A stretch of DNA of 64,000 nucleotides from Escherichia coli. GTDB taxonomy: Bacteria; Pseudomonadota; Gammaproteobacteria; Enterobacterales; Enterobacteriaceae. Under the pieces are notes generated by a model that worked only from the letters and a program-made list of their open reading frames with translations, had not been told where the DNA came from and ran no database searches. This document shows, one piece after another, positions 1 to 64,000 of the stretch. Each line of letters begins with the position of its first letter. Positions within the stretch are counted from its first letter, which is position 1. The position numbers and the translations under genes were made by a program. The stretch lies in the NCBI RefSeq assembly GCF_030013595.1, contig NZ_CP122768.1. The stretch is one strand, 5' to 3'.

Positions 1-270
1 CGTAAGTCGATGGCGTTCGTACTCAATAGTCCCTGGCTGGAGATCTGCCTCGCTGGCCTGGCGCAGTTCTTCAACCTCCCGGCGCAGCTTTTCGTTCTCA
101 ATTTCAGCATCCCTTTCGGCATACCATTTTATAACGGCGGCAGAGTCATAAAGCACCTCATTACCCTTGCCACCGCCTCGCAGAACGGGCATTCCCTGTT
201 CCTGCCAGTTCTGAATGGTACGGATACTCGCACCGAAAATGTCAGCCAGCTGCTTTTTGTTGACTTCCAT
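1..270 (-). CDS. nu1: Terminase small subunit Nu1, N-terminal part (gene continues past the left edge of the window)
   Basis: Reverse-strand translation from the ATG at 268-270 reads MEVNKKQLADIFGASIRTIQNWQEQGMPVLRGGGKGNEVLYDSAAVIKWYAERDAEIENEKLRREVEELRQASEADLQ..., which I recognise as phage lambda Nu1; a cos site lies just upstream. Confidence 0.9.
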   Translation of the reverse strand, partial: MEVNKKQLADIFGASIRTIQNWQEQGMPVLRGGGKGNEVLYDSAAVIKWYAERDAEIENEKLRREVEELRQASEADLQPGTIEYERHRLT

Positions 271-439
271 TGTTCATTCCACGGCCAAAAACAGAGAAAG
301 GAAACGACAAAGGCCCAAAAGTTCGTTTTCAGCACCTGTCGTTTCCTTTCTTTTCAGGGGGTATTTTAAATAGAAACATTAAGTTACGACGAAGAAGAAC
401 GGAAACGCCTTAAACCGGAAAATTTTCATAAATAGCGAA

Positions 440-470
440 AACCCGCGAGGTCGCCGCCCCGTGGCAGGCC
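440..470 (-). other. Lambdoid cos site (cosN cohesive-end sequence)
   Basis: Reverse complement of about 448-459 is GGGCGGCGACCT, the lambda left cohesive end, followed (in phage orientation) by lambda-like leader sequence running into nu1. Confidence 0.7.
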
Positions 471-863
471 ACCCCACCGGAAGGACCCGCACAAATGAGA
501 GTGATTATCACCATTGCTGATGAATAAATTGATGAAAATCATTAAAACGCCTTTCAGCAAGATAACGGCGACGGTCGTTGTTGCACTCCGTAACTCTGCG
601 ACTAAGGTTAAAAGCATGGCCCTCTTTTGCCACCGGCAAATCTTCAATGGATTTCCCCTGCCGGTTTTTTATTTTCGTCGATGCATAACATTGCATTTAC
701 ATCAATAGCGGCTATTGTCATTAGTATGTTGCATAAATGCATGGGTGGTATTGGCGGTCTTCGCCGGCCGGTTCTGTGTAGCTGGACCGTTTTTTTATTT
801 CTCACATTACAGCAGCCCCTTAGAGTGAAGGGCTGCTGTAATGCCGCAATCTTTTTTAACATG

Positions 864-883
864 AAAAAGGCCGCAGAGCGGCC
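864..883. repeat. attL core of the P2-like prophage (direct repeat copy 1)
   Basis: Exact 20-bp match to 36907-36926; contains the hairpin GGCCGC-aga-GCGGCC. Confidence 0.6.
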
Positions 884-1008
884 ATAAACACAAGTAAAAA
901 TCAATAAGTTATATAATTATCAAAGACTTACAGACACACAAAAACACAGCCAACCACAACAAATAACAGGGATGTGGTCATTTTGTGGATCATATCGCCG
1001 CCATAAAT

Positions 1009-1446
1009 TTACTTAATAACAGTAACCACAGCCACAAGCACGGCCATCGCAGACAGGACAATACCTGTGAGTAACCAAGTCTGATTTGCAAATGATTTCT
1101 GAAGTTCAGTACGATGCTCAGCCATCTCAACTTTCAGAGACTGGCGTAAATCAGCCATCTCAGACTTCAGGGATTGGCGCGATTCTGCCATCTCAAGCCT
1201 CAACCCTTCGCGAATCTCCAGTACATCAGATTTGGTAGCAAAGGATTCGCTTCTTGTGGTGAGAGTAATCAGGTTGTTTTTGATTTCAGTCACATCACTT
1301 TCCAGGCAACTGACCCGCCGTTCAAGGTCGTCATTCATGCCATCACCTCCATCATTACCACTTCCTGTTACTTGGTTGTTGGATACATTATAGGCATTCT
1401 CTTTCTTTTTTCTGAACCGCGAAATATGTGCAACATTCTCTGCCAT
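1009..1446 (-). CDS. Hypothetical coiled-coil protein with C-terminal transmembrane anchor (cargo)
   Basis: ORF with repeated heptad-like segments (LRLEMAESRQSLKSEMADLRQSLKVEMAEHRTEL) and a hydrophobic C-terminus; start overlaps the stop of the upstream ORF (TGATG). Confidence 0.5.
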   Translation of the reverse strand: MAENVAHISRFRKKKENAYNVSNNQVTGSGNDGGDGMNDDLERRVSCLESDVTEIKNNLITLTTRSESFATKSDVLEIREGLRLEMAESRQSLKSEMADLRQSLKVEMAEHRTELQKSFANQTWLLTGIVLSAMAVLVAVVTVIK

Positions 1447-1808
1447 CACTTCTCATCACCCTGCTTGCCTACCCAGTTCATAAAGGCCCGGGCCGAGTAA
1501 CGATGAACAAACCCACATCTGTTACAGGTAAGTCGGAATTCATAGTTATGGATATTTTCCCGATCATGTCCCTCATATCCCGGATACCCAGTAAATGGAC
1601 CGATGTAATCAAGCATAACAAAAGTGCCTAAATCACACTCCTCAGCAGTTTTCGGCTCAGGCCCCACCTCAACAATATTCGTCAAATACATGTACATATC
1701 CGTATCGCCACACGACAAACATTTTTCATTCGTAGACGACTCATTGAGAAAACGCGCAAAATTATCGAGCGTTGCCATTCTTTTAAGTTCATCTAAATGA
1801 AACTTCAC
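1446..1808 (-). CDS. Hypothetical protein with two CxxC pairs (possible zinc ribbon), cargo
   Basis: GTG start preceded by AGGAGG located inside the last int codons; CLSCG and CNRCG motifs. Confidence 0.5.
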   Translation of the reverse strand: MKFHLDELKRMATLDNFARFLNESSTNEKCLSCGDTDMYMYLTNIVEVGPEPKTAEECDLGTFVMLDYIGPFTGYPGYEGHDRENIHNYEFRLTCNRCGFVHRYSARAFMNWVGKQGDEK

Positions 1809-1810
1809 TC

Positions 1811-2788
1811 TTAAGCACCTCCTAGTGGATTAAACCTCACCGCATCCTGCAGGTAATCCGGCGCAAGATGGGCATAAATCATCGTTGTCTGAATCTTTGC
1901 GTGCCCCAGAATTTTCTGGAGCGTCAGAATATTGCCGCCGTTCATCATGAAATGACTGGCGAAGGTATGGCGCAGCGCATGAACAGCCTGGCCGTCAGGA
2001 ACATCAGGTGCGACCGTTTTGATGACATCGCGAACCAATGGATAATCCAGCGTCGGAAACACCAGTTTCCCGCCCCGTATTTTGATCTTTTCAAACAGGC
2101 TTTCAGAAATAGGAACGGTACGGTTTTTGCTGTTCTTCGTTTTTGAAAAAGTGATTCGACAATGAAGAACACGGCGCTGCTCTAGTGCCGCTACCTCGCC
2201 CCATCGCGCCCCGGTCGACAGAAGGATTTCGACAGCCAGCCGTTCATCGGGATTTTCAGCCAGTGCATCCAGCAACTGAACACATTCAGACTTACTCAGA
2301 TATCCCATTTCGCGCTCGTTAACCTTCATTCCTTTAAGGCCTTGAACGGGGTTATCGTTAAGAAAATGGCCGGATGAGATGAGTGCGGTAAACATCGCGC
2401 TTAACGCCCCAATCTCTCGATTTATGGTGCTGGGCTGTATCCCCTGCTCTATCCTGGACACACGTAGCTCGGTGAGCATCGTTGTATTAAGTTTATGCAC
2501 GCACGGGTCATCCATTGCCTCACTCAAGCGCAGCAATTTAAGGCGCGTGTTATGCCCTGACTTCATTAGCTGGCCGTGGTATTTCCACCACAAGTCAATA
2601 AGCACTGACAGCGGGCGGCGATCAATGGAGTTTCCTTTCCACTCATTGTTATGCTGTTGCGCCAGCACCCACCGCTCATATAAAACTGCATCCGATTTCG
2701 TTTTAAATTTTTTGCGAATGCGTTTGCCTTTACGCCCCTCAGGACGCATGTCAAGAAGATACCCTCCCGGAATTGATTTTATGCTCAT
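1811..2788 (-). CDS. int: Tyrosine integrase (P2 Int-like)
   Basis: C-terminal HxLRHT...Y catalytic region (AVHALRHTFASH...MIYAHL); adjacent to C repressor as in P2. Start chosen at MSIKS (ORF is open up to 2938). Confidence 0.85.
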   Translation of the reverse strand: MSIKSIPGGYLLDMRPEGRKGKRIRKKFKTKSDAVLYERWVLAQQHNNEWKGNSIDRRPLSVLIDLWWKYHGQLMKSGHNTRLKLLRLSEAMDDPCVHKLNTTMLTELRVSRIEQGIQPSTINREIGALSAMFTALISSGHFLNDNPVQGLKGMKVNEREMGYLSKSECVQLLDALAENPDERLAVEILLSTGARWGEVAALEQRRVLHCRITFSKTKNSKNRTVPISESLFEKIKIRGGKLVFPTLDYPLVRDVIKTVAPDVPDGQAVHALRHTFASHFMMNGGNILTLQKILGHAKIQTTMIYAHLAPDYLQDAVRFNPLGGA

Positions 2789-2837
2789 TCGTGAAGCCCC
2801 AGCGTTACAAGACCACCATGCCCCCAGCGTTCCATGA

Positions 2838-3149
2838 TTAGCCGGGCTGTGTGCCAGTCTTGCGGGATTTTTGAGAAGACGATGTGTTTTCTGGCCCATC
2901 AGGGGAGAGAGAAGGACTGATCTGCCCAGCAGCCTCATTTGTTTCGTTACTCATCAACCACGTAGTGTATTTTTTAAATTCCGGGTGCATTGTGATTTTC
3001 AGTAAAACCTCCGTTCCCACACCTCGAATACCAGTCTCGTATTGCTTAACCGTACCAACCGCAATACCTATTGAATCCGCGAACTTTGCCTGACTAAGCC
3101 CCTCAGATTCTCGAATTGCTTTTAGCTTCTTTGATATCTCTATTGACAT
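2838..3149 (-). CDS. C: Immunity repressor (P2 C-like, HTH)
   Basis: About 103 aa from MSIEISKKLKAIRESEGLSQAKFADSIGIAVGTVKQYETG; helix-turn-helix; divergent from the early operon. Confidence 0.75.
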   Translation of the reverse strand: MSIEISKKLKAIRESEGLSQAKFADSIGIAVGTVKQYETGIRGVGTEVLLKITMHPEFKKYTTWLMSNETNEAAGQISPSLSPDGPENTSSSQKSRKTGTQPG

Positions 3150-3244
3150 GGTGTGCACCTGAATACTATATTGGTTATCAGTTGAGTACCACTTGACACT
3201 ACAAAGAGCCACAAATAGCACCAGATTGAATAGGTTATCACACC

Positions 3245-3523
3245 ATGGCAAAAGTCCTTAACACATACGAACAAGCGGATTTTGAGCGTTTGGCGGCGTT
3301 CTACCCATACCGTAATGAACATGGGCTACCGGTACTTGAAGAAAGCCTGGAGGATTATGCGAAACGCACAAATCAAAGCATTCTCGCTGTAAGAAGGCAG
3401 GCTGATAGATCGGTAATTCCCGTTACTCAAGAAGGAAGAAACACAAAACGCAAAGTAAATCTCTTCGCAATTTTCCTGAAAACCATCAGAAACGCAGAGA
3501 AATACGTGCAAATGACAAAATAA
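3245..3523 (+). CDS. First early-operon gene, putative Cox/Apl-like regulator
   Basis: 92-aa ORF divergent from the repressor, positionally equivalent to P2 cox; no clear sequence match recalled. Confidence 0.45.
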   Translation: MAKVLNTYEQADFERLAAFYPYRNEHGLPVLEESLEDYAKRTNQSILAVRRQADRSVIPVTQEGRNTKRKVNLFAIFLKTIRNAEKYVQMTK

Positions 3524-3537
3524 CGAGGTGTCATTTT

Positions 3538-3876
3538 ATGCTGAAGCAACGCCGTAATTTTTGTACCGGAACAGAACGCCACGCTAACCGTTTCACTACC
3601 AGTGCATCACGCAGCAACATCCGCTACAGCCTGAGTGATACACACGCAACGCCGGATGGCTACCCAGTAAAACAAATCGGCGAGCACGCCTGGCTGATTG
3701 AGAAAGCTGGAATCGTGATCCACAAATGCCCACGCAATCCGTTTACCGGAAACCGCATTTTTGCACTGAGCTGTGGCGACAATCAGTTCGGGCAGGATTT
3801 CACATTATACGAAGCACTTCGCACGGTTGATCGTCTGCTTCGCGGGCAAAGTTTTATTAAACAGGCTGATTTATAA
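3538..3876 (+). CDS. Hypothetical early protein
   Basis: ORF with GAGGTG ribosome-binding site. Confidence 0.5.
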   Translation: MLKQRRNFCTGTERHANRFTTSASRSNIRYSLSDTHATPDGYPVKQIGEHAWLIEKAGIVIHKCPRNPFTGNRIFALSCGDNQFGQDFTLYEALRTVDRLLRGQSFIKQADL

Positions 3877-3886
3877 CAGGTGCTTT

Positions 3887-4174
3887 ATGACCAAAGACCA
3901 TGCACAAGGTGTATTTATTCGTTTTATTGATTTTCGCGGTGAACTGTTATTACGTGCATCCGCTATTGACGGAGTGACTCCGGCGGGTAAAAACGGAGCC
4001 GACGAAGCCACTTACGTTTATCTGAACGGCACGCGACTGCTTGTGGAACTTCCGTACCAGACCGTACGAGAAATCATCAGCGAAGCTGAAAAGGCACGCC
4101 AGGTTAATGGCGATGAACCCTATATCGAAATTATTTGTATGGATTCAGAAGCTGAAATACAGAAAGCAGATTAA
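3887..4174 (+). CDS. Hypothetical early protein
   Basis: ORF from internal ATG directly after the previous stop. Confidence 0.5.
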   Translation: MTKDHAQGVFIRFIDFRGELLLRASAIDGVTPAGKNGADEATYVYLNGTRLLVELPYQTVREIISEAEKARQVNGDEPYIEIICMDSEAEIQKAD

Positions 4175-4182
4175 AGGGCGTT

Positions 4183-4428
4183 GTGATGGGCAAAGAATAT
4201 AAAACTCTCATTAACAAAGCACTTGAGCGTTTTTATTTTCGCTTAAGTGCATCAGGCGCTCATGCTGAACGTGCGGCCCGTGACTCATTGACCAGAGCAA
4301 TCCGAAGTCTGTATGACGTGGCTTTTTACGCTGATGATCTGGATGCACTTAACGAACTTTCCGAGCTGATCTGTGCCGCAGAATGCGGGGAACATATTGA
4401 ACCGTATAAGCTGGGAAATATCGCATGA
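4183..4428 (+). CDS. Hypothetical early protein
   Basis: 81-aa ORF in the early operon. Confidence 0.5.
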   Translation: MMGKEYKTLINKALERFYFRLSASGAHAERAARDSLTRAIRSLYDVAFYADDLDALNELSELICAAECGEHIEPYKLGNIA

Positions 4429-4538
4429 GTATATTTATTTCATGGCTTGTTCTGATTATTTCGGTGGCCTGCGCCATTGGGATTATGCGAATTATTAATT
4501 CAGTAAAAAAGATTGAACGCTTTTTCACTGAAGAATAA
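4425..4538 (+). CDS. Small hydrophobic peptide (37 aa), translationally coupled
   Basis: ATGA overlap with upstream stop; MSIFISWLVLIISVACAIGIMRIINSVKKIERFFTEE is a single predicted transmembrane helix. Confidence 0.3.
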   Translation: MSIFISWLVLIISVACAIGIMRIINSVKKIERFFTEE

Positions 4539-4624
4539 CCGCGCAAATAAGACCCCAGGTTAAATAAGAAAATGTGAAAACAATCCGCATTCGCGGAGGT
4601 ATTCGCACACGCCAAGGAGGCGTA

Positions 4625-4828
4625 ATGGCAATTAAGCATTTTCCTGTCGTTCGTTTCACCTCCAGAGGACGTGAATACGAAGTTGACGAACGCCTGATTA
4701 CCACAATCGACAAACACCGTTCAGAAAAGGATGCACATCACATCTATCTCACTGACGGCACTTACTTCTGCGCCACCAATGTGGTGCAGGTGAATCTTAT
4801 CAGACAGGTACAGGAGTCACGCAGATGA
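4625..4828 (+). CDS. Hypothetical early protein
   Basis: ORF with AAGGAGG ribosome-binding site. Confidence 0.5.
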   Translation: MAIKHFPVVRFTSRGREYEVDERLITTIDKHRSEKDAHHIYLTDGTYFCATNVVQVNLIRQVQESRR

Positions 4829-5070
4829 CCATTCTGGACTACATCGCTGCCAATCCGGGTTGTAGCAGTGGAGAAATCGCCGCAGCACTGAATACACCAA
4901 CCACAACCATTAATGCGGAGCTACGCCGTCTCTGGCGCAGCGGTTTAGTCACAAGAAAAGAGCGCAAAACAGGCGGTCGCTTTTCTTATCAGGTAAACCC
5001 GATGCCGTTTGGGTGTAGCAACCCACTAACCCAGATGTTCAACCAGCTACTGAGGGAAATCAGAGCATGA
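4825..5070 (+). CDS. Hypothetical early protein (possible winged-helix DNA binding)
   Basis: 81-aa ORF, overlaps previous stop. Confidence 0.45.
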   Translation: MTILDYIAANPGCSSGEIAAALNTPTTTINAELRRLWRSGLVTRKERKTGGRFSYQVNPMPFGCSNPLTQMFNQLLREIRA

Positions 5071-5211
5071 GCACCTCCAACTGCCGGAAACCACGTCGGG
5101 CTTCAGCAGCTCATCCGGCAGCAAAACAAACTCCATTAATTCCTGTTCCGGGCCTTTCCTGCACCTTGCGGCGGGAGGCCTTCGCACATCTGTAACAAGA
5201 GGATTGCCGCA

Positions 5212-5577
5212 ATGATTCTCGCCAACGACTTTCTTGAATACCTGCTCAACACAGAGCGTGATCTTGCCGTTCGCGTGCGTGAACGTTATGACATGTACCT
5301 GAAATCCCTGCCTGTACCGCAGCTCGCTGACGGAAAGATTGTTATTGATGGTCGCTACATGATTGACAGCCACGAGGGAAATTACAGGCTTTACCGCATT
5401 GAAGGTGGCACCCCGTCCGTTATTGGCATTTACCAGCGCCCATCCTCTGCAATCGTCGATGTGATTGCCGACAGCATCCGCATCACACATCGCCATGCCG
5501 ACACAGAAGACACCGTGCTGGAAATTCAGCGGCTGGCTACAGTCTGCCGCGACACCCTGAATGGCATGACGAAGTAA
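5212..5577 (+). CDS. Hypothetical early protein
   Basis: 121-aa ORF upstream of A. Confidence 0.5.
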   Translation: MILANDFLEYLLNTERDLAVRVRERYDMYLKSLPVPQLADGKIVIDGRYMIDSHEGNYRLYRIEGGTPSVIGIYQRPSSAIVDVIADSIRITHRHADTEDTVLEIQRLATVCRDTLNGMTK

Positions 5578-5583
5578 ATCACT

Positions 5584-8406
5584 ATGACGGCAAAGTACAT
5601 CAGGGACTGGCAACAACCGCGCCACGCAGTGGGGCGTGAAGGAACGGGGATCCCCGCTCCTGAATCCGCGCTTTCCTCCTGGCTGGATGCCTACCGGGCA
5701 GAGAACGAGCGCCGCCAGGAAATGGCTGATGCGGCGTTCTCCGCCACGCCGCTGGGCAACCTGATTAATAAAAGCCTGGACGCACAGGAAAAACAGGACA
5801 AAACCATCACACTGGCAGGAGACGCCAGAAAACAGGCACGCGGCGCGGTGGATGAAGCCATGGCCTCGCTGCGCCTGCTGCCGTCCTATCTGCGCGATCC
5901 GCTTATTCGCCACCTCTCCTTCCTGCGCAAAAAACAGGAAGCCGATCGTCAGAAAGGAAAAAACGCCAGGCAGGCAGAACGCTATGCGCGTGGGACCCTG
6001 CGCAAAATATTCGAACGTCTGGAGCGCACCGATCACCGCTGGCTGACACCGGGTTATCGCTCCCTTGCCGGACGCGAACGCCTGGACGATTTGCTTTACC
6101 TGCCGCAGCTCAACAAACACCAGATACAGACGCTGGCCACCATGACGGCGGCGATGTTCAGCAGCACCTTCGAAAAACTCTGCGATGGCTTTGGCGCGAC
6201 CGATGGCGAACTGACCATGGATGTAACGCTGAAGGCGTATCAGATGCTGGCCCGCATGGCGTTACACCTGCACATCATGCCTCCACATTATGACGCACTG
6301 ACAACAGACAAAGACCGGAGGAACGAACCGGACACGGAGCTGCTGCCGGGCGCAATCCTTCGCCTGACCTGTGCGGAATGGTGGAAACGCAAACTGTGGC
6401 TGTTACGTTGCGAGTGGCGGGAAGAACAACTCCGCGCCGCCTGTCTGGTTTCCAGAAAAACATCACCCTATCTGAGCCAGGACGCGTTAAGCGAGTTTCG
6501 CGCACACCGCGAGAAAACACGCGATTTCCTGAAAAGTTTCATGCTGGAAAATGAAGACGGGTTCACGATTGATCTCGAGACGGTGTATTACGCGGGAGTA
6601 AGTAACCCGGTTCACCGTAAGGCAGAAATGATGGCCACCATGAAGGGGCTGGAACTTCTGGCCGAAGCCCGTGGCGACAGAGCGGTGTTTCTGACTGTCA
6701 CCTGCCCGTCAAAATACCACGCAACAACGGAGAACGGTCATCCGAATCCCAAATGGAACGGGGCCACCATGCGCGACTCCAGCGATTACCTGGTTAACAC
6801 GTTTTTTGCGACGGTCCGCAAAAAACTGAACCGCGACGGTCTTCGCTGGTATGGCATCCGCACGGTGGAGCCTCACCATGACGGCACTGTGCACTGGCAT
6901 ATGATGGTCTTTGCACATCCGGACGAGATTGAAACCATCGTGTCCCACGTCTGCGATATTGCCATTCAGGAAGACCGCCACGAGCTGGGCGATGATATTA
7001 CTCCGCGTTTTAAAGCGGAGTACGTCGACGGCTCAAAAGGCACGCCAACCAGCTACATCGCCACCTACATCGGAAAGAACCTGGACAGCCGCGCCGTGGA
7101 TGGCATCGCCCCGAAAACGGGCAAGCCACGCGTTGACCACGAAACCGGAAAATCAATGGCCGAGAGCGTGGAGCGCGCCATCGGCTGGGCGCGCCTTCAC
7201 CGGGTCCGCCAGTTCCAGTTCTTTGGCATCCCCTCCCGTCAGGTGTGGCGTGAACTGCGCCGCCTTGCCAGCCAGATGGCACGCAACCCGGAAGGCCCGC
7301 AACGGCTGAAGGATGACGCAATGGATGCAGTGCTCGCTGCCGCTGATGCCGGGTGTTTTGCCTCCTACATTGAAAAACAGGGCGGCGTACTTGTTCCACG
7401 CCAGGACTACCTGATTCGCACCGCCTACGACCTCGCAGATGAGCTGAACGATTACGGCGAACAGAGCGTACAGATTTACGGGATCTGGTCACCACTCATC
7501 GGGGAGTCTTCCCGTGTGTGCACACATCCGGATAACTGGAAGCTGGTAAGACGTAAACCGGAAGCGGAAGACAGCGCCCGCGAAAATGGTTTTGACCTTC
7601 AGGGCGGCCCTGCCGCCCCTTGGACTCGTGGCAATAACTGTCCCCGTGTACAGGAAACGGACAACAACGGGACAGAACAGCCGGAAGAACGGCCAGCACC
7701 GTGGCCGCAGCTCCCTGACGGCGTTGAAGTGAACGAATGGATGCGCTCACTGAAACGGCACGAACGCCGGGCGCTGATGCGTTCGCTTCGTGACAAACAG
7801 GCAAAAAACAGCAGTGATGAAATGCAGAGCTGGACACAGAGCCGCAAACAGCAGCGGCCTTTGCCTGATAACCACGAATTACTCGCTAAAGAATGGCGGG
7901 AGTCTGCTGAATCTCTCGGCCTGCATATCGGTGAACAACAGATGCAGCACCTGTTACGGGGCGGCAGTCTGTACGTTGACGGCAGCATCATTGCACCGCA
8001 GGGATTTGAAATTGTACGCAAACCGGATACCCGCCCGGACAGCCGAATCACGCAGCTCTGGCAGCGCCTGAGCCGTAATCATGGCGTAAGCAGCACGGAG
8101 ATCCGCCATAACCCGGTCGCCAGCTATCTGGCACAGCTGGGGGCATCAGACCCTGAAGCCGCCGCACGCCTGGCATCCACACTTCAGCAGGACCAGAACA
8201 CCATGAAAACACCCGTTACCGTGCTTTCTGACATGCTGCGCGCCATCCGCGACGCAGAGCACGCACAGAGAATCAGTGAAACCACTGAACGCGCCAGCCG
8301 CAAAGCAGACCTGCTGCGGGGTGGCCTGACCAGTGGAAACAAAAAACAGACAGAAACGGGACTCACGAATCCCGCAAATGAGCAAAAAACGCGCAGCGAT
8401 ATATGA
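5584..8406 (+). CDS. A: Replication initiation endonuclease (P2 gpA family, rolling-circle)
   Basis: 940-aa ORF with the HUH-type region (GTVHWHMMVFAHPDE) and conserved P2 position between early genes and the Q/P packaging genes. Confidence 0.85.
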   Translation: MTAKYIRDWQQPRHAVGREGTGIPAPESALSSWLDAYRAENERRQEMADAAFSATPLGNLINKSLDAQEKQDKTITLAGDARKQARGAVDEAMASLRLLPSYLRDPLIRHLSFLRKKQEADRQKGKNARQAERYARGTLRKIFERLERTDHRWLTPGYRSLAGRERLDDLLYLPQLNKHQIQTLATMTAAMFSSTFEKLCDGFGATDGELTMDVTLKAYQMLARMALHLHIMPPHYDALTTDKDRRNEPDTELLPGAILRLTCAEWWKRKLWLLRCEWREEQLRAACLVSRKTSPYLSQDALSEFRAHREKTRDFLKSFMLENEDGFTIDLETVYYAGVSNPVHRKAEMMATMKGLELLAEARGDRAVFLTVTCPSKYHATTENGHPNPKWNGATMRDSSDYLVNTFFATVRKKLNRDGLRWYGIRTVEPHHDGTVHWHMMVFAHPDEIETIVSHVCDIAIQEDRHELGDDITPRFKAEYVDGSKGTPTSYIATYIGKNLDSRAVDGIAPKTGKPRVDHETGKSMAESVERAIGWARLHRVRQFQFFGIPSRQVWRELRRLASQMARNPEGPQRLKDDAMDAVLAAADAGCFASYIEKQGGVLVPRQDYLIRTAYDLADELNDYGEQSVQIYGIWSPLIGESSRVCTHPDNWKLVRRKPEAEDSARENGFDLQGGPAAPWTRGNNCPRVQETDNNGTEQPEERPAPWPQLPDGVEVNEWMRSLKRHERRALMRSLRDKQAKNSSDEMQSWTQSRKQQRPLPDNHELLAKEWRESAESLGLHIGEQQMQHLLRGGSLYVDGSIIAPQGFEIVRKPDTRPDSRITQLWQRLSRNHGVSSTEIRHNPVASYLAQLGASDPEAAARLASTLQQDQNTMKTPVTVLSDMLRAIRDAEHAQRISETTERASRKADLLRGGLTSGNKKQTETGLTNPANEQKTRSDI

Positions 8407-8451
8407 AGCGCGCACAAAACAGGCAAAAACGGGATTTCAGAATCCCGTAAA
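8354..8451. repeat. Two copies of a roughly 25-bp palindromic motif (AAACGGGA-N6-GAATCCCG-AAA) upstream of parM; candidate centromere/operator
   Basis: Copies at about 8354-8378 and 8427-8451, each an inverted repeat CGGGA...TCCCG; copy 1 overlaps the 3' end of A. Confidence 0.45.
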
Positions 8452-8482
8452 CGATTAATTAATCAACATAAGGAAAAGCGAC

Positions 8483-9442
8483 ATGAAAATTTGTATCGAC
8501 GACGGCTCCACCAACATCAAGCTGGCATGGACTGAGAACGGCGAACGCCGCAACGCCATCAGCCCGAACAGCTTCAAGTCGGAATGGTCTGCGCCGTTCG
8601 GCGGCACGCAGCCCGCGAACTACATGCTTGATGGCGTGCGCTATGGTTTTGATCCGGTCAGCGATCGCTTTGTCCAGACGACCGACACGCAATACCAGTA
8701 CAGCGATGTAAATGTCATTGCCATTCATCACGCGCTGGTCAAATCAGGCATCACGCCACAGGAGGTGGATGTGGTTGTCACCCTGCCACTGAGCGAGTAT
8801 TTCGACACAAACGCACAGCCGGACATGGCCAACATCAACCGCAAAAAAGCGAACGTTATGCGCCCGGTGGAGTACCAGAACGGCGAAGCATTCACTATCC
8901 GTAACGTGCGGGTTATGCCTGAATCCATTCCGGCTGGCTTTAAAGCACTGGCTGACATGAGTCCGTTTGAATCCCTGCTGATTGTGGATTTAGGTGGAAC
9001 CACGCTGGATGTGGCAAAGGTTCAGGGACAACTGGCAGGTATCAGCCAGGTGTTTTGCGATCCACACGTAGGCGTTTCCCTGATGGCCGATGCAGTACTG
9101 TCGGTGATGGCCACTAACGGTATGCGTACCAGTCACCACATCGCCAATACCATTATCGAACATCGCCATGATGAAGCCTGGCTGCGCCAGCACATCCACA
9201 ATGACGCGCATTACGCCAGCCTGATGGCGGTTATTCGTGAAAAGGAAGAAACACTGAAACAACGCGTGATCCGCGCGCTGGCGGGTTTTTCGGGTTACGG
9301 GCGGGTGATGGTTGTCGGTGGCGGGGCGGAGATTGTGGCACCCGCTATCCGCGAAGCCTGCGGAGTTAATGCGACTTTCATCGCGGACGGGGTGCCACAG
9401 TTTGCTCTGGTTAATGGGCTGTACGCAATGGACAAGGAGTAA
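8483..9442 (+). CDS. parM: ParM/StbA-like actin-family partition ATPase
   Basis: Residue-level similarity along the whole length to plasmid R1 ParM as I remember it (IDDGSTNIKL, YSDVNV...HHAL, VMPESIPAG, LI.DLGGTTLD, GGGAE, LVNG). Confidence 0.85.
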   Translation: MKICIDDGSTNIKLAWTENGERRNAISPNSFKSEWSAPFGGTQPANYMLDGVRYGFDPVSDRFVQTTDTQYQYSDVNVIAIHHALVKSGITPQEVDVVVTLPLSEYFDTNAQPDMANINRKKANVMRPVEYQNGEAFTIRNVRVMPESIPAGFKALADMSPFESLLIVDLGGTTLDVAKVQGQLAGISQVFCDPHVGVSLMADAVLSVMATNGMRTSHHIANTIIEHRHDEAWLRQHIHNDAHYASLMAVIREKEETLKQRVIRALAGFSGYGRVMVVGGGAEIVAPAIREACGVNATFIADGVPQFALVNGLYAMDKE

Positions 9443-9446
9443 ACCA

Positions 9447-9758
9447 ATGACGACACCAACCAGACGGATAAGTTTCTATCTGAAGCCCGCCGCCGTCAAG
9501 AACGAAGGCGAAGCATGCGCCTGGCTGGACAGCCTTACACCAGAAGCCCGCAAAAGCGGCCAACGTGTGGCTTTTCTGGCCGGGCTGGCACTTCTGAAAA
9601 TGAATCCGGCAGAGGCTTACCGACTGGCTGCATGGGCTGACGATGAGGCGTTATCAGTGACACAAACCAGGACAGAACGCCCCGCGTCACAGCCAGTACC
9701 AACCACACAGATAACCAGTCGGATGGCCGGAAATATCAGGGCGTTATTTCCCGAATAA
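9447..9758 (+). CDS. parR: ParR/StbB-like centromere-binding protein
   Basis: Starts 4 bp after parM; resembles R1 ParR from memory (FYLKP, AALTAGLAL-type helix, RALFPE C-terminus). Confidence 0.6.
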   Translation: MTTPTRRISFYLKPAAVKNEGEACAWLDSLTPEARKSGQRVAFLAGLALLKMNPAEAYRLAAWADDEALSVTQTRTERPASQPVPTTQITSRMAGNIRALFPE

Positions 9759-9821
9759 CACAACATCAGGGCGCATCCGCCCTGATGACTTTAATCCGGG
9801 AACATAAACAAGGGGGACACA

Positions 9822-10154
9822 ATGCAACACATTGACAGAGAAAAAGCGCAGCGACTGATTGAGCGGATGGAAGCGCTGGCGAAAGAAGAAAATGTCAACA
9901 TCCAAAAAATAGCTGAATGTGGCCAGATAGTTCTTCGTCGTGAAAAAGACCTCAAACAACTGATGTCTGGCGAAACCAGCAAAACATGGACTTCAGGCGA
10001 GGAGACGATTTATTGCAGCTTCTGCAATAAATCTCAGTACGAAGTCACAAAGGTGATTGCCGGACCGTCTGTTTACATCTGCAATGAGTGCGTGGATTTG
10101 TGCAATGAAATTATCAGGAGAGAAGTGACAGACAAAAAGGGAAAAAACGCATGA
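9822..10154 (+). CDS. Small protein with a C-terminal ClpX-type C4 zinc-binding domain
   Basis: [39 protein letters not shown] closely parallels the ClpX N-terminal zinc-binding domain ([40 protein letters not shown]); no AAA+ module follows. Confidence 0.7.
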
Positions 10155-10489
10155 ACAGAAAACAAAAACAAGAGTTGAAATACTTTTTACGTAAAGAAAT
10201 TGCCAGGCTTGAAGATGCAGAATCACAATCATCAGAAATTCCGTTCGGAATGGATATCAACGACGCCCGTATGCTCCAGGCATACCGCATAGCTCAGGCT
10301 GCACTACAGGCAAAACCGTCAGATGGACTGGTTAGAGCAGTACGATTCTATGAACTGGTAAAGCGTGAGAATCCGCCAGCCGAAACCGGAGCATGGAAAG
10401 ACGCTGTTGACTGGGTACTCAAAGAGGCTTGTCAGGTTGTAAACACTGGCATCAAAGGAGACCTAGCCCAGCCTGCATCAAAGCTATAG
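10151..10489 (+). CDS. Hypothetical protein translationally coupled to the ClpX-ZBD gene
   Basis: ATGA overlap with upstream stop; 112 aa, no recognised domain. Confidence 0.5.
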
Positions 10490-10498
10490 AAATGAGCC

Positions 10499-10527
10499 AA
10501 AACGCCCTCTTCCAGGGCGTTTATTTC
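10499..10527 (+). terminator. Rho-independent terminator after the accessory genes
   Basis: GC stem AACGCCCT/AGGGCGTT followed by a T-rich tract. Confidence 0.55.
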
Positions 10528-10980
10528 AATGCACAATAGTGCACAAATTTGCACAATTTTTTTGAACGAATTTTTGCCCTTCCGGCCCGCGTGACAGTTG
10601 GATCCGTCAAGGATCCGTGCGTGCACAAAAAAACGCGCTTTTTCTGCGCGCAGGTGACGGGGGAACAGCCCGCGTTTCAGGGGGTAAATAGCATTCCCTG
10701 AACGATGTCGCAGAGATACAACAGAATGGCTGTATTTCTCACGCTGAGCGTGAAAAAGATGTGAGGGCTTTTGATTTGATGGGGTGAAAGGTAAGGCCGT
10801 CAAAATCGCACTGAGGCGGCGAGAACATACAGTCAACGCGGTAGGATTGCGTAAGAGTCTGACCGTCGATGGTGGCGATAAACTGGAAGGCGTCGTGAAA
10901 TTATCTGATTGATACAGGAGCTGGAGAGTCGGGGCATAAATTTTTTATGCCCCGGCGAAGCAGCAGACAAGCGAAGCGCG

Positions 10981-12027
10981 TCAGGATGTGGGCTGGGTAT
11001 CTAACAGTGCGTAAGGGTTAAAGCGGATCACCTCTTCGCCAAGCCAGTCATTGATGTGCTTCATGGCCTCCATGACGGGCATCAGCTCGTTAATTGCGTA
11101 AACCCGCGCGGCCTTCTCCACATCACCAAACGCACTTTTTTCACCCGGCATCGCTCCCATCAGTTGCGGCGGAACGCGGTGCGCAGCCAGCACATCATCA
11201 CGGGATGCCGCCTTAACATTCATGAACTCATCCTTTGCGGTGATCTGCTGGAACGGCAAAATTTGCACACCTTCTTTGCCCCCGTTGGGCGCATGAATGA
11301 GCACGTTTTTAAATGCACCACCACCACGCGCACCCTGTAACGTTTCTTTCAGGGAGTCCATGCTTTCGCGGTTTACCTGCGCTGCACCGATGTAGATGAT
11401 GCACCCGGCGTGGGATCCGTTGTCGTAATACAGTTTTCTGAACATGTCCGCCGAATGAGACAGGCTGGCCGAGAGTAATGCGCCAAGATATTCCGGCATG
11501 CCGTAAATTTCCTGGTTAATGTCAGGATTCATCAGGTGACACACTTTGCCTGGGCGAAACTGAAACGCATCCTTGCCATCCTGCACATACCACCATGATT
11601 CAAGATCGCTTCCGCGTCGCATGTATTTCGCCAGGGCGTGCCGTAATTTAAGCGGTTCGCCGAGCATATTGCTTCGAAGCTCAAGGAATGCGTTACCGAA
11701 CACAAACCAGTCCAGCGCCAGCGCCGAGAAATCCTGCCGGGAAAGCAGCGGGTGCGGAATATAGCAGCCGAGCAATACATTGCGCTTAAAGTAAAGCGCA
11801 GACTGATGCCAGGACGTTTGCCGGGCAGCTCTTGCCAGACCGTACCAGTCTACCGGGGTTTCATACCACCGCCCGTTATCAGCACAGTACATATTGTCCA
11901 GCAGGTCATGCCCGGTCAGGCGATAAGGACCATCAAATGTGAATGCACTGAGCGATGATTCTTTCCTGAGCGCATCAGCGAGATCAATGCGTGAACTCAT
12001 GCGCACTTTTTTATTTTTTCTGCTCAT
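10981..12027 (-). CDS. Q: Portal protein (P2 gpQ)
   Basis: 348-aa ORF matching P2 Q in size and position, divergent from O. Confidence 0.85.
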   Translation of the reverse strand: MSRKNKKVRMSSRIDLADALRKESSLSAFTFDGPYRLTGHDLLDNMYCADNGRWYETPVDWYGLARAARQTSWHQSALYFKRNVLLGCYIPHPLLSRQDFSALALDWFVFGNAFLELRSNMLGEPLKLRHALAKYMRRGSDLESWWYVQDGKDAFQFRPGKVCHLMNPDINQEIYGMPEYLGALLSASLSHSADMFRKLYYDNGSHAGCIIYIGAAQVNRESMDSLKETLQGARGGGAFKNVLIHAPNGGKEGVQILPFQQITAKDEFMNVKAASRDDVLAAHRVPPQLMGAMPGEKSAFGDVEKAARVYAINELMPVMEAMKHINDWLGEEVIRFNPYALLDTQPTS

Positions 12028-13778
12028 CAGAACTCCATAACCGTGAAACGCTCGTTTTCTCCTTCGCCGCCAATTGGTTCGTTAATGACAGCAAGCATGG
12101 TTGCCCACGCAAGGTCGCCGTGGCTGATCCCCCTCGCGCGGTCCGTTTCGTAAGTGATAAAGCCGCCCGGTGTTTTCACCTTACGCACGGCGTTAAAGGC
12201 CGCGACCAGCTCGCGTTCGGCGCGATCGTATTCCCACCGTCCGGCACGCATTATTTGCAGCATTTTCAGTACCAGCGACCGTTTGGATGACAGCGTGAAG
12301 GTGTACGGAATAGCAGCAGGGAAAAACCGCTTCACTATCTGATAAACAGCCTCCCCGTTCCCGCCCGTCACATCAATGCCGATGTGTTCCACGTTGTAGC
12401 GACACGTGAACTCTTCAATGACTCTGGCCTGTTCTTCAAACTCCAGCCCCTGAACGCGTCGCGTCTCCACCGTTCGAAAACGGCCACCAGGAACAGCCGG
12501 AGGAACCACCACGGACACAGCGCCGCTGTCGCCGTTGCCACTGCTGCCGTTTGCGTCATACCCAATCCATACCGGACGATTCCCCATCGGGCGGGGAGCA
12601 AAAGGTTTCCAGTCTTTCCAGTCGTCGTATCCGTCAACACCGCAGCCAATCAGGATATTCAGGTTAAATGCCGATTCCCCTTCGCGAACAAACTCACACA
12701 TATAGAGATTGAGGAACTCGTCTTCGGTGTTTTCATCACGGATTTCGTCAATATCGGTGTGTTTCCAGCCGTGATTAACCACATCTTCCAGCGTGACAAT
12801 TTGCCGCCACGTCCGGTCAGGGCAGATAAGCCCGTTATGCAGCGTTTTCCAGTCCACAGAAAAACGCTGGCGTTTATGCGCGGCCTTTTTCTCGTTCCAG
12901 CGGTCGCCGTTCCAGTAGACGTATGCCTCGTGCGTTTCGGTTGATGGCGTGGAGAAGTAGGTGCGCCGCAGTCCGCTGAGGGTTGCCATAGCGCCAGCCA
13001 CCTTGCGCAGTTCAGCAAAGCGACTGACCCAGAAAAATTCATCAAAATAAAAATTGCCTGTGTAGGACTGTGCCGTCGCAGCAGAAGTACCGAGAAAATG
13101 CAGTTCTGCGCCGTTGGAGAGGATGATTTTATCGCCCCCTTTCAGCTCCACATCAACTTCAGCCGCGGCCTTCTGAATAATGCTTTTAAACTGGAACGCC
13201 TGACGACGCGACGCAGACAAAAAAATCTGGTTACGCTGGTAAGGTTGTGCCACATCGTCACGCAGCGCCATCAGCAGTGCTTCCTGTGCAAAATACCAGG
13301 TCGCCCCAATCTGTCGGGATTTCAGGATCATCCTGTTACGTATCCCGGCTTCACTGCAAAGGGTCAGGGAGTCAAACCAGCCCCGCTGATGCCACTCCAG
13401 CCTGCTGATGATTTTTTCCCGCAGTGCGGCAATCTGCTCCGGCGTGAAATGATTTTTAAGTTTTTTCGCCCGGCCTTTCTTTCCTGTGGCCGTCGCATCC
13501 GGCTGGCCATCATGCAGTTTTTTAAGCTGCCGGGTCAGCAGGTCTATTTCCTTAAAGTCACCACCTGTTTTATTCTGTTTTTCAGTAAGCTGGATGAGGC
13601 GCGCATCGATGGACTGCGTGACACGCTGCACGGGTGGCGTTTCATCCCACTGGTCGCGTTTTTTCCACGCATAAATCGTGTTCGGGTTTATTCCCATCAG
13701 ACGTGATATTTCTGCGGGCGGATAACCCTGCCAGTAAAGTTGCCGCGCACGCTGGCGCACAAAAGCGTCCTGAATCAT
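12027..13778 (-). CDS. P: Terminase large (ATPase) subunit (P2 gpP)
   Basis: 583-aa ORF directly upstream of Q on the same strand; P2 P family. Confidence 0.85.
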   Translation of the reverse strand: MIQDAFVRQRARQLYWQGYPPAEISRLMGINPNTIYAWKKRDQWDETPPVQRVTQSIDARLIQLTEKQNKTGGDFKEIDLLTRQLKKLHDGQPDATATGKKGRAKKLKNHFTPEQIAALREKIISRLEWHQRGWFDSLTLCSEAGIRNRMILKSRQIGATWYFAQEALLMALRDDVAQPYQRNQIFLSASRRQAFQFKSIIQKAAAEVDVELKGGDKIILSNGAELHFLGTSAATAQSYTGNFYFDEFFWVSRFAELRKVAGAMATLSGLRRTYFSTPSTETHEAYVYWNGDRWNEKKAAHKRQRFSVDWKTLHNGLICPDRTWRQIVTLEDVVNHGWKHTDIDEIRDENTEDEFLNLYMCEFVREGESAFNLNILIGCGVDGYDDWKDWKPFAPRPMGNRPVWIGYDANGSSGNGDSGAVSVVVPPAVPGGRFRTVETRRVQGLEFEEQARVIEEFTCRYNVEHIGIDVTGGNGEAVYQIVKRFFPAAIPYTFTLSSKRSLVLKMLQIMRAGRWEYDRAERELVAAFNAVRKVKTPGGFITYETDRARGISHGDLAWATMLAVINEPIGGEGENERFTVMEF

Positions 13779-13932
13779 TGCTCCCCCTGAGTAATTACAG
13801 GAAGATTACCCGCGCGCGAAACCGTTCTCCTTAACCCCCTGTTCTGGCCGTTTTCTTACAACAAAAGCCCTTTGTATCAGCCTGTTACGCTTTGCCATCA
13901 TGACTGAAGAACCAGTCAGAGGGGCAAAAACT

Positions 13933-14769
13933 ATGGCTAATGAAAAAAAGACATCCCGCAAAAAGTTTCGCGTGGCTGTCTCCGGATCAACTGTTGATGG
14001 CCGTGAAATCAGTCCGGTGCATCTGCGTGAAGCCGCCGAGAACTTCAACCCGGATGTTTACGCTGCCCGCGTGAACGTTGAGCACTATCTCTCGCCATGC
14101 CCGTCAAGCGAATTTTCCGCAATGGGCGATGTCACCGCACTGAGTACGGAAGACATTACGGAAGGTCCGCTGGCCGGACGTACTGCGCTGTATGCAGAAA
14201 TCGAACCGACCGAGCGCATGAAGCAGCTTGTCGCGGACGGCAAGAAAATCTATTCCAGTATCGAACTGCACCCGCAGTTCTCCGTTAACGGGCGCGCCTA
14301 TCTGGTCGGGCTGGCGATGACCGACACCCCGGCAAGCCTGGGCACTGAGCGCCTGAAATTCACGGCACAGCAACGTCAGGCGGTGATGACGTTCAACAGT
14401 GTCCAGGGTGAAGCACCGCTCATTTCCGAAGCCATCGAGTCTGAAATCATCGAAATGGCAGAACAACGCCAGGAAGAAGGCACCCAGTGGTTTAACCGCG
14501 TAATGGGGATTATTGGTCGTGGCCGCAAAGCGGATGACGCCAGTTTCTCCCGTATTCAGGAAGCGGTGGAAGGCGTCGCAACGTCACAGGCCGACATTAT
14601 CGACCGTTTTAATGTGCTGGAAACCCGCCATCAGCAGGACCGCCAGAAAATCACGTCACTGACCACAGAGCTGACAGCACTGAAGGAAAAACTGCGCACG
14701 CAGGACGGCGATCCGCAGAACCGCTTCACCGCAACGGGCGCAGCCTCCGACCAGCTGGCTGACTTCTGA
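13933..14769 (+). CDS. O: Capsid scaffolding protein (P2 gpO)
   Basis: Resembles P2 O N-terminus (FRVAVSGSTVDGREIS...VNVEHYL); ORF open from 13900. Confidence 0.8.
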   Translation: MANEKKTSRKKFRVAVSGSTVDGREISPVHLREAAENFNPDVYAARVNVEHYLSPCPSSEFSAMGDVTALSTEDITEGPLAGRTALYAEIEPTERMKQLVADGKKIYSSIELHPQFSVNGRAYLVGLAMTDTPASLGTERLKFTAQQRQAVMTFNSVQGEAPLISEAIESEIIEMAEQRQEEGTQWFNRVMGIIGRGRKADDASFSRIQEAVEGVATSQADIIDRFNVLETRHQQDRQKITSLTTELTALKEKLRTQDGDPQNRFTATGAASDQLADF

Positions 14770-14791
14770 TAAGACAAAGGAGCAAATTTTT

Positions 14792-15844
14792 ATGAATCTG
14801 GTGATGTCAGATATTACCCGCAACAAGCTGGGTTGCTATATGGCGCAGCAGGCGTCGCTTAACAATATCCCGGTATCTGCACTGGTATCGCGATTTACCG
14901 TAGAACCCTCGGTGCAGCAGCGTTTTGAAAACGCAGTAAAGGAGAGCACTGAATTTACAAAAAAAATTAACGTGTTCGGTGTGACTGACCAGAAAGGCGA
15001 AAAAATCCTCCTTGACACCACCGGGCCGATTGCGCGCACGAATACCAGTTATGACGGCACAAAACGCCGTAACCCGAATAACGTGGTTGATCTGAAAAAC
15101 CGCAAATACCAGTGCGAACAGGTGAACTACGACACGTTTATTTCGTATCCGCAGCTTGATGCCTGGGCGGCACACCCTGATTTTCAGTCCCGCGTCAGCA
15201 CACAGATTGCCCGGCAGGTGGCGCTTGACCGCATCATGATCGGTTTCAACGGCACGTCTCACGCAGATGAGTCCAACTTCAGCACTAACAAGCTGCTTCA
15301 GGACGTTAACGTGGGATGGCTGGAGCACATCAGAACCGACGCCAGCGAGCGCGTTATGAATGATGTAACGCTGACCTCCCGCAACATGGACAACACCGTG
15401 GCGCACGCGGGTAAATATGCGAACGCTGATGCACTGGTACAGGACGCGCGCTCATCCCTGCTGGATGAATGGCACAAGGAAGCTGACGACCTCGTGGTGA
15501 TTATGGGGCGCAACCTGTTTAACTCGCTGCGTCTGCCCGTGCTGAACAGCATCAGCGGCCAGAATCCCAATGCGGAATTACTTGCCGGACAGCTCATCCT
15601 GTCATCGCGCGCCATTGGCGGGCTGGATGTATTCCTTGCGCCGTTCTTCCCGGATGCAACGATGCTGATCACCTCGTTCAACAACCTGTCAATTTACTGG
15701 CAGAAAGGAACAATGCGTCGCCTGATGAAAGACGAGCCGGAATACAACCGCATCGCCACCTACCAGTCCATCAATGACGCTTATGTCGTTGAAGACTATG
15801 GCAAGTGCGCGATGGTCACTGGCCTGAAGTTCGCCGACAGCTAA
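14792..15844 (+). CDS. N: Major capsid protein (P2 gpN)
   Basis: 350 aa; conserved blocks FTVEPSV, MIGFNG, LVVIMGR, NLSIYW as in P2 N. Confidence 0.9.
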   Translation: MNLVMSDITRNKLGCYMAQQASLNNIPVSALVSRFTVEPSVQQRFENAVKESTEFTKKINVFGVTDQKGEKILLDTTGPIARTNTSYDGTKRRNPNNVVDLKNRKYQCEQVNYDTFISYPQLDAWAAHPDFQSRVSTQIARQVALDRIMIGFNGTSHADESNFSTNKLLQDVNVGWLEHIRTDASERVMNDVTLTSRNMDNTVAHAGKYANADALVQDARSSLLDEWHKEADDLVVIMGRNLFNSLRLPVLNSISGQNPNAELLAGQLILSSRAIGGLDVFLAPFFPDATMLITSFNNLSIYWQKGTMRRLMKDEPEYNRIATYQSINDAYVVEDYGKCAMVTGLKFADS

Positions 15845-15889
15845 TCACCTCACGGCGGGCATCATGCCCGCCTGTAACGGAGAGAAAAA

Positions 15890-16690
15890 ATGATTACTCC
15901 TGCACAGCAACACTGGCAGAACGTGATGGCACAGCGCGCAGGCCGGGCGAATGAAGGCGTGGACCACGCCGCGCGTACCGCGCATGAAGAGGTGCTGTAT
16001 CGTCTGCGTCTGGCACAGGCCCGGCTTAAGGGCGTACAGGCCAGAAGCGCGAAAGCCGCCATCAAAAAAGAGTTATTGCCGGACTTTTCCGGCTGGATTG
16101 AGGGAACGCTGGAGGCTGACGGCGGGCAGCAGGATGAAGTGATTGCCACGCTGATGGTCTGGGCGATTGACTGCGGCGATCTTCCGCTGGCGCTGCGTAT
16201 TGGTGCATATGTGGTCCGTCACAACCTCATCATGCCGGATAACTTTGGACGTACTGCTGCCACGGTACTGACCGAAGAAATCTGTAATCCGGTACTGACG
16301 CAGGCCGGGACGGATGCCGACGCGGATTTGTCCGCCTTTATCGAACCACTGGACACCCTCCGGGAGATTGTCACCGACCAGGACATGCCGGACGAAGTGC
16401 GCGCCAAATTATGCAAAGCGTGCGCCTTTGCCCGCCGTGGCCTGAGTGATACGGACAGCATGGCCCTGTCACTGAAGCTGCTGCGCGAAGCAATGCACCT
16501 GAACCCGAACGCAGGTGTGAAACGCGAGATTGCAACCCTTTCCCGCGCCCTGAAAAAAGCCGATTCCGCAGCCGCACCAGAAGACGCCAGCGCACAGCAG
16601 ACGCAGGACGAAAGCAGCAAAAGTAAAAAGACAACGCGGAAGCCTGCAACACGAAAAACCACCGCGACGCAGAAGGCGAAGCGCGGTTAA
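15890..16690 (+). CDS. M: Terminase small/endonuclease subunit (P2 gpM)
   Basis: Conserved KKELLP, DMPDEVRAKL, AGVKREI blocks of P2 M. Confidence 0.85.
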   Translation: MITPAQQHWQNVMAQRAGRANEGVDHAARTAHEEVLYRLRLAQARLKGVQARSAKAAIKKELLPDFSGWIEGTLEADGGQQDEVIATLMVWAIDCGDLPLALRIGAYVVRHNLIMPDNFGRTAATVLTEEICNPVLTQAGTDADADLSAFIEPLDTLREIVTDQDMPDEVRAKLCKACAFARRGLSDTDSMALSLKLLREAMHLNPNAGVKREIATLSRALKKADSAAAPEDASAQQTQDESSKSKKTTRKPATRKTTATQKAKRG

Positions 16691-16783
16691 CGACTGACCC
16701 CGTCAGCGGGCGGCGTGCGCGGTGTTCCGGTTTGACTCCGTGACCGTTTACACCGCGCACCCACCGCCCGATTTTTTTCAGGA

Positions 16784-17287
16784 GTGAACCCCATGAGTAT
16801 GGTTGCCAGAACTGAACCCAGACCCGCAGAGGACGACATCACCGATACCGATGATGGCGATACCCGCATTTCAGCGGGTGCATTCTGGCCGGATATTGTG
16901 CTGCGCGAGCTGCGTCTGGCGGTACGACTGCCGGGCCGCGTGACCACCTCCCGCCTGCTACATACTGCCACCGGGGCTGTGGCACACGTTACCCGCGAGC
17001 TGGAAGCATGGCAGCAGGAACAGCAGGCAGCTGGCCATCAGACGCTGGCCGATGTTCCGGCACCCGTAATTAACGGAGAAAGCGTCAATCTCTGGCACTG
17101 GCGCAATGCTGTTTATACCGCCACGCGCGCCCTGATTCTGGAGCGTTACCGCGATGCGGACACAACGGATAAGGGCGACCGCCGGGCGGACGCACTGGAT
17201 ATACAGACATCGGATTTGTGGCGCGATGTGAGCTGGGCCATCTCTGACATTCTGCGCCGCCCGCGAATTTTTGCGGAGCTGTGCTGA
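16784..17287 (+). CDS. L: Capsid completion protein (P2 gpL)
   Basis: C-terminal LWRDVSWA...RRPRI matches P2 L. Confidence 0.85.
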   Translation: MNPMSMVARTEPRPAEDDITDTDDGDTRISAGAFWPDIVLRELRLAVRLPGRVTTSRLLHTATGAVAHVTRELEAWQQEQQAAGHQTLADVPAPVINGESVNLWHWRNAVYTATRALILERYRDADTTDKGDRRADALDIQTSDLWRDVSWAISDILRRPRIFAELC

Positions 17288-17487
17288 TGAAAGTGAAGGC
17301 ACTGGAAGGCGACACCGTGGATTCGCTCTGTTTCCGGTACTACGGCACGACGCAGGGCGTCACCGAAAAGGTGCTGGATGCCAACCCCGGACTCTGTCAG
17401 CAGGTATTTCTGGACGCCGGGCAGGACGTGGAGATGCCGGAGCCGGAGAAGAAGAAACGAGAAATGATTCAGTTGTGGGGGGAGTAG
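17287..17487 (+). CDS. X: Tail protein X (P2 gpX)
   Basis: MKVKALEGDTVDSLCFRYYGTTQGV...ANPGL parallels P2 X. Confidence 0.85.
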   Translation: MKVKALEGDTVDSLCFRYYGTTQGVTEKVLDANPGLCQQVFLDAGQDVEMPEPEKKKREMIQLWGE

Positions 17488-17489
17488 CA

Positions 17490-17813
17490 GTGAGCACCAT
17501 TCAAACAGGGATCACAGAGCAGGTTATTGCGTGGCTCTTTGACCACCTGCCAACGGTGTATGCAGTAGGCGCGGCGGTCAGCATTTCCGCGCTGATGAGT
17601 CTTTATGACGGACGAACACTGGTTCAGACCGTAACGGGATCGCTGGCGTGCGGCGTTCTTGCCATGGCCGTGGCCGGGTCGTTGCGCTTCTTCGGGTTTC
17701 CTGAAGATGCCGTGACGTTTATCGGCGCATCAATCGGTTTTATGGGCGCAGAGAAAGCACGCGACAAGGTTATTGCGGCCTTTAATCGCAGGGTGAAGGG
17801 GAAGGACGAATGA
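17490..17813 (+). CDS. Y: Holin (gpY position)
   Basis: GTG start with GGGGGAG ribosome-binding site; small protein with hydrophobic helices directly before the endolysin. Confidence 0.65.
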   Translation: MSTIQTGITEQVIAWLFDHLPTVYAVGAAVSISALMSLYDGRTLVQTVTGSLACGVLAMAVAGSLRFFGFPEDAVTFIGASIGFMGAEKARDKVIAAFNRRVKGKDE

Positions 17814-18202
17814 GCAACACATTTAAATTCAGCAGTCGGAGCGAAAAGAATTTGCAGGGCGTAAATCCTGATCTGGTGAAAGTGACCCGACGGGCACTGG
17901 AAATTTCGGAAGTGGATTTTGGTATCACCGAAGGGTTGCGCAGCCGTTACCGCCAGAAGCAACTTGTGGCCACAGGTAAGAGCCAGACCATGAACAGCCG
18001 CCACCTTACGGGACATGCCGTGGATGTTGTGGCTTATATCGGCAGCCAGGTGTCATGGGAATGGCCGCTGTACGAAAAAATCGCAGCAGCATTCAGACAG
18101 GCCAGCCGGGAGCTGAATATTCCGGTGGAATGGGGCGGCGACTGGAAGACCCTGAAAGACGGACCGCATTTTCAGTTACCACACGGAGCCTATCCGGCAT
18201 GA
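17810..18202 (+). CDS. Endolysin, peptidase M15 family (L-alanyl-D-glutamate peptidase-like)
   Basis: SRHLTGHAVDV...VEWGGDW motif arrangement typical of zinc D-Ala-D-Ala carboxypeptidase-like phage lysins; occupies the P2 K position. Confidence 0.7.
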   Translation: MSNTFKFSSRSEKNLQGVNPDLVKVTRRALEISEVDFGITEGLRSRYRQKQLVATGKSQTMNSRHLTGHAVDVVAYIGSQVSWEWPLYEKIAAAFRQASRELNIPVEWGGDWKTLKDGPHFQLPHGAYPA

Positions 18203-18606
18203 AGCTCTGGCCCACGCTGGGTGTCGCTTTCCTTCTGATTGCCGCATGGGGAACATCCATGCGTCTGTCATGGTCGCTGGGCCGGGAGAACGCCAGAAAC
18301 GAAGCGCAGGCCAGCACCCTGAAACGTACCGCCGACACCCTGAATATCATCAGCGCCGGGGTACAGGATATGCAGCAGGTGCTGGCGCAACTCCGCGTGG
18401 AAAATCAGCAACGCAATCAGGACGGAGAGGTAAGACGTGAACAGCTACGCAACGATATTGCAAAAGATGAATGCGCCCACGCTTTGCCTGACGCTCGTTT
18501 TACTGACAGGCTGCGCAGGCACGCAGAACGCGCCACTGCCAGCGCCGTCAGTCCGGCTTATACCGCAGACGCTGACCATACCGGTAACGCCGCCCCCCTT
18601 CCCTGA
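18199..18606 (+). CDS. i-spanin (LysB/Rz-like)
   Basis: N-terminal transmembrane segment followed by coiled-coil; overlaps the embedded lipoprotein gene. Confidence 0.6.
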   Translation: MKLWPTLGVAFLLIAAWGTSMRLSWSLGRENARNEAQASTLKRTADTLNIISAGVQDMQQVLAQLRVENQQRNQDGEVRREQLRNDIAKDECAHALPDARFTDRLRRHAERATASAVSPAYTADADHTGNAAPLP

Positions 18607-18757
18607 TACTCCCACATGGGGAAATCTCGGTATATGGGGCGACCGCCTTCTGGATGCACTGGAAACCTGTAACGCGGATAAACGGGCCATTGAATTACTG
18701 GAACAGCGCAGGCTGCAACGACTGAACAACGAGGACAACAACCATGCTGAAAACTGA
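18437..18757 (+). CDS. o-spanin lipoprotein (LysC/Rz1-like), embedded and overlapping
   Basis: Signal peptide with lipobox LLTGC; proline-rich mature part; starts inside the i-spanin gene in another frame. Confidence 0.6.
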   Translation: MNSYATILQKMNAPTLCLTLVLLTGCAGTQNAPLPAPSVRLIPQTLTIPVTPPPFPDTPTWGNLGIWGDRLLDALETCNADKRAIELLEQRRLQRLNNEDNNHAEN

Positions 18758-19211
18758 TTCCCTGCGTGAAGCCATGACCCGTTCATGCCGATGGTGTCAG
18801 GCCAACCCGGAAAAATTCACCATTTTCGTGGAGAGCGGCAACATTGAAACGACCGGAGAAACGCCCTCGTTTGTTTACCGCTATCAGATGGTGATGTTTG
18901 TCATGGATTACGCCGGGGAGCTGGACGACCTCACGCTGCCGCTGCTGGCGTGGTTATCCGAAAATCAGCCACAGTTGTTGCTCAACCCTGAGCGTAATCA
19001 GGACATCAAATTCTCCGCCGTTATCAATGACGATGACAGCGCCGATCTCCTGTTTACGCTCCCCCTGCGGGAACGCGTTCGCATCACGCGCAGCAGTCAG
19101 GGGACACCGCAGGCAGAACACCTGCCGGAGCCAAAACCCCGCCTGCCATCACCCGAAGGCGACTGGTCGCATGTATTCCAGGATGTGACGTGGGGTGAAA
19201 GCGATGGATAA
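18744..19211 (+). CDS. R: Tail completion protein (P2 gpR)
   Basis: 155 aa, same length and position as P2 R. Confidence 0.8.
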   Translation: MLKTDSLREAMTRSCRWCQANPEKFTIFVESGNIETTGETPSFVYRYQMVMFVMDYAGELDDLTLPLLAWLSENQPQLLLNPERNQDIKFSAVINDDDSADLLFTLPLRERVRITRSSQGTPQAEHLPEPKPRLPSPEGDWSHVFQDVTWGESDG

Positions 19212-19839
19212 GGCATTCACCCGCGTGGATGAAACCTTTGAGGCCATCCGCGACAGCCTGAATCAGCAGGCCATCAATAACATCGCCAGAAAGCTGGCAC
19301 AGGATTTACGCCGCGCCCAGCAGGCGCGTATCCGGTCACAGAAAGCGCCGGACGGGACCGCGTGGACACCACGCAGACGCCGCGTAACCCGGATACAGGA
19401 GCGCATTCGCTTTATCTGGAATAACGAAGCACGCACGCTGAAAAACTGGCATCACGACACGGGGAAATACGGGCGAACCATTACCGGGTGGGATGAGGAT
19501 AAAAACAATATCCGCACGTTTTACCGGGATGACATCGACCGTTTTCTGGAAATACGCACCCGGCGCATCAACCAGGACAGCACAAAGCGCGTCCCCATGT
19601 TCGTAAAACTGCGCACCGCCCGCTACCTGAAAGCCCGTGCAGATGCTTCCGGTGTGACGGTGGGTTACAGCGGCGTGGCCGCACGTATTGCCCGCGTTCA
19701 TCAGTTCGGTGAGCGCGATCAGGTTGCGCCGGGCATTTTCACCGATTACCCGGTACGTGAGCTGCTGGGTATCAGCCAGGCAGATGAGCGCCTGATTTAT
19801 AACACGGTGCTGGGCCGGATTGCGGAGGCTGTACGGTGA
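19195..19839 (+). CDS. S: Tail completion/virion morphogenesis protein (P2 gpS-like)
   Basis: Position between R and V; longer than P2 S. Confidence 0.7.
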   Translation: MKAMDKAFTRVDETFEAIRDSLNQQAINNIARKLAQDLRRAQQARIRSQKAPDGTAWTPRRRRVTRIQERIRFIWNNEARTLKNWHHDTGKYGRTITGWDEDKNNIRTFYRDDIDRFLEIRTRRINQDSTKRVPMFVKLRTARYLKARADASGVTVGYSGVAARIARVHQFGERDQVAPGIFTDYPVRELLGISQADERLIYNTVLGRIAEAVR

Positions 19840-20417
19840 GCGCAGAACTCATGCGACTGCTGAGCAATATCATCCGCACCGGGATCATCTCTGAAGTTGA
19901 TGAGAAGTCCTGGCGCGTGCGCGTTCGCAGCGGCGAACTGGAAACAGGCTGGTTGCGCTGGAACACCACGCGCGCGGGAGCCTTCAATGTATGGCTGCCG
20001 CCATCACCAGGCGAACAGGTGGTAATTGCCTGCATTGGCGGCAACCCGGAAACCGCCATGATAATTGGCAGCCTGTGGAGTGATGCCAGTCCGGCCCCCG
20101 GCAAAAGCCTGAAAGAAATCGTGGTCAGCGCGCCGGATGGCGCGGCGTTCCGCTACGACGCAGACGCTGGCGCACTGAGCGCCAGCGGCATGAAAACAGC
20201 CACCCTGCAGGCATCCGTCAGCGTGACACTGGATACGCCCGTCGTGGAATGCACAAACCTTCTGAGAACAGCGACGCTTGACGTCACAAAAGGGGGAAAG
20301 ATGAGCGGCAATATCACGCACAGCGGCGGCGATTTCACCTCAAACGGCATCACAGTGCATACGCATAAGCACGGTGGCGTTAAAGGTGGCAGCGATTCGA
20401 CAGGAGGCCCGCAGTGA
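19836..20417 (+). CDS. V: Baseplate spike/assembly protein (P2 gpV)
   Basis: 193 aa with the conserved GG/HTH..HGG C-terminus of gpV-type spikes. Confidence 0.85.
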   Translation: MSAELMRLLSNIIRTGIISEVDEKSWRVRVRSGELETGWLRWNTTRAGAFNVWLPPSPGEQVVIACIGGNPETAMIIGSLWSDASPAPGKSLKEIVVSAPDGAAFRYDADAGALSASGMKTATLQASVSVTLDTPVVECTNLLRTATLDVTKGGKMSGNITHSGGDFTSNGITVHTHKHGGVKGGSDSTGGPQ

Positions 20418-20764
20418 CAACCCGCTACACAGGAATGAACCCGGACGGAACGGGAAACCTGAACGATATGGAGCACCTGAAACAGTCAGTCAGGGACATC
20501 CTGACCACCCCGCTGGCCAGCCGGGTTATGCGACGGGAATATGGCAGCCTTGTGCCTGATTTGATTGACGAACCCATGAATAACACCACGCGTCTGCAAT
20601 GCATGAGTGCTGCCGTGATTGCGCTGACACGATGGGAACCCCGCATTGCCCTGGACGCTATCGACGTTGTCTGGAAGGCAGGAGGCCGCGCCGGGGTGAC
20701 GCTGTCGGGCACTGTCATGCAGACCATGCAGAATGTTGAATTAACCATCACGCTGAGGGAGTAA
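20414..20764 (+). CDS. W: Baseplate protein (P2 gpW)
   Basis: 116 aa, overlaps V stop; P2 W size and position. Confidence 0.85.
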   Translation: MTTRYTGMNPDGTGNLNDMEHLKQSVRDILTTPLASRVMRREYGSLVPDLIDEPMNNTTRLQCMSAAVIALTRWEPRIALDAIDVVWKAGGRAGVTLSGTVMQTMQNVELTITLRE

Positions 20765-20767
20765 ATC

Positions 20768-21664
20768 ATGCCTGCCGTTGACCTTTCACAGTTACCGGAC
20801 CCCGCCATCATCGCGGAGCCTGACTTTGAGGCAATTCTGGCTGACACAAAGGCCATGATGATTGCGTCCTATCCCGCCGAACAGCGTGAAGCCGTTTCCG
20901 CCGCGCTGGAGCTGGAATCGGAACCCCTTAACGTTATCGCTCAAACCATGTCGTTTCGTGAAATGCTGTTACGCCAGCGGGTCAATGAGGGTGCACGCGC
21001 CTGCATGCTAAGCCACAGCGCCGGGACAGACCTGGACAACCTCGCGGGCAATATGAACACAAAGCGCCTGGTTATCACTCCGGCAACGGATACCACCGAC
21101 GCAGTGATGGAAAGTGACACCTCGCTGAGACTACGGGCGCAACGGGCATATGACGGTCTGAGTGTTGCTGGCCCGTCAGGTGCATACGAGTATTTTGCAC
21201 GCAGCGCCAGCGGTCTGGTACGCGATGCGCGGGCCATCAGCCCGTCTCCGGCCAACGTGACGGTTTCCATCCTGTCCACTGAGGGCGACGGCACAGCAAC
21301 GGAGGCATTGCTTAATACCGTTCGCGCCGTTCTGAATGCAGAGGATACCCGCCCGGTGGCCGACCGCCTGACCGTACAGAGTGCCAGAATCGTGACATGG
21401 CGGCTGAATGCAAAACTGTACTTTTACCCCGGCCCGGAATCCGAACCTATTCTGGCCGCGGCGGAATCGTCGTTCAGGAAGTGGCTGTCTGAGCAGGGGC
21501 TTATCGGTCAGGATGTGGCGTTGTCAGCCATTGCTGCCGCACTGCATGTGCACGGTGTGCAACGCGTGGAGATAATCGAACCCACACAAAATATGGCCAT
21601 CAGCGACATACAGGCGGCGCGCTGTGAGTCATTCACCATCAGCGAAGGTGGGCGTAATGAGTAA
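20768..21664 (+). CDS. J: Baseplate assembly protein J (P2 gpJ)
   Basis: 298 aa, P2 J position. Confidence 0.85.
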   Translation: MPAVDLSQLPDPAIIAEPDFEAILADTKAMMIASYPAEQREAVSAALELESEPLNVIAQTMSFREMLLRQRVNEGARACMLSHSAGTDLDNLAGNMNTKRLVITPATDTTDAVMESDTSLRLRAQRAYDGLSVAGPSGAYEYFARSASGLVRDARAISPSPANVTVSILSTEGDGTATEALLNTVRAVLNAEDTRPVADRLTVQSARIVTWRLNAKLYFYPGPESEPILAAAESSFRKWLSEQGLIGQDVALSAIAAALHVHGVQRVEIIEPTQNMAISDIQAARCESFTISEGGRNE

Positions 21665-22187
21665 TTCACTGTTACCGCCATCAGCCAGCAATTTCATGCG
21701 TTGTGCCGAAGCTGTCGGAACGCGCATTACAGACATTCCGGTAGACCTCAACACGCTGTGGTCGCCGGACACCTGCCCGGTGCATCTGCTGCCTTATCTC
21801 GCCTGGGCATTTTCCGTTGACCGCTGGGATCGCAACTGGCCGGAAGAGACAAAGCGACAGGTGATTCGTGATGCATGGCTGATACACCGACACAAAGGGA
21901 CCATCAGCGCACTGCGCCGGGCCATTGAGCCGCTGGGATACCTCATTCGTGTGTCTGAGTGGTGGGAGTTCGGCGGAGAACCGGGAACATTTACCGTTGA
22001 AGTCGGCACGCTGGACAGTGGCGTGACGGAGGAAATGTATCTGGAAATGGAGCGGTTGATTGCTGATGCCCGCCCGGTCAGCCGCCACATGACAGGGCTG
22101 AATATCATTCAGGAGATCCCGGGGGATATTTTCGCGGCGGCAGCAACTTACGACGGTGAAGTCATTACCATTTATCCGGACGATTAA
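21657..22187 (+). CDS. I: Baseplate/tail protein I (P2 gpI)
   Basis: Starts 8 nt inside J; 176 aa as in P2 I. Confidence 0.85.
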   Translation: MSNSLLPPSASNFMRCAEAVGTRITDIPVDLNTLWSPDTCPVHLLPYLAWAFSVDRWDRNWPEETKRQVIRDAWLIHRHKGTISALRRAIEPLGYLIRVSEWWEFGGEPGTFTVEVGTLDSGVTEEMYLEMERLIADARPVSRHMTGLNIIQEIPGDIFAAAATYDGEVITIYPDD

Positions 22188-22189
22188 GC

Positions 22190-24781
22190 ATGAGTACCAC
22201 AACACGAAAATTTAAAACCATTATCACTGATACTGGTGCCAAAAAATTAGCTCAGGCAGCCGCGCCAGATGGTAATCCTGTCCGCCTGACTCACATGGCC
22301 GTGGGCGACGGTGGCGGCACGTTGCCCACACCAGACAGTAAGCAGACCCGTCTGGTGCATGAGGTGTGGCGACATACTGTTAATCGCGTCATCCTGGACG
22401 CAACACATCAGAACCGCATTATTGCGGAGCTGGTTATTCCTCCTGAAACGGGCGGATTCTGGATCCGGGAAATTGGTGTATTTGATGAGCACGGCGATTT
22501 GATCGCGGTGGGCAATACTGCGGAAAGTTACAAGCCAGCCGTTGCCGAAGGATCCGGACGTGTACAAACATTTCGCACCATTCTGACCGTATCCAGCACT
22601 GCCACCGTGGCGCTTACCGTGGATAACACCATGGTTATGGCCACAGTGGATTACGTGAATGACAAACTGAAAGAACATGAACAGTCACGACGTCACCCGG
22701 ACGCCTCGCTGACCGCAAAAGGCTTTGTTCAACTCAGTAGCGCCACCAACAGCACGTCTGAAACACTGGCCGCAACGCCGAAAGCGGTAAAGGCCGCGTA
22801 TGACCTTGCTAACGGGAAATATACCGCACAGGACGCCACCATAGCGCGAAAAGGCCTTGTCCAGCTCAGTAGTGCCACCAACAGCACGTCTGAAACGCTC
22901 GCCGCAACGCCGAAAGCGGTAAAGGCAGCATATGACCTTGCTAACGGGAAATACACTGCACAGGACGCCACCACAACGCGAAAAGGCCTTGTTCAGCTCA
23001 GTAGCGCCACCAACAGTGATTCTGAAACGCTTGCGGCAACGCCAAAGGCGGTAAAGGCAGCATATGACCTTGCTAACGGGAAATACACTGCACAGGACGC
23101 CACCACAGCGCGAAAAGGTCTTGTCCAGCTCAGTAGCGCCACCAACAGCACGTCTGAAGCATTGGCCGCAACACCGAAAGCGGTAAAGGCCGCGTATGAC
23201 CTTGCTAACGGGAAATACACTGCACAGGACGCCACCACAGCGCGAAAAGGTCTTGTCCAGCTCAGTAGCGTCACCAACAGCGATTCTGAAACGCTTGCGG
23301 CAACGCCAAAGGCGGTAAAGGCCGCGTATAACCTTGCTAACGGGAAATACACTGCACAGGATGCCACTACAGCGCGAAAAGGTCTTGTCCAGCTCAGTAG
23401 CGTCACCAACAGTGATTCTGAAACGCTGGCCGCAACATCAAAAGCGGTGAAGTCTGCCTATGACAATGCTGAAAAACGCCTTCAGAAAGATCAGAACGGT
23501 GCGGATATTCCGGGAAAGGATACCTTCACGAAAAATATCGGTGCCTGTCGTGCTTATAGCGGCGCTTTGAGCACTGAAGCCGGAAACTGGACAACCGCTC
23601 AGTTTATTGAATGGCTGGATTCCCGTGGTGCATTTAATCATCCGTACTGGATGTGCAAAGGCTCATGGTCATATGCAAATAACAAAATCATTACGGATAC
23701 CGGATGTGGTGATATCCACCTGGCTGGTTGTGTCGTCGAGGTCATGGGAACTAAATCTGCAATCACTATCCGAGTAACCACGCCGACAACATCAAGTGGT
23801 GGCGGTACAACCAGCGCACAATTCACTTACATTAATCATGGGGGCGGCTACTTCCCCGGCTGGCGTCGTGACTGGAATCGTCAGGGCGACTCAATGACCG
23901 GAACGATTAATCAGGATGGCGGAAGCCAGAATGCCTATATGTCTACGGCCTTATGTTCAGGCACCAGAGGCGGCAAAAAATATCTCAGAAAGTTTCGTGG
24001 TGGAGAAGGAGATACTATCTGGCATGAAACAGTACAGGGCGGGGTAATTCGCTGGGCGACAGGAAACTATGACGCTCAGGAAGAATTATCACTCAGCTCC
24101 GCTTATGGTCTCCGTTCAAGAGGTGAGATTACATCACTCAGTGCTAATGGTCTGCGCATTGCTTATGGCAATTATGGATTCTTTATCAGGAATGATGGCG
24201 GCAGCACATATTTAATGCTGACGGCCTCTGGCGATAAATTTGGGACATGGAACGGCTTAAGACCGCTGACTATCAATAACGCCAATGGCGGAGTGTCAAT
24301 GGGGCATGGCCTGAGTGTTACAGGTGATATTGTCTCAAGTACCAAAGTACGTGCCGGTAGCGGGAAAAAGTTCACGGTCAGCAGCAGCAATACATCCACG
24401 AAGGAAGCCGCATTCAATTTGTGGGGAAACGCAAGTCGTCCGGTGGTGGCTGAATTAGGTGATGATGCAGGCTGGCATTTTTACAGTCAGAGAAATACAG
24501 ATAACAGCATCACTTTTGCTGTTAACGGGCAGGTATCACCATCTAACTATGGCAACTTTGATTCACGCTATGTCCGGGATATTAGACTTGGTGGCGCGTC
24601 ATCCTATAAACCAGCAAATAACGGGACAACATGGACGCATCAGGCTCCATCTGGTTGCGCATATACCGGGATTATCGTTCAGGATACAGGCTCAAACTCT
24701 GCCGATAATATTGGTGGTGTTTATTACAGACCAATTCAAAAAAATATTAATGGTACATGGTATAACGTATCGAGTGTTTGA
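22190..24781 (+). CDS. H: Tail fiber protein (P2 gpH-like) with expanded internal repeats
   Basis: Conserved gpH N-terminus, then about 5.5 tandem 44-aa repeats and a distal receptor-binding region. Confidence 0.85.
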   Translation: MSTTTRKFKTIITDTGAKKLAQAAAPDGNPVRLTHMAVGDGGGTLPTPDSKQTRLVHEVWRHTVNRVILDATHQNRIIAELVIPPETGGFWIREIGVFDEHGDLIAVGNTAESYKPAVAEGSGRVQTFRTILTVSSTATVALTVDNTMVMATVDYVNDKLKEHEQSRRHPDASLTAKGFVQLSSATNSTSETLAATPKAVKAAYDLANGKYTAQDATIARKGLVQLSSATNSTSETLAATPKAVKAAYDLANGKYTAQDATTTRKGLVQLSSATNSDSETLAATPKAVKAAYDLANGKYTAQDATTARKGLVQLSSATNSTSEALAATPKAVKAAYDLANGKYTAQDATTARKGLVQLSSVTNSDSETLAATPKAVKAAYNLANGKYTAQDATTARKGLVQLSSVTNSDSETLAATSKAVKSAYDNAEKRLQKDQNGADIPGKDTFTKNIGACRAYSGALSTEAGNWTTAQFIEWLDSRGAFNHPYWMCKGSWSYANNKIITDTGCGDIHLAGCVVEVMGTKSAITIRVTTPTTSSGGGTTSAQFTYINHGGGYFPGWRRDWNRQGDSMTGTINQDGGSQNAYMSTALCSGTRGGKKYLRKFRGGEGDTIWHETVQGGVIRWATGNYDAQEELSLSSAYGLRSRGEITSLSANGLRIAYGNYGFFIRNDGGSTYLMLTASGDKFGTWNGLRPLTINNANGGVSMGHGLSVTGDIVSSTKVRAGSGKKFTVSSSNTSTKEAAFNLWGNASRPVVAELGDDAGWHFYSQRNTDNSITFAVNGQVSPSNYGNFDSRYVRDIRLGGASSYKPANNGTTWTHQAPSGCAYTGIIVQDTGSNSADNIGGVYYRPIQKNINGTWYNVSSV
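22715..23460 (+). repeat. Tandem in-frame 132-bp repeats (about 5.5 copies) inside the tail fiber gene
   Basis: Unit encodes RKGLVQLSSATNSxSETLAATPKAVKAAYDLANGKYTAQDATTA; copies near-identical at DNA level. Confidence 0.85.
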
Positions 24782-25317
24782 TTATGATGCATTTAAAAAA
24801 TATAAAACCGGGCAATCCAAAAACAAAAGAACAGTACCTGTTAACTAAAAACTCCGGCGTTGTCTGGTTATTCGCTGAAGATGGTAAAAACTGGTATGAG
24901 GAACAAAAGAACTTTCAGCCAGACACCATAAAGATTGCATATGATGAAAATAATGTCATATGCGACGTGCAAACGGATGTAACTGCAATTTGCCCGGAAG
25001 GAAAAAGTGTTGTCGAGTTGCCTAATATTACAGCAAACCGACGCGCTGATATTTCAGGTAACTGGATGTTTAAAGATGGCTCAGTCATTAAACGTGTGTA
25101 TACCGAAGAAGAGCAACGCTTGCAGGCTGAAAACCAGAAACAAAGGTTATTACAGCAGGCCAGAGAAAAAACGCAGTTCTGGCAGACCCAGCTTGCATTA
25201 GGGATTATCAGTGATTCAGATAAGCAACAACTGATGCGCTGGATGCGGTACGTGCAACAAGTTGAGACCACTGATACCACTGAATTACCCGTTACGTTCC
25301 CTGATCAACCAGAATAA
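24778..25317 (+). CDS. G: Tail fiber assembly chaperone (P2 gpG-like)
   Basis: Immediately downstream of H with overlap; typical tfa size. Confidence 0.8.
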   Translation: MIMMHLKNIKPGNPKTKEQYLLTKNSGVVWLFAEDGKNWYEEQKNFQPDTIKIAYDENNVICDVQTDVTAICPEGKSVVELPNITANRRADISGNWMFKDGSVIKRVYTEEEQRLQAENQKQRLLQQAREKTQFWQTQLALGIISDSDKQQLMRWMRYVQQVETTDTTELPVTFPDQPE

Positions 25318-25350
25318 ACGAAAGGCCCGAATATCGGGCCTTATCGTTAT
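25318..25350. terminator. Bidirectional rho-independent terminator between convergent G and U
   Basis: Hairpin AAAGGCCCGA-tat-CGGGCCTT flanked by T/A runs. Confidence 0.6.
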
Positions 25351-25385
25351 TTCTGTTTATCTAACTATTTGTGATTTGCGTTAAA

Positions 25386-25880
25386 TCAGAACAGTCCCTT
25401 AACAGAACTGACCGCACTGTTAAGGGATGACGCCACCTTATCTTTGAAGCCGGACAGCATATCGCTGAACGATGAGGATTGCAGGCGCTCCCGCAAATCC
25501 TCATCACAGCGTTCAAGGGTCAGTGAAAATTCTATCTTTTTCGCCTTACCGTAGCGATCAAACTCGGAACGGGTCGTATTCGTTTCAGTCAGCACATACA
25601 TGCCGTAAATCTGCCCGACACCATCAATCAGAGGCCAGGGGCGTCCTGTATATGCCTGCGTGGTCAGCAACGAAAGCGACACTTCGCCACCTGTAATTTC
25701 AGGATAAAGCACGCCGGAAAGCACAATGCGATCATCACCTGCACCTATATACTGCCAGCTTGCTGAACGGTTAACGCGTTCATTTTTTACATGCCGCCAG
25801 CTTTTGTTTTGCTGTAACTGCTGATGCGGCAGTGTGCGCAGCTCAAAAACAAACATGCCGTAGATCATCATCATGGCCAT
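25386..25880 (-). CDS. U: Tail protein U (P2 gpU)
   Basis: MMIYGMFVF...QQLQ...SW N-terminus resembles P2 U. Confidence 0.85.
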   Translation of the reverse strand: MAMMMIYGMFVFELRTLPHQQLQQNKSWRHVKNERVNRSASWQYIGAGDDRIVLSGVLYPEITGGEVSLSLLTTQAYTGRPWPLIDGVGQIYGMYVLTETNTTRSEFDRYGKAKKIEFSLTLERCDEDLRERLQSSSFSDMLSGFKDKVASSLNSAVSSVKGLF

Positions 25881-25886
25881 GACTCC

Positions 25887-28703
25887 TCAATCTTTATCGT
25901 AAAAACTGCCACGTCCGGCACGGGCGCGCCGTTCCATCTCTGCCCTGACCATTTCACCGACCAGTTTCGCCAGTTCGCGGGGATTCTGCGTAACAACGTT
26001 ATGCAGATGAACATGAATTTCACCGCCAAACCCGGAGGCAACAGGCTCCCGGTTACGGAAAGTTGCAGGAACTGATGCCACTGGAGAGCGTATGGCCTCC
26101 GCCACCGGGCGGGAGCTGGCCGCAACAACAGGGACCAGCGCCGGAGGCAGCGGAGCCGGGACCACGGGTGTGATATTAATTGCGGGGGCAGGCTTACTGA
26201 CCTGCGCAATCTTCCGCTCCTGCCACTCCCCACGAACAGCAAGTGCGCGGGGCAGGTTCTTAAAGACAATATCGCCGGGGCCAATGCGTTTTTTCGTCTC
26301 ATCAACCAGCTTACCTGTGTTATCAGCAATTTTGCTGAGTCTGCGTAGCGTACCGGTATTGCTGTCTGTGAGCGGTTTGTTGTCTTTGGGCTTATCACCT
26401 CCGGTGCCATTGCCATTTTCCACAGGCTTCGGCGGATTGATTTTCGCCAGGTCCCCCTGAAGCAAGGCAACCTTGTCCTGAAGAATGGCCGCACGCTGTG
26501 CGTCTTCGATTTTCTTGCGCGCCCTTTCCGCTTCATCCGGAAGCACACCGAGCTTTTCAAGTATCCACGCCAGCGTATCCAGCAACATTTTTGCAGGTGT
26601 CAGAACAAGTTGTAACGCACCGCCAAGAACGTTACCGAATATCTCGCCAGCACTGGTACATTTATCCAGCGTTTCCTTGCTGGACTCCATCGGTGACAGC
26701 AGCGATTTAAACCAGTTAAACACCTGGCTGATCCCGCTTCCGATTGCGTCAAAAACAGGACCAAACCGTTCAAAGGTTTCGCGCAACGGGGTCAGCCTTT
26801 CCATAATCCCGCTGAACACTCCGGCAAAAAATGCCCTGATGGGATCCCAGTATTTCCAGATAAGAACGGCAGCTCCGGCAAGCGCAGCCACAATAAGACC
26901 AACCGGACTGAACAACGCCCCGATAGCGCCTCCCAGTAAAGAAACAGAACCCGTCACCATTCCCCACAGCGCAGGCAACACCCTGACGACATTCATTGAC
27001 CGGGTCAGGATGTCAAAACCAAGACGCAGGGTGGCCAGCTTCCCGTAAAGCACCCCAATAACCAGCGACAACGAGCCAATCGTTGCAGTCATTGCCAGCA
27101 ACGCACCGCCTGCTATCAGTAGCTGGCGCGTCAGTACCGGATGGGCCTGCGCCAGCGAGGTGATTTTTTCAAGCACCCGCGTGAACCACTGCGTGACAAA
27201 ACGCAGCGGACCGTCAACCAGATCACTGATGCGAATACGAAGACCTTCCCATGCGCTGTCGAGATTTTTCAGGTCCCCATCAAGATTATCGGCCATTACT
27301 TTTGCAACGCGATCGGCCTCTCCCCTTGCCCCCTGCAATTCTCTGGTCAGTTTTTGCAGCTCTCCTGAACCAGCCGCCGCAACAAGCGTCTGCAAACCAA
27401 CGAACGCCTCTTCTCCGGCGATGTCCTTGAAGAAGGAGACCTGGTCCACCTGTCCGTATTTTTGTGTCGCCTTATAGAGATCAAGCAGCACATCCTCCAT
27501 CGGGCGCATTTTGCCTCTGGCGTCAGCAACTGACACCCCAAGCTCTTTCAGCGCATCAGCCGCAGCTTTTGGCGGTGATGCAAGGCGGGACAGACTTGCG
27601 CGCATGGCCGTACCAGCATCGCTTCCACGAAGACCATTATTGGCAAGCATCCCGGCCATGGCTGCCGCTTCTTCAAGACTGATACCAAGTTTTGCGGCAA
27701 CCGGACCGGTATACTTCATGGTTTCGCCCAGCGCGCGTAAATCAGTATTGGTCCGGGTGAATGCCGCTGTCAGCGTATCGCCAACCCGGTCCATTTGATC
27801 GGCTGTCAGGTTGAACTGTGTGAGGATATTGGAGCCTATATCAGCCGTCTCGCCGAGTTCGACGCCACCTGCCAGCGCCATATTAAGAACACCGGGCAAT
27901 GCGGCCTGAATGGCCTGCGGAGTAAAACCAGCCATTGCCAGAAAGCTCTGCCCACTGGCGGCATCACTCGCAGTAAACTGTGTTTCAGAGCCAAGTTTTA
28001 ACGCCTGCTCACGCAGCGCCTTAAACTGCGGGCTGTTTTTGTCGATTCGCGTCAGTGCCTGAACGCGGGACATCTCTTTGCCGAACCCGATCGCAGGCTG
28101 CAAAAAACGCCCGGCAGCATAGCCGCCCGCCGCTGCCGCACCAATTGCCAGCGCACCACCTGTTTTCAGTTTTCCCGCTGTTTCCTGCGCGCGCGAATAC
28201 CGCTCACGCGCCCGCGTTACACGCGCAAGCGCCTGCCGTTCGCGTTCAAGCTGGTTGTTGTACTGTTCGGTGCGTCTGATGGCCTGCTGGATGGTGTTAT
28301 CGCTGCCTGTCAGGGAAATGCCGTGGCGTTTCAGCTCTCCGCCAAGCTCCCGCATTTTCTGAATTTCCCGTGTGCGCGATTCATTCAGGCGTTCAAGCCG
28401 GGTGCTTAACTGCTGCATCAGCTTTTGTTGTTTTTCGCTGAGCACTGTACCCGTGCGTTGTAACTGATTAAGGGCGTTAAGCTGGCGTCGTGCTTTCAAT
28501 ATGCCAGCATCCGCTTTACTGACAGCGTCACGGGCGCGCTCAAATGAACGCGCCTGACGCTCGAGATTTTTGATCGCCCCCTGCGTTCGCTGGATGGAGT
28601 CACCAAGCTGCCCCATCAGGCGGCGGGCGTTTTCGGCAGGCCGGGTCAACCTGTCAACGGCGCTGAAAGCGACCCGGATATCAAGAGTCTTCATTATCTG
28701 CAT
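25887..28703 (-). CDS. T: Tail tape measure protein (P2 gpT)
   Basis: 938-aa protein, helical with a central hydrophobic glycine-rich segment; between E and U. Confidence 0.85.
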   Translation of the reverse strand: MQIMKTLDIRVAFSAVDRLTRPAENARRLMGQLGDSIQRTQGAIKNLERQARSFERARDAVSKADAGILKARRQLNALNQLQRTGTVLSEKQQKLMQQLSTRLERLNESRTREIQKMRELGGELKRHGISLTGSDNTIQQAIRRTEQYNNQLERERQALARVTRARERYSRAQETAGKLKTGGALAIGAAAAGGYAAGRFLQPAIGFGKEMSRVQALTRIDKNSPQFKALREQALKLGSETQFTASDAASGQSFLAMAGFTPQAIQAALPGVLNMALAGGVELGETADIGSNILTQFNLTADQMDRVGDTLTAAFTRTNTDLRALGETMKYTGPVAAKLGISLEEAAAMAGMLANNGLRGSDAGTAMRASLSRLASPPKAAADALKELGVSVADARGKMRPMEDVLLDLYKATQKYGQVDQVSFFKDIAGEEAFVGLQTLVAAAGSGELQKLTRELQGARGEADRVAKVMADNLDGDLKNLDSAWEGLRIRISDLVDGPLRFVTQWFTRVLEKITSLAQAHPVLTRQLLIAGGALLAMTATIGSLSLVIGVLYGKLATLRLGFDILTRSMNVVRVLPALWGMVTGSVSLLGGAIGALFSPVGLIVAALAGAAVLIWKYWDPIRAFFAGVFSGIMERLTPLRETFERFGPVFDAIGSGISQVFNWFKSLLSPMESSKETLDKCTSAGEIFGNVLGGALQLVLTPAKMLLDTLAWILEKLGVLPDEAERARKKIEDAQRAAILQDKVALLQGDLAKINPPKPVENGNGTGGDKPKDNKPLTDSNTGTLRRLSKIADNTGKLVDETKKRIGPGDIVFKNLPRALAVRGEWQERKIAQVSKPAPAINITPVVPAPLPPALVPVVAASSRPVAEAIRSPVASVPATFRNREPVASGFGGEIHVHLHNVVTQNPRELAKLVGEMVRAEMERRARAGRGSFYDKD

Positions 28704-29219
28704 TCCCGCTGCGAAGTGCCGCCCGCTCGCGCCAGCTAACCACTTCGCCGGGCGTCATCATGAAGATTTCGGCGGGCGACCAGTTAAAAATGGCGGCAAT
28801 ATCCGCCACCAGATCTTCGATGTGCTCAAAGCACACCAGGGTGATTACGCTGCCGTCTCCTGCACGCTCTTCGCGCCAGAGTCTGGCTCGCTCATAAAAT
28901 TTACAGCCACAGCGCACAACTGAATAAAATCGCGTGACGACATTTTTTTAATCATCACTTCATCCAGTCGTGGCGAGGTCACGCGAGGCAACAGCGTGAA
29001 CATGGTATCCGCTTTCAGATTCAGCACATCAGACAGCGACAGACCACGCAGGGATCCAGCCTGCTCAATAGCCCCGGTGATCTCCACATACGTGATTTTT
29101 TCGCCACCACGCTCAATTGGTCGGGTCAGTTTTACGCCACGTTCGACAGCCATATCCTCACCTGCCGTCACATCATCCGCCACGGTGTTATTCCGGGTTT
29201 CAGTATCGATGTCTTTCAT
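28681..29219 (-). CDS. E+E': E+E' fusion produced by programmed -1 frameshift
   Basis: A7 tract (plus-strand T7 at about 28943-28949); the -1 frame continues into the 28681-28917 ORF, as in P2 E/E' and lambda G/GT. Confidence 0.65.
28845..29219 (-). CDS. E: Tail assembly chaperone E (zero-frame product)
   Basis: ORF upstream of T containing an A7 slippery run; exact start uncertain. Confidence 0.7.
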   Translation of the reverse strand: MKDIDTETRNNTVADDVTAGEDMAVERGVKLTRPIERGGEKITYVEITGAIEQAGSLRGLSLSDVLNLKADTMFTLLPRVTSPRLDEVMIKKMSSRDFIQLCAVAVNFMSEPDSGAKSVQETAA

Positions 29220-29274
29220 CAGTTGTCTCCTTTTCAGTCAGAGGCGACGCACTGCGCCGCCTGCATATTATTTA

Positions 29275-29787
29275 TCAGCCAAGCCCAAGCGCGGAACGGA
29301 TACGGTCAGGCACAATGTCCTTGCCGTCCTTCCGGTAGATGTGGTTCAACAGGTCGATTTCCCACAGCGGGCGATCGTTAACGCTCAGCTTGTAGTAGGT
29401 GTTTTTGACAGCGTAAGTGTGTGATGTGGCTTCGCCCTGTTTGGCTTCCCCCATATCAATTTCCGTCACACGCCCGCGCATCTCGATTTCATACAGATCA
29501 CTTTCTGCATCGGTGTAGTATTCACCCGCAAAACGCAGCAGCGTGCCGTCAATCGTGCCGCCATATTTAAGGAACAGCGCACGAACAGCTCCCCCCATAA
29601 CAAAACTCGCATCAAGCGCGGAGTCGTCCAGACCGAGATCAATACTTACCGCCCCCATCATGCCACCACCACGATAGCTGTCGGTTTTGCGCGTCAGTTT
29701 GGGCGGCGTGACGGATGTCACTTTACCCACTTCGTTTTCACCATCCACAAACAACGTAAAAAAGCGAAGATGTTTTGGTACAGCCAT
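29275..29787 (-). CDS. FII: Tail tube protein (P2 gpFII)
   Basis: 170 aa, directly downstream of the sheath gene. Confidence 0.85.
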   Translation of the reverse strand: MAVPKHLRFFTLFVDGENEVGKVTSVTPPKLTRKTDSYRGGGMMGAVSIDLGLDDSALDASFVMGGAVRALFLKYGGTIDGTLLRFAGEYYTDAESDLYEIEMRGRVTEIDMGEAKQGEATSHTYAVKNTYYKLSVNDRPLWEIDLLNHIYRKDGKDIVPDRIRSALGLG

Positions 29788-30971
29788 CAGACACCTCCCA
29801 GCACCGCAAATGCGGGACCAAAGAATTCATCAGTAAACGTCTGGTAAAGCTCCATGTCTTCCAGTGGCGGAACGGGCGTATATTTGTAGCGAATACGCAC
29901 ACGTCCCTGACGTAAATCCGTGGTGCCGTTATCCACCACGTCATACCAGCACTCCGCACCAATCAGTTTCCCGGCAGTAACCAGCGAATCCAGTTTTGCT
30001 CTGATGGCACTGATAACATCCTTCACGTTCGCAGGCGTCAGTGGACTGTCGATGGTTTCAAACTGCGCTTCCGCAATTGAATCAGCCAGCACCTGTGCGG
30101 TTCGGGTATACACCTCAAAGATGTAGGCGTTCGTTTCCGGTGTGCGGTTGCCCCAGAAGCGGAACCCGTTGCGACGAATAATGGTCGTGATTTCTTTGTT
30201 GTTGAGGCTGTTGGCATCACTGTCTTCAGCCTGCAACGACCAGAACACATGCCTCGACATCCCCAGCACATTTTTAACCGGAACGTTGGACAGCGATTTG
30301 TGCCAGCCCTGCTCATGGTCAATGTACGCACGAAGGCCGCACGCATAGGCAGGCGCGGGGAACGTTTCGTTTTCGCCACTTTTCGGGTTGTAGGCGATGA
30401 AGTCCGGCCACAAGAGCATCACCTCACGTTCGTTGAATTTCTGGCGGTAGGTAATCGCTTCAGCCATCGTGTTACAGCCGTGACATGCGGCATACACAAA
30501 CGCGCGCAGTTTACCCGCAATCACGCACAGGGATTTTGTCACCGCCTCCGTGTCCAGCTCCGGCGCGGCCAGAATACGCGGACGGTATCCGATGCTTTCA
30601 TCCTGCTCTGCAACAAGCAGCGCATACATCCCCGTATAGCTGCCGTCATCCTCAGAACCACCGATAACCAGTTGATCCTGCGTCTTACCGTCTTCTTCTT
30701 TGTGTTCAGCCACGCGAACGACGATCACCTTTGTGCTCACCTGGTCTGCGATGGCCTTAAGCGCACGATAAAGCGTCCCCGTTGTTCCGCATTTTCCCAG
30801 CACGTCATTGACGCGGGTCAGCAGTGTGGGCTTGTTCAGCGGGAACAGCTTCGCGTCCGCATCATCCGCCGTTGCCACGATACCGATAACGCTGGAATCA
30901 ACATCGTTAATCGCTGTTACCAGGTCGGTATTTTCCGTAACACGGGCACCATGAAAACGAGTTTCACTCAT
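29787..30971 (-). CDS. FI: Tail sheath protein (P2 gpFI)
   Basis: 394 aa with conserved sheath blocks (GFRFWGNRT, YTRTAQV, YKYTPVPPLE). Confidence 0.9.
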   Translation of the reverse strand: MSETRFHGARVTENTDLVTAINDVDSSVIGIVATADDADAKLFPLNKPTLLTRVNDVLGKCGTTGTLYRALKAIADQVSTKVIVVRVAEHKEEDGKTQDQLVIGGSEDDGSYTGMYALLVAEQDESIGYRPRILAAPELDTEAVTKSLCVIAGKLRAFVYAACHGCNTMAEAITYRQKFNEREVMLLWPDFIAYNPKSGENETFPAPAYACGLRAYIDHEQGWHKSLSNVPVKNVLGMSRHVFWSLQAEDSDANSLNNKEITTIIRRNGFRFWGNRTPETNAYIFEVYTRTAQVLADSIAEAQFETIDSPLTPANVKDVISAIRAKLDSLVTAGKLIGAECWYDVVDNGTTDLRQGRVRIRYKYTPVPPLEDMELYQTFTDEFFGPAFAVLGGV

Positions 30972-31128
30972 AGCTTCAGCCCCTTGTATCCGTTAAATGA
31001 TTCGGCAACAATCATCACCCACCACGCGCGTAATCTCACCCCTGCGCCGTTCTCCCGACCCAGCGACAACAAAAAGCAGTAACCCCCTCCGCACGCACAT
31101 GCGACCATGCCGCACAGGGAGGGAACAG

Positions 31129-32232
31129 ATGACCGACACCACCATGCAATTGCTCAGTCAGGGCACAGACCCCGTGAAAATGCCGGATTTTGATATTCTT
31201 GCGGAGGGTAAAACGCTGTCAGGCGTGGCAGAGCGCCTGATGAGCCTGTCACTGACCGACAACCGGGGATTTGAGGCGGACCAGCTCACCATCACGCTGG
31301 ATGATGCGGATGGTCAGTTGCAGCTACCGCCACGGGGCGCGCGCCTGACGGTTCTCATTGGCTGGAAAGGAGAACCGCTGACAGAAAAAGGCACTTACAT
31401 TGTTGATGAAATCGCTCACGAAGGACCGCCGGACAGGCTGACAGTTTCAGCCAGAAGCGCAGATTTTCGGGATGAATTTAACGTTAAACGTGAGGTGTCC
31501 TGGCATGATGTGACCGTTGAGCGTGTGGTATCCGCCATCGCTCATCGGTATGGTCTGAAATCGCAAATCAGCGAAATGCTGATGGATATTGAAATCGACC
31601 ACGCCGACCAGACCGAAGAAAGCGACATGTCCTTCCTTACGCGCATGGCGGAAATGCTGGGCGCAATCACTACGGTAAAAAGCGGTAATCTGTTATTCAT
31701 TATGCCAGGCGGTGGCGTGAACGCGCAGGGCCAGCCGTTGCCCTCGTTCGCCATCACACGCAGCAGCGGCGATCGCCATCAGTTCCGCATTGCTGACCGA
31801 GAGGCGTATACGGGGGTACGCGCTTACTGGCTTGATCTTAATTACGGGAAAAAGAAAAAAGTCAGCGTGAAACGCCGTAAACCGCCAAAACCCAAAAAGG
31901 AGAAAAGCAGCAGCCGTGAAGGTGATTATATGGAAGGCGCGGAAGGCAATGTGTTTGTGTTACGCAAGACTTATCAGAACGAGCAGGCAGCAAGACGCGC
32001 AGCGGCGGCAAAGTGGCAGCAGCTACAACGCGGAGCCGCAGCGTTCTCCATCACATTGGCACGTGGACGCGCAGAACTCTACCCCGAAATGCATGGCACG
32101 GTAACAGGCTTTAAAAGCGAGATTGATAATCAGGACTGGATTATTGCGAAAGCCGAGCACACCATTGATAACAGCGGCTTTACCACGCAGCTTGAGCTTG
32201 AGGCAAAAATCCCGGAATGGATAGCAGAATGA
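31129..32232 (+). CDS. D: Tail protein D (P2 gpD, late control gene D family)
   Basis: Start at MTDTTMQLL with AGGGAGGG ribosome-binding site; size and position as P2 D. Confidence 0.8.
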   Translation: MTDTTMQLLSQGTDPVKMPDFDILAEGKTLSGVAERLMSLSLTDNRGFEADQLTITLDDADGQLQLPPRGARLTVLIGWKGEPLTEKGTYIVDEIAHEGPPDRLTVSARSADFRDEFNVKREVSWHDVTVERVVSAIAHRYGLKSQISEMLMDIEIDHADQTEESDMSFLTRMAEMLGAITTVKSGNLLFIMPGGGVNAQGQPLPSFAITRSSGDRHQFRIADREAYTGVRAYWLDLNYGKKKKVSVKRRKPPKPKKEKSSSREGDYMEGAEGNVFVLRKTYQNEQAARRAAAAKWQQLQRGAAAFSITLARGRAELYPEMHGTVTGFKSEIDNQDWIIAKAEHTIDNSGFTTQLELEAKIPEWIAE

Positions 32233-32396
32233 GACTCTTAAATGTATTAGTCCAGACACGTACTAGCGGGCTAAACGGCACAGTCTTATCTGACCATCTG
32301 CCCCTGACACAGAGCAGACGGTCCTTGATCTTACCCACTAATAATGGACGCGCGACTAATATAATTTATTGCTTTTTATTTATACCTCACTGAGAT

Positions 32397-33032
32397 TTAG
32401 CGAGCTAATATATTCAAAGAATTTAACAATTGAGTGTCGAGTGTTTCAGTTGCAGGAATCGGTAATCCATTCGCAATGCGGTAATTTTTCACAGACAGCC
32501 TTGTGGATGGCCCCATTATGCCGTCAATATTTCCGTTATAAAATCCCCTGTCCAGCAATGCGAACTGAACTCGCATAATCAATCGCTTACGTTTCTCTGC
32601 ATCAGAAGCAAGCCCATTACTCGTACGGTTAACCTCTGAAGTTCCAACAGAACTCGTGTTAGTGGTTCTATTATTATCGTTAGAACGAAGTGCACGCACC
32701 GAGGAAGAGGACGATGAGGAACTTGCACCTGAACTTGAAGAACCAGATGAACTTGGTGAGCTGTATGTTTTTGGATAATAGGGGGTACTTCCACCATAGT
32801 ATCCACCACCTGATGAGGATCTATGAGAGCTATGGCTCCTATGAGAACTATGGCTTCGATGCCCTGCGATATAAAATGGGACTTCCGTGTTAAGTGGAGC
32901 TATCACTAAATCATGCTCATTAAGAGTCATACCAGGTAAATCACTCGCTCCTGTAGATGAATCGCTTGCCCATACAGAATTGTTGAGAGCCAAAAATCCC
33001 GGAAGTAGAGCAGCAAAATTAAACTTTTTCAT
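32397..33032 (-). CDS. hxsA: His-Xaa-Ser repeat protein HxsA: secreted precursor with Gly/Ser/Tyr-rich linker and C-terminal peptidoglycan-binding domain
   Basis: Signal peptide MKKFNFAALLPGFLALNNSVWA; HRSHSSHRSHSSHRS repeats; C-terminus LLDRGFYNGNIDGIMGPSTRLSVKNYRIANGLP resembles PG_binding_1; ATGA overlap with hxsC. Confidence 0.8.
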   Translation of the reverse strand: MKKFNFAALLPGFLALNNSVWASDSSTGASDLPGMTLNEHDLVIAPLNTEVPFYIAGHRSHSSHRSHSSHRSSSGGGYYGGSTPYYPKTYSSPSSSGSSSSGASSSSSSSSVRALRSNDNNRTTNTSSVGTSEVNRTSNGLASDAEKRKRLIMRVQFALLDRGFYNGNIDGIMGPSTRLSVKNYRIANGLPIPATETLDTQLLNSLNILAR

Positions 33033-34141
33033 AAAATTGGTCTCGGTGATTGATGAAAACGGCCTTTTGAGGAACTGAAATAGCCAGCACAGGAAGGCTT
33101 CTGAGTACATTCATCACATTCTTTTGGATAGTAATTTTTCCAATCAGAGATCGACTGAACAGCAAGCTCCCTAGCCCTTTCAGGAAGATAACACAAAGGA
33201 TAATTAAAAATTGTCAGAGGTATGCCTGACCTGTATGCAGCGTCTATGGCAGAGATTATTTTCTCACTATAACTACTGTGATCAATGAAGATGGTGGACC
33301 AGTTTTTTCGTGCCCAACCGATAGGCTCCAACCCCATAAGGGAAATCTGATTGATGTTGGAGAACACACGGCCAGCGAATTCTACGATATCATCCAATTC
33401 GGTATAGTTAGCCAGTGTAGGAATAACTCTAAGTTCGATATTAATCCCCAAGTTTCCTGCATTGATTAACCCTTTAACCGTTTCATTAAATGCGCCATCA
33501 CTCCCTACCAGATGATCATGCACAAGTGGTCTTGATGAGTAGAGCGGGATACCAAAGGTGATTTTGATCTTTTTGCTTCGCTTTGCCATTTCCTGTGTAA
33601 AGTTGGTATCAGCAAATTTGCGTCCGTTTGTTAAAACATGTAAAGCAGTATCTGGTGAATTCTCGATGATAAAATCAATGAAGTGAAGGAAGTCATCCCC
33701 ATATAGCAAAGGTTCACCACCGCTGACCCCAACAACTCCGTTCAAGCCAAATGAAGCTATAGCAAGAGCTGATTGGGTAAGTAGCCAGTCATCATTTATT
33801 TTCTTTGGTGGCTGCGAACAAAACAGACACAAGTTATTGCAGCGTTCCGTAACTAAGACAGTATTATGATTGGCTTTGCGTGACAGAATAACGCGTATCA
33901 TATTGCCATTGTTGATTATCCCAATATCTCCATCTTCAATTGACTCAAATAATTCAGTGCTAATAACAGAGAAATCAAAGCATGGTGGAATGGCATCATT
34001 ATTGCCTTCAGCAACTACTAGCAAATTGGGCAAAAAGAATAAAGGGTTCACTGGTTTTTGTTTGCATAACCGATAGAACCCCGTGGGCACGTTCTCTGTA
34101 GAAGCAAAATGAAAGATATCGTTCCTGATAACCTCAGACAT
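33029..34141 (-). CDS. hxsC: Radical SAM maturase (HxsC-type assignment; B/C assignment tentative)
   Basis: CNNLCLFC (Cx3Cx2C) radical-SAM cluster motif; C-terminal CDEC...C cluster; overlaps both neighbours. Confidence 0.8.
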   Translation of the reverse strand: MSEVIRNDIFHFASTENVPTGFYRLCKQKPVNPLFFLPNLLVVAEGNNDAIPPCFDFSVISTELFESIEDGDIGIINNGNMIRVILSRKANHNTVLVTERCNNLCLFCSQPPKKINDDWLLTQSALAIASFGLNGVVGVSGGEPLLYGDDFLHFIDFIIENSPDTALHVLTNGRKFADTNFTQEMAKRSKKIKITFGIPLYSSRPLVHDHLVGSDGAFNETVKGLINAGNLGINIELRVIPTLANYTELDDIVEFAGRVFSNINQISLMGLEPIGWARKNWSTIFIDHSSYSEKIISAIDAAYRSGIPLTIFNYPLCYLPERARELAVQSISDWKNYYPKECDECTQKPSCAGYFSSSKGRFHQSPRPIL

Positions 34142-35522
34142 ATGCCCATCCTTTTAGCATCTCAGCCTTCGAACCACCCTCTGAGATGCAGTTCATCAGA
34201 TACCTGAACATCCCCTTGTGATATTGACAAAACGTTGAACGACTCCTATCACCGACAGGCTCACCCTGTACACTTATGTTCTGGCATGGATCTGAACCAC
34301 AAAATGGTTGATATGCACATGTATCACAACCTGGCAGAGCAAAATTGAACGATGAACTCAATACTGCGTTATAGTAAGGACTATCAGAAAATGATAGCGT
34401 CTTAACTTCACCCGCACTGAACTCCGTTTCAGGATTCACCTTCTGCAACATACGGCTCTCATCGCTACCATATACTCGACCGTCATAATTGAAAAGAATA
34501 CTGTTAAGCACGACTCCACTTGGAGACTTTAAATCCGCATAACCACTAAAACCGGGATTGAAGATCCTTTTCAGATGAATGGAGGCCGAATGTTCCACAA
34601 CCCTTATCCCTTCATTATTAATCTTAAGGATTTCATCTATCAACGAGGCATAGAAGCTGAAGTATTCGTCCATAGAAAAGGTGAAAGAAGCTTTTTGTGC
34701 AAACCCATAGGGACTAACAGGTCGGATAAACATGTCCTTGAGACCAAGAGACAAGTGAGCCTGAACAATCGATTCAGGACGTCTGATAAGCTCTTTAGTA
34801 ACTGTAGTAACCGTTGCAACGCGGCCAGCACCTAAAGAGTGTTTGATAGCCTCTACCCCTGACACTGTTCTACTGTACGCAAGCCCACGACCAAGAATTC
34901 GATTACTGTTGTGAACAACTTCCTCACCATCAAGCGACACAGAGAACGTTATGTTCCGGTCTCTCGACCATTCAATCATATCCTCATTCAAGACAGACAG
35001 ACTTGATGCCACCACCATCTCAAAATTGGTTCTTCCCAGCGTTTCAGCACATTGATCATAGATGCTCTGAATTAAATCAAACCGCAAGAGAGGCTCCCCA
35101 CCCTGTATCTCTATTTTGTAAGGTGGCGTTGATAGTTTTTTAATAGCCGAAATAATATCGGGGATGAGCTCAGGATTTAGGTCGTAACCTGAGGCATTAA
35201 CAGAAGCTCTACTAACCTGGCAATACTTGCATGTATGGTCACAACGTAATGTGGGTACAATCATGAAAATTGGCCTGACAGCCAGTTCATTCATCAATCG
35301 TTTTGCAAAAGCAGAACTTAAAGCATAGGGAGTTATAGCAGATGAGCTTTCACTGGTTATGAAAAGCTTACTTTCTAGCACGTTTGATTGCTCCGAACTA
35401 ATTCGCTCATCAGAAAGATCAATAAGGTCTTGCTCACCAATGAAATGATGAAAACCTGCAAGGTTGCTTATAAACACCTGTCCATTAGGCAATCTGTCAA
35501 AATTAAATGGCATCAATTCCAT
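34134..35522 (-). CDS. hxsB: Radical SAM/SPASM maturase (HxsB-type assignment; B/C assignment tentative)
   Basis: CDHTCKYC (Cx3Cx2C) motif plus C-terminal Cys-rich SPASM-like region (CDTCAYQPFCGSDPC...C). Confidence 0.8.
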   Translation of the reverse strand: MELMPFNFDRLPNGQVFISNLAGFHHFIGEQDLIDLSDERISSEQSNVLESKLFITSESSSAITPYALSSAFAKRLMNELAVRPIFMIVPTLRCDHTCKYCQVSRASVNASGYDLNPELIPDIISAIKKLSTPPYKIEIQGGEPLLRFDLIQSIYDQCAETLGRTNFEMVVASSLSVLNEDMIEWSRDRNITFSVSLDGEEVVHNSNRILGRGLAYSRTVSGVEAIKHSLGAGRVATVTTVTKELIRRPESIVQAHLSLGLKDMFIRPVSPYGFAQKASFTFSMDEYFSFYASLIDEILKINNEGIRVVEHSASIHLKRIFNPGFSGYADLKSPSGVVLNSILFNYDGRVYGSDESRMLQKVNPETEFSAGEVKTLSFSDSPYYNAVLSSSFNFALPGCDTCAYQPFCGSDPCQNISVQGEPVGDRSRSTFCQYHKGMFRYLMNCISEGGSKAEMLKGWAYV

Positions 35523-35836
35523 TATGAAAGCCTCTCATCAACACTGCGAAGCACTTTATGGACAATAGAGTCTCTCAACGCCCCTGTTTTATGCTGTAGC
35601 TTTTCTCGCAAAGAGTAATCATTAAGCAGCCTATCGAATTCATAAAGGAATTTGGGATTATCGTTTTCAAAAGAGATTATCCAGTGGGAAACGTCTTCAT
35701 GGAGTTTCCATCGAGTAAGCGGAGTCATCCAATATAGACTATTGCGTATAACCCATTCAGAATATAGTTCTTTCTCAAACACTCTTTCGCTCATTGCAAT
35801 TATCTTCCAATACAAATATTCATGATCAGCAACCAC
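35522..35836 (-). CDS. hxsD: HxsD, small LLNDYxLRE-motif protein of the His-Xaa-Ser system
   Basis: Contains FDRLLNDYSLREKL; GTG start at 35836 (alternative ATG at 35794); stop overlaps hxsB start by 1 nt. Confidence 0.7.
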   Translation of the reverse strand: MVADHEYLYWKIIAMSERVFEKELYSEWVIRNSLYWMTPLTRWKLHEDVSHWIISFENDNPKFLYEFDRLLNDYSLREKLQHKTGALRDSIVHKVLRSVDERLS

Positions 35837-35871
35837 TTTAAAGCGGATTTTTCCTATGGCAACAATAATAT

Positions 35872-35891
35872 AACATATCCATAGATATGTT
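35872..35891. promoter_or_regulatory. Perfect 8-bp inverted repeat (AACATATC-n4-GATATGTT) upstream of the hxs operon; candidate operator
   Basis: Located about 35-55 bp upstream of the hxsD start in the hxs/ogr intergenic region. Confidence 0.35.
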
Positions 35892-36046
35892 ACAGATGCC
35901 TTGTTTCCCGTTGACTAATACATCACAACGTTAGTAATGGCTATCACAATTGTGAACTTCCACTTTTCACACAAGACAAGCTGTTAATTGGAATCTGTAT
36001 CAGTACAACTTAGAATATCGGAAGCACCACAGTAAGGGAGGTCGCT

Positions 36047-36307
36047 ATGTTCCGTTGTCCGCTTTGTGGCGCATCCGCCCGAATCCGCACCAGTCGTCCG
36101 GAAAATGATTCAAACACCGTGCGGCAAAAGTATTACCAATGTAACAACCTAGAATGCGGCGTATGCTTCTCAACACTGGAAGCTTTCCATAAATTCACAT
36201 CAAAACACGCCTCCGGCGCTCACTCTTCAGAAGGTATCCCGTGGCATGAACTGCCAGCTTCACACAAAGGAAACAATCAGATGAGTTTGCCCTTACCTCA
36301 AAATTAA
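36047..36307 (+). CDS. ogr: Late transcription activator Ogr (C4 zinc finger)
   Basis: MFRCPLCGASARIRTSR...YYQCNNLEC parallels P2 Ogr (MFHCPLCQHAAHARTSR...YHQCQNVNC). Confidence 0.9.
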   Translation: MFRCPLCGASARIRTSRPENDSNTVRQKYYQCNNLECGVCFSTLEAFHKFTSKHASGAHSSEGIPWHELPASHKGNNQMSLPLPQN

Positions 36308-36367
36308 CAGGCAGAATTGCCGGAGTAACAAAAAAGAGATAGATTACGCGCGGGTGCCTTTCGGCTG

Positions 36368-36631
36368 ATGGTCGGAGGGAATACCCGAAGGCCAGATGTG
36401 GAAAGGCCCCGGAAAACATTTCTGTTTAACCGAGGCCCTAACCGCATTACCTTGACAAGTGAAAGGTTAGCGCCTCTCCGGAAAAGGAGCAAGTGCTATG
36501 TCGCAAAAATCGCTTACGGCCATCATGTTCTGCGTGACGGCAATCCTCATCATCTGGATGTTGCACGGTTCGCTGTGCGAAATACGGATGAGATTCTGGG
36601 GAGCGGAGTTTGCGGCGTTCTTACAGTGTAA
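36368..36631 (+). CDS. Mok-like overlapping reading frame (translation-coupling ORF for the hok-like toxin)
   Basis: 87-aa ORF in another frame spanning the hok-like gene, as in hok/mok loci; may not yield a stable protein. Confidence 0.35.
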   Translation: MVGGNTRRPDVERPRKTFLFNRGPNRITLTSERLAPLRKRSKCYVAKIAYGHHVLRDGNPHHLDVARFAVRNTDEILGSGVCGVLTV

Positions 36632-36638
36632 GCAGTAA
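36498..36638 (+). CDS. hok: Hok/Gef-family type I toxin (46 aa)
   Basis: AAAAGGAG ribosome-binding site; MSQKSLTAIMFCVTAILIIWMLHGSLCEIRMRFWGAEFAAFLQCKQ has the Hok pattern (TM helix then SLCEIR...AAF). Confidence 0.7.
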   Translation: MSQKSLTAIMFCVTAILIIWMLHGSLCEIRMRFWGAEFAAFLQCKQ

Positions 36639-36725
36639 GGAAACCGCGACGGGGGAGCAATCCCCCGTCAATCGGTTGCCAGGGTAAGGTCGATAAGGCA
36701 CCCTATCTCACAGACATGAACAACA

Positions 36726-36760
36726 AACCCGCAACGTAAAAACTGCGGGTTTTCTTTTTG
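36726..36760 (+). terminator. Rho-independent terminator downstream of the hok-like gene
   Basis: Hairpin ACCCGCA...TGCGGGT followed by TTTTCTTTTT. Confidence 0.6.
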
Positions 36761-36906
36761 GTGTCCTTACTGACTTGAAACGGTGATCAGACTATAAGAC
36801 AAAGCCCACAATGTAGCGGGCTTACTCCCCTCTCCCTCCACTGAATGTGGACACATGGTGGAACGAAGATATATAAAACATTATAAATCAATCGGTTACT
36901 GAAAGA

Positions 36907-36926
36907 AAAAAGGCCGCAGAGCGGCC
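36907..36926. repeat. attR core of the P2-like prophage (direct repeat copy 2); also the terminator hairpin of the downstream lambdoid gene
   Basis: Exact 20-bp match to 864-883; on the minus strand it forms hairpin plus T-run just after the stop of ORF 36949-37164. Confidence 0.6.
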
Positions 36927-36948
36927 TTTATGGTTTATTGACAATTGA

Positions 36949-37164
36949 TTAAGACGTGTGGCACTTATTGGCACACCAATAGCAACCATTCACCCGGGAA
37001 TATCCTTTGGCCTTTGCCTCTGTTACCGCCGAAGAACAATCACTATAGTAACCAAGGTAATCGCGGTTAGCTACAGCAGGAAGATATGAACATTCCTCAG
37101 CATGCACCTCATGATCGCCATTGCTCTGAGCATTTTTGTTCACGTAATAGTGTTTAAAAACCAT
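36949..37164 (-). CDS. Hypothetical small Cys-rich protein (lambdoid late region)
   Basis: 71-aa ORF ending at a hairpin terminator. Confidence 0.4.
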   Translation of the reverse strand: MVFKHYYVNKNAQSNGDHEVHAEECSYLPAVANRDYLGYYSDCSSAVTEAKAKGYSRVNGCYWCANKCHTS

Positions 37165-37584
37165 TGTATAACTCCATGTTGACGCTGATATTCAGCATTA
37201 ACATGCTATATCACCAATTACACAAACATAAGCTTGTTATTTCAATTAGTTGATAACGATCACCACTGAACTTTGGCCTTGCGAAATTCAAATGTTTTTC
37301 TGACTATTATTGGGCCGATAAACAGATATTATTTGAGCGTTTTGGTTCATTACATAAGCAATATCTCCATCTTTCAGAATGACTTTCCCATCCTTTCCCG
37401 ATACGGCAATACTCCGCTGCTCAGGATGATAGCCAATGCTACGCCCGCAATGGATCTCTTCCCCACCATTTTGAGACATGACTTTTACAGTTAACATTTT
37501 TCTGCTCCTATTTAGATGCCCTTTCCATCCGGGCCACTGTTCAAAGTAAATTTAGATTCAACAATATTCTGCTCTTACAGGCGA

Positions 37585-37782
37585 TCAGTTCTGCATACAC
37601 TGCCGAACACCGTCGACAATTTCACAGACCTGAGAAGCTGTATCGAAAAGCTGGCGCGCCTTATCCAGGCTGACGCATCCCACCAGGAAAAAAGGCACCA
37701 GTATCGCTACCAGTGCCCATTTCGCCGCCGTTCGCGGCATTCTGTGTGTCCAGTGTTTTCGCTTCATCTCACTATCCACCAA
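37585..37782 (-). CDS. Putative small lipoprotein
   Basis: Signal peptide with lipobox FLVGC. Confidence 0.35.
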   Translation of the reverse strand: MVDSEMKRKHWTHRMPRTAAKWALVAILVPFFLVGCVSLDKARQLFDTASQVCEIVDGVRQCMQN

Positions 37783-38266
37783 TCAATCCGGATAAGCTCA
37801 ATACTCGCCAGGCGGTGGAAATGAAAATGGCAACCAACATTGCTGAAAATGAAAGGCCAACAACCACACAGAGAATTCGCGCCAGTTTTATAATGCTATC
37901 TGACATATTTACCCCTGCCCCACTTACGATTTCACAGCAATGAGCAATTTTGCCATCCCATACAGCATCGGAGACACAGCGATACCGACCGCCACCCACT
38001 TAATGGCAAAAGCCACCGCTCTGCTGATGTCATCAGTTACAGGCGCTTTCAATTCAAGGCCGTTTTTCATAGTCAACCTCAACAGAATTAGTTTATACTT
38101 CCTCATGTTCTCCTTTGCCTTACCCAAGGCCAGAAACAGAAAACCCCGGACTGTTACCGCAGCCGGGGTTTTTGCTATCTGATGCTATGCCCCTTACTTT
38201 CGCTCATCGTAGCCCCAGAAAAGAGCCTGCATGAGTTGAGGGTGTTCAGCACTTCAGTGTCAGTTT

Positions 38267-38833
38267 TTAAACCACCACGCGCTCTTTCATCCAGCCATAG
38301 ACAAACGACTCATTGGCCTCGCGTTTCTCTGCCAGCTCCAGATAACGCTCGCCCTGCGTACAGTTCAGGGCTTTCACCAGTACCAGTTCACCATCCCTGC
38401 TGCGATTTTTCAGATATGCCCGTAATGCATTAAGAGTACGCGGCCCGATGCGTCCATCAGCATCCATATCCGGATAGAGTTTCCCGCGCAGGTTGAAAAC
38501 GTTCAGCCAGCGCTGAAGCATTCTGGACGCCACAGTTGGCCCCATGTTCACGCCCGTATCGCACAACTCTGCGGCAATATCCGGAGACAGGTCCTCAACC
38601 TGGTCGAATCGTGGTCCGTACCAGTAGTCCGCCTCGAGTATTTCCAGCGCCTGCCCACGCGTCAGGTCACGCATATCGCCCTGATAACCGTGTGCACGGG
38701 CAACTTTTTCAGTGATGCCCCATTTAGTCGGACCACCTTTATCATCCGGGTGATTGACGTAACCGCCCTCTTTTCCCAGAATTTCGTCAAAAATTTCATC
38801 TTTCGACTTCATATCAGCGCCTTCGTAATACAA
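38267..38833 (-). CDS. Endolysin, GH108-type lysozyme with peptidoglycan-binding domain
   Basis: N-terminal EGGYVNHPDDKGGPTKWGIT block typical of GH108 phage lysozymes; follows holin-like genes. Confidence 0.7.
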   Translation of the reverse strand: MYYEGADMKSKDEIFDEILGKEGGYVNHPDDKGGPTKWGITEKVARAHGYQGDMRDLTRGQALEILEADYWYGPRFDQVEDLSPDIAAELCDTGVNMGPTVASRMLQRWLNVFNLRGKLYPDMDADGRIGPRTLNALRAYLKNRSRDGELVLVKALNCTQGERYLELAEKREANESFVYGWMKERVVV

Positions 38834-39104
38834 GGATTTTTGATACGTTCCCGCGTGCTCGTATCACCAGCACGCAGAACACCAGGTTAATCAGGACGAC
38901 CAGCCAGTTACCGGGAGGAAAGCGACCACACAGATAACAAAGCGGCGCAAAGGCATAAAGCAGCATCAGCAGCCAGGCCAGCCACGACATCAGCGGTTTA
39001 TGTCTCGACTCACCACGACGATAAAAAAAGAGCGTCAGCACGATAACCGTGCTTAACACCACATTCAGTAATCCGGGAAGGTTACTTAACATTACCGCCT
39101 CCAC
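38814..39104 (-). CDS. Putative holin/antiholin-like membrane protein
   Basis: Three hydrophobic segments; between holin and lysozyme. Confidence 0.4.
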   Translation of the reverse strand: MEAVMLSNLPGLLNVVLSTVIVLTLFFYRRGESRHKPLMSWLAWLLMLLYAFAPLCYLCGRFPPGNWLVVLINLVFCVLVIRARGNVSKILVLRRR

Positions 39105-39471
39105 CCCGCAGACGGGAGAACAGCCCGGATACCAGCGATGCGATATCCTGCTGGTGGATGAATGAGAGAATCTTCACCGACACCACCGATACCAGTACCG
39201 CACAAAGCGCGTCGAGAGATGTGCTGTGGAGATTCAATTTTTCGACCAGCCAGGACGCAAGGACATCCGCCCCCAGCACGCCAACAATGAACGACACCAG
39301 AAAATGCGCCGCCACACGCCAGACAGAAATCACCTGTGGCATCGTGGCCACAAACAACGCCCCGGCAAACGCGCCAAACACAATCCCGAAATCCGTCCCG
39401 GTAAACAGCCCGAATACCGTCGCCCCGCCGAGCGCCACAGCAGTGCTGGAACCGGATAAGGGTTCAGACAT
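39082..39471 (-). CDS. Putative holin
   Basis: Gly/Ala-rich transmembrane helices; first gene of the lysis cassette. Confidence 0.5.
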   Translation of the reverse strand: MSEPLSGSSTAVALGGATVFGLFTGTDFGIVFGAFAGALFVATMPQVISVWRVAAHFLVSFIVGVLGADVLASWLVEKLNLHSTSLDALCAVLVSVVSVKILSFIHQQDIASLVSGLFSRLRGGGGNVK

Positions 39472-41095
39472 ATTTATTCTCCTGTAAATAAAAAGGACCA
39501 TCAGCGGCCCCGTAACTGACATTTTATTAACGTTTGAAGATATGGATATTTATCAGGGTTTACCGTTTTCTGAACCCTGGATATGTTAAGCATTCAGCCC
39601 GCCAGTGGTGGGACGCTGGCTCATCATAGAGAAAGAGGGATGGCTGATTACCTCTGATCAGGGAAATCACATGCAGTTTTTACATAAAAGAATGCATTTA
39701 AATGCAGGAGATACGGTAGTGGTTGACTGCTCTCATCAGTGCAATATTTTGCTGATGACAGATACAAACTTTAATAACTACCGCAACGCAAGAAGCTTTC
39801 ATCATCACGGTGGTGGCGGTTTTTTTCAGAGATTACCGGCCCACCTTCATGTACCGCATTCAGGTTACTGGAATATTACAATTGATTTAGGAGGCGGAAG
39901 TGCAGCTATTCGGCACTCCATTTCCGTCATCCCAGCATAGCAACTCGCCTTTAGCCTGAGTAAATGCGTCCTCAAGGACGGCAACGAGTCGCAGTTGCGT
40001 GCCGTCCTTTACACAGCGTGTGCAGGCAATACCTTCAGAACTTTCATTATGCCGAGCTCATACAATTTCACCATTTTGTTCAACTACAACGCTCATAATT
40101 TTCTTACACTTTTTTAATAAACCACACCAATAACAACCATCACCGATACCTTTTGTATGCTGTTATTTTGCATTACGGTGTAACGGCAAGAGCCCCCTCC
40201 CCGCCCTGAAAGGCTCTGTGTTTTTGATGTGCGCCTGATGTGGCTCAGATACAAAAAAGCTCGCAGTAGCGAGCTAACAGAAAATATGAAGCATGTTTTT
40301 ATCCACGAAGTATGACGTTGAATTCATCCATACCGACACGGCTGGCTATCTCGTTGTATTCCTCAACAAGAGCCAGCAATTCTGAATTAGCAGCCATGAA
40401 CTCTTCAAAAACCTTATGGATGGCATCACTGTTTAATAAAACAATGTTCTTTCCTGAAAGGCGATCAGGGGTAGAAAATATAACTGTCAAACGACTAAAG
40501 GCCCTGGCTCGTTCAGCATTAACATCCTCAATACGCTGCAACAAGCTGGAGCACCTGGAAATATCATCAATATTCACTCTACTCCTGCCATCTGGATGAT
40601 AATCATTTCACGGAGAGAAGCACTCAGAAGTACCACTGAAGTATAGCTGGTGACCAGCTACTTACACATCTATTGCCATCCTGCTGATGATAAGTCGACA
40701 TTAGCCCTTCTGTCTATAAACGAAACAAAGGATAAGTTCAGGTTTTAAACACACTGCCAGGATAAAGTATTGTATACAGTATAGAAGAGCGTTATTGAAT
40801 GACATAAAAAACCAGACCTAATCCCTTATCCGGAAGATATATCAAATAAACGGGGAAAATGTATTAAGATGGCGTTCCTATTCTCTCCATCCCTGATGTC
40901 CACGTAACTCGTTATAGAATCAGAACGCCATCTGAATACACACAAAAAAGCTGACTTCACACCCTCCAGATGTGTGAACGCAGTGCCCGACCACGTGCTT
41001 TCGCAACCAGCACAAATCATTTTAAAGCATCGAAAAACGATCAGAATATATCAGAACTTCCTAGCATCCTGCTTGGCTTAGATATTAATCGAGGA

Positions 41096-42181
41096 TTAGC
41101 TCCTGTTCTTATCTAATTGTGCATTTCGCAATTTATCGTTCAGCACCAATATTTCACCAACTGTTTGTTCAAAACGCCCGGACTCAAGTTCAACCCCAAT
41201 CGTGCGACGCCCCAATCCCATTGCTGCTTTTATTGTTGCCCCCGATCCCATAAAAAAATCCGCAACCACATCCCCCGGACGACTGCTGGCAGAAATTATC
41301 TGACGCAACATATCCGCCGGTTTTTCGCAGGGATGCTTACCCGGATAATACTGCACGGGCTTATGCGTCCAGACGTCCGTATAAGGAACGGCGGCCGATA
41401 CAGAAAAATAACGCCGCAGAGATTTGTATTCCTCAAGCAGACTGGCATATTGCCGGTTCAGTTCACTGTATGTGCTGACCAGTTGCTGGTGTGGCGTTGC
41501 CAGCTCCCCACGCTGGTGCTTTTCTTCTGCAACACACGCGAACAGCGCCTGCAGTTTTCTGTAATCAGCTTCGTTCGGTAACTGCCACTGACAGGTACCA
41601 AACCAGTGCGACACCATGTTTTTCTTTCCGGTGGCTTCCGCTATCTGTTTGGACGTTATCCCCAGTGATTCACGCGCATCACGGAAGTAAGAAATCAGCG
41701 GGGCCATGACGTGTTGTTTAAGCTCGCGCTCCTTTGCCGCATAGCCATCATTTTTTGGCTGGTATGGCCCCTGATAATGTTCGGCAAACAGAATGCGCTC
41801 TGTTGCCGGGAAATACGCCCGCAGGCTTTCTTTGTTGCACCCGTTCCAGCGTCCGGATGGCTTCGCCCAGATAATGTGGTTCAGCACATTAAAGCGCTCA
41901 CGCATCATGATTTCGGTGTCAGATGCCAGGCGATGACCACAGAACAGGTAGAGACTTCCGGCAGGTTTCAGTACCCGCCAGAACTGAGCCAGACACTGAT
42001 CCAGCCATTTCAGGTAATCATCGTCGCCCTTCCACTGGTTATCCCAGCCCTCGGGCTTCACTTTAAAGTATGGCGGGTCTGTGACTATCAGATCGACAGA
42101 GTTTTCCGGTAAGGTCTGGATAAATTCCAGGCAATCAGCGTTGATTAACTCACAACTGGATATTTTTACAGTATCAACCAT
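41096..42181 (-). CDS. DNA N6-adenine methyltransferase (orphan)
   Basis: DPPY catalytic motif (VTDPPYF); SAM-binding region FFMGSGAT near the C-terminus; no adjacent endonuclease gene. Confidence 0.8.
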   Translation of the reverse strand: MVDTVKISSCELINADCLEFIQTLPENSVDLIVTDPPYFKVKPEGWDNQWKGDDDYLKWLDQCLAQFWRVLKPAGSLYLFCGHRLASDTEIMMRERFNVLNHIIWAKPSGRWNGCNKESLRAYFPATERILFAEHYQGPYQPKNDGYAAKERELKQHVMAPLISYFRDARESLGITSKQIAEATGKKNMVSHWFGTCQWQLPNEADYRKLQALFACVAEEKHQRGELATPHQQLVSTYSELNRQYASLLEEYKSLRRYFSVSAAVPYTDVWTHKPVQYYPGKHPCEKPADMLRQIISASSRPGDVVADFFMGSGATIKAAMGLGRRTIGVELESGRFEQTVGEILVLNDKLRNAQLDKNRS

Positions 42182-42702
42182 AGATCAATAAGCACTTCTC
42201 TGATAGGCTCATACCGCTTTTGCGCAAAGCAGATGGGCCTGAGGTTTGCTTGTGACCCTAACGCATGAGCAGATGGCTGGCAGGTGCCGCTAACACCCAC
42301 CAGCCGCCCATTACCACAAATGAAAAAACCTTCACTGCGGAAGGCGTCTGTAACAACCGAACTGATAATCTGCCAGACCCGCCATAACAAGCTGGGTCAG
42401 TATTAACTGACAGCGTTCGCGTGAAAGGTAAGTATTCTGCGCAATTTCCCCAACTGTTGCCGGTTCAGTGACGCTTAATTCATTAAACACCACTCTGGCT
42501 GTTTCGGTCATATCCTGCTGTTTTAGCATGTCTTTTTCTCTTTATTGGTTAACGTGACATACCAATAACTCTTGTCGAAAAAGCCAGCAAGCTGAAAGAC
42601 CGGTATTAATAACCACCTGCACATTTTATGTACCGAACCATTTTTCTGGCATAAAAAACCTCTCAATGGCGGGCGGTAAAAATCTTTGTTACTCAAGAAA
42701 TT

Positions 42703-43416
42703 TTAACGCACTCTGACTGTATTAATTTCAAAATCATTAATATTTCCGCTATTAAATATAACGAATTTCTTACCCCCACTCCTGTATGATTTCGATAACA
42801 CCAGACGATCATCATAACGCGCAATAATGTAATACCATACATTCTCATAGTGGATCGCCTGATATTCCCTCTTAAACTGTGGTTTGTACCAACCGGCAAT
42901 AAGAGAGAATGCCCAGAAATAAATCATAAACCCAGCCATCATGAACTCAATTCGGTGATGACGAATAAAAGACATTTCCGAAAAACATTTGACTGAAACA
43001 AGTCTTCTTCCAAACCTGACAAAAAGCGTGATTGTAAAGGCAGCAAGAATGCAGAAAATCAGTACATCTGGCTCAACATGCTGATGGATTACCGAAAACT
43101 CCAGAACAGGTGGAATAAAAAGCAGCAATATCGCGAGAAAAAGCCGGATAAAACTCAAATTTTGTATATTGCGCTTTTGTTTTATGCCCAAAAAGAAAAC
43201 AATACCAACTCCCCATCCAATAAGGAATATAACGATAACTGTCACAGCATAAAACAAACTTCGTGCTACATCATCGACACCAGCCCCGACAACCCACCAT
43301 GGAAAGCCATAGTAAAATGAAGTACCCCATCCATAGAAATAAGCGCTTCCCCATCCTAGACAGCCCATATAAGCAACAAAAAGTGAAGAGTTTCTGAGCA
43401 GAGCACTGTCATCCAT
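42703..43416 (-). CDS. Multi-pass membrane protein of unknown function (cargo downstream of Q)
   Basis: 237 aa, several hydrophobic helices rich in Trp/Tyr/Phe; AT-rich gene. Confidence 0.5.
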   Translation of the reverse strand: MDDSALLRNSSLFVAYMGCLGWGSAYFYGWGTSFYYGFPWWVVGAGVDDVARSLFYAVTVIVIFLIGWGVGIVFFLGIKQKRNIQNLSFIRLFLAILLLFIPPVLEFSVIHQHVEPDVLIFCILAAFTITLFVRFGRRLVSVKCFSEMSFIRHHRIEFMMAGFMIYFWAFSLIAGWYKPQFKREYQAIHYENVWYYIIARYDDRLVLSKSYRSGGKKFVIFNSGNINDFEINTVRVR

Positions 43417-43670
43417 AGTAACACCATTAACAACTCAAAAATATCAACACATATTACATAACAAATTGGATTCCATGCAGTCAAGGGGCGTCATTGATGG
43501 AGAAAGTATTGGCACAATCATCATCACGTTTAATGTCTATGCCATTTTTTTGGGGATAAAAAAACCCGCTCGGTCACGGGTTTTACTAGCTTTGCCATCA
43601 CGTATAAAAACGGCAAAATATCAGATTCACACGAAATATATGCCTTTTTATCTACTTTTGCAATACTTTG

Positions 43671-44342
43671 CTATGAAAATGCCGCCTTTTGTTTTGAACG
43701 TGTTCCCTCCACCAACAATAAAGCTTCACCATCCAGCCGATGAAAAATGTGTTTCATTGCAACCCAGTGACCAGTAAATGTCTTGGACCAGTTTTTGGTT
43801 GTTACTCCCACCAGTAACGCCAGTTCCTGGTATTCGTAACCTTCCCCACCAAAAAGCTCAGCTTTTACCGCCTGCGCCGCCAACCAGATCAACGTCTTCA
43901 GGCGCACCAGAGTTTTTCCTGCAATTTTTCTGGTACCGGATTGAGCATTAAATTCAGTCCACGCCCACTGCGTTATCGCGATCTGATGCTCCCAGCAAAT
44001 GCTACCGCTGTAACACCACAGCAGCCAGGCTTTATGATGTTCTTCAAGAGACAGAACGGCGCGTCGCCATGATGATGTCGAAAACTCAACCGGACTGACC
44101 AGGGCAATTGATGAACCTTTCACCAGCGATTGCTTTCCCGGGATCGGTGGATTATCCAGCGTTACTATTTTTCCAGTGACCTTATCGCGGTACCGGATTT
44201 TTTTACGTCTGTAACGCCCTGTATTGAACATGGCATTCTCCTGCCAGGCTTCAAGCTGACCTTTTGTTGCTCCACTCAAATCAGCGGTGGCGATCATGAG
44301 CTGCTCACGCACAAACTGTAAATACTGGTTATTCATGCGCAC
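43671..44342 (-). CDS. Putative late antiterminator Q-like protein
   Basis: Position between rusA and the lysis region; 223 aa; family assignment from memory only. Confidence 0.5.
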   Translation of the reverse strand: MRMNNQYLQFVREQLMIATADLSGATKGQLEAWQENAMFNTGRYRRKKIRYRDKVTGKIVTLDNPPIPGKQSLVKGSSIALVSPVEFSTSSWRRAVLSLEEHHKAWLLWCYSGSICWEHQIAITQWAWTEFNAQSGTRKIAGKTLVRLKTLIWLAAQAVKAELFGGEGYEYQELALLVGVTTKNWSKTFTGHWVAMKHIFHRLDGEALLLVEGTRSKQKAAFS

Positions 44343-44692
44343 TCCAGTTCTGTGATTTTTATCCCCAGCCGACCACCGGGAACAACCTGACCGCGCATAA
44401 TATTAACTTCATCAAACTGCTCATCGTCGATAAGCAGTCCCGCATGTGTCAGCGCATCCAGTGGTGCCTTCAGGATATTGTCCAGGTCGCGGCGGCGCTT
44501 ATCCGGTGGCTCTGCAATAATTTTTATTGCCAGCCTTCCGGACAGGTTTAATTTCAGTCGCTGCTGGCGAACAATAAGCGCCACATCACGGCGATAACGC
44601 TCACCGGCTTTTGATACAAAATATGTGCTGCCACGACGTCGCCAGTAGGTGTTCACCGTTGGCGGGTAAGGCAAAACAAATTCTATCCCCAT
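44333..44692 (-). CDS. rusA: Holliday junction resolvase RusA
   Basis: RRRDLDN...D motif and 119-aa size match RusA. Confidence 0.85.
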   Translation of the reverse strand: MGIEFVLPYPPTVNTYWRRRGSTYFVSKAGERYRRDVALIVRQQRLKLNLSGRLAIKIIAEPPDKRRRDLDNILKAPLDALTHAGLLIDDEQFDEVNIMRGQVVPGGRLGIKITELECA

Positions 44693-44704
44693 CAGTAACC
44701 TCTT

Positions 44705-45754
44705 TTATCCGAGTACGCCTGTTGCAAAGGCGTGATCAAGAAAACGAAAAATTAAATCAACCTGAGAACCATGTTTTTCTTCGAATGCCTGCGGATCCGC
44801 ATGAAGCTCGTTGTGATGCTCCCGACACAGCGGCAACGTAAAAATATCGTGGGCCTTTGTTCCCATCCCTCCCTGACCGTGACCAATCAGGTGATGGGGA
44901 TCGTCGGCTGGCTTACCACAACACGCACACGGCTGTGTCTTCACCCAGCGTGTGTATTTCTCATTTACCCAACGGCGACGTTTAGGTCGCTTCATGAAAG
45001 ATTCCGGAGACTCAGGATCAACGGCAATGCTGACCACCGTCTTTTCCTGTGGTGTGTTCTGTTGCTGGTGGACGTGAGGCAACGGCGCAAGATTTTTTGT
45101 GCGCTGCTTCAGTATGCTGGTGGCGGTCTGCTCTCCCGGTACGATGTCGCTTTCGCGGTAAACCGTGCGGATTTTTTCCGCACGTAATCCCAGAGAACGA
45201 CGTAATACTGCCTCCGGTAGCGCGTCCGCCACCTGATTGCAGACCGCCCACCAGGATAATTCAGCCAGCGATAATTCCCGTTCCTGTGCACCACTTATTG
45301 CGTGACGTATGACGTCAATCATCCAGGCTGTCAGATTTTGTTGAGCAAGCTGCCCGAGTGATTCGGATGTCTGGTCGCGCAGCTGGTTGTCGCAGTGCCA
45401 GCACAACAACATTGCGCCGGTACCGTAACGATGTATGACGGTTTCACTGTGGTGATAGTCTCCATGAGGCCACTGGCAGGATTTAACATGACGCAGGAGC
45501 CAGTCAGACAGTGCGCCAGCGCCGCCAGCAGCACGAATCACACGCTCATCGCTGAAAAACGGCAGCAATGTTTTATCTTCCGCCAGCGGCTGGCGAACGG
45601 CAGGAACGACTCCGGACGGCATACCGCGCATGTTTTTCGGTTCCGGCTCCACCAGCACCCTGCCGTTATGGAATACCTGCATGGATTCACGCCCCGGCTT
45701 AAGGACCACCAGCCCGAGTTCCGGTACCGGAACAGGTCGAAGTAATACCCGCAC
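44705..45754 (-). CDS. Phage nin-region protein with Cys/His-rich C-terminus (YdfU/DUF968-like)
   Basis: 349 aa; CACCGK...HHLIGHGQGG...CREHHNELH zinc-binding-like motif. Confidence 0.5.
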   Translation of the reverse strand: MRVLLRPVPVPELGLVVLKPGRESMQVFHNGRVLVEPEPKNMRGMPSGVVPAVRQPLAEDKTLLPFFSDERVIRAAGGAGALSDWLLRHVKSCQWPHGDYHHSETVIHRYGTGAMLLCWHCDNQLRDQTSESLGQLAQQNLTAWMIDVIRHAISGAQERELSLAELSWWAVCNQVADALPEAVLRRSLGLRAEKIRTVYRESDIVPGEQTATSILKQRTKNLAPLPHVHQQQNTPQEKTVVSIAVDPESPESFMKRPKRRRWVNEKYTRWVKTQPCACCGKPADDPHHLIGHGQGGMGTKAHDIFTLPLCREHHNELHADPQAFEEKHGSQVDLIFRFLDHAFATGVLG

Positions 45755-45755
45755 G

Positions 45756-46082
45756 TTACCTCCAGATGCGTTGCTGGAATGTGCGGGACGGACGCGGCGG
45801 GCGTTCGGAATAAGGGAGCCTGACGTAGATTATCCAGTGATGGTAGTCGAGGCTAAGGGCTTTCTTAAACTCATACCCACGTCTGCGGTAGTTATGAATC
45901 AGCCATTCGGCCTGTTCTTCAGTGCAGGGATCGTGCTGATACCAGTCATATTTGAATGTGTGAGAACACCGCCCTTGCCTGCTGGCAGGGGCGGTATCAG
46001 AATTGTGATGTTTGGTATTGTGCGCCATCGGTTTTCTCTGCTGGCGCAGCAGGTGCCAGTTGTTCAAGCTGGCGTGCGGCAA
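45756..46082 (-). CDS. Hypothetical phage protein
   Basis: 108-aa ORF directly upstream of the DUF968-like gene. Confidence 0.45.
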   Translation of the reverse strand: MPHASLNNWHLLRQQRKPMAHNTKHHNSDTAPASRQGRCSHTFKYDWYQHDPCTEEQAEWLIHNYRRRGYEFKKALSLDYHHWIIYVRLPYSERPPRPSRTFQQRIWR

Positions 46083-46163
46083 TATTGTCTCTGATTTCTG
46101 TTGTCGTCAACAGGCAACGTGCTATCATCGAATGGTGTTCTATCCTACTCCGTGAGGTTTACC

Positions 46164-46421
46164 ATGCGTACAACCCAACAATTCAGCATTACATTAACTA
46201 ACGAAATGGCTGACATGGTGCGCGCCCGTGTGGCTTCCGGTGCCTATGCTTCAGAAAGCGAGGTCATTCGTGAAGGGCTTCGCGCACTGAATGAGCGCGA
46301 TAAAGCAATCGAAGCGTGGTTAACGCATTCAGCCGCCCCCTCTCTTGATTCTATCCGCGAAACCCCAAACAACGGACGCTCCATTTCACAGGTTCGCGCC
46401 GCGATTCGATCCGGGAAGTAA
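46164..46421 (+). CDS. parD: ParD-family antitoxin (ribbon-helix-helix)
   Basis: GTGAGGT ribosome-binding site; ITLTNEMADMVRARVASGAYASESEVIREGLRAL is a typical ParD/CopG fold; paired with downstream toxin. Confidence 0.75.
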   Translation: MRTTQQFSITLTNEMADMVRARVASGAYASESEVIREGLRALNERDKAIEAWLTHSAAPSLDSIRETPNNGRSISQVRAAIRSGK

Positions 46422-46426
46422 TCTGC

Positions 46427-46726
46427 ATGACATATGAAGTCATCATTACTCCTGAGGCCGAACAACAAATAATCAACCTGCACAGGTATATAACGGAGAA
46501 AGCAGGGAACGTCATTGCTGACAATTATGCCAATGCGCTTCTTGATTATCTTGATGGGTTTTCTACATTCCCGCATCGGGGCAATAAACGCGATGATATT
46601 CGCCAGGGGATGCGGGTAACTCATTTCCGCCACAGAACGATTATTGCTTTTGCCGTTGATAGCAGAAAAGTCTTTATTGTCGGTATCTATCATGGTGGGC
46701 AAAGTTATGAAACCGATTTCTTATAA
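46427..46726 (+). CDS. parE: ParE/RelE-family toxin
   Basis: 99 aa, 5 bp downstream of the antitoxin; RelE/ParE-like motifs. Confidence 0.75.
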   Translation: MTYEVIITPEAEQQIINLHRYITEKAGNVIADNYANALLDYLDGFSTFPHRGNKRDDIRQGMRVTHFRHRTIIAFAVDSRKVFIVGIYHGGQSYETDFL

Positions 46727-46930
46727 ACTTTTACCCACATCATTCCGGTGTTAGAATTAACCGTCCGCCCCCTCTCTTACTGGCGGATTCGTAGGCTATA
46801 TAAATCAAAGATCCCGGCTCATGTTTGTGTCGGGATCTTTTTTCGGCGATTTATCCCCAGCGGCAAATCGAATACACCACCAGCGCCACCGCCATCGCAA
46901 TTCCTACCGTTGTGAATGCTTCAGGCCAGG

Positions 46931-47275
46931 TCATCGTAAAATATCCTCCACGCTTATCAGTCCGTTCCGCTCCAGATAACTCATCGCCTTATCCGGTAAT
47001 TTGCAGTCTGGCTTCGCTTTCCTCAGTTGCCAGGTTAACTGCTTTACCAGCATGGTTAACTCATCGACCAGACGCTGATATCCCACTGGTTTGTATTCAT
47101 GCAATTTACCGGCTGGCTCTGCTGCCAGCGATACCAGTGCGATTTCCAGAACAGCAATATCCATCTTATATGTGCGGATGATGTCATGGTCGATTGTGCC
47201 CGGTATGCACAGTCTCTGTGCTTCAATAGTCTCCTCTGCGTGAGCTATTAACTGCTCTCTGGTAAAAGTCGTCAT
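46931..47275 (-). CDS. Hypothetical phage protein
   Basis: 114-aa ORF overlapping the HNH gene stop. Confidence 0.4.
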
Positions 47276-47637
47276 GCCGTAGCCCCTTCTTGATATTTTT
47301 CAAACCAGAACACAACTGGGTCAGATTTCATTTCAACCAATCCCATACGAACCAGCGCTTTGCCTTTCCCGGACGCAAGGAATTCACGACGACCATCACT
47401 GATAATTCGCCGATAATCTTCCAGACTACTGCAATGCTTGTGCAGATTGCATGGGTGGCATGCCGGAACCATGTTGGATATATCGTCACGTTCCTGGTGA
47501 AGCATATTTCCATCAAAACGAATGACCGGTTTTACATGGTCTGCATGCCACTTTTCGCCAAGTTCGCAGCCGCAATAAGCACAGCGACCGCCGAACTTCA
47601 TGCGCAGCTCTGCACGTTGTTTTTTCGTCAGTGCCAT
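47272..47637 (-). CDS. HNH endonuclease
   Basis: CAYCGC...HADHVKP...CHPCN motif. Confidence 0.75.
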
Positions 47638-48566
47638 ATCAGCTTTCCTTATACGGATTAATTTTATTGTGCAGTGTGTTGAACGACGCCCACACCACGT
47701 CGTTATACAATTCAATAACTGGCTCAATTATTTTCACGATAAACCAGACCAGTAATAGCGGGGATATCGGTATCATCAACACGATAAATATAATGAGAAA
47801 CAAAAATTCTGTCGCTCTACTTTTTCTCGGATATTCTTTTCTGAATAATGTAGTCATTTCTTACCGCCCTTTCGGGCGGCCTCCTGACATTAATCATTGT
47901 GATAACTCATAGTTTCATTTGCAGCATCAACTGGATCAACATCCCACCAGCAATAATTTTGGTCGAGTCCTTCAGGTGTCCACGGCTCTAATTCATTTTT
48001 TACCGCATTCTCGTCACCAGTAATTTTAAAAATCTGCTCAGAAAATTTCCTCACCCACTCGTTATATTTTTCCGCATTAATGGTTTTCTGTGTATTTAAC
48101 ATAGATATGCCTCCAGTTAAGGATTTGATTTTATTTACAGTGCTAAATTTAATTATTCAGTTCTGGATTTTGTCGCCCTGCGTATCCGCGCTTTCGCGTT
48201 ACGCTCAATCTGAATTAACTTTTCTATATTTTTCCGTCTTTCCTGTTCCTCCTGGCGCAATAGCCTTACATCATCTGCCAGTCTGGTTTCTCTTTTCGCC
48301 ACAGAGAGCATCCAGTCAAACGGCTCCACAACTGCACCGCAGATTTTACAGCGGACCTGACGCTCTTTTTCGTCAACCCGAACAGAGGCGTGATGACAAT
48401 ATGCTCTTTCCGATGGCTCATAAAGAAAATTAACCTGATTACGTGGGTCATCCTCTTTTACCGGAAATAAAACGATATTGCTTAACTCATCTTCTGGTTT
48501 TATTTCCATGCTCTTCTCCTTTGATGTGAATGCCAGCGGTAATTGAAGCCTGATAGCTAATTTCAT

Positions 48567-48989
48567 TCACAGTATCGCCTCCTGAAATTTACCCTGATAG
48601 AAAGCCAGTACACGCTGCATAGCTGCGCTCTTCCGGCACTCGCTACAGATTATGTTCTGACGCCTGTCGTAGCGGCGTATTTCTCCGTCTGGTAATGACC
48701 AGATAAGGTCCGGATCAACCACAGATGTTTTCTTCAGATTTGCCCTTGAGAGTTTTTTGCGGGCATTTTGCCAGTCCTTACGCGCCTGCGCTGACGGGAA
48801 TAACCCGTAACCAGAGTTGTATACATCGCCGCTGGCAACCAGCTCTCTTGCGAGAACGCTCATCAGATATCTTGTTGCCCCAGTTTTAGCTTCCAGTTGT
48901 CGTAACGTCTCTCGCCCGCTCTGGCGTACGAGATCAACAATCTGCCCTTTAATTTTTTCCCGCTCTTCCTGTGTAAATACTTTTGCCAT
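48567..48989 (-). CDS. Hypothetical phage protein
   Basis: Start at MAKVF with AGGGGAGGG ribosome-binding site. Confidence 0.45.
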   Translation of the reverse strand: MAKVFTQEEREKIKGQIVDLVRQSGRETLRQLEAKTGATRYLMSVLARELVASGDVYNSGYGLFPSAQARKDWQNARKKLSRANLKKTSVVDPDLIWSLPDGEIRRYDRRQNIICSECRKSAAMQRVLAFYQGKFQEAIL

Positions 48990-49005
48990 AAGCCCTCCCC
49001 TGGAA

Positions 49006-49731
49006 TCACTTTTCCGACACAATACGACTGGAGGAATCAACAATCTGTCGGACAATATCCCGGTGCTTGTTCAGCTCCCGCAGCGCGGCGCAGACTCGCT
49101 CCCACTTCTGGACATGACTTTTCGCCCGGCGCAGTTCGCGGTTTGCCATATGCAGCGATGGTAAAATCAGGCCATTCGCTCGCGTTTCAGTGAACGATGG
49201 CAGTGACTGCACAAGGTCCGCCACAGTTTCTGTTTTAATTTCCTCCTGTGTTGCCGCTTCCTGTACTGGTAACGCAACACCGGCTGGCTGAGGAAAGGCT
49301 TTACCAGATGTTTTCGCTACCGATACAACTTTCGGCTCTGCTGGTAAATTACCGTCCGGCAGGCAGTAACGAAATTTACCGTTCTGATTTACGCGAATCA
49401 GACGACCTTTGCTGATGGCCATAGCCAGCGATGAGTTCACCCTGCGGGAAGTAATTCTGAATATCAGTGCAAGTTCATCAGCCGCTTTAGGGCCATGCTG
49501 TTCAATCGCCTCGATCAGCATTTGCGCTGTCACTTTAGAAGCCTGTGCCACAGATGCGTTTTCGTCGGTTTGAGTCAACCACCACATCGGGCCCTTGTTA
49601 TCAGCTTCCCCGCGACGCTTCAGTTTCCACAGCTCGTTAATCGCCTCATCCCGGGTCATTCCCAGACGTGCTGCCACTTCCTGGGAAGAGGCTTTTCCCA
49701 TTGCTTTCAGTGCGTCAAAAACGGTCTCCAT
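49006..49731 (-). CDS. Hypothetical phage protein
   Basis: Start at METVF with GGAGGAAA ribosome-binding site. Confidence 0.45.
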   Translation of the reverse strand: METVFDALKAMGKASSQEVAARLGMTRDEAINELWKLKRRGEADNKGPMWWLTQTDENASVAQASKVTAQMLIEAIEQHGPKAADELALIFRITSRRVNSSLAMAISKGRLIRVNQNGKFRYCLPDGNLPAEPKVVSVAKTSGKAFPQPAGVALPVQEAATQEEIKTETVADLVQSLPSFTETRANGLILPSLHMANRELRRAKSHVQKWERVCAALRELNKHRDIVRQIVDSSSRIVSEK

Positions 49732-49765
49732 TAAAATTTCCTCCCGGTAAAAATTACTTCTCAAC

Positions 49766-50227
49766 TCAAACAAAACCAGCCGCTTTCCGGCGTTCATATT
49801 CCTGTTTCAGCAACTCAATTGGCGTTGGTCCCGACGGGTGTTTGGGTGCCGCCAGTTGTCGCCGGACTGGCGGAATGCTCAGGCCATTACCAACATGCTT
49901 TGCCCATTTCGTCAGTTGCCATTCTGCAAGCCGTTTTAACTCCCCTTCGGTCATCTGGCGCTCAATCCCCTTTGAACGCATCTCGAGGCAAATGTGATAC
50001 AGCACAGGCTGAGACCACGGGTACTTATCACTTCCGTCGTATCGCCAGGACTCATTGCGCCAGCGGCGGTACTCCTCCATCACAGCATCCACCGTCAGAC
50101 CAAATGGATTGGCTCCGCTTTCCGAAATCAGCGCCACAAACTCAGCCAGGTCCGGAGGCCATGTTTCACCCGCCCGGCAGCGGTCCATGCACTGGCGGCA
50201 GACCTGCCGGATTTGCTGCTCAGTCAT
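49766..50227 (-). CDS. Replication protein, lambda P-like (helicase loader C-terminal region)
   Basis: DKYPWSQPVLYHICLEMRS...TEGELKRLA parallels lambda P (ESYPWKSNAHYWLVTNLYQ...TDAELRRKA); start set just after the initiator stop. Confidence 0.6.
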   Translation of the reverse strand: MTEQQIRQVCRQCMDRCRAGETWPPDLAEFVALISESGANPFGLTVDAVMEEYRRWRNESWRYDGSDKYPWSQPVLYHICLEMRSKGIERQMTEGELKRLAEWQLTKWAKHVGNGLSIPPVRRQLAAPKHPSGPTPIELLKQEYERRKAAGFV

Positions 50228-51245
50228 CGCGCCAATCTGTGCAATCCAGAGCTTCGAAGGTGCGGCCCCGTTCTTCTGGGTCCAGCGGTTCGAATAAACC
50301 TCCCCCATGAGTTCCCACAGCTTCCAGGCCGTTTCCGTCGCTGATAAATCCGTTTTCACGTTCCCACTGCTCACGTGCTGCCCGAATTTCCTGAACTGCT
50401 CGTGATGCGGTGCCACCTGGTGCTGCTGCATGGTTTACCCCCTTGCTGACTGGTTTAACCTGCGCCCTGACGTGATTTACGTGACGGGCGAATTTCTGCT
50501 CCCACTGAATCTGCGTGAACACTTTCCCCTCCGCTGCCCAGTAGTCCCGGAAGGCTGCAAATTCAGCTGGTGTAAATTCCGGCTCAGGCAGAGCCACTCC
50601 CCACAGAGCAGCCCGTCGTCGAAAATCCGGCGACGGATGCCAGCCATCGGTCATCGGAAATTTCCCGATGGGTTCGCTCATGCCGTCCAGATATTCGGGC
50701 TCCGGTGTCTGCGATGGCGTACCGTTCGACTCACTGGTCGTAGCTCTCTCGCGCACGCGCGCGTTATGTGTGGGGTTTAATTCTTTATCTGTATCTTTAT
50801 CTGTCGTGACTCGTCGTGACATGTCGTGACATATGCGTGACTCGTCGTGACACCCCTCATTCTGTTTTCGTAATTTTTCCCTCTCGCGCTGCGCTCTCTT
50901 GCGCTCTGCCGGGGATTTCGCGGTTTGTGAAACGTTGCCATTGTCCTCTTTCAGTACCTGGCGTTTTTCCCATCCAGTGATTAAATCACCATCAAGTACC
51001 CGCCCCTGCATCGTCTGCAAAATTGAATCAATTACCTCTTCTGTCACGTCGAGCGCACTTGCCAAATCTTCTGTCGTGACATCAATGTGACCTCGCGTGA
51101 CATTTCGTGACGCGCTCACCAGGAGGTGGATATACACTGCCATCACTGTTGCAATTGGCTGCCCTGACACCCTGGCAATTGTTCGCCACTTAGGGTCATT
51201 TGGCATGTCATGCCATAATCTGAGCCAAGCGTTAGCCATACTCAC
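50220..51245 (-). CDS. Replication initiator (YdaU/O-like) containing the origin iterons
   Basis: 341 aa; two clusters of TCGTGAC iterons inside the coding sequence, as in lambda O/ori. Confidence 0.6.
   Translation of the reverse strand: MSMANAWLRLWHDMPNDPKWRTIARVSGQPIATVMAVYIHLLVSASRNVTRGHIDVTTEDLASALDVTEEVIDSILQTMQGRVLDGDLITGWEKRQVLKEDNGNVSQTAKSPAERKRAQREREKLRKQNEGCHDESRICHDMSRRVTTDKDTDKELNPTHNARVRERATTSESNGTPSQTPEPEYLDGMSEPIGKFPMTDGWHPSPDFRRRAALWGVALPEPEFTPAEFAAFRDYWAAEGKVFTQIQWEQKFARHVNHVRAQVKPVSKGVNHAAAPGGTASRAVQEIRAAREQWERENGFISDGNGLEAVGTHGGGLFEPLDPEERGRTFEALDCTDWRDD
50801..51112. repeat. Origin-like iterons: two clusters (about 50801-50853 and 51072-51112) of GTCGTGAC-type repeats at roughly 10-bp spacing
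   Basis: Five and four copies respectively, flanking an AT-rich tract. Confidence 0.6.
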
Positions 51246-51310
51246 CTCTTCTGATACCGAATCTTTTTACTCACGAGTTGCCGGAAGTGATTCGATATGG
51301 CTATTGTCAG

Positions 51311-51736
51311 TCAATGTACTGCCACAGCATTTCCTGCCGGGCCACCACGGTTCATCTGATTGAAACCGGCGATTGCCACTGCGACAAAATCATCAGCGTC
51401 TCTCACCAGTCGCTCCCGCGTCTCCACCAGCTCCCGAAAATAAGCTGAACTGTGGCTGCGCATTCTGGCCACCAGCAAAGGTGGCATTGCCTTTTCGATC
51501 GCTGGTAACAACGTCTGAATTTTTTCAACTGCATCAGGGGTGTCTTTCTCTACCCAGCGGAAAATTTTCTGGGTATTGCGAGCCAGGGCTTCCGGATGGC
51601 TATCGTCATACAGTTCAGGAAACGTCATACCCAACTCAAAATAAGCCTGGGTTATTCCAGCTGCTGGAACTTTTTCGCCATCAGGACGCGCCCAGGCATT
51701 CATCGCCATGCGGATGTGTTCATGCTTGATTTTCAT
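51311..51736 (-). CDS. ydaT: YdaT-like protein (Rac prophage family)
   Basis: Begins MKIKHEHI as I recall E. coli YdaT; 141 aa. Confidence 0.55.
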   Translation of the reverse strand: MKIKHEHIRMAMNAWARPDGEKVPAAGITQAYFELGMTFPELYDDSHPEALARNTQKIFRWVEKDTPDAVEKIQTLLPAIEKAMPPLLVARMRSHSSAYFRELVETRERLVRDADDFVAVAIAGFNQMNRGGPAGNAVAVH

Positions 51737-51758
51737 GAATCATTTGCCTCTTGATGTT

Positions 51759-52055
51759 TCAGGTATGATCAAATGAGGATTTGTTACTGTCATTTAGTTG
51801 CTTCACTGACATATTCTGCGAACAACATGCCGAACGTCGTAAATATGACCAGTCAATATCAGGACGAAGTTCTTCGCACAGAACCTCACCTCTTGTTGCA
51901 CGTTCAATTGCTGGACATCTCTCGGCAGGCAATTGACGTACCCCTTTGATCCATTGATTTACGCTTGGAGGTGATACACCTAAAAGCCTAGCCATTGCTG
52001 ATTGCCCACCGACAACAGCACAAGCTTGCTTGAATGAATAGTTCTCTTTTTTCAT
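51759..52055 (-). CDS. ydaS: Cro-like HTH protein, YdaS-like
   Basis: MKKENYSFKQACAVVGGQSAMARLLGVSPPSVNQW matches my memory of Rac YdaS; divergent from the repressor. Confidence 0.6.
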   Translation of the reverse strand: MKKENYSFKQACAVVGGQSAMARLLGVSPPSVNQWIKGVRQLPAERCPAIERATRGEVLCEELRPDIDWSYLRRSACCSQNMSVKQLNDSNKSSFDHT

Positions 52056-52084
52056 CGAATGAACTCCAAAAACACACAGAAATA

Positions 52085-52151
52085 TTAGGCGACGCCTAAC
52101 ACAAATGTCAATAGGCTGTGCCTAATGCGATAAAGGTAGGAATTGCCTAAT
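52085..52151. promoter_or_regulatory. Operator region: three TTAGGC-n3-GCCTAA-type palindromes between the divergent ydaS-like and repressor genes
   Basis: TTAGGCGACGCCTAA (perfect), ATAGGCTGTGCCTAAT, TAGGAATTGCCTAAT. Confidence 0.6.
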
Positions 52152-52178
52152 ACAATGAGCATAGGAGAATATTAAGCA

Positions 52179-52655
52179 ATGCTTAGTGGTAAAGACTTAG
52201 GCCGAGCGATAGAGCAGGCCATTAACAAAAAAATCGCATCGGGATCCGTCAAATCAAAGGCGGAGGTCGCACGCCACTTCAAAGTCCAACCACCATCAAT
52301 TTATGACTGGATTAAGAAAGGCTCTATAAGTAAAGATAAACTTCCAGAATTATGGCGTTTCTTTTCTGATGTTGTTGGTCCAGAGCATTGGGGGCTTAAC
52401 GAATACCCCATACCAACCCCCACCAATTCAGATACAAAAAGTGAACTTTTAGATATAAACAACCTTTATCAAGCAGCCTCTGATGAAATAAGAGCGATTG
52501 TAGCTTTCCTGTTATCTGGAAATGCTACAGAACCAGATTGGGTTGACCACGATGTTCGCGCCTACATAGCAGCGATGGAAATGAAAGTGGGTAAGTATCT
52601 GAAAGCTCTAGAATCTGAACGGAAAAGCCAGAACATCACAAAAACTGGAACTTAA
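52179..52655 (+). CDS. Prophage repressor (XRE-type HTH, RacR-like position)
   Basis: 158 aa; N-terminal helix-turn-helix; flanked on both sides by the same palindromic operator motif. Confidence 0.6.
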   Translation: MLSGKDLGRAIEQAINKKIASGSVKSKAEVARHFKVQPPSIYDWIKKGSISKDKLPELWRFFSDVVGPEHWGLNEYPIPTPTNSDTKSELLDINNLYQAASDEIRAIVAFLLSGNATEPDWVDHDVRAYIAAMEMKVGKYLKALESERKSQNITKTGT

Positions 52656-52970
52656 ACTTATATGGTCTGACGGAAAACTCCTGGATTCCGTTATTTAACC
52701 CCCCATCACTTTCTGCTGTCGCCATCACCTATTAGGTTACGATCAAAACATTAGGCATAGCCTATTGACAATCAATTAGGCATTACCTATAGTTCCAGCA
52801 TACCACCCACCCCGCCCCACAGAACGCAGGGCAATACTTCGAGTTACCAGGCAGTGGTCAGGGGTTAAGTAGCCAGCCCGAGGCGTAAGAACATGACGGC
52901 AGGGTTCAACTTTAACTATGCAGCAGGTTTTTGTTCCGCCACCCCGGCGTTAAGGGGAAATGAGGTCAGC

Positions 52971-53126
52971 ATGGATACTATCGATCTTGGCAACAGCGAA
53001 TCTCTGGTATGTGGCGTGTTCCCCAACCAGGACGGCACGTTCACTGCGATGACGTATACCAAAAGCAAAACGTTTAAAACCGAATCTGGCGCGCGTCGCT
53101 GGCTGGAAAGAAACTCAGGTGAGTGA
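52971..53126 (+). CDS. Small Rac-type protein (YdaF-like)
   Basis: MDTIDLGNSESLV... 51 aa with AAGGGGAAATGAGG ribosome-binding site; assignment from memory. Confidence 0.4.
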   Translation: MDTIDLGNSESLVCGVFPNQDGTFTAMTYTKSKTFKTESGARRWLERNSGE

Positions 53127-55109
53127 TATGGATTTCGACACAATCATGGAAAAGGCTTACGAAGAATACTTCGAAGGCCTTGCCGAAGGCGAAGAAGCTC
53201 TCAGCTTCAGTGAGTTTAAACAGGCGCTTTCCAGCTCGGCAAAATCTAACGGCTGATAAGCGAAGCAGCACCGCGAGGAATCAGTATGCAGAAACGAGAA
53301 CCCGTCATCATCGCGCCAGACTATACCGATGATGAACTTTATGAGTGGATGCGCCAGAAAATTAATGCAGCGCAGGATCTGAAATGGGCCAATGAAGCCA
53401 GGGCTAAGCAGGCTGAAAATCTGTCCGCTCTGGAGCAGGATATCACCAGGCTGGAAAAAGCAGCGGCATTAAGCATTGCCAGAATGATTTCATACCCGCG
53501 TTAATAGCTAACCAACGAAGCTAAGGTTGGTAATTAAGGAGTTCTCCACGGGTCAGGTGGAGTGCGTGCGCCGGACACGGGTGAGCATCCGGTACGTTCT
53601 TTAAAAATCTGGATAGTCCCAACTTATTTAAACGGTTAATTATCTTGAGTTCATCCAGAACTTATTATTGCAAGCGAGGCAAAAAGTACGAAAATGAGCA
53701 TCAAAGCGCATTATTTCCATTGGCTGAAGTACAGATATTACCTTTTTTCCAAAACATTGTGGGCAAAGATACACAGTTATCTCAGTATCGCCTATAAATT
53801 GCTTCTTGGAATATACAAGGGTTCCAGAATCAAGCTTGTTAAGCTTGTAACCTTCCGCCTGTCGCTGAAAATCTTCTGTCTCTGCAATTTTTGCTTTGAG
53901 ATGCATTATCTCTTCATCACGAAAGCGGATCGCATCGCAAAGAGAGAAGCATTCCGCCTGAAGCGTGATTAGTTTGTTCTGAAGTTCAATAGTTGCGGCT
54001 TTAACTTCTGCATCCGTTTTTGCGTCATTAATAACCTTAGCGAGACCAGCTGTCTCCTTTATCGCAGCCATAGCCGCTGACAGTTCTGCTATCACGTTGA
54101 GTACTCTTCTCGTTGTTGGGGATATCCGGATTATACAAATTTCTTGTTGTTGGGGAATAACAGGAACCACCTCGCCTGACGTGGTTAAAAGCAGGCACAC
54201 AACGCGAAAGCGTACGGCGAGGTAGCTGGTTCATAGATAGCCTGTCGTTAAATTTTCGTCGACCGTGCACTTCCGGTTGTGGCAATCCGCGAAATGGCGC
54301 GGCGGTAAGTATGGCTGGGTTATCCTTACCCCATTAGTGGCACCGGGTTGTCAGGTTGACCATACGCTTAAGTGACAACCCCGCTGCAACAACCCATGTT
54401 GATTACCTTTTGGCGGGTATCCGTTTTTTGTTTTCCCTTGTGATACCCGCCCTTTTTAAAGTGAATTTTGTGATGCGGTGAATGCGGCTCAGCGCACGCG
54501 GAACAGTTAAAAAGGCCAGTTGACTTCCGTATTGGTTCTTATGGGTGGGTTCTCTGTATCCGGCGTTAATTATTAACTGGTTAACGTCACCTGGAGGCAC
54601 CAGGCACCGCATCACAAAATTCATTGTTGAGGATGCGATAATGGAAACGTTATTACCAAACGTCAATACGTCTGAAGGTTGTTTTGAAATTGGTGTCAGA
54701 ATCAGTAACCCTGTATTTACTGAAGATGCCATTAATAAGAGAAAACACGAACGGGAGCTATTAAATCAAATATGCATTGTTTCAATGCTGGCCCGTTTAC
54801 GCCTGATGCAAAAAGGACGATGACAATGAATACAGTATTTGCACTCGTTCTGACGGTTTTTCTTAATACAGGCGAGCCAGTCGATCTTGTTATTGGTATA
54901 CATGACTCAATGAAAGAATGCATGGCTGCCGCAGCGGAACAGAAAATTCCCGGCAACTGTTATCCGGTTGATAAAGTTATTCGCATGGACAATAACGAAA
55001 TCCCGGCAGGACTTAAAACAGCACCGTAATTAATATCCGGTTTCATTTTTATATGCCAGCAATGGCAGGGATTTGTTCACCCTTAAATCTGTAATGAGGT
55101 TAAAACAAA

Positions 55110-57581
55110 ATGAGTAAAGTCTTTATTTGCGCCGCCATTCCGGACGAACAGGCAATAAAGGAAGAAGGTGCAGTCGCTGTAGCCACTGCCATTGAAGCCG
55201 GCGACGAACGCCGCGCCCGAGCCAAATTTACCTGGCAATTCCTGGAGCAATATCCGGCTGCTCAGGACTGCGCTTATAAATTTCTTGTTTGCGAGGATAA
55301 ACCCGGCATGCCCCGCCCTGCCATCGACTCCTGGGATACCGAATATATGCAGGAAAACTGCTGGGATGAGGAATCCGCTTCCTTTATTCCGGTCGAACCA
55401 GAATCCGATCCGATGAACGTCAATTTTGACAAGCTGTCCCCTGAAGTACAGAACGCGGTCCTGGTTAAGTTCGACACATGTGAAAACATCACCGTTGATA
55501 TGGTTATTAGCGCACAGGAATTGTTGCAGGAAGACATGGCAACATTCGACGGACATATCGTTGAAGCGTTGATGAAAATGCCAGAAGTTAACGCCATGTA
55601 TCCGGAGCTTAAGTTGCACGCCATTGGGTGGGTTAAGCATAAATGTATTCCTGGTGCTAAATGGCCCGAAATTCAGGCAGAGATGCGCATCTGGAAAAAA
55701 CGTCGCGAAGGTGAACGCAAGGAAACCGGAAAATACACGTCTGTTGTTGATCTCGCCCGCGCCAGAGCCAATCAACAGTACACTGACAATTCAACAGGAA
55801 AAATCAGCCCGGTCATTGCTGCCACTCATCGCGAATACAAGCAGACATGGAAAACACTGGATGACGAACTGGCCTACGCTCTCTGGCCTGGTGATGTGGA
55901 TGCCGGAAACATTGACGGCAGCATCCATCGCTGGGCAAAAAATGAAGTTATCGACAACGACCGCGAAGACTGGAAGCGTATCTCGGCATCAATGCGCAAA
56001 CAGCCTGATGCCCTTCGCTACGACCGCCAGACTATTTTTGGCCTTGTCCGTGAACGTCCGATCGACATTCACAAAGACCCTGTGGCACTGAACAAATACA
56101 TTACTGAATACCTGACTACAAAGGGCGTGTTTGAAGATGAAGGAAGAAATCAGAGCGCAACTGATACTCTCTCGTCGCCAGTACCAGAAACTGATGCAGT
56201 GGAAACGGCAATTCCGGACAACGAAAAAACCGAATGCAAAGTGGAAGTCGAACCATCTGTAGAGCGTGAGGGGCCGTTCTACTTCCTCTTCACCGACAAG
56301 GATGGCGAAAAATATGGTCGCGCAAACAAACTTTCTGGTCTGAATAAGGCGCTGACTGCAGGGGCTACTGAAATCACGAAAGAAGAATATTTTGCCCGTA
56401 AAAACGGTACATACTCAGGTTCACAACAAAATACTGGTGCATCTGACACGACCGCACAACCAGAGCCGGTAAAAGTTACCGCTGACGAAGTAAACAAAAT
56501 TATGCAGGCAGCCAATATCAGCCAGCCTGACGCCGATAAGTTGCTTGCTGTATCACGTGGTGAATTTGTTGCAGGGATTAGCGACCCGAATGATCCGAAA
56601 TGGGTGAAGGGGATTGAAACCCGCGATTCAGTGAATCAGAACCAGCAAGAAACGGAACAGAACGACCAGAAAGCGGAACAAAACAGCCCAAATGCGTTAC
56701 AAAACGAGCCAGAAACGAAACAACCTGAGCCAGTAGCGCAACAGGAAGCGGAAAAAGTCTGCACCGCCTGCGGTCAGACCGGCGGCGGCAACTGCCCTGA
56801 TTGTGGTGCGGTGATGGGCGACGCAACATACCAGGAAACATTCGATGACAAGAACCAGGTTGAAGTTCAGGAAGACGATTCGGAGAAAATGGAAGGCGCT
56901 GAACATCCACACAAAGAGAATGCTGGCAGCGCTCAGGATCACGCCAGCGATAGTGAAACTGGCGAGACGGCAGATCCCTTAATTACGGTGAACGGTCATC
57001 ACGTTATCACATCCACCAGCAGGACGTGTGACCATCTAATGATCGACCTTGAAACCATGGGAAAAAATCCTGATGCCCCGATTATCTCAATAGGTGCAAT
57101 ATTTTTCGATCCGCAAACCGGAGATATGGGACCGGAATTTAGTAAGACTATCGATCTGGAAACTGCTGGCGGAGTCATTGATCGGGACACCATTAAATGG
57201 TGGCTTAAGCAATCACGCGAAGCGCAATCTGCCATTATGACCGATGAAATCCCGTTAGATGATGCACTGTTACAATTGCGGGAATTTATCGACGAAAACT
57301 CCGGTGAATTTTTTGTTCAGGTCTGGGGAAATGGAGCCAACTTCGACAACACGATTTTGCGCCGTTCATACGAACGGCAGGGGATCCCCTGCCCGTGGCG
57401 TTACTACAACGATCGCGATGTACGCACAATCGTTGAGCTGGGGAAAGCCATAGACTTCGATGCCAGAACGGCTATTCCATTCGAAGGTGAGCGCCATAAT
57501 GCACTTGATGACGCCCGTTACCAGGCAAAATACGTTTCAGCAATCTGGCAAAAACTGATCCCGAATCCGGTTGATTTTTAA
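55110..57581 (+). CDS. Large exonuclease, RecE-like middle region with C-terminal DEDD-type 3'-5' exonuclease-like motifs
   Basis: 823 aa; segment DKLLAVSRGEFVAGISDPNDPKWVKGIETRDSVNQNQ resembles RecE as I remember it; C-terminus has DLET, NGANFD and HNALDDA motifs. Confidence 0.55.
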   Translation: MSKVFICAAIPDEQAIKEEGAVAVATAIEAGDERRARAKFTWQFLEQYPAAQDCAYKFLVCEDKPGMPRPAIDSWDTEYMQENCWDEESASFIPVEPESDPMNVNFDKLSPEVQNAVLVKFDTCENITVDMVISAQELLQEDMATFDGHIVEALMKMPEVNAMYPELKLHAIGWVKHKCIPGAKWPEIQAEMRIWKKRREGERKETGKYTSVVDLARARANQQYTDNSTGKISPVIAATHREYKQTWKTLDDELAYALWPGDVDAGNIDGSIHRWAKNEVIDNDREDWKRISASMRKQPDALRYDRQTIFGLVRERPIDIHKDPVALNKYITEYLTTKGVFEDEGRNQSATDTLSSPVPETDAVETAIPDNEKTECKVEVEPSVEREGPFYFLFTDKDGEKYGRANKLSGLNKALTAGATEITKEEYFARKNGTYSGSQQNTGASDTTAQPEPVKVTADEVNKIMQAANISQPDADKLLAVSRGEFVAGISDPNDPKWVKGIETRDSVNQNQQETEQNDQKAEQNSPNALQNEPETKQPEPVAQQEAEKVCTACGQTGGGNCPDCGAVMGDATYQETFDDKNQVEVQEDDSEKMEGAEHPHKENAGSAQDHASDSETGETADPLITVNGHHVITSTSRTCDHLMIDLETMGKNPDAPIISIGAIFFDPQTGDMGPEFSKTIDLETAGGVIDRDTIKWWLKQSREAQSAIMTDEIPLDDALLQLREFIDENSGEFFVQVWGNGANFDNTILRRSYERQGIPCPWRYYNDRDVRTIVELGKAIDFDARTAIPFEGERHNALDDARYQAKYVSAIWQKLIPNPVDF

Positions 57582-57647
57582 TGTTCAACCCTGATCGCCG
57601 TCCCCGAATTATATTGGCGGCGGTCATGCTGTAAGGCACGTGACCAC

Positions 57648-57899
57648 ATGTACGAATTAACTCTATCGCCAGCAGAGATTCAAGAGATCACGAAATACGA
57701 GCGATACACAAAACAGCAACACCAGTTAAGGCTGCACGGTATCCCATTTGTAATCGGTCCTAAAAACGAACCAATAGTTCTTCGCAGGGATATTCCACAC
57801 GGACTGACTACGATGCCAAAAGCACCTGAACTGGTTTCCGCTGAACCCGATTTTGAGGCGCTGAACAATGGGAAGACCAAGAAAAAACAAAAAAGATAA
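57648..57899 (+). CDS. xis: Excisionase-like protein
   Basis: 83-aa basic protein immediately upstream of and overlapping int. Confidence 0.55.
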   Translation: MYELTLSPAEIQEITKYERYTKQQHQLRLHGIPFVIGPKNEPIVLRRDIPHGLTTMPKAPELVSAEPDFEALNNGKTKKKQKR

Positions 57900-58887
57900 T
57901 GCACTACCACCGCGTGTTAGATCGAATGGTTACAGTTACGTATGGAAACCCGAAGGAAGCACAAGAACTATAGGGCTCGGAAGAGTGCGGGAAACCAGCG
58001 TAGCTAAAGTCTGGCAAAATTATGAGCTGGAAAAAGCAAAACTCCACAACATAATGACAGTAGCTAAATTATGGCACATGTTTATGGACTCCCCTGCATT
58101 TACAGAACTGGCCCCCCGAACCCAAAAAGATTATCGGCAACATCAAAGGGCATTGTTGGCAGTATTCGGAAAAGTGCTTGCTGATAATGTAAAAATTGAA
58201 CAGGTAAGAATTTTCATGGATAAGCGAGGACTTGAGAGCAAGACCCAAGCAAACCATGAACTGGCAAGTCTGAGCCGTGTATACGGATGGGGATATGAGC
58301 GTGGGTATGTGAAAAATAATCCATGCAAAGGAGTCAGAAAATTCACACTTAAAGCCCGTACTGTTTACATCACCGATGAACAGTATGCTGCAATATATGC
58401 GGAAGCAATTCCACAGTTACGTATTGCAATGGAGATATCCTATCTTTGTGCGGCAAGGCTCGGTGATGTACTCGAGCTGAAATGGCAGGATATTATGGAG
58501 AAAGGGATTTACATTGAGCAAAACAAGACCGGCACTAAACAAATCAAGGAATGGTCTCCGCGATTACGTACGGCGATCCAGTTAGCCCGAAATGTATCTT
58601 CCGGCACATGCGAGTATGTGATCAACACAACCAAAGGCGGGAAGGTAATAGCCAAGACGCTGAACAACTGGTGGAATCAGGCTAAACGTGCAGCCGAGCA
58701 AAAAGCCGGCGTTCCGTTTGGGTGCAACTTCCATGACATAAAAGCCAAAGGGATTTCAGATTACGAAGGCAGCAGTCGCGACAAACAAATTTTCAGTGGA
58801 CACAAAACAGAAAATCAGGTGTTGATTTACGATCGTAAAACCAAAATAACACCAACACTGGATTTGCCGCTTGTGGTCAGTAAGTAG
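57868..58887 (+). CDS. int: Tyrosine integrase (lambdoid)
   Basis: 339 aa with ARLGD and H..K...Y-type C-terminal catalytic region; adjacent to the tRNA att fragment. Confidence 0.8.
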   Translation: MGRPRKNKKDNALPPRVRSNGYSYVWKPEGSTRTIGLGRVRETSVAKVWQNYELEKAKLHNIMTVAKLWHMFMDSPAFTELAPRTQKDYRQHQRALLAVFGKVLADNVKIEQVRIFMDKRGLESKTQANHELASLSRVYGWGYERGYVKNNPCKGVRKFTLKARTVYITDEQYAAIYAEAIPQLRIAMEISYLCAARLGDVLELKWQDIMEKGIYIEQNKTGTKQIKEWSPRLRTAIQLARNVSSGTCEYVINTTKGGKVIAKTLNNWWNQAKRAAEQKAGVPFGCNFHDIKAKGISDYEGSSRDKQIFSGHKTENQVLIYDRKTKITPTLDLPLVVSK

Positions 58888-59028
58888 GCAATACAGAAAA
58901 TTTTCTGGCAAAAAGACTTGGTATATTAACTCTGAATAACTCCCTAATATATTGATTTTTCTTGGTGTCAAGTCTGATTAACTTTTCGGATATTTTCCGT
59001 ATTATACTGATTTTTCTTTATTTTTCTT

Positions 59029-59088
59029 CGGTCTTGAAAACCGGCGACCCGAAAGGGTTCCAGAGTTCGAATCTCTGCGCTTCCGCCA
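59029..59088 (+). tRNA. 3' fragment (about 60 nt) of tRNA-Ser(UGA), serT-like; prophage att remnant, not an intact tRNA
   Basis: Anticodon stem-loop CCGGT-CTTGAAA-ACCGG (anticodon TGA), variable arm, T-arm CAGAG-TTCGAAT-CTCTG, acceptor 3' strand and CCA; the 5' half is replaced by phage sequence. Confidence 0.75.
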
Positions 59089-59294
59089 AATAAGATAAGG
59101 GGTTAGCTAAATGCTACCCCCTTTTTCTTTTGCCTGTCGAAATTCTCAGGGCGTTATATTTGCTTAATGACCTGATAATCCGCTGTTAAACCTGTTCCAG
59201 ATCAAATGCGTAAAGATGGGTAAAACTTCTGGGTGCCCTTACGCATTATCATTATGCTGCTTAATTAATTACATCTGTCATAGAGAGTGACTCA

Positions 59295-59954
59295 ATGGAT
59301 CGTATTGTTAGTTCTTCACATGACCGTACATCGCTGCTTAGCACCCATAAGGTGCTGCGTAATACCTATTTTCTGCTGAGCCTGACGCTGGCCTTTTCTG
59401 CGATTACCGCAACTGCCAGTACGGTGCTGATGCTGCCATCTCCGGGTCTGATTCTGACGCTGGTGGGTATGTATGGTTTGATGTTCCTGACCTATAAAAC
59501 GGCGAATAAGCCGACCGGGATTATCTCCGCATTCGCCTTTACCGGTTTTCTGGGTTATATCCTCGGACCAATTCTGAATACCTATCTGTCTGCCGGAATG
59601 GGTGACGTAATCGCTATGGCACTGGGCGGAACGGCGTTAGTGTTCTTCTGCTGCTCTGCATATGTGCTGACCACCCGCAAAGATATGTCGTTCCTCGGCG
59701 GTATGCTGATGGCGGGTATTGTGGTGGTGCTGATTGGTATGGTTGCTAATATCTTCCTGCAACTGCCTGCTCTGCATCTGGCGATCAGCGCGGTCTTCAT
59801 TCTGATCTCCTCTGGCGCTATTTTGTTTGAAACCAGCAACATCATTCATGGCGGTGAAACGAACTATATTCGTGCCACGGTTAGCCTGTATGTTTCGCTG
59901 TACAACATCTTCGTCAGCCTGCTGAGCATTCTGGGCTTCGCCAGCCGCGATTAA
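59295..59954 (+). CDS. yccA: FtsH modulator YccA (BAX-inhibitor family membrane protein)
   Basis: 219-aa polytopic membrane protein matching E. coli YccA; next to serT as in E. coli. Confidence 0.9.
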
Positions 59955-60044
59955 TCTCGCCCAGGGTTACTTACCGAGCCTCGCTTTATGCGGGGCTTTG
60001 TTTTTTGTTACACTGCCGCCAGTCTGATTAAGGTAGTAATAATT

Positions 60045-60374
60045 ATGCTGATCTTCGAAGGTAAAGAGATAGAAACGGATACCGAAGGCTATCTCAAAGA
60101 AAGCAGCCAGTGGAGTGAGCCGCTGGCGGTGGTGATTGCAGAGAACGAAGGGATTACGCTGTCGCCAGAACACTGGGAAGTGGTGCGTTTTGTGCGTGAT
60201 TTCTATCTGGAATTCAATACTTCTCCGGCGATTCGTATGCTGGTAAAAGCGATGGCGAATAAATTTGGCGAAGAAAAAGGTAACAGCCGCTATTTATACC
60301 GACTGTTTCCGAAAGGTCCGGCTAAGCAAGCCACCAAAATTGCTGGCCTGCCAAAACCGGTAAAATGTATTTAA
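60045..60374 (+). CDS. tusE: Sulfurtransferase TusE
   Basis: [17 protein letters not shown]...LPKPVKCI matches E. coli TusE. Confidence 0.95.
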
Positions 60375-60649
60375 CGGATACGAAAATCGGTTAATTCCCC
60401 CGAGGGATGATGCGGCTCGCTGAGCACCCGTTCTACACGCGCAGAACGCGGGCCGCCACTCTTTAACCACTGCATTAATTTTTCTACCTGCCCTTCTTCA
60501 CCGCAGGCAACCACTTCCACGCTGCCATCGTCAAGATTTTTGGCGTACCCGGCTAATCCCAGTTTTTTCGCTTCGTACTGCGTGGTATAGCGAAATCCAA
60601 CGCCCTGAACTCGCCCGTAAACCCAGGCAATTATGCAGACTTTCGACAT
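60371..60649 (-). CDS. acyP: Acylphosphatase
   Basis: [23 protein letters not shown]..., 92 aa. Confidence 0.9.
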
Positions 60650-60743
60650 TGCTGCTCTCCTTATCCTTAATGGACGCGTTGCAAATCCATGGAAAACTCC
60701 GGACAATGACGCCCATTTCTTTGCATCGACAGAAAAGTAAATT

Positions 60744-61934
60744 ATGAGTGTACGTTTAGTGTTAGCCAAAGGGCGCGAAAAATCATTACTTCGTCGCCAT
60801 CCGTGGATCTTTTCCGGGGCCGTTGCCCGCATGGAAGGTAAAGCCAGCCTCGGTGAAACCATCGATATTGTTGATCATCAGGGAAAATGGTTAGCACGCG
60901 GCGCTTATTCGCCAGCTTCGCAAATCCGGGCGCGCGTCTGGACGTTTGACCCGAATGAATCTATCGACATTGCTTTTTTTTCCCGCCGTTTGCAACAAGC
61001 ACAAAAATGGCGTGACTGGCTGGCGCAAAAAGATGGCCTCGACAGTTATCGTTTAATCGCCGGAGAATCTGATGGCCTGCCGGGTATTACTATCGATCGT
61101 TTCGGTAATTTTCTGGTGCTGCAACTACTGAGTGCTGGCGCAGAATATCAGCGCGCGGCATTAATTAGCGCCCTGCAAACGCTGTACCCGGAATGTGCGA
61201 TTTACGATCGCAGCGATGTTGCGGTACGTAAAAAAGAAGGGATGGAGCTGACCCAGGGCCCCGTCACCGGCGAGTTGCCGCCTGCCCTGCTGCCGATTGA
61301 AGAACACGGCATGAAGCTGCTGGTGGATATTCAACACGGACACAAAACGGGCTACTACTTGGATCAGCGTGATAGCCGCCTGGCTACCCGCCGCTACGTT
61401 GAAAATAAACGCGTACTGAACTGTTTCTCCTATACCGGTGGTTTCGCCGTATCGGCACTGATGGGCGGTTGCAGCCAGGTTGTCAGCGTTGATACCTCCC
61501 AGGAAGCCCTGGATATTGCACGGCAGAACGTTGAGCTGAACAAACTGGATCTGAGCAAGGCTGAGTTTGTCCGTGATGATGTCTTTAAATTGCTGCGTAC
61601 CTATCGCGATCGCGGTGAAAAATTTGACGTTATCGTGATGGACCCGCCGAAGTTTGTTGAGAATAAAAGCCAGTTGATGGGCGCGTGTCGTGGTTATAAA
61701 GACATCAACATGCTGGCGATTCAGTTGCTGAATGAAGGCGGTATTCTCCTGACTTTCTCCTGTTCCGGTCTGATGACCAGCGATTTATTTCAGAAAATCA
61801 TCGCGGATGCCGCAATTGATGCCGGTCGTGATGTACAATTTATAGAGCAGTTCCGTCAGGCAGCCGATCATCCGGTGATCGCTACCTATCCGGAAGGGCT
61901 ATATCTGAAAGGGTTTGCCTGTCGCGTCATGTAA
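60744..61934 (+). CDS. rlmI: 23S rRNA m5C1962 methyltransferase RlmI
   Basis: 396 aa, PUA plus SAM-methyltransferase architecture; matches E. coli RlmI (YccW). Confidence 0.9.
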
Positions 61935-62309
<375 letters not shown>

Positions 62310-62320
62310 TCCCTGAACAA

Positions 62321-62358
62321 ATCCCCGGAAGGTTTTTGCCTTCCGGGGATTTTTTATT
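62321..62358. terminator. Bidirectional rho-independent terminator between convergent hspQ and yccU
   Basis: Hairpin CCCCGGAAGG-ttttt-GCCTTCCGGGG followed by TTTTTATTT. Confidence 0.7.
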
Positions 62359-62767
62359 TGGCCAGGCCCAGGCGAGGGATCTCAATAGCCGGGCAGCGAT
62401 CCATCACTACATTTAACCCGGCATCCCGTGCCAGTACTGCCGCTTGCTCATTAATCACCCCCAGTTGCATCCAGAGGGTTTTCGCGCCAATGGCAATAGC
62501 TTCCTGCGCTACGCCCCACGCCGCTTCTGAATTCCGGAAAACATCGACCATATCGACTTTTTCAGGAACTTCTGCCAGCGTGCCATACCCCTGCTGGCCC
62601 AGCAGTGTTTTGCCGGCAACTTTTGGCGAAACCGGAATGACGTGATACCCCTGGTCGAGTAGATATTTCATCACACGATAGCTGGGACGATCGGGTTTGT
62701 CGCTTGCCCCCACCAGCGCAATGGTGTGAGTGGACGTTAAAATGCCTGCAATATCGGTTTCTTTCAT
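62354..62767 (-). CDS. yccU: CoA-binding protein YccU
   Basis: 137 aa from [10 protein letters not shown] with GGAGG ribosome-binding site. Confidence 0.85.
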
Positions 62768-62939
62768 TATTTCCTCCAGACTGTTTAACAAAGTGTACGA
62801 CAAAGCCGACATGCCAACCATGCAGCTAATACGAATGAATGAGAGCAAAAGCGGGAAATATGTCTATATGTTAGTAAGTATGATTAAAGAAAAATTTTGA
62901 CACATTATTATTCGGGCGGTCTTTTGACAGGAGCTACCT

Positions 62940-63602
62940 ATGAAAACCGGCATCGTGACCACCTTGATTGCATTATGTTTGCCGGTATCCGTTTTTGCCA
63001 CCACGCTGCGGCTTTCAACCGATGTCGATCTTCTGGTACTCGACGGCAAGAAGGTTTCCAGCTCTCTGCTGCGCGGTGCGGACAGCATTGAACTGGATAA
63101 CGGACCGCATCAGTTAGTGTTTCGCGTTGAGAAGACGATTCATCTTTCCAATAGTGAAGAACGGCTGTATATCTCCCCACCGCTGGTGGTCAGTTTTAAT
63201 ACCCAGCTCATCAACCAGGTCAATTTTCGCCTGCCTCGCCTGGAGAATGAGCGGGAAGCTAACCATTTTGATGCCGCGCCGCGCCTTGAATTGTTGGATG
63301 GCGATGCGACGCCGATTCCGGTAAAGCTGGATATTCTCGCCATTACCTCAACGGCAAAAACGATTGATTATGAGGTCGAGGTTGAACGCTATAACAAATC
63401 CGCGAAACGCGCTTCACTACCGCAATTTGCCACGATGATGGCAGATGACAGTACGCTGCTTTCGGGTGTTTCCGAGCTGGATGCTATTCCACCGCAGTCT
63501 CAGGTGCTCACAGAACAACGGCTGAAGTATTGGTTTAAACTGGCTGACCCACAAACGCGAAATACTTTTCTGCAATGGGCGGAAAAACAACCATCTTCCT
63601 GA
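62940..63602 (+). CDS. yccT: Periplasmic protein YccT (UPF0319)
   Basis: Signal peptide; 220 aa; matches E. coli YccT. Confidence 0.85.
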
Positions 63603-63698
63603 GATTTTTGTGCCTGTGCGCAGGCTTTTTCGGTCTTTATCTTGCAGCGATAAGTGCTTACAGTAATCTGTAGGAAAGTTAACTACGGATGTAACATT

Positions 63699-64000
63699 AT
63701 GGAACTGACGACACGCACTTTACCTGCGCGGAAACATATTGCGCTGGTGGCACACGATCACTGCAAACAAATGCTGATGAGCTGGGTGGAACGACATCAA
63801 CCGTTACTGGAACAACACGTACTGTATGCAACAGGCACTACCGGTAACTTGATTTCCCGTGCAACCGGCATGAACGTCAACGCGATGTTGAGTGGCCCAA
63901 TGGGGGGTGACCAGCAGGTTGGCGCATTGATCTCAGAAGGGAAAATTGATGTATTGATTTTCTTCTGGGACCCACTAAATGCCGTTCCGCACGATCCTGA
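63699..64000 (+). CDS. mgsA: Methylglyoxal synthase, N-terminal part (runs off the right edge)
   Basis: [24 protein letters not shown]... matches MgsA. Confidence 0.9.

Follow-up and report, generated by a model that had tools for sequence, protein, structure and literature searches.

The open reading frame at 5584..8406 (plus strand) of the window, i.e. of the whole 64,000-nucleotide stretch of Escherichia coli DNA analysed here, is by homology gpA, the HUH-type rolling-circle initiator of a P88-type (Xuanwuvirus, P2-family) prophage. The explanation that we favour, and consider likely, is that this is a P88-type gpA whose origin lies at the boundary of core and tail and whose tail is modular and made of three parts. 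The catalytic core would carry the HUH motif (residues 429-439) and the pair Tyr491/Tyr495; a disordered linker would follow, and its coding DNA would serve as the origin (the hairpin, the nick in W680 and the invariant CAATAACTGT); downstream of the origin there would be a tail of 254 residues that evolves apart from the core. This tail would comprise (i) a region at residues ~716-833 that corresponds, in diverged form, to the C-terminus found in all gpA proteins, (ii) a helical extension at residues ~834-918 that is peculiar to the P88-type lineage, and (iii) the final 22 codons, where the frame would run into repeat unit 1 of the parC-like centromere that precedes parMR. With such an anatomy the extra length of gpA would thus be an accretion at the left edge of the gpA-gpQ hotspot, and the tail would be a non-catalytic, weakly constrained appendage, translation simply continuing past the origin. 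Neither low complexity nor a displaced origin accounts for the extra length. The gene itself is routine, and the value of the case lies in its modestly instructive anatomy.

Identity, length and distribution of gpA

The gpA gene is ordinary and was catalogued before, i.e. as the 'replication endonuclease' of phage P88 in the databases. The frame, which starts with an ATG in the list of open reading frames, is 99.0% identical to the P88 protein over 100% of the length; it matches PHROG 6857 and 91 as well as PF05840 (Phage_GPA; 431.1 bits against a cutoff of 31.4, E 3.1e-129, residues 179-503, with the full 321-position profile covered). The earlier note had called the protein unusually long, and the 940-residue frame is indeed real and longer than its reference counterparts: 761 residues in P2 A (the note had given roughly 760), 694 in 186 A and 809 in Fels-2 gpA. 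The surplus over P2 A amounts to 179 residues, 119 of them past the NNC motif and 60 ahead of it, i.e. two thirds of the surplus is C-terminal tail.

The gene is widespread. An unbroken 940-residue frame is present in P88 and 13 further phage records, and protein clusters with an unbroken frame have 707, 203, 16,881 and 3,025 members. At least 80% of the gpA frame is covered in 1,356 complete E. coli genomes, and the tail DNA was detected in 1,370 out of 5,426 such genomes (~25%). Nearly all E. coli copies of the P88-type element are integrated (1,531 out of 1,533).

It is extremely improbable that the long frame is an artefact in which gpA was fused to a downstream gene by a frameshift, an assembly error or prophage decay. 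Broken copies of gpA do occur in relatives (three CDS in phage 520873, a frameshift in L046 and an internal deletion in L047), and gene callers sometimes predict small proteins that start from M873 (P0122, P0126, P0134), but the same frame of 940 residues recurs in all the phage records, large clusters and complete genomes counted above. Moreover, dN/dS is below 1 in the gpA frame, the tail of the Hafnia relative remains open over 236 codons despite a nucleotide divergence of ~50%, the tail is unlike the ORFs found downstream of gpA in relatives, and the alternative-frame ORFs have no PHROG match.

It is useful to compare the window protein with the A proteins of P2 and 186. All have the Phage_GPA domain, with the HUH and two-tyrosine motifs at equivalent positions, a nick sequence preceded by a GC hairpin inside the ORF at the NNC motif, and a poorly conserved C-terminal tail after the origin. 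There are also differences in several respects. Firstly, the overall identity of P2 A and 186 A to the window gpA is 32-33%. Secondly, the window protein has ~60 more residues ahead of the NNC motif. Thirdly, its tail is 254 residues long, as opposed to 135 in P2 A and 77 in 186 A, which are without a counterpart of window residues ~834-940. The gpA of P88 and other Xuanwuvirus (YP_009113059.1; PHROG 6857), on the other hand, is essentially the same protein, and the P88 neighbours match those of the window, i.e. an ORF of 121 residues ahead of gpA and, after it, parM, parR and a ClpX-zinc-finger ORF. The gpA tail and the partition genes are not discussed in the P88 paper (PMC5285337).

The catalytic core

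The HUH-type catalytic domain (Phage_GPA, residues 179-503; 6118..7092, plus strand) is delimited by the Pfam match and by invariant columns in our alignments A1 and A3. The HUH motif EPHHDGTVHWH occupies residues 429-439 (nt 6868-6900), and within it H431, H432, D433, G434, T435, H437, W438 and H439 are invariant in 17 sequences. Y491 and Y495 (nt 7054-7068; YIATYIGKN), together with their YxxxY spacing, are invariant across the aligned gpA proteins and align with Y450 and Y454 of P2, which we take, following the P2 literature, to have the catalytic role. The AlphaFold model of the core has pLDDT values of 85-94, and its best Foldseek matches in the PDB are HUH domains (AAV2 Rep68 OBD and Helitron transposase), with weak E values of 0.05-0.15; a phmmer search of the PDB gave no solved structure with a sequence match to gpA. 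By analogy with P2, the core presumably nicks the origin in cis; covalent attachment to the 5' end of the nick is a further property expected of P2 A-type initiators. The earlier note had located the conserved core in the first two thirds of the protein, and here we see the same, with an end point: conservation with other gpA proteins reaches the NNC motif at residues 684-686, and the core is therefore the first ~72% of gpA.

The putative origin of replication inside the gene

The origin of P2 lies in the 3' part of the A gene, as the earlier note had stated; the annotated nick is at NC_001895:29892, around codon 620. The P2 nick sequence GCGCCTCG|GAGTCCTGTCAATAACTG has a counterpart in the window, GCCCCTTG|GACTCGTGGCAATAACTG, at 7615-7641. 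This is part of a conserved core, CGCCCCTTGGACTCGTGGCAATAACTGTCCCC (7614..7645, plus strand), which is homologous to the P2 nick and the 186 origin and in which the stretch CAATAACTGT (7632-7641) is invariant among the origin sequences. Directly upstream, DNA folding predicts a GC-rich hairpin, GGGCGGC-CCT-GCCGCCC (7602..7618, plus strand), that ends 4 nt 5' of the putative nick. Folding of the DNA of the window, P2, 186 and Fels-2 puts a hairpin at the same place in each, and 14 out of 18 unique origin sequences have, at this position, a stem of 5 bp or more without mismatch, as compared to 4.8% of shuffled ones. The stem sequence itself varies by lineage (e.g. GGGCGAC/GTCGCCC), with compensatory changes in the stem. 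From these similarities we infer that the origin lies at 7622/7623, in codon W680, after the GC hairpin and at the boundary between core and tail. The relative position of this putative nick, ahead of the tail, is the same as in P2 and 186. The expected origin of a very common prophage family is hereby fixed.

The coding DNA of the origin corresponds to a predicted disordered linker, residues 660-706 (7561..7701, plus strand), where pLDDT is below 50 in the full-length AlphaFold model; in a model of the tail only, such values are found at tail residues 1-18. A block of 32 nt is identical in the window and in Fels-2, with core proteins just ~50% identical, and the origin block has 97.8% nucleotide identity between the window and the Hafnia relative.

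The earlier note had proposed that the C-terminal extension may house the origin. We consider it very improbable that either the origin or essential accessory origin DNA lies there, even though the P2 origin is in the 3' part of A, the tail-coding DNA begins ~20 nt past the putative nick, and an inverted repeat (7638-7649 / 7664-7675) is found shortly downstream of it. The counterpart of the P2 nick is upstream of the tail, and the nick motif and hairpin (7602-7641) are ~330 nt upstream of the lineage-specific part, counted from 7972. Natural hybrids exchange core and tail at the origin block, swapping everything from +12/+13 on between cores that are ~50% identical, and therefore the core-specific determinants of the origin cannot be in the tail DNA. 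In addition, the tail DNA has an identity of 38-66% between the window and the Hafnia relative, as opposed to the 97.8% of the origin block.

Anatomy of the C-terminal tail

The tail that follows the NNC motif comprises residues 687-940 (254 residues; 7642..8403, plus strand). Its first structured part, residues ~716-833 (7729..8082, plus strand), is a family-wide C-terminal region: in alignment A5 it can be matched to the tails of Fels-2, P2 and the Salmonella short types, with G779 invariant and W826 nearly invariant among gpA tails. AlphaFold predicts a basic helix for residues 716-740 (EWMRSLKRHERRAL...) and a small alpha/beta domain of two helices and three strands for residues 764-833 (...LLRGG...W826), and the pLDDT of the family-wide region is 72-88. 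The second part, residues 834-918 (8083..8337, plus strand), is delimited by alignment, dN/dS and AlphaFold as a lineage-specific helical extension with a long helix at 881-916 and the motif VTxLSDMLxAxRDxEH; its pLDDT is 50-68, with shallow alignments of 15-17 sequences. The third part, the last 22 codons and the stop (8338..8406, plus strand), overlaps the first unit of the parC-like repeat and is, as dN/dS and frame variants indicate, not conserved as protein; pLDDT is below 50 at residues 914-940.

The last 250 residues or so had been described as a charged, low-complexity extension rich in Arg, Glu and Gln. Neither charge nor complexity sets them apart: charged residues make up 28.4% of the last 250 residues and 28.3% of residues 1-690, the Shannon entropy is 4.00 bits as compared to 4.15 bits, and the tail contains no SEG-like low-entropy window. 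AlphaFold gives helices and strands over residues 716-916, including the small domain mentioned above, and within the tail pLDDT values below 50 are confined to residues 687-706, 737-757 and 914-940. The enrichment in Arg, Glu and Gln does exist (26.4% in the last 250 residues against 20.1%), but it is mainly due to added Gln, concentrated in residues 687-796. Likewise, the stretch is an extension only in part, as ~85-105 residues are lineage-specific and residues 687 to ~833 have, by alignment, counterparts in other gpA tails.

Searches with the tail gave no match in the PDB (phmmer) and none in NCBIfam, a word-indexed homologue search returned fragments only, and the predicted fold had no Foldseek match in the PDB at E <0.001.

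Distribution and evolution of the tail

Over ~90 loci the tails are 76 to 271 residues long, counted from the NNC motif, and the longest are those of the P88 type. The distal part has a narrow distribution: by tblastn, residues 797-940 are present in only 14 of 384 gpA-bearing phage records, which bears out the earlier note in that the extension is not common to all gpA proteins, and they occur in only 16 representative clusters in a search of 1.84 billion proteins. L009 and L010 have tails that match residues 797-865 at 36-41% identity, while residues 866-918 are confined to the P88 type and the Hafnia relative. Sources of the tail outside gpA were considered. A fusion with a downstream ORF was rejected, as the tail has no match (blastp, tblastn) to the post-gpA ORFs of L006, L007, L009, L010, P2 and Fels-2. 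An import together with plasmid par DNA was also rejected, as a tblastn search with residues 797-940 against 72,556 plasmids led to six P88-like elements only.

The tail is the fastest-evolving segment between the window and the Hafnia relative: amino acid identity is 39-52% in the tail, 67-80% in the core and 94.6% in ParM, and dN is 0.43-0.60, 0.21 and 0.026, respectively. A recent transfer of parM relative to gpA was considered, and the dS values (0.65 and 1.26) are too similar to claim it. Within the P88 group, dN/dS is 0.05-0.33 for the tail; for residues 834-918 values of 0.06-0.67 were obtained. The extension is, on the evidence of these substitution patterns, translated and under purifying selection. 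The motif VTxLSDMLxAxRDxEH is kept in the Hafnia relative amid diverging neighbours, and three synonymous differences mean that it is conserved at the level of the protein. The last 22 codons are different. Their dN/dS is 0.77-1.05, and one-nucleotide indels in the run of A give four different frames or ends (Chuche, L005, Hafnia, L040) while the DNA is conserved; on this comparison the segment is an unselected read-through into the first parC-like repeat. An internal start at M873, which would give a separate product of 68 residues, was rejected as the Met is not conserved in the Hafnia relative.

A different reading of the extension (residues ~834-918), in line with the added interaction domain that the earlier note had proposed, is that it is an interaction module. 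It would bring to the origin, once this is nicked, either a host replication factor (the clamp, or a helicase such as Rep or DnaB) or ParM/ParR of the phage itself. The purifying selection in the P88 group, the helical motif shared with the Hafnia relative and the long predicted helix at 881-916 are in line with this, as is the fact that parMR adjoins 94% of the E. coli copies and 14 out of 14 copies in the phage database. However, the same tail is found beside unrelated cargo without parMR in at least nine IMG/VR loci and in ~6% of the tail-bearing E. coli genomes, and ParMR is therefore not an obligatory partner. The extension is, furthermore, the least constrained segment of the region and has no further sequence relatives among the 1.84 billion proteins or fold relatives in the PDB, and gpA proteins with tails of 76-135 residues, such as those of 186 and P2, replicate without it. 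We therefore regard an interaction module as rather unlikely and prefer the weakly constrained appendage described above, within which it is possible that the extension has some specific function, e.g. as a partner-binding helix.

Modular exchange at the edge of the cargo hotspot

The interval between gpA and gpQ (tin/old) is a hotspot for cargo genes in P2-like phages (Rousset et al. 2022, PMC9122126), and in the window parMR lies, like the alternative cargo elsewhere, between gpA and the portal gene. In that study gpA is treated as an unchanging flank; in the present comparison, exchange on the left side has its limit within gpA, at the last ~30-40 codons or at codon ~680.

As judged by locus comparison, the tail evolves as a module separate from the core, and mosaic junctions map to the conserved origin block. 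In the hybrid L005/P0102 an early region and core of the Fels-2/186 type are joined to a window-type tail at a junction that falls in the interval from -20 to +13 relative to the AATAACTG motif, and the reciprocal arrangement is found in L006, L007 and L009, where a window-type core diverges from the window at +12/+13. Over 87 loci there are 31 combinations of left and right clusters at the origin junction (16 x 25 clusters, 1 cycle), as compared to 15-21 combinations and no cycles at control junctions within the core; this excess of reticulation is clear at a clustering threshold of 90% but not at 95%. Note that several Fels-2-like junction intervals are positioned 40-190 nt upstream of the nick and not on it.

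A second boundary is close to the end of the gene. In nine IMG/VR loci the tail is 95-96% identical in nucleotide sequence up to 8290, 8306 or 8320 and other genes follow, i.e. other cargo modules, by alignment, take the place of parMR from breakpoints at 8290-8320 onward, where the gpA-gpQ hotspot has its edge; in one IMG/VR locus with the tail, parM is deleted. As the left exchange boundary is thus inside gpA, either at 8290-8320 or in the origin block, part of gpA changes with the cargo. For annotators and comparative studies this means that gpA is not a uniform flank of the P2 cargo hotspot: its C-terminal end varies together with the cargo, and the tail as a whole is exchangeable at the origin.

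The junction of tail, parC and parM is kept in 1,286 out of 1,370 tail-bearing E. coli genomes (94%), leaving ~6% without it. That the tail is a strict adaptor linked to ParMR had at first been backed by the phage database, where the tail and a 95-100% identical ParM occur in exactly the same 14 records, and three further contexts initially agreed. The idea was rejected in view of the other cargo beside the same tail in IMG/VR and of the E. coli genomes without the junction.

According to a 2026 preprint (10.64898/2026.02.27.708500), the mechanism by which cargo is swapped between gpA and gpQ is still to be elucidated. We speculate that the origin inside gpA may be the left crossover for swapping gpA tail and cargo among P2-like phages. 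The gpA nick may promote the exchange, either through breakage of the fork at the nick or through a gpA-catalysed strand transfer between two origins. If true, this would provide a mechanism for the rapid swapping of gpA-gpQ cargo and help to explain the fast movement of defence and maintenance cassettes among P2-like phages. The P2 cos sequence is absent from the window at up to 3 mismatches. A linked speculation concerns the cis-action of gpA, which may have its physical basis in the need to translate past the origin: the folded core would be kept on its own template for as long as synthesis of the tail continues. At least 76 codons follow the nick in every one of ~90 loci, with a weakly constrained sequence and a highly variable length. 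We consider it quite unlikely that the two linked ideas, i.e. the origin as the crossover point for an ori-to-cos exchange and translation past the origin as the basis of cis-action, hold.

The parC-like repeats and the parMR cassette

Downstream of gpA there are genes for an actin-like partition ATPase, parM (8483..9442, plus strand; 319 residues; PF06406, StbA_N, and PF21523, the ParM C-terminal domain), and for a parR-like adaptor (9447..9758, plus strand; 103 residues), which is assigned by PF10784 (Plasmid_stab_B), PHROG 2515 and the P88 annotation. They are preceded by two direct repeats of 42 nt, each with an A-rich iteron and a palindrome, that are 79% identical and spaced by 73 bp. 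Unit 1 (8340..8381) is inside the gpA frame, with the palindrome CGGGACTCACGAATCCCG at 8357-8374; unit 2 (8413..8454) is intergenic, with the palindrome CGGGATTTCAGAATCCCG at 8430-8447, 73 bp from the first, and ends 29 nt upstream of the parM start codon. The overlap of the 3' end of gpA with the first palindrome, as pointed out in the earlier note, is thus confirmed. A search with the palindrome pattern gave 4 strand-matches, where 0.57 were expected, and none of 100 shuffled sequences reached 4.

The repeat and its spacing are kept in the Hafnia locus, where unit 1 has 80% nucleotide identity as compared to 38-60% in the flanking tail. The iteron ACAGGCAAAAACGGGA also precedes the parM of L049, which is 58% identical, and a repeat with 73-bp spacing is found upstream of the parM of an IncL/M plasmid. 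The arrangement and conservation of the two units suggest that they bind ParR. Compared with type II systems such as R1 parMRC, the order of parM and the parR-like gene is canonical and the repeats are immediately upstream. R1 parC consists of ten 11-bp iterons, whereas the window has the two units of 42 nt. The closest plasmid ParM is ~52% identical to that of the window, and the regions upstream of the closest plasmid ParMs differ. Other differences from plasmid ParMRC systems are that one unit is inside the coding sequence of another gene and that the element is integrated in nearly all E. coli copies. The locus provides an example of a replication gene whose coding sequence contains a putative partition-site repeat. 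The presence of the tail in 25% of complete E. coli genomes fits the published observation that about one in four P2-like phages has a putative plasmid-partition system (PMC9122126). A consensus scan of 7500-9900 gave no sigma-70 promoter for parM, and both palindromes also score as terminator-like sites on the minus strand.

Identity and length of gpA

The gpA gene (5584..8406, + strand, ATG start) encodes 940 amino acids, in agreement with the earlier note. The protein contains the Phage_GPA domain of Pfam at residues 179-503 (431 bits vs. a cutoff of 31.4) and matches, with 99.0% identity from end to end, the 'replication endonuclease' of Escherichia phage P88 (Xuanwuvirus, Peduoviridae), where gpA has the same neighbours, i.e. 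a downstream ParM, a ParR-like protein and an ORF with a ClpX zinc finger. This gpA has been catalogued before, and the prophage type to which it belongs is very common. Since the reference proteins have 694 (186 A), 761 (P2 A) and 809 residues (Fels-2 gpA), it is long for the family, as had been claimed. The excess over P2 A is 179 residues, 119 after the conserved NNC motif (residues 684-686) and 60 before it. In the best-supported account, gpA would be an HUH initiator with an origin inside its own gene, at which a conserved core gives way to a non-catalytic tail (residues 687-940) that evolves on its own; the lineage-specific end of the tail would have lengthened at the margin of a cargo hotspot and would now read into a partition site.

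Two side observations concern the gene as a whole. Residues 1-178 (5584-6117) are just 51-53% identical to those of phages PhiR44_2 and Chuche while the remaining gpA is 97-99% identical, so that a second mosaic junction is seen near residue ~180 in these comparisons. In some deposited P88-like genomes (phage 520873, i.e. L013, as well as L046 and L047) gpA is disrupted: one gene is split into three CDS, one is frameshifted at about residue 820 and one has an internal deletion (~7706-7838). Either prophage decay or errors in sequencing may account for them.

The predicted origin at the core-tail boundary

The database records annotate the P2 nick at 29892 and the 186 ori at 28576, both within gene A, which bears out the earlier statement that the P2 origin lies in A. 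The P2 nick region GCGCCTCG/GAGTCCTGTCAATAACTG aligns with GCCCCTTG/GACTCGTGGCAATAACTG at 7615-7641, and we therefore infer from this alignment that gpA would nick codon W680 (7622/7623), which belongs to the motif AAPWTRGNNC. The window phage and Fels-2 share every base of a 32-nt block (7614-7645) even though the core proteins are just ~50% identical, and among the 18 different origin sequences of the set CAATAACTGT never varies. The predicted nick follows 4 nt after a GC-rich hairpin (7602-7618), and an equivalent hairpin is predicted in P2, 186 and Fels-2. A perfect stem of at least 5 bp is found at this position in 14 of the 18 sequences vs. 4.8% of shuffles, and the stem differences between lineages are compensatory (e.g. 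GGGCGGC/GCCGCCC vs. GGGCGAC/GTCGCCC). The peptide encoded by the ori, residues 660-706, has a pLDDT below 50 in the full-length AlphaFold model, which would fit a conservation imposed by DNA rather than by protein.

The aligned nick, the conserved block and the hairpin thus place the origin at the core-tail boundary, as in P2 and 186. It had been suggested that the C-terminal extension may house the origin; instead, the nick homologue and the hairpin (7602-7641) lie outside the extension (residues ~834-918). A second exact CAATAACTG at 47713, far from gpA, is treated as a chance match because ~0.24 matches per strand are expected in 64 kb.

Exchange of cores and tails

Hybrid gpA proteins were uncovered in alignment A3. 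In locus L005 (protein P0102) a Fels-2/186-type early region and core are joined to a P88-type tail (98.7% tail identity), followed by parM and parR, while proteins P0064 (L006-L007, 830 aa) and P0047 (L009, 879 aa) combine a window-type core with different tails, without parM. In L005 the parent changes somewhere from -20 to +13 of AATAACTG, a scale on which the nick is at -11/-10; L006, L007 and L009 match the window exactly to +11/+12 and diverge beyond.

For a junction test, the 300 nt on either side of the origin were clustered at 90% identity in 87 loci. There were 16 clusters on the left and 25 on the right of the ori junction, combined in 31 ways and with one cycle, as opposed to 15-21 combinations and zero cycles at five control junctions within the core, an excess of combinations that is not evident at the 95% threshold. 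As some Fels-2-like phages have junction intervals 40-190 nt upstream of the nick, the simplest mechanism is homologous recombination on the conserved ori block. Some reticulation was also seen at offset -1600.

Anatomy and evolution of the tail

The earlier note was right in substance that a C-terminal extension exists, but its composition was misjudged and the origin hypothesis is unsupported. The last 250 residues are not especially charged (28.4% vs. 28.3% in the rest), nor of low complexity (entropy 4.00 vs. 4.15 bits, no SEG-like low-entropy window in the tail). The alleged Arg/Glu/Gln richness (26.4% vs. 20.1%) is mainly added Gln in residues 687-796.

Fifteen tails were aligned (A5). 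In this alignment residues ~716-833 have homologues at the C-terminus of every gpA protein that was compared. They comprise a helix of basic character (EWMRSLKRHERRAL...RLR) and a small domain having an invariant G779 and a nearly invariant W826, the region being modelled by AlphaFold as two helices and three strands (pLDDT 72-88). Residues 797-865 are 36-41% identical to the tails of L009 and L010, which represent two further lineages, both without parM, and residues 866-918 are present only in the P88 type and one Hafnia relative. Residues 797-940 were matched in only 14 of 384 gpA-bearing records of the phage database (tblastn), and HMMER, run exhaustively against 1.84 billion representative proteins, gave 16 matches, all gpA fragments, gpA relatives or repeat noise. 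Across ~90 loci the part following NNC varies from 76 to 271 residues: 76-77 in 186 and the Salmonella short types, 113-123 in most Fels-2-like phages, 135 in P2 and 229-271 in the P88 type. Alternative-frame ORFs in the tail matched no PHROG family.

In members of the P88 group, purifying selection acts on the tail as read in the gpA frame (dN/dS 0.05-0.33), but not on the last 22 codons (0.77-1.05). In Chuche, L005, L040 and the Hafnia relative, 1-nt indels in an A-run (~8339-8345) have in each case given gpA a frame or end of its own, while the DNA itself stays conserved. When the window is compared with the Hafnia relative, no segment of the region has evolved faster than the tail (39-52% amino acid identity, dN 0.43-0.60), vs. 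67-80% and 0.21 for the core, 74% identity for ParR, and 94.6% and 0.026 for ParM. At the nucleotide level, the highest identity is seen in the ori block (97.8%) and the two repeat units (78-80%).

The parC-like repeats

The end of gpA overlaps a palindrome upstream of parM, as noted before: CGGGACTCACGAATCCCG (8357-8374) is inside the ORF, and its partner CGGGATTTCAGAATCCCG (8430-8447) is intergenic, 73 bp away. The pattern has 4 strand-matches vs. 0.57 expected, a number reached in 0 of 100 shuffles. Both palindromes are embedded in a 42-nt direct repeat, the unit being an A-rich iteron followed by the palindrome; units and spacing are conserved in the Hafnia locus, and the parM of an IncL/M plasmid likewise has 73-bp-spaced repeats upstream. 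The arms of the palindromes never change and their centres do, without covariation, a sequence pattern that would suit protein binding sites, and we infer that ParR may bind the units. On the minus strand both palindromes (8356-8375, 8429-8448) are followed by T-rich runs and have intrinsic-terminator-like scores; they could also halt antisense transcripts that run from the par side into gpA.

The iteron ACAGGCAAAAACGGGA is also found in L049 (6650-6815), beside a different gpA lineage. There a gpA with a 58% identical core and a 185-aa tail is directly followed by a 58% identical parM and a parR-like gene, but the gpA stop precedes the repeats, whereas the window gpA reads into the first one. 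Par cassettes would seem to have become associated with the gpA 3' end independently here, or else long ago.

The cargo boundary

The idea that the long tail travels only with parMR (parM 8483..9442, parR-like 9447..9758) fitted the phage database and was ruled out by IMG/VR loci with other cargo. In nine IMG/VR loci the tail is kept at 95-96% nucleotide identity to position 8290, 8306 or 8320, followed by other genes, and each alternative-cargo group has its own gpA C-terminus. The cargo replacing parMR (in L033/L034, L036/L038/L045/L046, L037/L039 and L023) is either a D12-methyltransferase (methylase)-like 281-aa ORF with an AAA-like 565-aa ORF, a pair of 373-aa and 741-aa ORFs, three minus-strand ORFs (269, 114 and 487 aa) or, in L023, where parM is lost after codon 18, two ORFs on the minus strand (135 and 118 aa), of which one has a Fic-like sequence. 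These modules may be defence systems. Tail DNA occurs in 1,370 of 5,426 complete E. coli genomes (1,533 copies, of which 1,531 are chromosomal), and 1,286 of the 1,370 genomes keep the tail-parC-parM junction.

The gpA-gpQ interval is a published hotspot, for which Rousset et al. 2022 (PMC9122126) noted a putative partition system in roughly one in four P2-like phages, and the recombination processes at P2-like hotspots remain to be elucidated according to a 2026 preprint (10.64898/2026.02.27.708500). What the window adds is that the left edge of the exchange falls inside gpA.

A few minor observations concern the surrounding region. After parR, a 110-aa ORF with a ClpX-type C4 zinc finger (9822-10154) has a near-identical copy in L009, a locus without parMR, and therefore belongs to a different module from the par cassette. 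A 64-79-nt block at 10523-10593 (gcacaatagtgcacaaatttgcacaattttttt...), 87-97% conserved in most cargo variants compared, looks like the right-hand hotspot flank. The P2 cos sequence is absent from the window with up to 3 mismatches allowed. ARAGORN predicts a tRNA-Leu(CAG) on the minus strand (20123-20212), in the expected late-gene region of the prophage. Finally, a 34,461-bp circular E. coli 'plasmid' record (NZ_CP148288.1, L097) is the entire genome of a P88-like phage, including integrase, gpA, parM and parR, and may represent an episomal or excised form of the phage.

What the first reader, a model, noticed from the sequence alone, without database searches (positions are those of the whole stretch)
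8407..10980. Accessory locus between replication gene A and portal gene Q (the P2 tin/old position) holds a non-canonical gene set
Established knowledge (from memory): in P2 this interval carries old and tin and has been reported as a hotspot for anti-phage cargo. Seen in sequence: here it instead contains a ParM/ParR-like cassette, a small ClpX zinc-binding-domain protein coupled to a 112-aa unknown, a terminator and about 450 bp of noncoding DNA. None of these belong to a defence family I recognise, so the locus is a candidate for a new accessory function.
Basis: partly seen in the sequence, partly recalled or inferred. Interest (0 to 1): 0.7.

Follow-up and report, generated by a model that had tools for sequence, protein, structure and literature searches.

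The report
P88 prophage partition genes plus cargo
This is the already sequenced and catalogued region next to the packaging site of the P2-like coliphage P88: a plasmid-type ParM/ParR partition pair that is fixed in this phage lineage, followed by a small swappable slot that here holds a copy-cat of the ClpX protease docking domain and a fragment of an Ea22-like gene, none of them tested for function.

Summary
All features sit at the stated coordinates. The interval is 99.1% identical over its full length to phage P88 (Xuanwuvirus, a P2 relative).

ParM/ParR are lineage backbone, not variable cargo. The A-to-parM junction is intact in 1286 of 5426 complete E. coli genomes, almost always on the chromosome, and parM is under strong purifying selection (pN/pS 0.06).

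Only about 9790-10529 varies between relatives. Here it holds a 110-aa protein whose zinc finger core is 83% identical to the E. coli ClpX N-domain, and a 112-aa chimeric ORF left by a 1-kb deletion from a five-gene array. Relatives carry Ea22-like genes, DUF3800 (a PADLOC candidate) or other cargo in the same slot.

The conserved 451 bp next to Q is the cos-proximal region. Rousset et al. 2022 described this hotspot, noted the partition system in about a quarter of P2-like phages, and listed this exact domain arrangement.

No defence family matches. My best reading: ParMR acts on the phage's transient circular DNA, and the zinc-finger protein is a decoy for ClpX adaptors or substrates. Both mechanisms are inferred and untested. 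Interest is modest.

The parts
5584..8406 (+). Replication endonuclease gene A (940 aa). It is the left border of the locus, and its last ~20 codons overlap the first palindromic repeat.
   Evidence: PHROG 91 and 6857; P88 gp16.
8356..8374 (.). Palindromic repeat 1 (ACGGGACTCACGAATCCCG), part of a 42-nt direct repeat. Candidate ParR binding site (parC or operator).
   Evidence: the only two matches in the 64-kb window; present in all 12 loci compared, with small variations.
8429..8447 (.). Palindromic repeat 2 (ACGGGATTTCAGAATCCCG), 73 nt from repeat 1 and 35 nt upstream of the parM start.
8483..9442 (+). parM, an actin-like partition ATPase of the R1 type. Backbone gene of the P88-like lineage.
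   Evidence: E 9e-93 to R1 ParM, motifs intact; PHROG 691; pN/pS 0.06.
9447..9758 (+). parR adaptor (Plasmid_stab_B). The N-terminus (RRISFYLKP) and C-terminal tail (NIxxxFPE) are conserved; the middle region occurs in three allelic forms.
   Evidence: (PHROG 2515).
9764..9787 (.). Perfect 10-bp hairpin after parR, still part of the conserved backbone. It has no U-tract on the plus strand and looks like a terminator on the minus strand, so it could insulate parR from leftward-transcribed cargo.
   Evidence: -18.4 kcal/mol, z -4.9.
9790..10529 (.). The variable cargo slot. The left breakpoint falls at 9758-9846 and the right at 10530 in most loci (10463-10516 in a few).
   Evidence: 12 loci. 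(alternative cargoes).
9822..10154 (+). 110-aa protein made of a helical N-terminal hairpin and a ClpX-type C4 zinc-binding domain (residues 57-104) with no AAA+ module. It mimics the ClpX N-domain.
   Evidence: (30/36 identical to the E. coli ClpX core).
10151..10489 (+). 112-aa chimeric ORF. Residues 1-104 correspond to the 104-aa gene of longer cargo arrays. The last 8 residues come from the end of the last gene of that array after a 1007-bp deletion (junction at 10461/10463).
   Evidence: No Pfam match. AF2 predicts four helices at pLDDT 70.
10319..10461 (+). Segment coding the near-invariant C-terminal module ([37 protein letters not shown]..GIKG). It is shared at about 90% nucleotide identity with Ea22-like genes of lambdoid and Stx prophages and of ~90-kb plasmid records. 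It ends in the recurrent gene-junction linker ATCAAAGGAGA.
10500..10529 (+). Intrinsic terminator closing the rightward transcription unit (stem AAACGCCCT/AGGGCGTTT, then TTTATTT).
   Evidence: (I7).
10530..10980 (.). Conserved cos-proximal non-coding region. TGCACAAT repeats lie at 10530-10560. The ends of a linear virion-derived record map to 10574/10575. GC-rich stretches lie at 10575-10597 and 10644-10676. A hairpin sits at 10930-10954 just after the Q stop. The exact cos cut site was not determined.
   Evidence: Searches give the position of cos in P2.
10981..12027 (-). Portal gene Q, the right border of the locus.

Best explanation
The interval is the cos-proximal A-Q accessory region of a P88-type (Xuanwuvirus) P2-like prophage. 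It has three layers.

**1. ParM/ParR cassette (shown to be backbone; mechanism inferred).** It is an intact R1-type cassette with two palindromic candidate ParR sites, and it is fixed in this phage lineage. It abuts gene A on the same strand with no terminator or recognisable promoter between them. I infer that it is expressed with the early operon. I also infer that it acts on the phage's transient extrachromosomal circles, that is, the infecting, excised or replicating DNA. ParM filaments would push these circles apart so that both daughter cells or the replication sites receive copies. It would not maintain a long-term plasmid prophage.

**2. Variable slot, about 740 bp (variability shown; function inferred).** It holds a deletion-reduced 'ea-type' array of small early genes.
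- The first gene encodes a free-standing mimic of the ClpX N-terminal zinc-binding domain. I infer that this protein binds adaptors or substrates that normally dock on the ClpX N-domain, or pairs with the N-domain itself. Either way it would dampen or redirect N-domain-dependent ClpXP proteolysis to the phage's benefit.
- The second gene is a chimeric remnant carrying the conserved C-terminal module of Stx-phage-type Ea22-like proteins.

**3. Terminator and conserved cos region.** A terminator closes the unit, followed by the conserved non-coding region that holds cos.
For: **Identity of the element**
- 99.1% identity to P88 over the whole interval.
- Same layout as P2 A-tin-old-cos-Q.

**ParMR is backbone**
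- Junction intact in 1286 of 1371 matching genomes; 1531 chromosomal places against 2 on plasmids.
- ParM is 96-100% identical in all P88-like phage records; pN/pS 0.06.
- Active-site motifs are conserved relative to R1 ParM; ParR is Plasmid_stab_B.
- The two palindromes upstream of parM are the only copies in 64 kb.

**Early-operon reading**
- The gap after A is 76 nt, with no terminator and no promoter of 9/12 or better upstream of parM or of the ClpX-finger gene.

**Precedent**
- The actin-like AlpC with its adaptor AlpA, in the integrated prophage CGP3, is needed for efficient viral DNA replication (PMC4446434).

**The slot**
- Breakpoints are shared by 12 loci, and alternative cargoes occupy the same place.

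**The ClpX mimic**
- E 2e-19 to the E. coli ClpX N-domain structure 1OVX; 30/36 core identity; no AAA+ module.
- The ClpX N-domain dimerises on its own and recognises MuA, FtsZ and the adaptors SspB and RssB, but not the ssrA tag (PMC5415555).
- Divergent homologues (44-54% identity) recur in the same hotspot of other P2-like prophages that lack ParMR. They are always co-oriented with A.
- Homologues also occur in the ea-type regions of phages D6 and PhiR41_1.

**Chimeric 112-aa ORF**
-.
Against: - No expression data exist. The promoter argument rests on a simple consensus scan.
- Only two candidate ParR sites were found. As I recall, R1 parC has ten iterons, and phage D6 has several TCTCA repeats. 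The palindromes are no better conserved than the DNA around them. A functional centromere is therefore not shown.
- A complete P88-like genome is deposited as a 34.5-kb circular 'plasmid', so plasmid carriage is not excluded.
- A sublineage carries a ParM::cargo fusion that deletes parR (P0133, 143 contigs). ParMR is therefore dispensable for prophage persistence.
- The ClpX-finger gene shows weak constraint among close relatives (pN/pS 0.71) and is frameshifted in one locus.
- AF2 on a linked construct gave no support for a complex between the two cargo proteins (pTM 0.24).
- No binding or proteolysis data exist for any member of this family.
Confidence: 0.55

Rival explanations
1. Plasmid-prophage model, as suggested by Rousset et al. 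ParMR lets P88-like phages persist as low-copy plasmids instead of, or as well as, integrating.
For: The ParM and ParR genes are complete and conserved. Rousset et al. make this suggestion explicitly. One complete 34,461-bp P88-like genome is deposited as a circular plasmid. The nearest phage ParM outside the lineage (48% identity) belongs to D6, a 91-kb circular record that carries P1-like genes and a ParA-like partition gene next to its ParM pair.
Against: Of 1533 A-parM junctions in complete E. coli genomes, 1531 are chromosomal. An integrase is present. A copy 100% identical to the 'plasmid' is integrated in another isolate. P88 and PhiSM behave as integrating, inducible prophages. From memory, the P2-type A/ori replicon belongs to the repressed early operon, so a repressed episome would not replicate. 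A circular contig can also arise from spontaneous excision.
Confidence: 0.2
2. First reader's model. The cargo, or the whole four-gene set, is a new anti-phage defence system in the tin/old hotspot.
For: The locus is a documented defence hotspot. Some relatives carry a PADLOC candidate (DUF3800 = PDC-M04A, E 2.5e-35) or a Csx27-like protein in the same slot. ClpXP takes part in at least one defence system, CmdTAC.
Against: None of the four proteins matches a PADLOC model. The cargo is co-oriented with the lytic early operon and has no detectable promoter, whereas the defence-type cargoes in relatives and tin/old in P2 point the other way. The proteins are small and have no enzymatic domain. 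The array is a deletion remnant. The arrangement does not appear in the table of systems Rousset et al. tested.
Confidence: 0.1
3. The cargo is a decaying, selectively near-neutral passenger left by recombination in the hotspot, with no current function.
For: The 1007-bp deletion created a chimeric ORF. pN/pS is 0.71 for the ClpX-finger gene. The gene is frameshifted in strain ET358. The slot turns over rapidly.
Against: The ClpX-finger family is kept intact at 44-54% identity across several phage backbones, with invariant zinc ligands and conserved positions in the N-terminal domain. The C-terminal module of the 112-aa ORF is near-invariant in hundreds of proteins. The same deleted form occurs in P88 and in independent isolates.
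Confidence: 0.15
4. ParMR acts against other elements. Prophage-made ParR and ParM would destabilise incoming plasmids or phage-plasmids that use a related partition system, by partition incompatibility.
For: This is only indirect. ParMR sits in a hotspot devoted to inter-element conflict, and related ParM systems exist on phage D6 and on R1.
Against: ParM is only about 48% identical to the D6 and R1 proteins. ParR shows barely detectable similarity to D6 ParR. The candidate sites differ completely from the D6 repeats. No expression in lysogens has been shown.
Confidence: 0.05

Closest known systems
Plasmid R1 ParMRC (type II partition system)
   Same: ParM aligns end to end with R1 ParM (E 9e-93) and keeps all nucleotide-binding motifs. 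ParR is in the same Pfam family, Plasmid_stab_B. The gene order parM-parR with upstream repeats is the same.
   Different: The host element is a chromosomally integrating P2-like phage. Only two palindromic sites are present rather than an iteron array. No promoter is detectable within the site region. The cassette directly follows the phage replication gene.
gpA-gpQ (tin/old) hotspot of P2-like phages (Rousset et al. 2022, PMC9122126)
   Same: Same position next to cos. The same publication already lists StbA + Plasmid_stab_B + zf-C4_ClpX + hypothetical, and notes partition systems in about a quarter of P2-like phages.
   Different: In the P88 lineage the variable part is only the ~740 bp after parR. 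ParMR itself behaves as backbone. The cargo here is oriented with the early operon, unlike tin/old.
AlpC/AlpA of Corynebacterium prophage CGP3 (PMC4446434, PMC5539076)
   Same: An actin-like filament protein and a DNA-binding adaptor are encoded by an integrated prophage and act on the excised, replicating viral DNA. This is the working model I favour for ParMR here.
   Different: I ran no sequence comparison with AlpC or AlpA. The host and phage type differ. The function of the P88 pair is untested.
E. coli ClpX N-terminal zinc-binding domain (PDB 1OVX, 2DS5-8)
   Same: The four cysteines are present and 30 of 36 core residues are identical. This is the domain that dimerises and docks SspB, RssB, MuA and FtsZ.
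   Different: There is no AAA+ unfoldase module. Instead it is fused to a phage-specific ~55-aa helical hairpin that has only 12 cluster representatives in 1.8 billion proteins.
Ea22 / ead-Ea22-like proteins of lambdoid and Stx phages (PMC7093339, PMC10834534)
   Same: The 112-aa ORF shares its C-terminal ~46 residues (about 80% identity) with proteins annotated Ea22-like in Stx and lambdoid phages. Ea22-like genes occupy the same slot in relatives and flank the ClpX-finger gene in D6 and PhiR41_1.
   Different: It matches neither Pfam Ead_Ea22 nor the solved lambda Ea22 C-terminal domain. It lacks the central segment of the longer homologues and carries a foreign 8-residue tail.
Lambda RexB (recalled from memory, not checked here)
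   Same: A prophage product reported to inhibit ClpP-dependent degradation of lambda O and of antitoxins. It is a precedent for a temperate phage tuning ClpXP.
   Different: RexB is an unrelated membrane protein expressed in the lysogen, and its mechanism is not domain mimicry.

Membership tests
Type II ParMRC partition system | Actin-fold ATPase ParM with intact phosphate-1, phosphate-2 and adenosine motifs | tested here: met
   E 9e-93 to R1 ParM over residues 2-316; IDDGSTNIKL, DLGGTTLD and GGGAE are conserved.
Type II ParMRC partition system | Small ParR adaptor encoded directly downstream of parM | tested here: met
   (Plasmid_stab_B, E 2e-24). The gene starts 4 nt after the parM stop.
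Type II ParMRC partition system | Centromere parC: an array of repeats bound by ParR, usually containing the autoregulated promoter | tested here: inconclusive
   Two 19-bp palindromes lie 73 nt apart. They show no extra conservation over the flanks. No promoter of 9/12 or better was found.
Type II ParMRC partition system | Stabilises an unstable replicon; ParM forms dynamic filaments capped by ParR/parC | not testable with these tools
   Needs plasmid-loss assays and microscopy.
Variable cargo of the P2-like gpA-gpQ hotspot | Lies between gpA and gpQ next to cos | tested here: met
Variable cargo of the P2-like gpA-gpQ hotspot | Differs between otherwise near-identical relatives | tested here: met
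   Met for 9790-10529 only. Not met for parM/parR or for 10530-10980.
Known anti-phage defence systems (PADLOC-DB v2) | At least one protein matches a defence-system model | tested here: not met
   no hit for ParM, ParR, the ClpX-finger protein or A. The 112-aa ORF gave only E 0.013 to PDC-M28C, which is noise.
ClpX unfoldase | N-terminal C4 zinc-binding domain | tested here: met
ClpX unfoldase | AAA+ ATPase module with pore loops and the IGF loop for ClpP docking | tested here: not met
   The protein is 110 aa. NCBIfam ClpX models match only profile positions 3-52 and score far below the cut-off.
Ead/Ea22-like family (Pfam PF13935) | Match to the Ead_Ea22 profile | tested here: not met
   no Pfam hit even at E 10. 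Only the C-terminal module is shared with some members.
Phage-plasmid | Prophage normally carried as an extrachromosomal replicon | tested here: not met
   1531 of 1533 junctions are chromosomal. An integrase is present. One circular 34.5-kb record exists, and an identical copy is integrated elsewhere.

The most novel reading that the evidence does not exclude
The 110-aa protein could be a phage-made decoy of the ClpX N-domain. It would selectively block adaptor- and N-domain-dependent ClpXP proteolysis while sparing ssrA-type degradation. That could protect labile phage early proteins or disarm ClpXP-dependent abortive-infection systems such as CmdTAC. This would be a counter-proteolysis strategy by domain mimicry, recurring in the A-Q hotspot of several P2-like lineages. 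In parallel, ParMRC in an integrating phage found in about a quarter of complete E. coli genomes could be a DNA-positioning machine for the lytic or establishment phase rather than a plasmid-maintenance device.
Probability: 0.25. Interest if true: 0.6.

Novelty: new member of a known kind. Interest (0 to 1): 0.35.

Why it matters
- **ParMR prevalence.** An intact, strongly conserved R1-type ParMR pair sits in an integrating P2-like prophage found in about 24% of complete E. coli genomes, including O157:H7, O104:H4 and ST131. Nobody has tested what it does. If it acts on transient phage circles, the role of plasmid partition machines would extend to the life cycle of integrating viruses.
- **ClpX mimic.** The ClpX N-domain mimic is a plausible and easily testable example of a phage tuning a host protease by copying its docking domain.
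- **Limits.** The element is a known phage, the hotspot and this exact gene arrangement are published, and the specific cargo here is a deletion remnant. The finding sharpens existing questions rather than opening a new one.

Tried and rejected
- **PADLOC** scan of all proteins: nothing.
- **Rfam** at E up to 1 over 8200-11100: nothing.
- **Promoter search** upstream of parM, upstream of the ClpX-finger gene and in the non-coding region: nothing of 9/12 or better in a useful position.
- **P2 cos.** I looked for it by local alignment and by a mismatch scan. The best match has 6 of 19 mismatches, no better than elsewhere in the window. The cos cut site stays unassigned. The only positional clue is the ends of the linear P88_4B11 record at 10574/10575.
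- **Structure of the 112-aa ORF.** PDB sequence search found nothing, including the lambda Ea22 C-terminal domain. The AF2 model has pLDDT 70 and four helices. Foldseek against PDB gave no hit below E 1.
- **Cargo complex.** An AF2 run on the two cargo proteins joined by a linker gave pTM 0.24, and confidence in the partner half fell. This gives no support for a complex, but the method is weak.
- **N-terminal domain of the ClpX-finger protein.** An exhaustive search found only 12 cluster representatives, all close relatives, with no informative fusion.
- **Literature.** No paper characterises stand-alone phage ClpX zinc-finger proteins. The P88 and PhiSM papers do not study the partition genes.
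- **The 34.5-kb 'plasmid' copy.** I tried to find out whether it is the only copy in its strain. The strain's chromosome was not among the listed hits, so this stays inconclusive.
- **Palindromes.** They are no better conserved than their flanks.
- **Predicted tRNA-Leu.** The prediction at 20123-20212 lies in a region that reads as coding sequence, so I treated it as a likely false positive.
Full report
**1. What is in the sequence**

The ORF list and the sequence show the following layout.
- Replication gene A: 5584-8406 (+), 940 aa.
- A 319-aa ORF: 8483-9442 (+).
- A 103-aa ORF: 9447-9758 (+).
- A 110-aa ORF: 9822-10154 (+).
- A 112-aa ORF: 10151-10489 (+). Its ATG overlaps the previous stop (ATGA).
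- A hairpin with a U-tract at 10500-10529.
- 451 bp further without a convincing ORF.
- Portal gene Q on the minus strand, 10981-12027, followed by the terminase.

- The 319-aa protein hits the PHROG 'partition protein' family 691 (E 2e-90). It aligns end to end with R1 ParM (E 9e-93), and the three nucleotide-binding motifs are intact.
- The 103-aa protein is Pfam Plasmid_stab_B (E 2e-24).
- The 110-aa protein carries zf-C4_ClpX at residues 64-99 (E 9e-18).
- The 112-aa protein has no Pfam match.
- The terminator hairpin folds at -14.3 kcal/mol, z = -3.8.

**2. Identity of the element**

The interval is 99.1% identical over 100% of its length to Escherichia phage P88 (NC_026014; Peduoviridae, Xuanwuvirus). 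The gene order int-C-cox-...-A-parM-parR-gp19-gp20-Q-P matches the window. P88 was induced from the chromosome of a porcine E. coli K88 strain. Its relative PhiSM of Citrobacter rodentium is a spontaneously released temperate phage that forms lysogens in E. coli K-12. The P2 record confirms that this position corresponds to orf91-tin-old-cos.

**3. Backbone versus cargo**

I searched 5426 complete E. coli genomes with a probe spanning the 3' end of A and the 5' half of parM.
- The probe found 1371 genomes.
- In 1286 of them (94%, or 24% of all genomes) the junction is intact at 96-99% identity.
- 1531 places are chromosomal and 2 are on plasmids.

The whole 2.6-kb interval is covered to at least 80% in only 184 genomes.

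Pairwise comparison with 12 loci places the breakpoints.
- Similarity ends between 9758 and 9846.
- It resumes at 10530 in most loci, and at 10463-10516 in a few.

ParM is 96-100% identical in amino acids in every P88-like phage record, with pN/pS = 0.06.

ParR keeps its N-terminus (RRISFYLKP) and its C-terminal tail (NIxxxFPE). Its middle part comes in three allelic forms.

So parM, parR and the 451-bp Q-proximal segment are lineage backbone. Only about 740 bp (9790-10529) is a swappable slot.

Relatives fill that slot with different genes:
- Ea22-like genes;
- a pseudogenised PAPS-reductase-domain gene;
- a reverse-oriented DUF3800 gene that matches the PADLOC candidate PDC-M04A (E 2.5e-35);
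- a reverse-oriented DUF4760 plus Csx27-like pair in ST131;
- other small ORFs.

**4. Prior knowledge**

Rousset et al. 2022 (PMC9122126) defined the gpA-gpQ region as a cos-proximal hotspot. [quoted passage not shown] These terms do not occur in their table of experimentally tested systems. The arrangement is therefore catalogued but uncharacterised.

**5. The partition cassette: how it may work**

*Shown.* ParM and ParR are complete, and the genes are tightly linked. Two 19-bp palindromes (8356-8374 and 8429-8447) sit within a 42-nt direct repeat just upstream of parM. They are the only such sites in the 64-kb window.

*Not shown.* I cannot say that these sites form a centromere. There are only two of them, and they vary about as much as the surrounding DNA. 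Phage D6 carries the nearest phage ParM outside the lineage (48% identity). It has several TCTCA repeats in a 270-bp leader.

No terminator separates A from parM, and no promoter of 9/12 or better lies upstream of parM.

From memory, P2 transcribes A from the early promoter that the immunity repressor shuts off. Also from memory, P2-type replication produces monomeric circles that serve as the packaging substrate.

Taken together, I favour a role on the transient extrachromosomal phage circles after infection, excision or replication. The documented analogue is AlpC/AlpA of the integrated prophage CGP3 (PMC4446434).

The plasmid-prophage idea is weakened by three facts:
- carriage is almost exclusively chromosomal;
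- an integrase is present;
- the replicon is a lytic-type one.

One complete 34,461-bp P88-like genome is deposited as a circular plasmid. An identical copy is integrated in another isolate. Whether that plasmid is a stable episome or an excision product cannot be decided here.

A sublineage carries a ParM(1-124)::cargo fusion that removes parR (P0133, 143 contigs). ParMR is therefore not needed for the prophage to persist.

**6. The cargo**

*The 110-aa protein.* Residues 57-104 align with E. coli ClpX residues 13-60 (E 2e-19). Identity is 31/48 overall and 30/36 in the core, including all four cysteines. There is no AAA+ module.

The N-terminal ~55 residues form a predicted helical hairpin. 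This part is restricted to a narrow family: 12 cluster representatives in 1.8 billion proteins.

According to PMC5415555, the ClpX N-domain dimerises independently. It is needed for MuA, FtsZ and the adaptors SspB and RssB, but not for the ssrA tag.

A free copy of this domain is therefore most simply a competitor for those ligands, or a partner for the N-domain itself. From memory, the isolated N-domain inhibits lambda O degradation in vitro.

Homologues at 44-54% identity recur in several other settings.
- They occur in the A-Q hotspot of other P2-like prophages of E. coli and Salmonella that lack ParMR. There they are always on the same strand as A.
- They occur in the 'ea' regions of phages D6 and PhiR41_1, next to Ea22-like genes.

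The gene therefore looks like an autonomous early-gene module.

Among close relatives its constraint is weak (pN/pS 0.71), and one copy is frameshifted.

*The 112-aa ORF.* It is modular.
- Residues 1-60 recur with a different C-terminus in the 135-aa cargo of pZ1323PEC0009-2.
- Residues 57-104 form a near-invariant module found on hundreds of prophage proteins with unrelated N-termini, including Ea22-like proteins of Stx phages.

The coding DNA for this module (10319-10461) is about 90% identical in lambdoid prophages and in ~90-kb plasmid records.

The module ends in ATCAAAGGAGA(GTGA). This linker encodes ...IKGE-stop and provides the ribosome-binding site of the next gene. It recurs at cargo gene junctions in several phages.

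Compared with the five-gene array of strain 99-3311 and phage PhiR44_2, the window and P88 lack 1007 bp. That array is ClpX-finger, a 104-aa gene, an XF1762-family gene, an 87-aa gene and an 86-aa gene. The deletion fuses the 104-aa gene to the last eight codons of the last gene. The '112-aa unknown' is thus a chimeric remnant.

Structure prediction gave four helices at moderate confidence, with no informative structural neighbour. A linked two-protein model gave no support for a complex.

**7. The non-coding 451 bp**

This segment is conserved at 94-96% in all relatives. It is also present in a Gemsvirus record that lacks the upstream genes.

By position it should contain cos, as in P2. It has no detectable similarity to the 19-nt P2 cos. 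The ends of the linear record P88_4B11 map to 10574/10575. I leave the cut site open.

**8. Verdict**

The features are real. The element is a known phage and the hotspot is known. The domain arrangement is already listed in the literature.

Even there, a defence role is the less likely reading.

Two open questions have some value:
- what an R1-type ParMR does in an integrating phage present in a quarter of complete E. coli genomes;
- whether the ClpX N-domain copy is a protease decoy.

Both need experiments.

Noticed in passing
window 10984-11006; L017 9392-9916; L018 4317-4841: Some relatives (ST131 and TUM1881) carry a second small insertion point right at the stop codon of portal gene Q. 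It holds a 174-aa ORF of unknown function between the cos region and Q.
   Followed up: partly
window 10450-10463; L002 3545-3562 and 4040-4055; L015 2993-3008; L006 3465-3480: A conserved gene-junction linker, ATCAAAGGAGAGTGA(t/g)ATG, recurs between unrelated cargo genes in different phages. It encodes ...IKGE-stop and supplies the next gene's ribosome-binding site. It looks like a recombination joint for shuffling small early genes.
   Followed up: partly
protein P0133 (191 aa, seen on 143 contigs): An in-frame fusion joins ParM residues 1-124 to the C-terminal part of the 112-aa-type protein. This corresponds to a deletion of the parM 3' end, parR and the ClpX-finger gene in a widespread sublineage.
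   Followed up: partly
window 9447-9758 compared with L015, L016, L017: ParR occurs in three allelic forms that differ strongly in the middle third, while ParM and the ParR termini stay the same. The O157:H7 and ST131 prophages share one form.
   Followed up: partly
window 5584-8406: The A protein is 940 aa, against 761 aa for P2 A (2286-nt gene in the P2 record). The first palindromic repeat lies inside its last ~20 codons.
   Followed up: no
window about 36908-50000 and beyond: This part of the window is a lambdoid prophage (antiterminator Q, DNA methyltransferase and other genes). It is 100% identical to chromosomal prophages of pig E. coli/ETEC strains. In those genomes it did not match contiguously with the P88-like part.
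   Followed up: partly
window 20123-20212 (-): ARAGORN predicts a 90-nt tRNA-Leu(CAG) inside what reads as coding sequence in the late-gene region. It is probably a false positive.
   Followed up: partly
L001 (P88 RefSeq) gp19, gp21, gp22: RefSeq names the ClpX-finger protein 'carboxylate--amine ligase', which no domain match supports. It also annotates two tiny ORFs (47 and 42 aa) inside the conserved cos-proximal region; I think these are unlikely to be genes, though I did not test this.
   Followed up: no
L014 2784-3590 (-); L017 5939-7318 (-): Reverse-oriented cargoes in the same slot of relatives look defence-like. DUF3800 matches the PADLOC candidate PDC-M04A (E 2.5e-35). A 279-aa protein weakly matches Csx27 (E 1e-5) and sits next to a DUF4760 protein.
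   Followed up: partly

What the first reader, a model, noticed from the sequence alone, without database searches (positions are those of the whole stretch)
9822..10489. Standalone ClpX zinc-binding-domain protein translationally coupled to an unknown partner
Seen in sequence: the C-terminal 40 residues ([39 protein letters not shown]) are nearly superimposable on the N-terminal C4 zinc-binding domain of ClpX, but no AAA+ module follows; the stop overlaps the start of the next gene (ATGA). Established knowledge: the ClpX zinc-binding domain dimerises and docks adaptors and substrates such as SspB, lambda O and MuA. Inference: a phage-encoded decoy or adaptor that could redirect or block ClpXP proteolysis, or the sensor half of a two-gene module.
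Basis: partly seen in the sequence, partly recalled or inferred. Interest (0 to 1): 0.68.

Follow-up and report, generated by a model that had tools for sequence, protein, structure and literature searches.

The report
Prophage protein carrying a ClpX zinc-binding domain
A P2-like prophage of E. coli encodes a small, conserved, uncharacterised protein that is a two-helix N-terminal domain tethered to a near-perfect copy of the docking domain of the host ClpX unfoldase; it probably works alone as a competitor for ClpX adaptors and substrates, and the overlapping downstream gene is only one of many interchangeable neighbours.

Summary
ORF1 (9822-10154, 110 aa) ends in a ClpX-type C4 zinc-binding domain (ZBD): Pfam E 9e-18, 76% identical to E. 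coli ClpX, model within 0.6-0.7 Å of solved ZBD structures, no AAA+ module. Its stop overlaps the ATG of ORF2 (10151-10489).

The window is a P88-like (P2-family) prophage. The pair sits in the gpA-to-portal cargo hotspot.

ORF1 belongs to a small family (phrog_6797). Every full-length relative has the same N-terminal helical hairpin, flexible linker and ZBD, with four invariant Cys, under purifying selection. It is not a recent copy of host clpX.

The two-gene-module idea fails. At least eight different genes follow ORF1 homologues, and in three divergent P2-like prophage lineages it has no co-directional downstream gene. ORF2 is a mosaic all-alpha prophage protein whose C-terminal 50 residues recur in about 750 E. 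coli genomes, some copies named ead/Ea22-like.

Best guess, untested: ORF1 is a free-ZBD decoy that titrates ZBD-docking adaptors and substrates away from ClpXP. Isolated ClpX ZBD does this in vitro. No functional study was found. Interest is moderate.

The parts
9822..10154 (+). ORF1: 110-aa 'ClpX C4-type zinc finger protein' (phrog_6797), preceded by the Shine-Dalgarno-like AAGGGGGA at 9810-9817
   Evidence: ORF list and sequence. phrog_6797 matches full length at E 1.5e-58. The protein is 100% identical in phage P88. Purifying selection in deep comparisons, dN/dS about 0.1-0.5.
9822..9971 (+). ORF1 N-terminal domain (residues 1-50): predicted two-helix hairpin (helices 6-22 and 27-49) with the conserved motifs ERxEALAxEE and LRR
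   Evidence: AlphaFold pLDDT is 87-95 over residues 1-40. A profile search of 1.84 billion representative proteins found only 19 hits, and every full-length hit whose sequence was fetched or already known also carries the ZBD. No Pfam match.
9972..10001 (+). Flexible Ser/Thr/Gly-rich linker (residues 51-60), variable in length between homologues
   Evidence: pLDDT is below 50 for residues 54-59. Length variation is visible in alignment A3.
10002..10127 (+). ClpX-type zinc-binding domain (residues 61-102) with ligands C65, C68, C87 and C90
   Evidence: The four Cys are invariant in 18 diverse homologues.
10007..10033 (+). Perfect 12-nt inverted repeat with a 3-nt loop, inside the codons for I-Y-C-S-F-C-N-K-S
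   Evidence: The RNA fold z-score is -3.0. It is only partly conserved across the family, with one compensatory pair. Significance unknown.
10151..10154 (+). ATGA stop/start overlap between ORF1 and ORF2; AAGGGA lies 7-12 nt upstream of the ORF2 ATG
   Evidence: Sequence. The same -4 overlap is seen in about 20 related loci.
10151..10489 (+). ORF2: 112-aa all-alpha accessory protein (phrog_26213/phrog_660)
   Evidence: No Pfam, PDB or significant PADLOC match.
10319..10462 (+). ORF2 C-terminal module (residues 57-104, [24 protein letters not shown]), shared with many mosaic prophage proteins
   Evidence: The DNA matches genes in 753 of 5,426 complete E. coli genomes, some annotated ead/Ea22-like. 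The residues are invariant in A4. Three relatives pair the ORF2 N-terminus with a different C-terminal domain.
9764..9787 (.). 10-bp GC-rich hairpin between parR and ORF1
   Evidence: The scan called it a terminator only for the minus strand.
10500..10526 (+). Hairpin AAACGCCCT-cttcc-AGGGCGTTT followed by ATTT, directly after ORF2: a likely terminator of the cassette
   Evidence: Read directly from the sequence. The consensus scan did not call it.
8483..9758 (+). parM (8483-9442) and parR (about 9447-9758): partition cassette immediately upstream
   Evidence: phrog_691 and phrog_2515. P88 annotation. StbA and Plasmid_stab_B Pfam domains in related loci.

Best explanation
ORF1 is a stand-alone accessory protein of temperate enterobacterial phages (P2-like prophages and D6/P1-like phage-plasmids). 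It consists of a small helical N-terminal domain, a flexible linker and an authentic ClpX-type zinc-binding domain. Shown here: the domain identity, the fixed three-part architecture, purifying selection, phage residence at the gpA-to-portal hotspot, and independence from any fixed neighbour. Inferred: the protein acts as a free ZBD. The ClpX ZBD is the platform on which adaptors (SspB tail, RssB) and some substrates (lambda O, MuA) dock. Extra untethered copies should titrate these ligands and selectively block ZBD-dependent ClpXP proteolysis, leaving direct ssrA-type degradation intact. The N-terminal hairpin would then add oligomerisation (avidity) or a second specificity. Likely pay-offs, none tested: stabilising a labile phage or host protein such as a replication initiator or sigma-S, or hindering ClpX-dependent competitors such as Mu. 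ORF2 is a separate, mosaic, all-alpha 'ea-region' type gene of unknown function that is translationally coupled here but is not a required partner.
For: ZBD identity. Clade A ZBDs, including this one, match true ClpX ZBDs of other proteobacteria at the invariant positions, for example [22 protein letters not shown]. Architecture: the N-domain is found only with the ZBD, in 65 viral loci and in the full-length hits inspected from a search of 1.84 billion representatives. Selection: the ZBD is 76% identical to host ClpX in protein but only 64% in DNA, only 12 of 31 identical residues use the same codon, and blastn does not find clpX. So conservation is maintained rather than recent. dN/dS is 0.1-0.5 in deep comparisons. 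Works alone: no co-directional downstream gene in three divergent P2-like lineages and at least eight alternative downstream genes. Precedent: isolated ClpX ZBD at 5-20 uM inhibits RssB-dependent sigma-S degradation by 0.6 uM ClpXP, and deleting the ZBD abolishes it while ssrA substrates are unaffected (PMC7226468). From my own recollection of Wojtyra et al. 2003 (not re-read), free ZBD also blocks lambda O degradation.
Against: There is no experimental datum for this protein. Expression timing is unknown, and no sigma-70-like promoter was found upstream. In-vitro inhibition needed a roughly 10- to 30-fold excess of ZBD. Clade B homologues change positions that are constant in the true ClpX sequences sampled: P82 to D, S83 to A/N/D, L93 to A/V/D. 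That could mean the ClpX-related surface is not what is conserved. Some shallow ZBD comparisons give dN/dS of 1 or more, on very few sites. The conserved N-domain is not explained by a pure decoy model. The ZBD fold is intrinsically constrained, so sequence identity alone does not prove shared ligands.
Confidence: 0.4

Rival explanations
1. Adaptor or redirector. The N-terminal hairpin binds a specific phage or host protein. The ZBD attaches to ClpX, by mixed ZBD dimers or by docking on the ring, so that the bound protein is delivered to, or remodelled by, ClpXP.
For: The layout (binding domain, flexible linker, docking domain) mirrors adaptor logic. The ClpX ZBD is a dimerisation domain (PMC5890618; PMC7226468). 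The N-domain is conserved and always present. The conserved I/V-x-L-R-R motif loosely recalls the LRVVK ClpX-binding tail of SspB; this is my recollection and a weak lead only.
Against: ClpX ZBD dimers form within one hexamer, and nothing here shows exchange with a free ZBD. The LRR motif lies in a predicted helix, whereas, as I recall the 2DS8 structure, the SspB tail binds as a strand. No candidate cargo co-varies or co-occurs with the gene.
Confidence: 0.15
2. A regulator unrelated to ClpXP. The ZBD serves only as a compact dimeric zinc module, as in the Bacillus anti-sigma factor CsfB, and the protein binds some other target such as a sigma factor, a repressor or nucleic acid.
For: CsfB shows that a ClpX-ZBD-like treble-clef dimer can act in a different pathway (PMC5890618). 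Clade B ZBDs diverge at positions constant in ClpX. A separate 136-aa family joins a ZBD to a helix-turn-helix-like tail.
Against: CsfB shares only about 20% identity with the ClpX ZBD, whereas ORF1 shares 76% and the Salmonella homologue about 88% by my hand count of the sequences. All surface positions that are constant in ClpX are retained in clade A.
Confidence: 0.2
3. ORF1 and ORF2 form a two-gene anti-phage defence or toxin-antitoxin module, as the hotspot position and the ATGA overlap suggest.
For: The locus is the gpA-gpQ cargo hotspot of P2-like phages, which holds old, tin and other defence systems (PMC9122126). The arrangement 'StbA + Plasmid_stab_B + zf-C4_ClpX + hypothetical' is listed in that paper's hotspot table. 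The region has low GC, like acquired cargo. The genes overlap and sit between hairpins.
Against: ORF1 has no PADLOC hit and ORF2 only a non-significant one at E 0.013. The partner is not fixed, and the ORF2 C-terminal domain is itself swapped. ORF1 has no co-directional downstream gene in three lineages. ORF1 also lies outside this hotspot, in D6-like phage-plasmids among ea-type genes. The ORF2 C-terminal module occurs in about 750 genomes, against 220 with the ZBD gene. A deletion variant lacking ORF1 is widespread, so ORF2 is not a toxin that needs ORF1.
Confidence: 0.1
4. ORF1 alone excludes competing phages, for example by starving Mu-like phages of ClpX-dependent transpososome remodelling.
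For: Hotspot position. ClpX is needed for Mu growth and its N-domain helps recognise MuA; this is established knowledge recalled from memory, not checked here.
Against: Entirely inferential. The gene's long residence next to gpA across diverged P2-like phages fits a role in the phage's own cycle at least as well.
Confidence: 0.1

Closest known systems
N-terminal zinc-binding domain of ClpX (PDB 1OVX, 2DS5-2DS8; Pfam PF06689)
   Same: C-x2-C-x18-C-x2-C ligands, 76% sequence identity and a predicted fold within 0.6-0.7 Å. All positions constant in the sampled true ClpX sequences are kept.
   Different: It sits at the C-terminus of a 110-aa protein behind an unrelated helical hairpin. No AAA+ ring follows. 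It is phage-encoded.
Isolated ClpX ZBD used in trans in vitro (Micevski et al. 2020, PMC7226468)
   Same: A ZBD without the ATPase. In the test tube it competitively inhibits adaptor-dependent ClpXP degradation.
   Different: That is a laboratory fragment. ORF1 is a natural gene with an extra conserved domain, and its activity is untested.
Phage- and prophage-encoded modulators of host proteolysis: T4 PinA and T7 Gp4.5 (Lon), lambda CIII (FtsH) and lambda RexB (Clp) recalled from memory; T5 Gp00X (ClpXP/RpoS, PMC11806420); prophage AppY acting through IraM (PMC10057817)
   Same: Small phage accessory proteins that retune a host AAA+ protease or sigma-S stability.
   Different: None is a copy of the protease's own docking domain. 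ORF1's effect on proteolysis is only inferred.
CsfB (Gin) anti-sigma factor of Bacillus subtilis
   Same: A small protein built on a dimeric treble-clef zinc domain resembling the ClpX ZBD.
   Different: CsfB shares only about 20% identity with the ClpX ZBD and its relatedness is doubted. ORF1 is unmistakably ClpX-derived.
ead/Ea22-like prophage proteins, the lambda exo-xis 'ea' region (comparison for ORF2)
   Same: ORF2 shares its C-terminal 50 residues with proteins RefSeq names ead/Ea22-like. It has the same modular build: a short helical N-terminus plus a swappable C-terminal domain. Lambda Ea22 favours lysogeny (PMC10834534).
   Different: ORF2 has no Pfam Ead_Ea22 match. It is predicted all-alpha, whereas the lambda Ea22 C-terminal domain is mixed alpha/beta. 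It has no sequence match in the PDB.

Membership tests
ClpX zinc-binding domain (Pfam PF06689, zf-C4_ClpX) | Four Cys ligands in the pattern C-x2-C-x18-C-x2-C | tested here: met
   C65, C68, C87 and C90. They are invariant in 18 homologues.
ClpX zinc-binding domain (Pfam PF06689, zf-C4_ClpX) | Significant match to the family profile and to solved ZBD sequences | tested here: met
   Pfam E 8.9e-18. 1ovx E 2.2e-19.
ClpX zinc-binding domain (Pfam PF06689, zf-C4_ClpX) | Treble-clef fold superposable on 2DS5/1OVX | tested here: met
   The AlphaFold model (ZBD pLDDT about 90) superposes at rmsd 0.6-0.7 Å, TM 0.88-0.93 normalised to the target. This is a prediction, not a structure.
ClpX zinc-binding domain (Pfam PF06689, zf-C4_ClpX) | Zinc binding, dimerisation, and docking of the SspB tail, RssB or lambda O | not testable with these tools
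   Needs biochemistry. Only sequence conservation of the surface can be shown here.
ClpX AAA+ unfoldase (TIGR00382 / NF003745) | AAA+ ATPase module after the ZBD, and a score above the curated cut-off | tested here: not met
   The protein ends 9 residues after the ZBD helix. It scores 50 bits against a cut-off of 371.
ead/Ea22-like family (for ORF2) | Match to Pfam PF13935 Ead_Ea22 | tested here: not met
   No Pfam match even at E 10.
ead/Ea22-like family (for ORF2) | Shares a domain with proteins annotated as ead/Ea22-like | tested here: met
   The C-terminal 50 residues are 82-83% identical to PF13935-containing proteins P0230, P0234 and P0253.
ead/Ea22-like family (for ORF2) | Lambda Ea22 C-terminal domain fold (beta-beta-alpha-beta-beta-alpha dimer) | tested here: not met
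   The model is four helices, mean pLDDT 70. There is no PDB sequence or fold match.
Known anti-phage defence systems (PADLOC-DB v2) | Match to a defence-protein profile | tested here: not met
   ORF1 has none. ORF2 has only PDC-M28C at E 0.013, 12 bits.
Known anti-phage defence systems (P2 hotspot cargo) | Location in the gpA-gpQ hotspot of P2-like phages | tested here: met
   gpA 5584-8406 and portal 10981-12027 flank the pair. The arrangement is listed in the hotspot table of PMC9122126.
Two-gene module (toxin-antitoxin or sensor-effector) | Conserved partnership of the two genes across relatives | tested here: not met
   At least eight different downstream genes. No co-directional downstream gene in three lineages. 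The same neighbour follows diverged ORF1 alleles.
Two-gene module (toxin-antitoxin or sensor-effector) | Phage protection or toxicity phenotype | not testable with these tools
   Needs cloning and phage or toxicity assays.

The most novel reading that the evidence does not exclude
Temperate phages keep a free-standing, selection-maintained copy of the host ClpX docking domain as a natural domain-mimic inhibitor. By soaking up the adaptors and degrons that must dock on the ClpX N-domain, it would selectively switch off one branch of ClpXP proteolysis. Possible consequences are stabilising sigma-S, stabilising lambda-O-type or gpA-type replication initiators, or blocking Mu-type ClpX-dependent competitors. 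This would be a new way for a virus to reprogram a host AAA+ protease.
Probability: 0.3. Interest if true: 0.7.

Novelty: new variant of a known kind. Interest (0 to 1): 0.5.

Why it matters
ClpXP controls sigma-S, SOS and stress regulators, antitoxins and several phage proteins, and its N-domain is the hub where adaptors dock. A natural, phage-borne, free copy of that hub would be a simple, genetically encoded, branch-specific ClpXP inhibitor. It would help dissect adaptor-dependent proteolysis. It would also be relevant to how about 4% of complete E. coli genomes (220 of 5,426) carrying these prophages or phage-plasmids might alter stress responses or phage competition. The hypothesis is directly testable with existing ClpXP assays. 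If instead the ZBD is only a structural module, the family is an ordinary uncharacterised phage accessory gene.

Tried and rejected
1. Recent capture from host clpX: rejected. DNA identity is 64%, only 12 of 31 identical residues use the same codon, and blastn of the ZBD-coding DNA finds 220 genomes, in which every row shown is the prophage gene and never clpX.

2. ORF1 as an Ea22-type scaffold with a swapped C-terminal domain: rejected. hhalign of the N-domain against the Ea22-like neighbours gives 0.3% probability, and against the ORF2 family 4.5%.

3. Known defence system: PADLOC gives nothing significant.

4. Fold of ORF2: the model has moderate confidence and Foldseek against the PDB gives no hit below E 0.9.

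5. Fold of the ORF1 N-domain: a two-helix hairpin with no specific PDB match beyond the ZBD.

6. Own promoter for the cassette: no sigma-70-like site upstream of ORF1, so expression timing is unresolved.

7. P2 cos sequence, to delimit the hotspot: not found within 3 mismatches.

8. Literature: five full-text searches found no functional study of a stand-alone phage ClpX-ZBD protein. The papers that define the ZBD ligand-binding residues (Thibault 2006, Park 2007) were not available, so I could not map binding-site residues.

9. A complex prediction (ORF1 with ClpX ZBD, the SspB tail or ORF2) was not possible.

Full report
**Observation**

The window around the finding is 99.2% identical to Escherichia phage P88, a P2-like member of Peduoviridae (genus Xuanwuvirus). 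The gene order on the plus strand is:
- replication endonuclease gpA (5584-8406)
- parM (8483-9442)
- parR (about 9447-9758)
- ORF1 (9822-10154)
- ORF2 (10151-10489)

The portal gene (10981-12027) and the large terminase gene (12027-13778) follow on the minus strand.

The C-terminal part of ORF1 is a ClpX-type zinc-binding domain (ZBD) by every test available:
- Pfam zf-C4_ClpX matches at E 8.9e-18.
- The solved E. coli ClpX ZBD matches at E 2e-19.
- 31 of 41 residues are identical to MG1655 ClpX.
- The AlphaFold model superposes on 2DS5/2DS6/2DS8 at 0.6-0.7 Å.

No AAA+ module is present. RefSeq already names the protein 'ClpX C4-type zinc finger protein'. Older records call it 'carboxylate--amine ligase', which no domain match found here supports.

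**Anatomy of ORF1**

The model has three parts:
- two confident helices (residues 6-22 and 27-49)
- a disordered Ser/Thr-rich linker (residues 51-60)
- the ZBD (residues 61-109)

A profile of the N-terminal 58 residues was searched against 1.84 billion representative proteins. It found only 19 hits. Every full-length hit whose sequence was fetched or already known has the same N-domain, linker and ZBD layout. All 65 viral loci recovered with the N-domain carry a ZBD with both CxxC pairs wherever the gene could be read. In 18 diverse members the four Cys are invariant. The family is phrog_6797, function unknown.

**Evolution**

There are two clades.

Clade A (P88-like, including the window) lives in P2-like prophages, directly after parMR or after gpA. 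Its ZBD is 76% identical to enterobacterial ClpX; for the Salmonella homologue I count about 88% by hand from the sequences. It matches true ClpX proteins of other proteobacteria at the positions that are constant there.

Clade B lives mostly in D6/P1-like phage-plasmids and other large elements, among ead/Ea22-like genes. Its ZBD departs from ClpX at a few positions, for example IAGDAVFICDECVDVCN.

The similarity to host ClpX is not a recent capture. DNA identity is 64%. Only 12 of the 31 identical residues use the same codon. blastn with the ZBD-coding DNA finds 220 of 5,426 complete E. coli genomes (127 chromosomal and 105 plasmid places), and every row shown is the phage gene, never clpX. 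Deep pairwise comparisons give dN/dS of about 0.1-0.5 for both domains. A few shallow ZBD comparisons are near or above 1, but on about 25 synonymous sites. The gene is therefore real and under selection.

**Is it a two-gene module?**

No. Across the loci collected, ORF1 homologues are followed by at least eight different genes:
- an ORF2-type gene with the same -4 overlap (about 21 loci)
- a 174-aa protein after a 60-nt gap (about 17 loci, some truncated)
- a 118-aa protein
- Ea22-like proteins
- several others

The 174-aa neighbour is 94% identical behind two ORF1 alleles that are themselves only about 50% identical. This shows recombination between ORF1 and whatever follows it.

In three divergent P2-like lineages (P0019 in Salmonella, plus P0123 and P0134) the homologue has no co-directional downstream gene. 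It follows gpA and one or two small ORFs, and is followed by a convergent gene (ogr-type in several loci) and the portal gene.

ORF2 is itself mosaic. Its first 50-60 residues always accompany the P88-type ORF1 3' end, but three relatives carry a different C-terminal domain. Its C-terminal 50 residues are almost invariant in hundreds of otherwise unrelated E. coli prophage proteins, some containing Pfam Ead_Ea22. A widespread deletion variant fuses ParM residues 1-124 to the ORF2 C-terminus and lacks ORF1 altogether.

ORF2 has no Pfam, PDB or significant PADLOC match. It is predicted to be four helices (mean pLDDT 70), unlike the alpha/beta C-terminal domain of lambda Ea22.

**Genomic setting**

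The gpA-to-gpQ interval is the cos-proximal cargo hotspot of P2-like phages. P2 itself carries old and tin there, and several defence systems were found there (PMC9122126). That paper's hotspot table lists 'StbA + Plasmid_stab_B + zf-C4_ClpX + hypothetical...' among the arrangements, but its main text never mentions ClpX.

GC falls to 0.42-0.44 over ORF1 and ORF2, against 0.52-0.60 in the flanks. Hairpins bracket the pair at 9764-9787 and 10500-10522. No sigma-70-like promoter was found upstream, so the timing of expression is unknown.

**Mechanism**

This part is inferred. The ClpX ZBD is the docking platform for RssB and SspB. Deleting it abolishes RssB-dependent sigma-S degradation while ssrA-tagged substrates are unaffected. 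Isolated ZBD added in trans inhibits the reaction (PMC7226468).

A selection-maintained, untethered ZBD that matches a true ClpX ZBD at the constant positions is therefore most simply a competitor for these ligands. The conserved N-terminal hairpin may provide oligomerisation or a second binding specificity. The decoy model does not explain it, and it is the main reason to keep an adaptor-type rival.

The gene sits next to the replication initiator gene in diverged P2-like phages. A different 73-aa ZBD-only ORF lies just upstream of the replication gene in a Klebsiella phage (L012, between cII and the next gene). Both hint that the protected target might be a replication protein, by analogy with lambda O. 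That is speculation.

I put the decoy mechanism at about 0.4. The rivals are:
- an adaptor or redirector, 0.15
- a ClpXP-unrelated use of the zinc module, as in CsfB, 0.2
- a two-gene defence or toxin-antitoxin module, 0.1
- single-gene exclusion of ClpX-dependent phages, 0.1 (this is a biological pay-off of the decoy mechanism, so it overlaps with it)

**Comparison and novelty**

Phage proteins that retune host proteases are known. Examples are inhibitors of Lon and FtsH, lambda RexB (all recalled from memory), T5 Gp00X, which drives RpoS proteolysis, and prophage AppY, which stabilises RpoS through IraM. None is a copy of the protease's own docking domain.

Five full-text searches found no functional work on this family. 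It is a known domain in an uncharacterised, already catalogued architecture. If the decoy idea holds, it is a new variant of a known kind of host-takeover function.

**Verdict**

The phage and ZBD parts of the interpretation are supported, and the decoy reading is plausible and directly testable. The two-gene-module idea is not supported. Interest is 0.5.

Noticed in passing
window 10007-10033: A perfect 12-nt inverted repeat with a 3-nt loop lies inside ORF1, over the codons for I-Y-C-S-F-C-N-K-S. The RNA fold z-score is -3.0. A stem of 10 bp or more is kept in most clade A genes and many clade B genes. One lineage pairs TAT>TGT (Tyr>Cys) with AAT>AAC, which preserves the stem. The repeat is broken in several other lineages and absent from host clpX.
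   Followed up: partly
window 8483-9758: A ParM/ParR plasmid-type partition cassette sits between gpA and the cargo genes of this P2-like prophage. This suggests a plasmid-like maintenance stage or a borrowed stability module.
   Followed up: no
protein P0148 (related E. coli prophages; corresponds to window about 8483-8854 joined to about 10262-10489): A 191-aa fusion of ParM residues 1-124 to the C-terminal part of ORF2. It is a deletion that removes the parM 3' end, parR, ORF1 and the ORF2 5' end. It was seen on 143 contigs, so ORF1 is dispensable for prophage persistence.
   Followed up: partly
L012 3001-3222 (+), Klebsiella phage ST846-OXA48phi9.2: An unannotated 73-aa ORF with a ClpX-type ZBD (HKCSFCG...ICQKCV) lies between cII and the next gene, just upstream of the replication genes. 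It is an independent stand-alone ZBD next to a replication module.
   Followed up: no
proteins P0031, P0061, P0067, P0096 (metagenomic and genomic hits): A separate 136-aa family has an N-terminal ClpX-type ZBD and a C-terminal helix-turn-helix-like segment (GVSWARIGEALGMTRQSAWERFSGEE). It is another stand-alone use of the domain. I did not establish its taxonomic source.
   Followed up: no
window 10319-10462: About 145 nt encoding the ORF2 C-terminal module recur at 86-94% DNA identity in 753 of 5,426 complete E. coli genomes, and in unrelated phages of about 39-134 kb (for example vB_EcoP_PAS61, mEp460 and vB_EcoM_TH18). It behaves like a shared recombination module.
   Followed up: partly
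window 9800-10400: GC content drops to 0.42-0.44 over ORF1 and ORF2, against 0.52-0.60 in the flanking phage genes. This is typical of acquired accessory cargo.
   Followed up: yes
L014-L019, about 7697-8077 in L014: In sister prophages the same hotspot carries, after the ORF1 homologue, a 174-aa gene, a 197-aa gene and a YafO-toxin-domain gene. This shows how interchangeable the cargo behind ORF1 is.
   Followed up: no

Follow-up and report, generated by a model that had tools for sequence, protein, structure and literature searches.

A probable P2-family cos site and a separate portal-side hairpin element in the gap between cargo and portal genes of a P88-like Escherichia coli prophage

The gap between the accessory (“cargo”) genes and the portal gene of a P88-like prophage of Escherichia coli probably contains a cos site of the P2 family (positions 10530-10689) and, apart from it, a hairpin element on the portal side. 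The prophage, which belongs to the genus Xuanwuvirus of the family Peduoviridae, lies in a stretch of 64,000 nucleotides of E. coli DNA that was analysed as a whole (“the window”) and to which all positions refer, unless stated otherwise. The 160-bp cos block, the putative packaging signal of the element, is homologous to the cos regions of the phages P2, 186 and SEN5 and of the satellite P4. Thereby, a packaging signal is located for one of the commonest prophage types of E. coli; a match to the cos/portal gap region is present in 1200 of 5426 complete E. coli genomes (22%). The assignment corrects gene calls that put hypothetical proteins across the cos site, marks the boundary of a cargo hotspot at position 10530, and provides a defined piece of DNA for the construction of P88-type cosmids or transducing particles as well as for the prediction of mobilisable satellites. 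The P88-like cos is a diverged member of the well-known P2-family type; it is nothing out of the ordinary for this known group of phages and leaves the understanding of P2-family packaging unchanged.

The identity of the element follows the nucleotide matches of the gap region and the arrangement of its genes. Used as a query, positions 10430-11030 match Escherichia phage P88 at 96% identity and some 15 further phage records at 92-97%. The gene order, comprising a gpA-like replication gene (5584-8406), the cargo genes downstream of it with parM and small plus-strand genes up to 10489, the gap, and a minus-strand portal gene, is the same as in P2 and 186. The portal protein, a gpQ homologue (10981-12027, minus strand; Pfam Phage_portal, E 4e-18), shares about 45% identity with P2-type portals and 49.5% with the portal of 186. 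It is followed by the large terminase subunit, a gpP homologue with an N-terminal helix-turn-helix domain (12027-13778, minus strand; Pfam Terminase_5, Terminase_6N and Terminase_6C), beyond which the scaffold, capsid and small terminase genes are found on the plus strand. The small terminase subunit is a gpM homologue (15890-16690, plus strand; Pfam Phage_term_smal, E 6e-37; PHROG 74). Hence, by their Pfam matches, the cognate gpM, gpP and gpQ genes are all present in the same element. The first-pass annotation of this DNA had drawn on the location of cos in P2, between the accessory genes and Q, and the same layout is found here.

The gap measures 491 bp and extends from the stop codon of the last plus-strand accessory gene (10489) to the stop codon of the minus-strand portal gene (10981). 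The noncoding interval of 10530-10980 proposed earlier is borne out, with 10490-10980 as its true limits, and the earlier start at 10530 is the point where homology among relatives begins. Among 119 IMG/VR relatives, which were gathered by a 17-nt pattern, homology to the window sets in at 10523-10531 in 87 cases, and to the left of this position the cargo differs from relative to relative (diversity 0.65). This onset fits the published cargo hotspot, which is directly adjacent to cos between gpA and gpQ (PMC9122126).

The homology of the left part of the gap to known cos regions was detected with a hidden Markov model built from the cos junctions of P2, 186 and SEN5, in which the right and left ends were joined and the range from -150 to +80 around the cohesive end was covered. 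A search of both strands of the 64-kb window with nhmmer returned one significant match, located at 10530-10685 (E 1.8e-8), with the next one at an E value of 0.26. The first-pass annotation, which had named an alignment to the P2 and 186 cos regions as the check on its cos/packaging candidate, was thus right in that the gap holds a cos region at a P2-like position; however, the inverted repeat that it had pointed out (10930-10954) is about 270 bp away and is not the cos.

Comparisons with close and distant relatives delimit the block further. The inducible phage P88, which has been induced from E. coli K88 (PMC5285337), carries it with 100% identity. Neither the P88 paper nor a literature search on the Xuanwuvirus cos yielded a description of the P88-type cos. 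Phage phiT5282H, a Novemvirus, is 73% identical over 10523-10674, with the rest of the gap not being conserved; in this phage and in the prophage ABWA45, homology to the window is limited to approximately 10523-10685 and the inverted repeat is absent. The parts conserved with these two distant elements are the direct repeats and the core of the block.

On the cargo side, the block starts with three TGCACAA direct repeats at 10-bp spacing on the plus strand (10530, 10540 and 10550; together spanning 10530-10556), followed by a T7 run (10557-10563); these repeats are kept in phiT5282H and ABWA45. Next comes a variable spacer (diversity 0.068), which in the window carries the direct repeat GGATCCGT with two self-complementary GGATCC sites (10600-10618), while other lineages have different G+C-rich dyads at this position. 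A fourth repeat, TGCAC, followed by A7 (10622-10633, plus strand), is located at -31 from the core; its counterpart in P2, 186 and P4 is TGCATTAAAA at -29. Taken together, the TGCA[CT] offsets are -123/-113/-103/-31 from GGTGACGG in the window and -123 (or -124)/-111/-101/-29 from the cohesive end in P2, 186 and P4. Because P4 shares almost nothing with P2 except the cos region (PMC9594776), these repeats are very likely part of the packaging signal. We infer that the TGCACAA repeats would serve as terminase recognition sites, in analogy to lambda cosB.

Between the fourth repeat and the core, a terminator scan reported the minus-strand hairpin GCGCGC-AGAAAAA-GCGCGT, followed by T7 (10633-10651). 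It is the sole canonical intrinsic-terminator-like site in the gap and abuts the cos core, and its fold alone is not exceptional (z -1.2). An analogous hairpin and TTTTAA are located next to the core in P2, 186 and P4. The hairpin is weak or absent in SEN5 and in the Klebsiella phage Kp4877-2; thus, it is not claimed as a conserved structure.

The cos core (10651-10673) has the conserved GCGCGCA as its left flank, followed by the predicted cohesive-end segment GGTGACGGGGGAACAGCCC, which would occupy 10653-10671 if 19 nt in length. Position 1 of the P2 cos aligns to 10653 with nhmmer and to 10651 with MAFFT, so that the register of the core is uncertain by about 2 nt. The core sequence GCAGGTGACGGGGGAACAGCCC is identical in the window, phiT5282H, ABWA45 and a satellite-like element of E. 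coli mip270_05 (see below), and cores bridging the P2 and P88 types are found in Kp4877-2 (GCGCGCA and then GGCGAGGCGGGGGAGCAAG) and SEN5 (GGCGAGGCGGGGGAACGAG). With a diversity of 0.017 over 10638-10674, compared to about 0.07 in the adjoining noncoding spacers, the core varies less than any other part of the gap's left half. Ungapped, the 19-mer GGTGACGGGGGAACAGCCC agrees with the P2 sequence GGCGAGGCGGGGAAAGCAC at 13 of 19 positions, and chance sites in the window reach 14-15 of 19; accordingly, direct matching of the P2, 186, SEN5 or Kp4877-2 19-mers, with or without their flanks, does not return the true site as the top match. Since the 13/19 match is not above chance, the core was identified solely via the surrounding architecture. 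For the P2 cohesive-end sequence, which the first-pass annotation could not recognise, a putative diverged version is present at about 10653-10671.

By homology with P2 and 186, the gpM/gpP terminase would bind the TGCACAA repeat array and nick the two strands at staggered positions (top strand near 10653, bottom strand near 10671, ±2 nt), which would leave 5' cohesive ends of approximately 19 nt. For P2, 186 and the satellite P4, 19-nt 5' cohesive ends are reported (Ziermann & Calendar 1990, as cited in PMC9594776 and PMC9122126).

The correspondence with the cos regions of P2, 186 and P4 extends from the location, with the cargo genes on one side and the 3' end of the portal gene on the other, to the order of the individual parts: three TGCA(Y) repeats some 100-125 bp left of the core, a fourth some 30 bp left of it with a subsequent A-run, and a short hairpin abutting a G+C-rich core with the pattern GG(C/T)GA...CGGGG..AA..AGC. 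Also shared are the cognate gpM and gpP terminase genes and the occurrence of the site in a satellite. In contrast, GGTGACGGGGGAACAGCCC replaces GGCGAGGCGGGGAAAGCAC in the core of the window, and its distance from the repeats differs by 2 nt; the repeats have the form TGCACAA and follow each other at exactly 10 bp; the spacer sequence shows no relationship; and the cleavage positions in the window are predicted ones. The cos of phage lambda (cosQ-cosN-cosB) follows the logic of a nicking site with repeated terminase-binding elements on one side. The cos block resembles it in this general logic of a nicking site plus flanking repeats; however, there is no sequence relationship, the small terminase belongs to another family, and the overhangs are 19 nt (P2-type) as opposed to 12 nt.

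The cos block also occurs outside P88-like phages, which is a more interesting by-product of this analysis than the cos itself. The satellite-like element of E. coli mip270_05 (NZ_CM132658.1, 4413219-4427384) shares only 10530-10689 with the window, at 82% identity and with an identical core; within the element, the block is found at positions 7001-7160. Its 3-kb cos-to-capsid segment is present in 57 of 5426 complete E. coli genomes. The mip270_05 genome gives one match to the cos region of the window and, thus, seems to be devoid of a P88-like prophage. In a literature search, no paper on the element was found. As further observations, the element, whose neighbour is hpt, encodes an HTH regulator, an Icd-like protein, an 889-aa toprim primase, a tyrosine integrase, an Ogr/Delta zinc-finger protein, MazEF and a 236-aa protein without a family match, as well as a 423-aa capsid protein of the P2 family with 35% identity to gpN of the window and an N-terminal extension of about 118 aa. 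As a tentative extension, and one about which we are rather doubtful, the P88-type cos (three TGCACAA repeats, then GGTGACGGGGGAACAG) might constitute a separate packaging-specificity class within the P2 family which has its own pirate, namely a non-P4-like satellite with its own capsid and a copied 160-bp cos block. If true, the gap would determine which satellites a P88-like phage can mobilise.

The second element of the gap is the perfect inverted repeat CGGGGCATAAA-TTT-TTTATGCCCCG, the arms of which (10930-10940 and 10944-10954) are 100% complementary. Described in the first-pass annotation as a 10-bp repeat, it is real and slightly longer, with 11-nt arms and a 3-nt spacer. It is unique in the window even if three mismatches are allowed, with none expected in shuffled sequences. 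In total, the window contains five different perfect inverted repeats with a length of 10 bp or more and a spacer of up to 10 nt (10 nested entries versus a mean of 0.8 in simulated sequences); hence, the repeat at 10930-10954 is not due to chance, yet it is not unusual. It begins 18 nt past the stop codon of a 42-aa open reading frame (ORF) on the plus strand and is located 27 nt past the portal stop codon. Folded as RNA, the minus strand gives -22.2 kcal/mol (z -4.0) and the plus strand -28.9 kcal/mol (z -6.4). Among 94 distinct relatives, the repeat is intact in 90 and nearly invariant (diversity 0.003), as a consequence of which there are no compensatory changes. Because it is outside both the cos-homology block (10530-10685) and the block shared with the satellite (10530-10689), it is not needed for terminase recognition; on sequence grounds, the inverted repeat is not part of cos.

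Between portal and cos, P2 and 186 carry tQ (160-181) and tW (164-187), respectively, which are annotated as putative rho-independent terminators. Like these, the hairpin of the window is a strong one (an 11-bp perfect stem downstream of the portal stop codon), positioned a few to a few tens of nucleotides past that stop in the portal-cos interval. However, its upper stem is A/T-rich and a U-tract 3' of the stem is present on neither strand, the tails being ACUCUCCAGC (minus) and GCGAAGCAGC (plus); moreover, it was not reported by the terminator scan that detects tQ of P2, and it has a conserved 26-nt flank. From its position and conservation, the inverted repeat is most likely the end-of-operon 3' hairpin of the leftward P-Q late transcript, a reading which we hold with moderate confidence. 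Such a hairpin would terminate or stabilise RNA and would also end any rightward transcript coming from the spacer. In relatives of the EC958 type, a further gene separates the inverted repeat from the portal gene, so that there the hairpin is not strictly a portal terminator.

Among the alternatives, the one that fares best, unlikely though we consider it, takes the repeat together with its flank (10930-10980) as a DNA-level element or a regulatory RNA, e.g., a protein-binding dyad or a recombination anchor for a second cargo slot. The missing U-tract would agree with this, as would the 26-nt stretch leading from the repeat to the portal stop codon (10955-10980), which is as conserved as the stem (diversity 0.006), a degree of conservation that a plain terminator does not require, and the insertion of phrog_5091 genes on either side of the repeat in the E. 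coli strains B771 and EC958. On the other hand, no known motif was recognised in the repeat and its flank, and an Rfam search over 9500-12000 returned no family match. Furthermore, hairpins directly past the portal gene occur family-wide with unrelated sequences (P2, 186, SEN5 and Klebsiella phages), which argues for a structural role of the RNA rather than a sequence-specific one.

The flank itself contains two GCGAAGC heptamers, 16 nt apart (10955-10961 and 10971-10977), and its diversity compares with about 0.07 nearby. The oligonucleotide d(GCGAAGC) is known to form a DNA mini-hairpin of unusual stability. On the portal side of cos, a second, small cargo slot is observed, with insertion points at about 10987 and at 10908-10918. 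In ST131-type relatives, such as E. coli EC958, a gene of the family phrog_5091, which is of unknown function, is inserted between the repeat and the portal gene; in E. coli B771, such a gene lies immediately to the left of the repeat, and PGAP joins it there to the start of the 42-aa ORF.

The gap contains several candidate ORFs, which were translated in an alignment of eight relatives. The 134-aa minus-strand ORF, regarded as unconvincing in the first-pass annotation, is present (10432-10836) but interrupted by stop codons or frameshifts in six of the eight relatives, and the ORF resembling P88 gp21, the 50-aa ORF and the 45-aa minus-strand ORF are likewise broken in several of them. The 42-aa ORF (10784-10912, plus strand) appears as a hypothetical protein in some records, and a reading in which it or the gp21-like ORF is a real gene, with the inverted repeat as its terminator, is quite improbable. 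In its favour, the 42-aa ORF is found among the annotations of P88 and phage P88_4B11 and among the PGAP gene calls of some genomes; 84 of 94 distinct relatives have it intact; and its stop codon is at a short distance from the repeat, as given above. However, it is disrupted by frameshifts or stop codons in the remaining 10 of these relatives, and over these 94 distinct sequences, taken from IMG/VR and the window, its diversity per codon position amounts to 0.081/0.080/0.064, that is, the third positions are not more diverse than the others. The product has no match in Pfam or PHROG, a scan of the gap for sigma-70 promoters returned none, and the start codon is a GTG without a spaced Shine-Dalgarno sequence. 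Lacking a third-position excess and being disrupted in relatives, the 42-aa ORF was therefore treated as noncoding, and it is probably not a real gene. The short G+C palindromes noted earlier in this interval are present (GGATCC twice, GTGCAC twice, and GCGCGC), with a mild enrichment of such 6-mers (15.5 per kb versus 10.5 per kb window-wide).

Concerning the physical ends of the phage DNA, the only virion-derived relative is phage P88_4B11 (LR595891), the first base of whose record corresponds to position 10575 of the window. Where the right edge of the core is predicted, this record shows a 5-nt deletion (10669-10673) and the exchange A10664G; the deletion is found in none of about 115 other relatives. 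In the record of P2_4C9 (LR595883), which is from the same study, the junction is short of 10 nt of the P2 19-mer, which makes artefacts at physical DNA ends plausible for these data. Should the deletion in P88_4B11 be such an end artefact, it would constitute indirect evidence for ends at the core. Conversely, the start of the P88_4B11 record could be taken to mean that the physical ends are at 10574/10575 and that the G+C-rich core is something else; this is very unlikely. The P2_4C9 record has its last base within the P2 cos 19-mer and its first at P2 position 20, which implies that at least some records from that study are delimited by physical ends. However, the P88_4B11 junction is seamless in comparison with prophage sequences, with no missing or duplicated bases, as would be the case for an arbitrary start on a circular assembly, and the study (Mathieu et al. 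2020) states no method for setting termini. In addition, the sequence at 10574/10575, an AT-rich GAACGAATTTT/TGCCC, resembles no cohesive end of the Peduoviridae, and profile homology puts the nick sites of P2 and 186 at 10651-10671. In view of the seamless junction and the lack of a terminus method in the paper, the record start was rejected as evidence for physical ends. The same applies to the locus ends of the IMG/VR relatives as a proxy for virion ends; these are scattered (10682, 10687, 10704 and others), derive mostly from prophage predictions, and are not necessarily contig ends.

That the inverted repeat at 10930-10954 would itself be the terminase recognition or cleavage site is extremely unlikely. 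The repeat is the most conspicuous symmetric element of the gap and almost invariant, and partial symmetry is a property of cleavage sites like lambda cosN. However, 260-280 bp separate it from the block with homology to the cos junctions of P2, 186 and SEN5; it is not common to the satellite carrying the same cos core, is missing from phiT5282H and ABWA45, which keep the core, and occupies the position of tQ/tW. Another candidate, the look-alike GAGGCGGCGAGAACATAC at 10814-10831, is at a P2-like distance from the portal stop codon and was discarded, as it is outside the profile match, not conserved in phiT5282H, and part of the variable spacer.

At the cargo end of the gap, a terminator-like hairpin on the plus strand, AAACGCCCT / AGGGCGTTT followed by TATTT (10499-10523; RNA fold -14.3 kcal/mol, z -3.8), closes the plus-strand accessory block. 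It belongs to the variable cargo side and is outside cos; the nucleotide diversity on this side is 0.65, and relatives with other cargo differ there. The last two cargo genes before cos are located at 9822-10154 and 10151-10489. The product of the former, 110 aa in length, contains a C4 zinc finger of the ClpX type (Pfam zf-C4_ClpX, E 8e-18); for this protein, the P88 RefSeq label “carboxylate--amine ligase” looks like a mis-annotation. The product of the latter is a 112-aa protein which matches solely PHROGs of unknown function. Two further perfect inverted repeats are found in this region, one with 12-bp arms within the zinc-finger ORF (GATTTATTGCAG...CTGCAATAAATC; 10007-10033) and one with 10-bp arms just ahead of it (CATCAGGGCG...CGCCCTGATG; 9764-9787).
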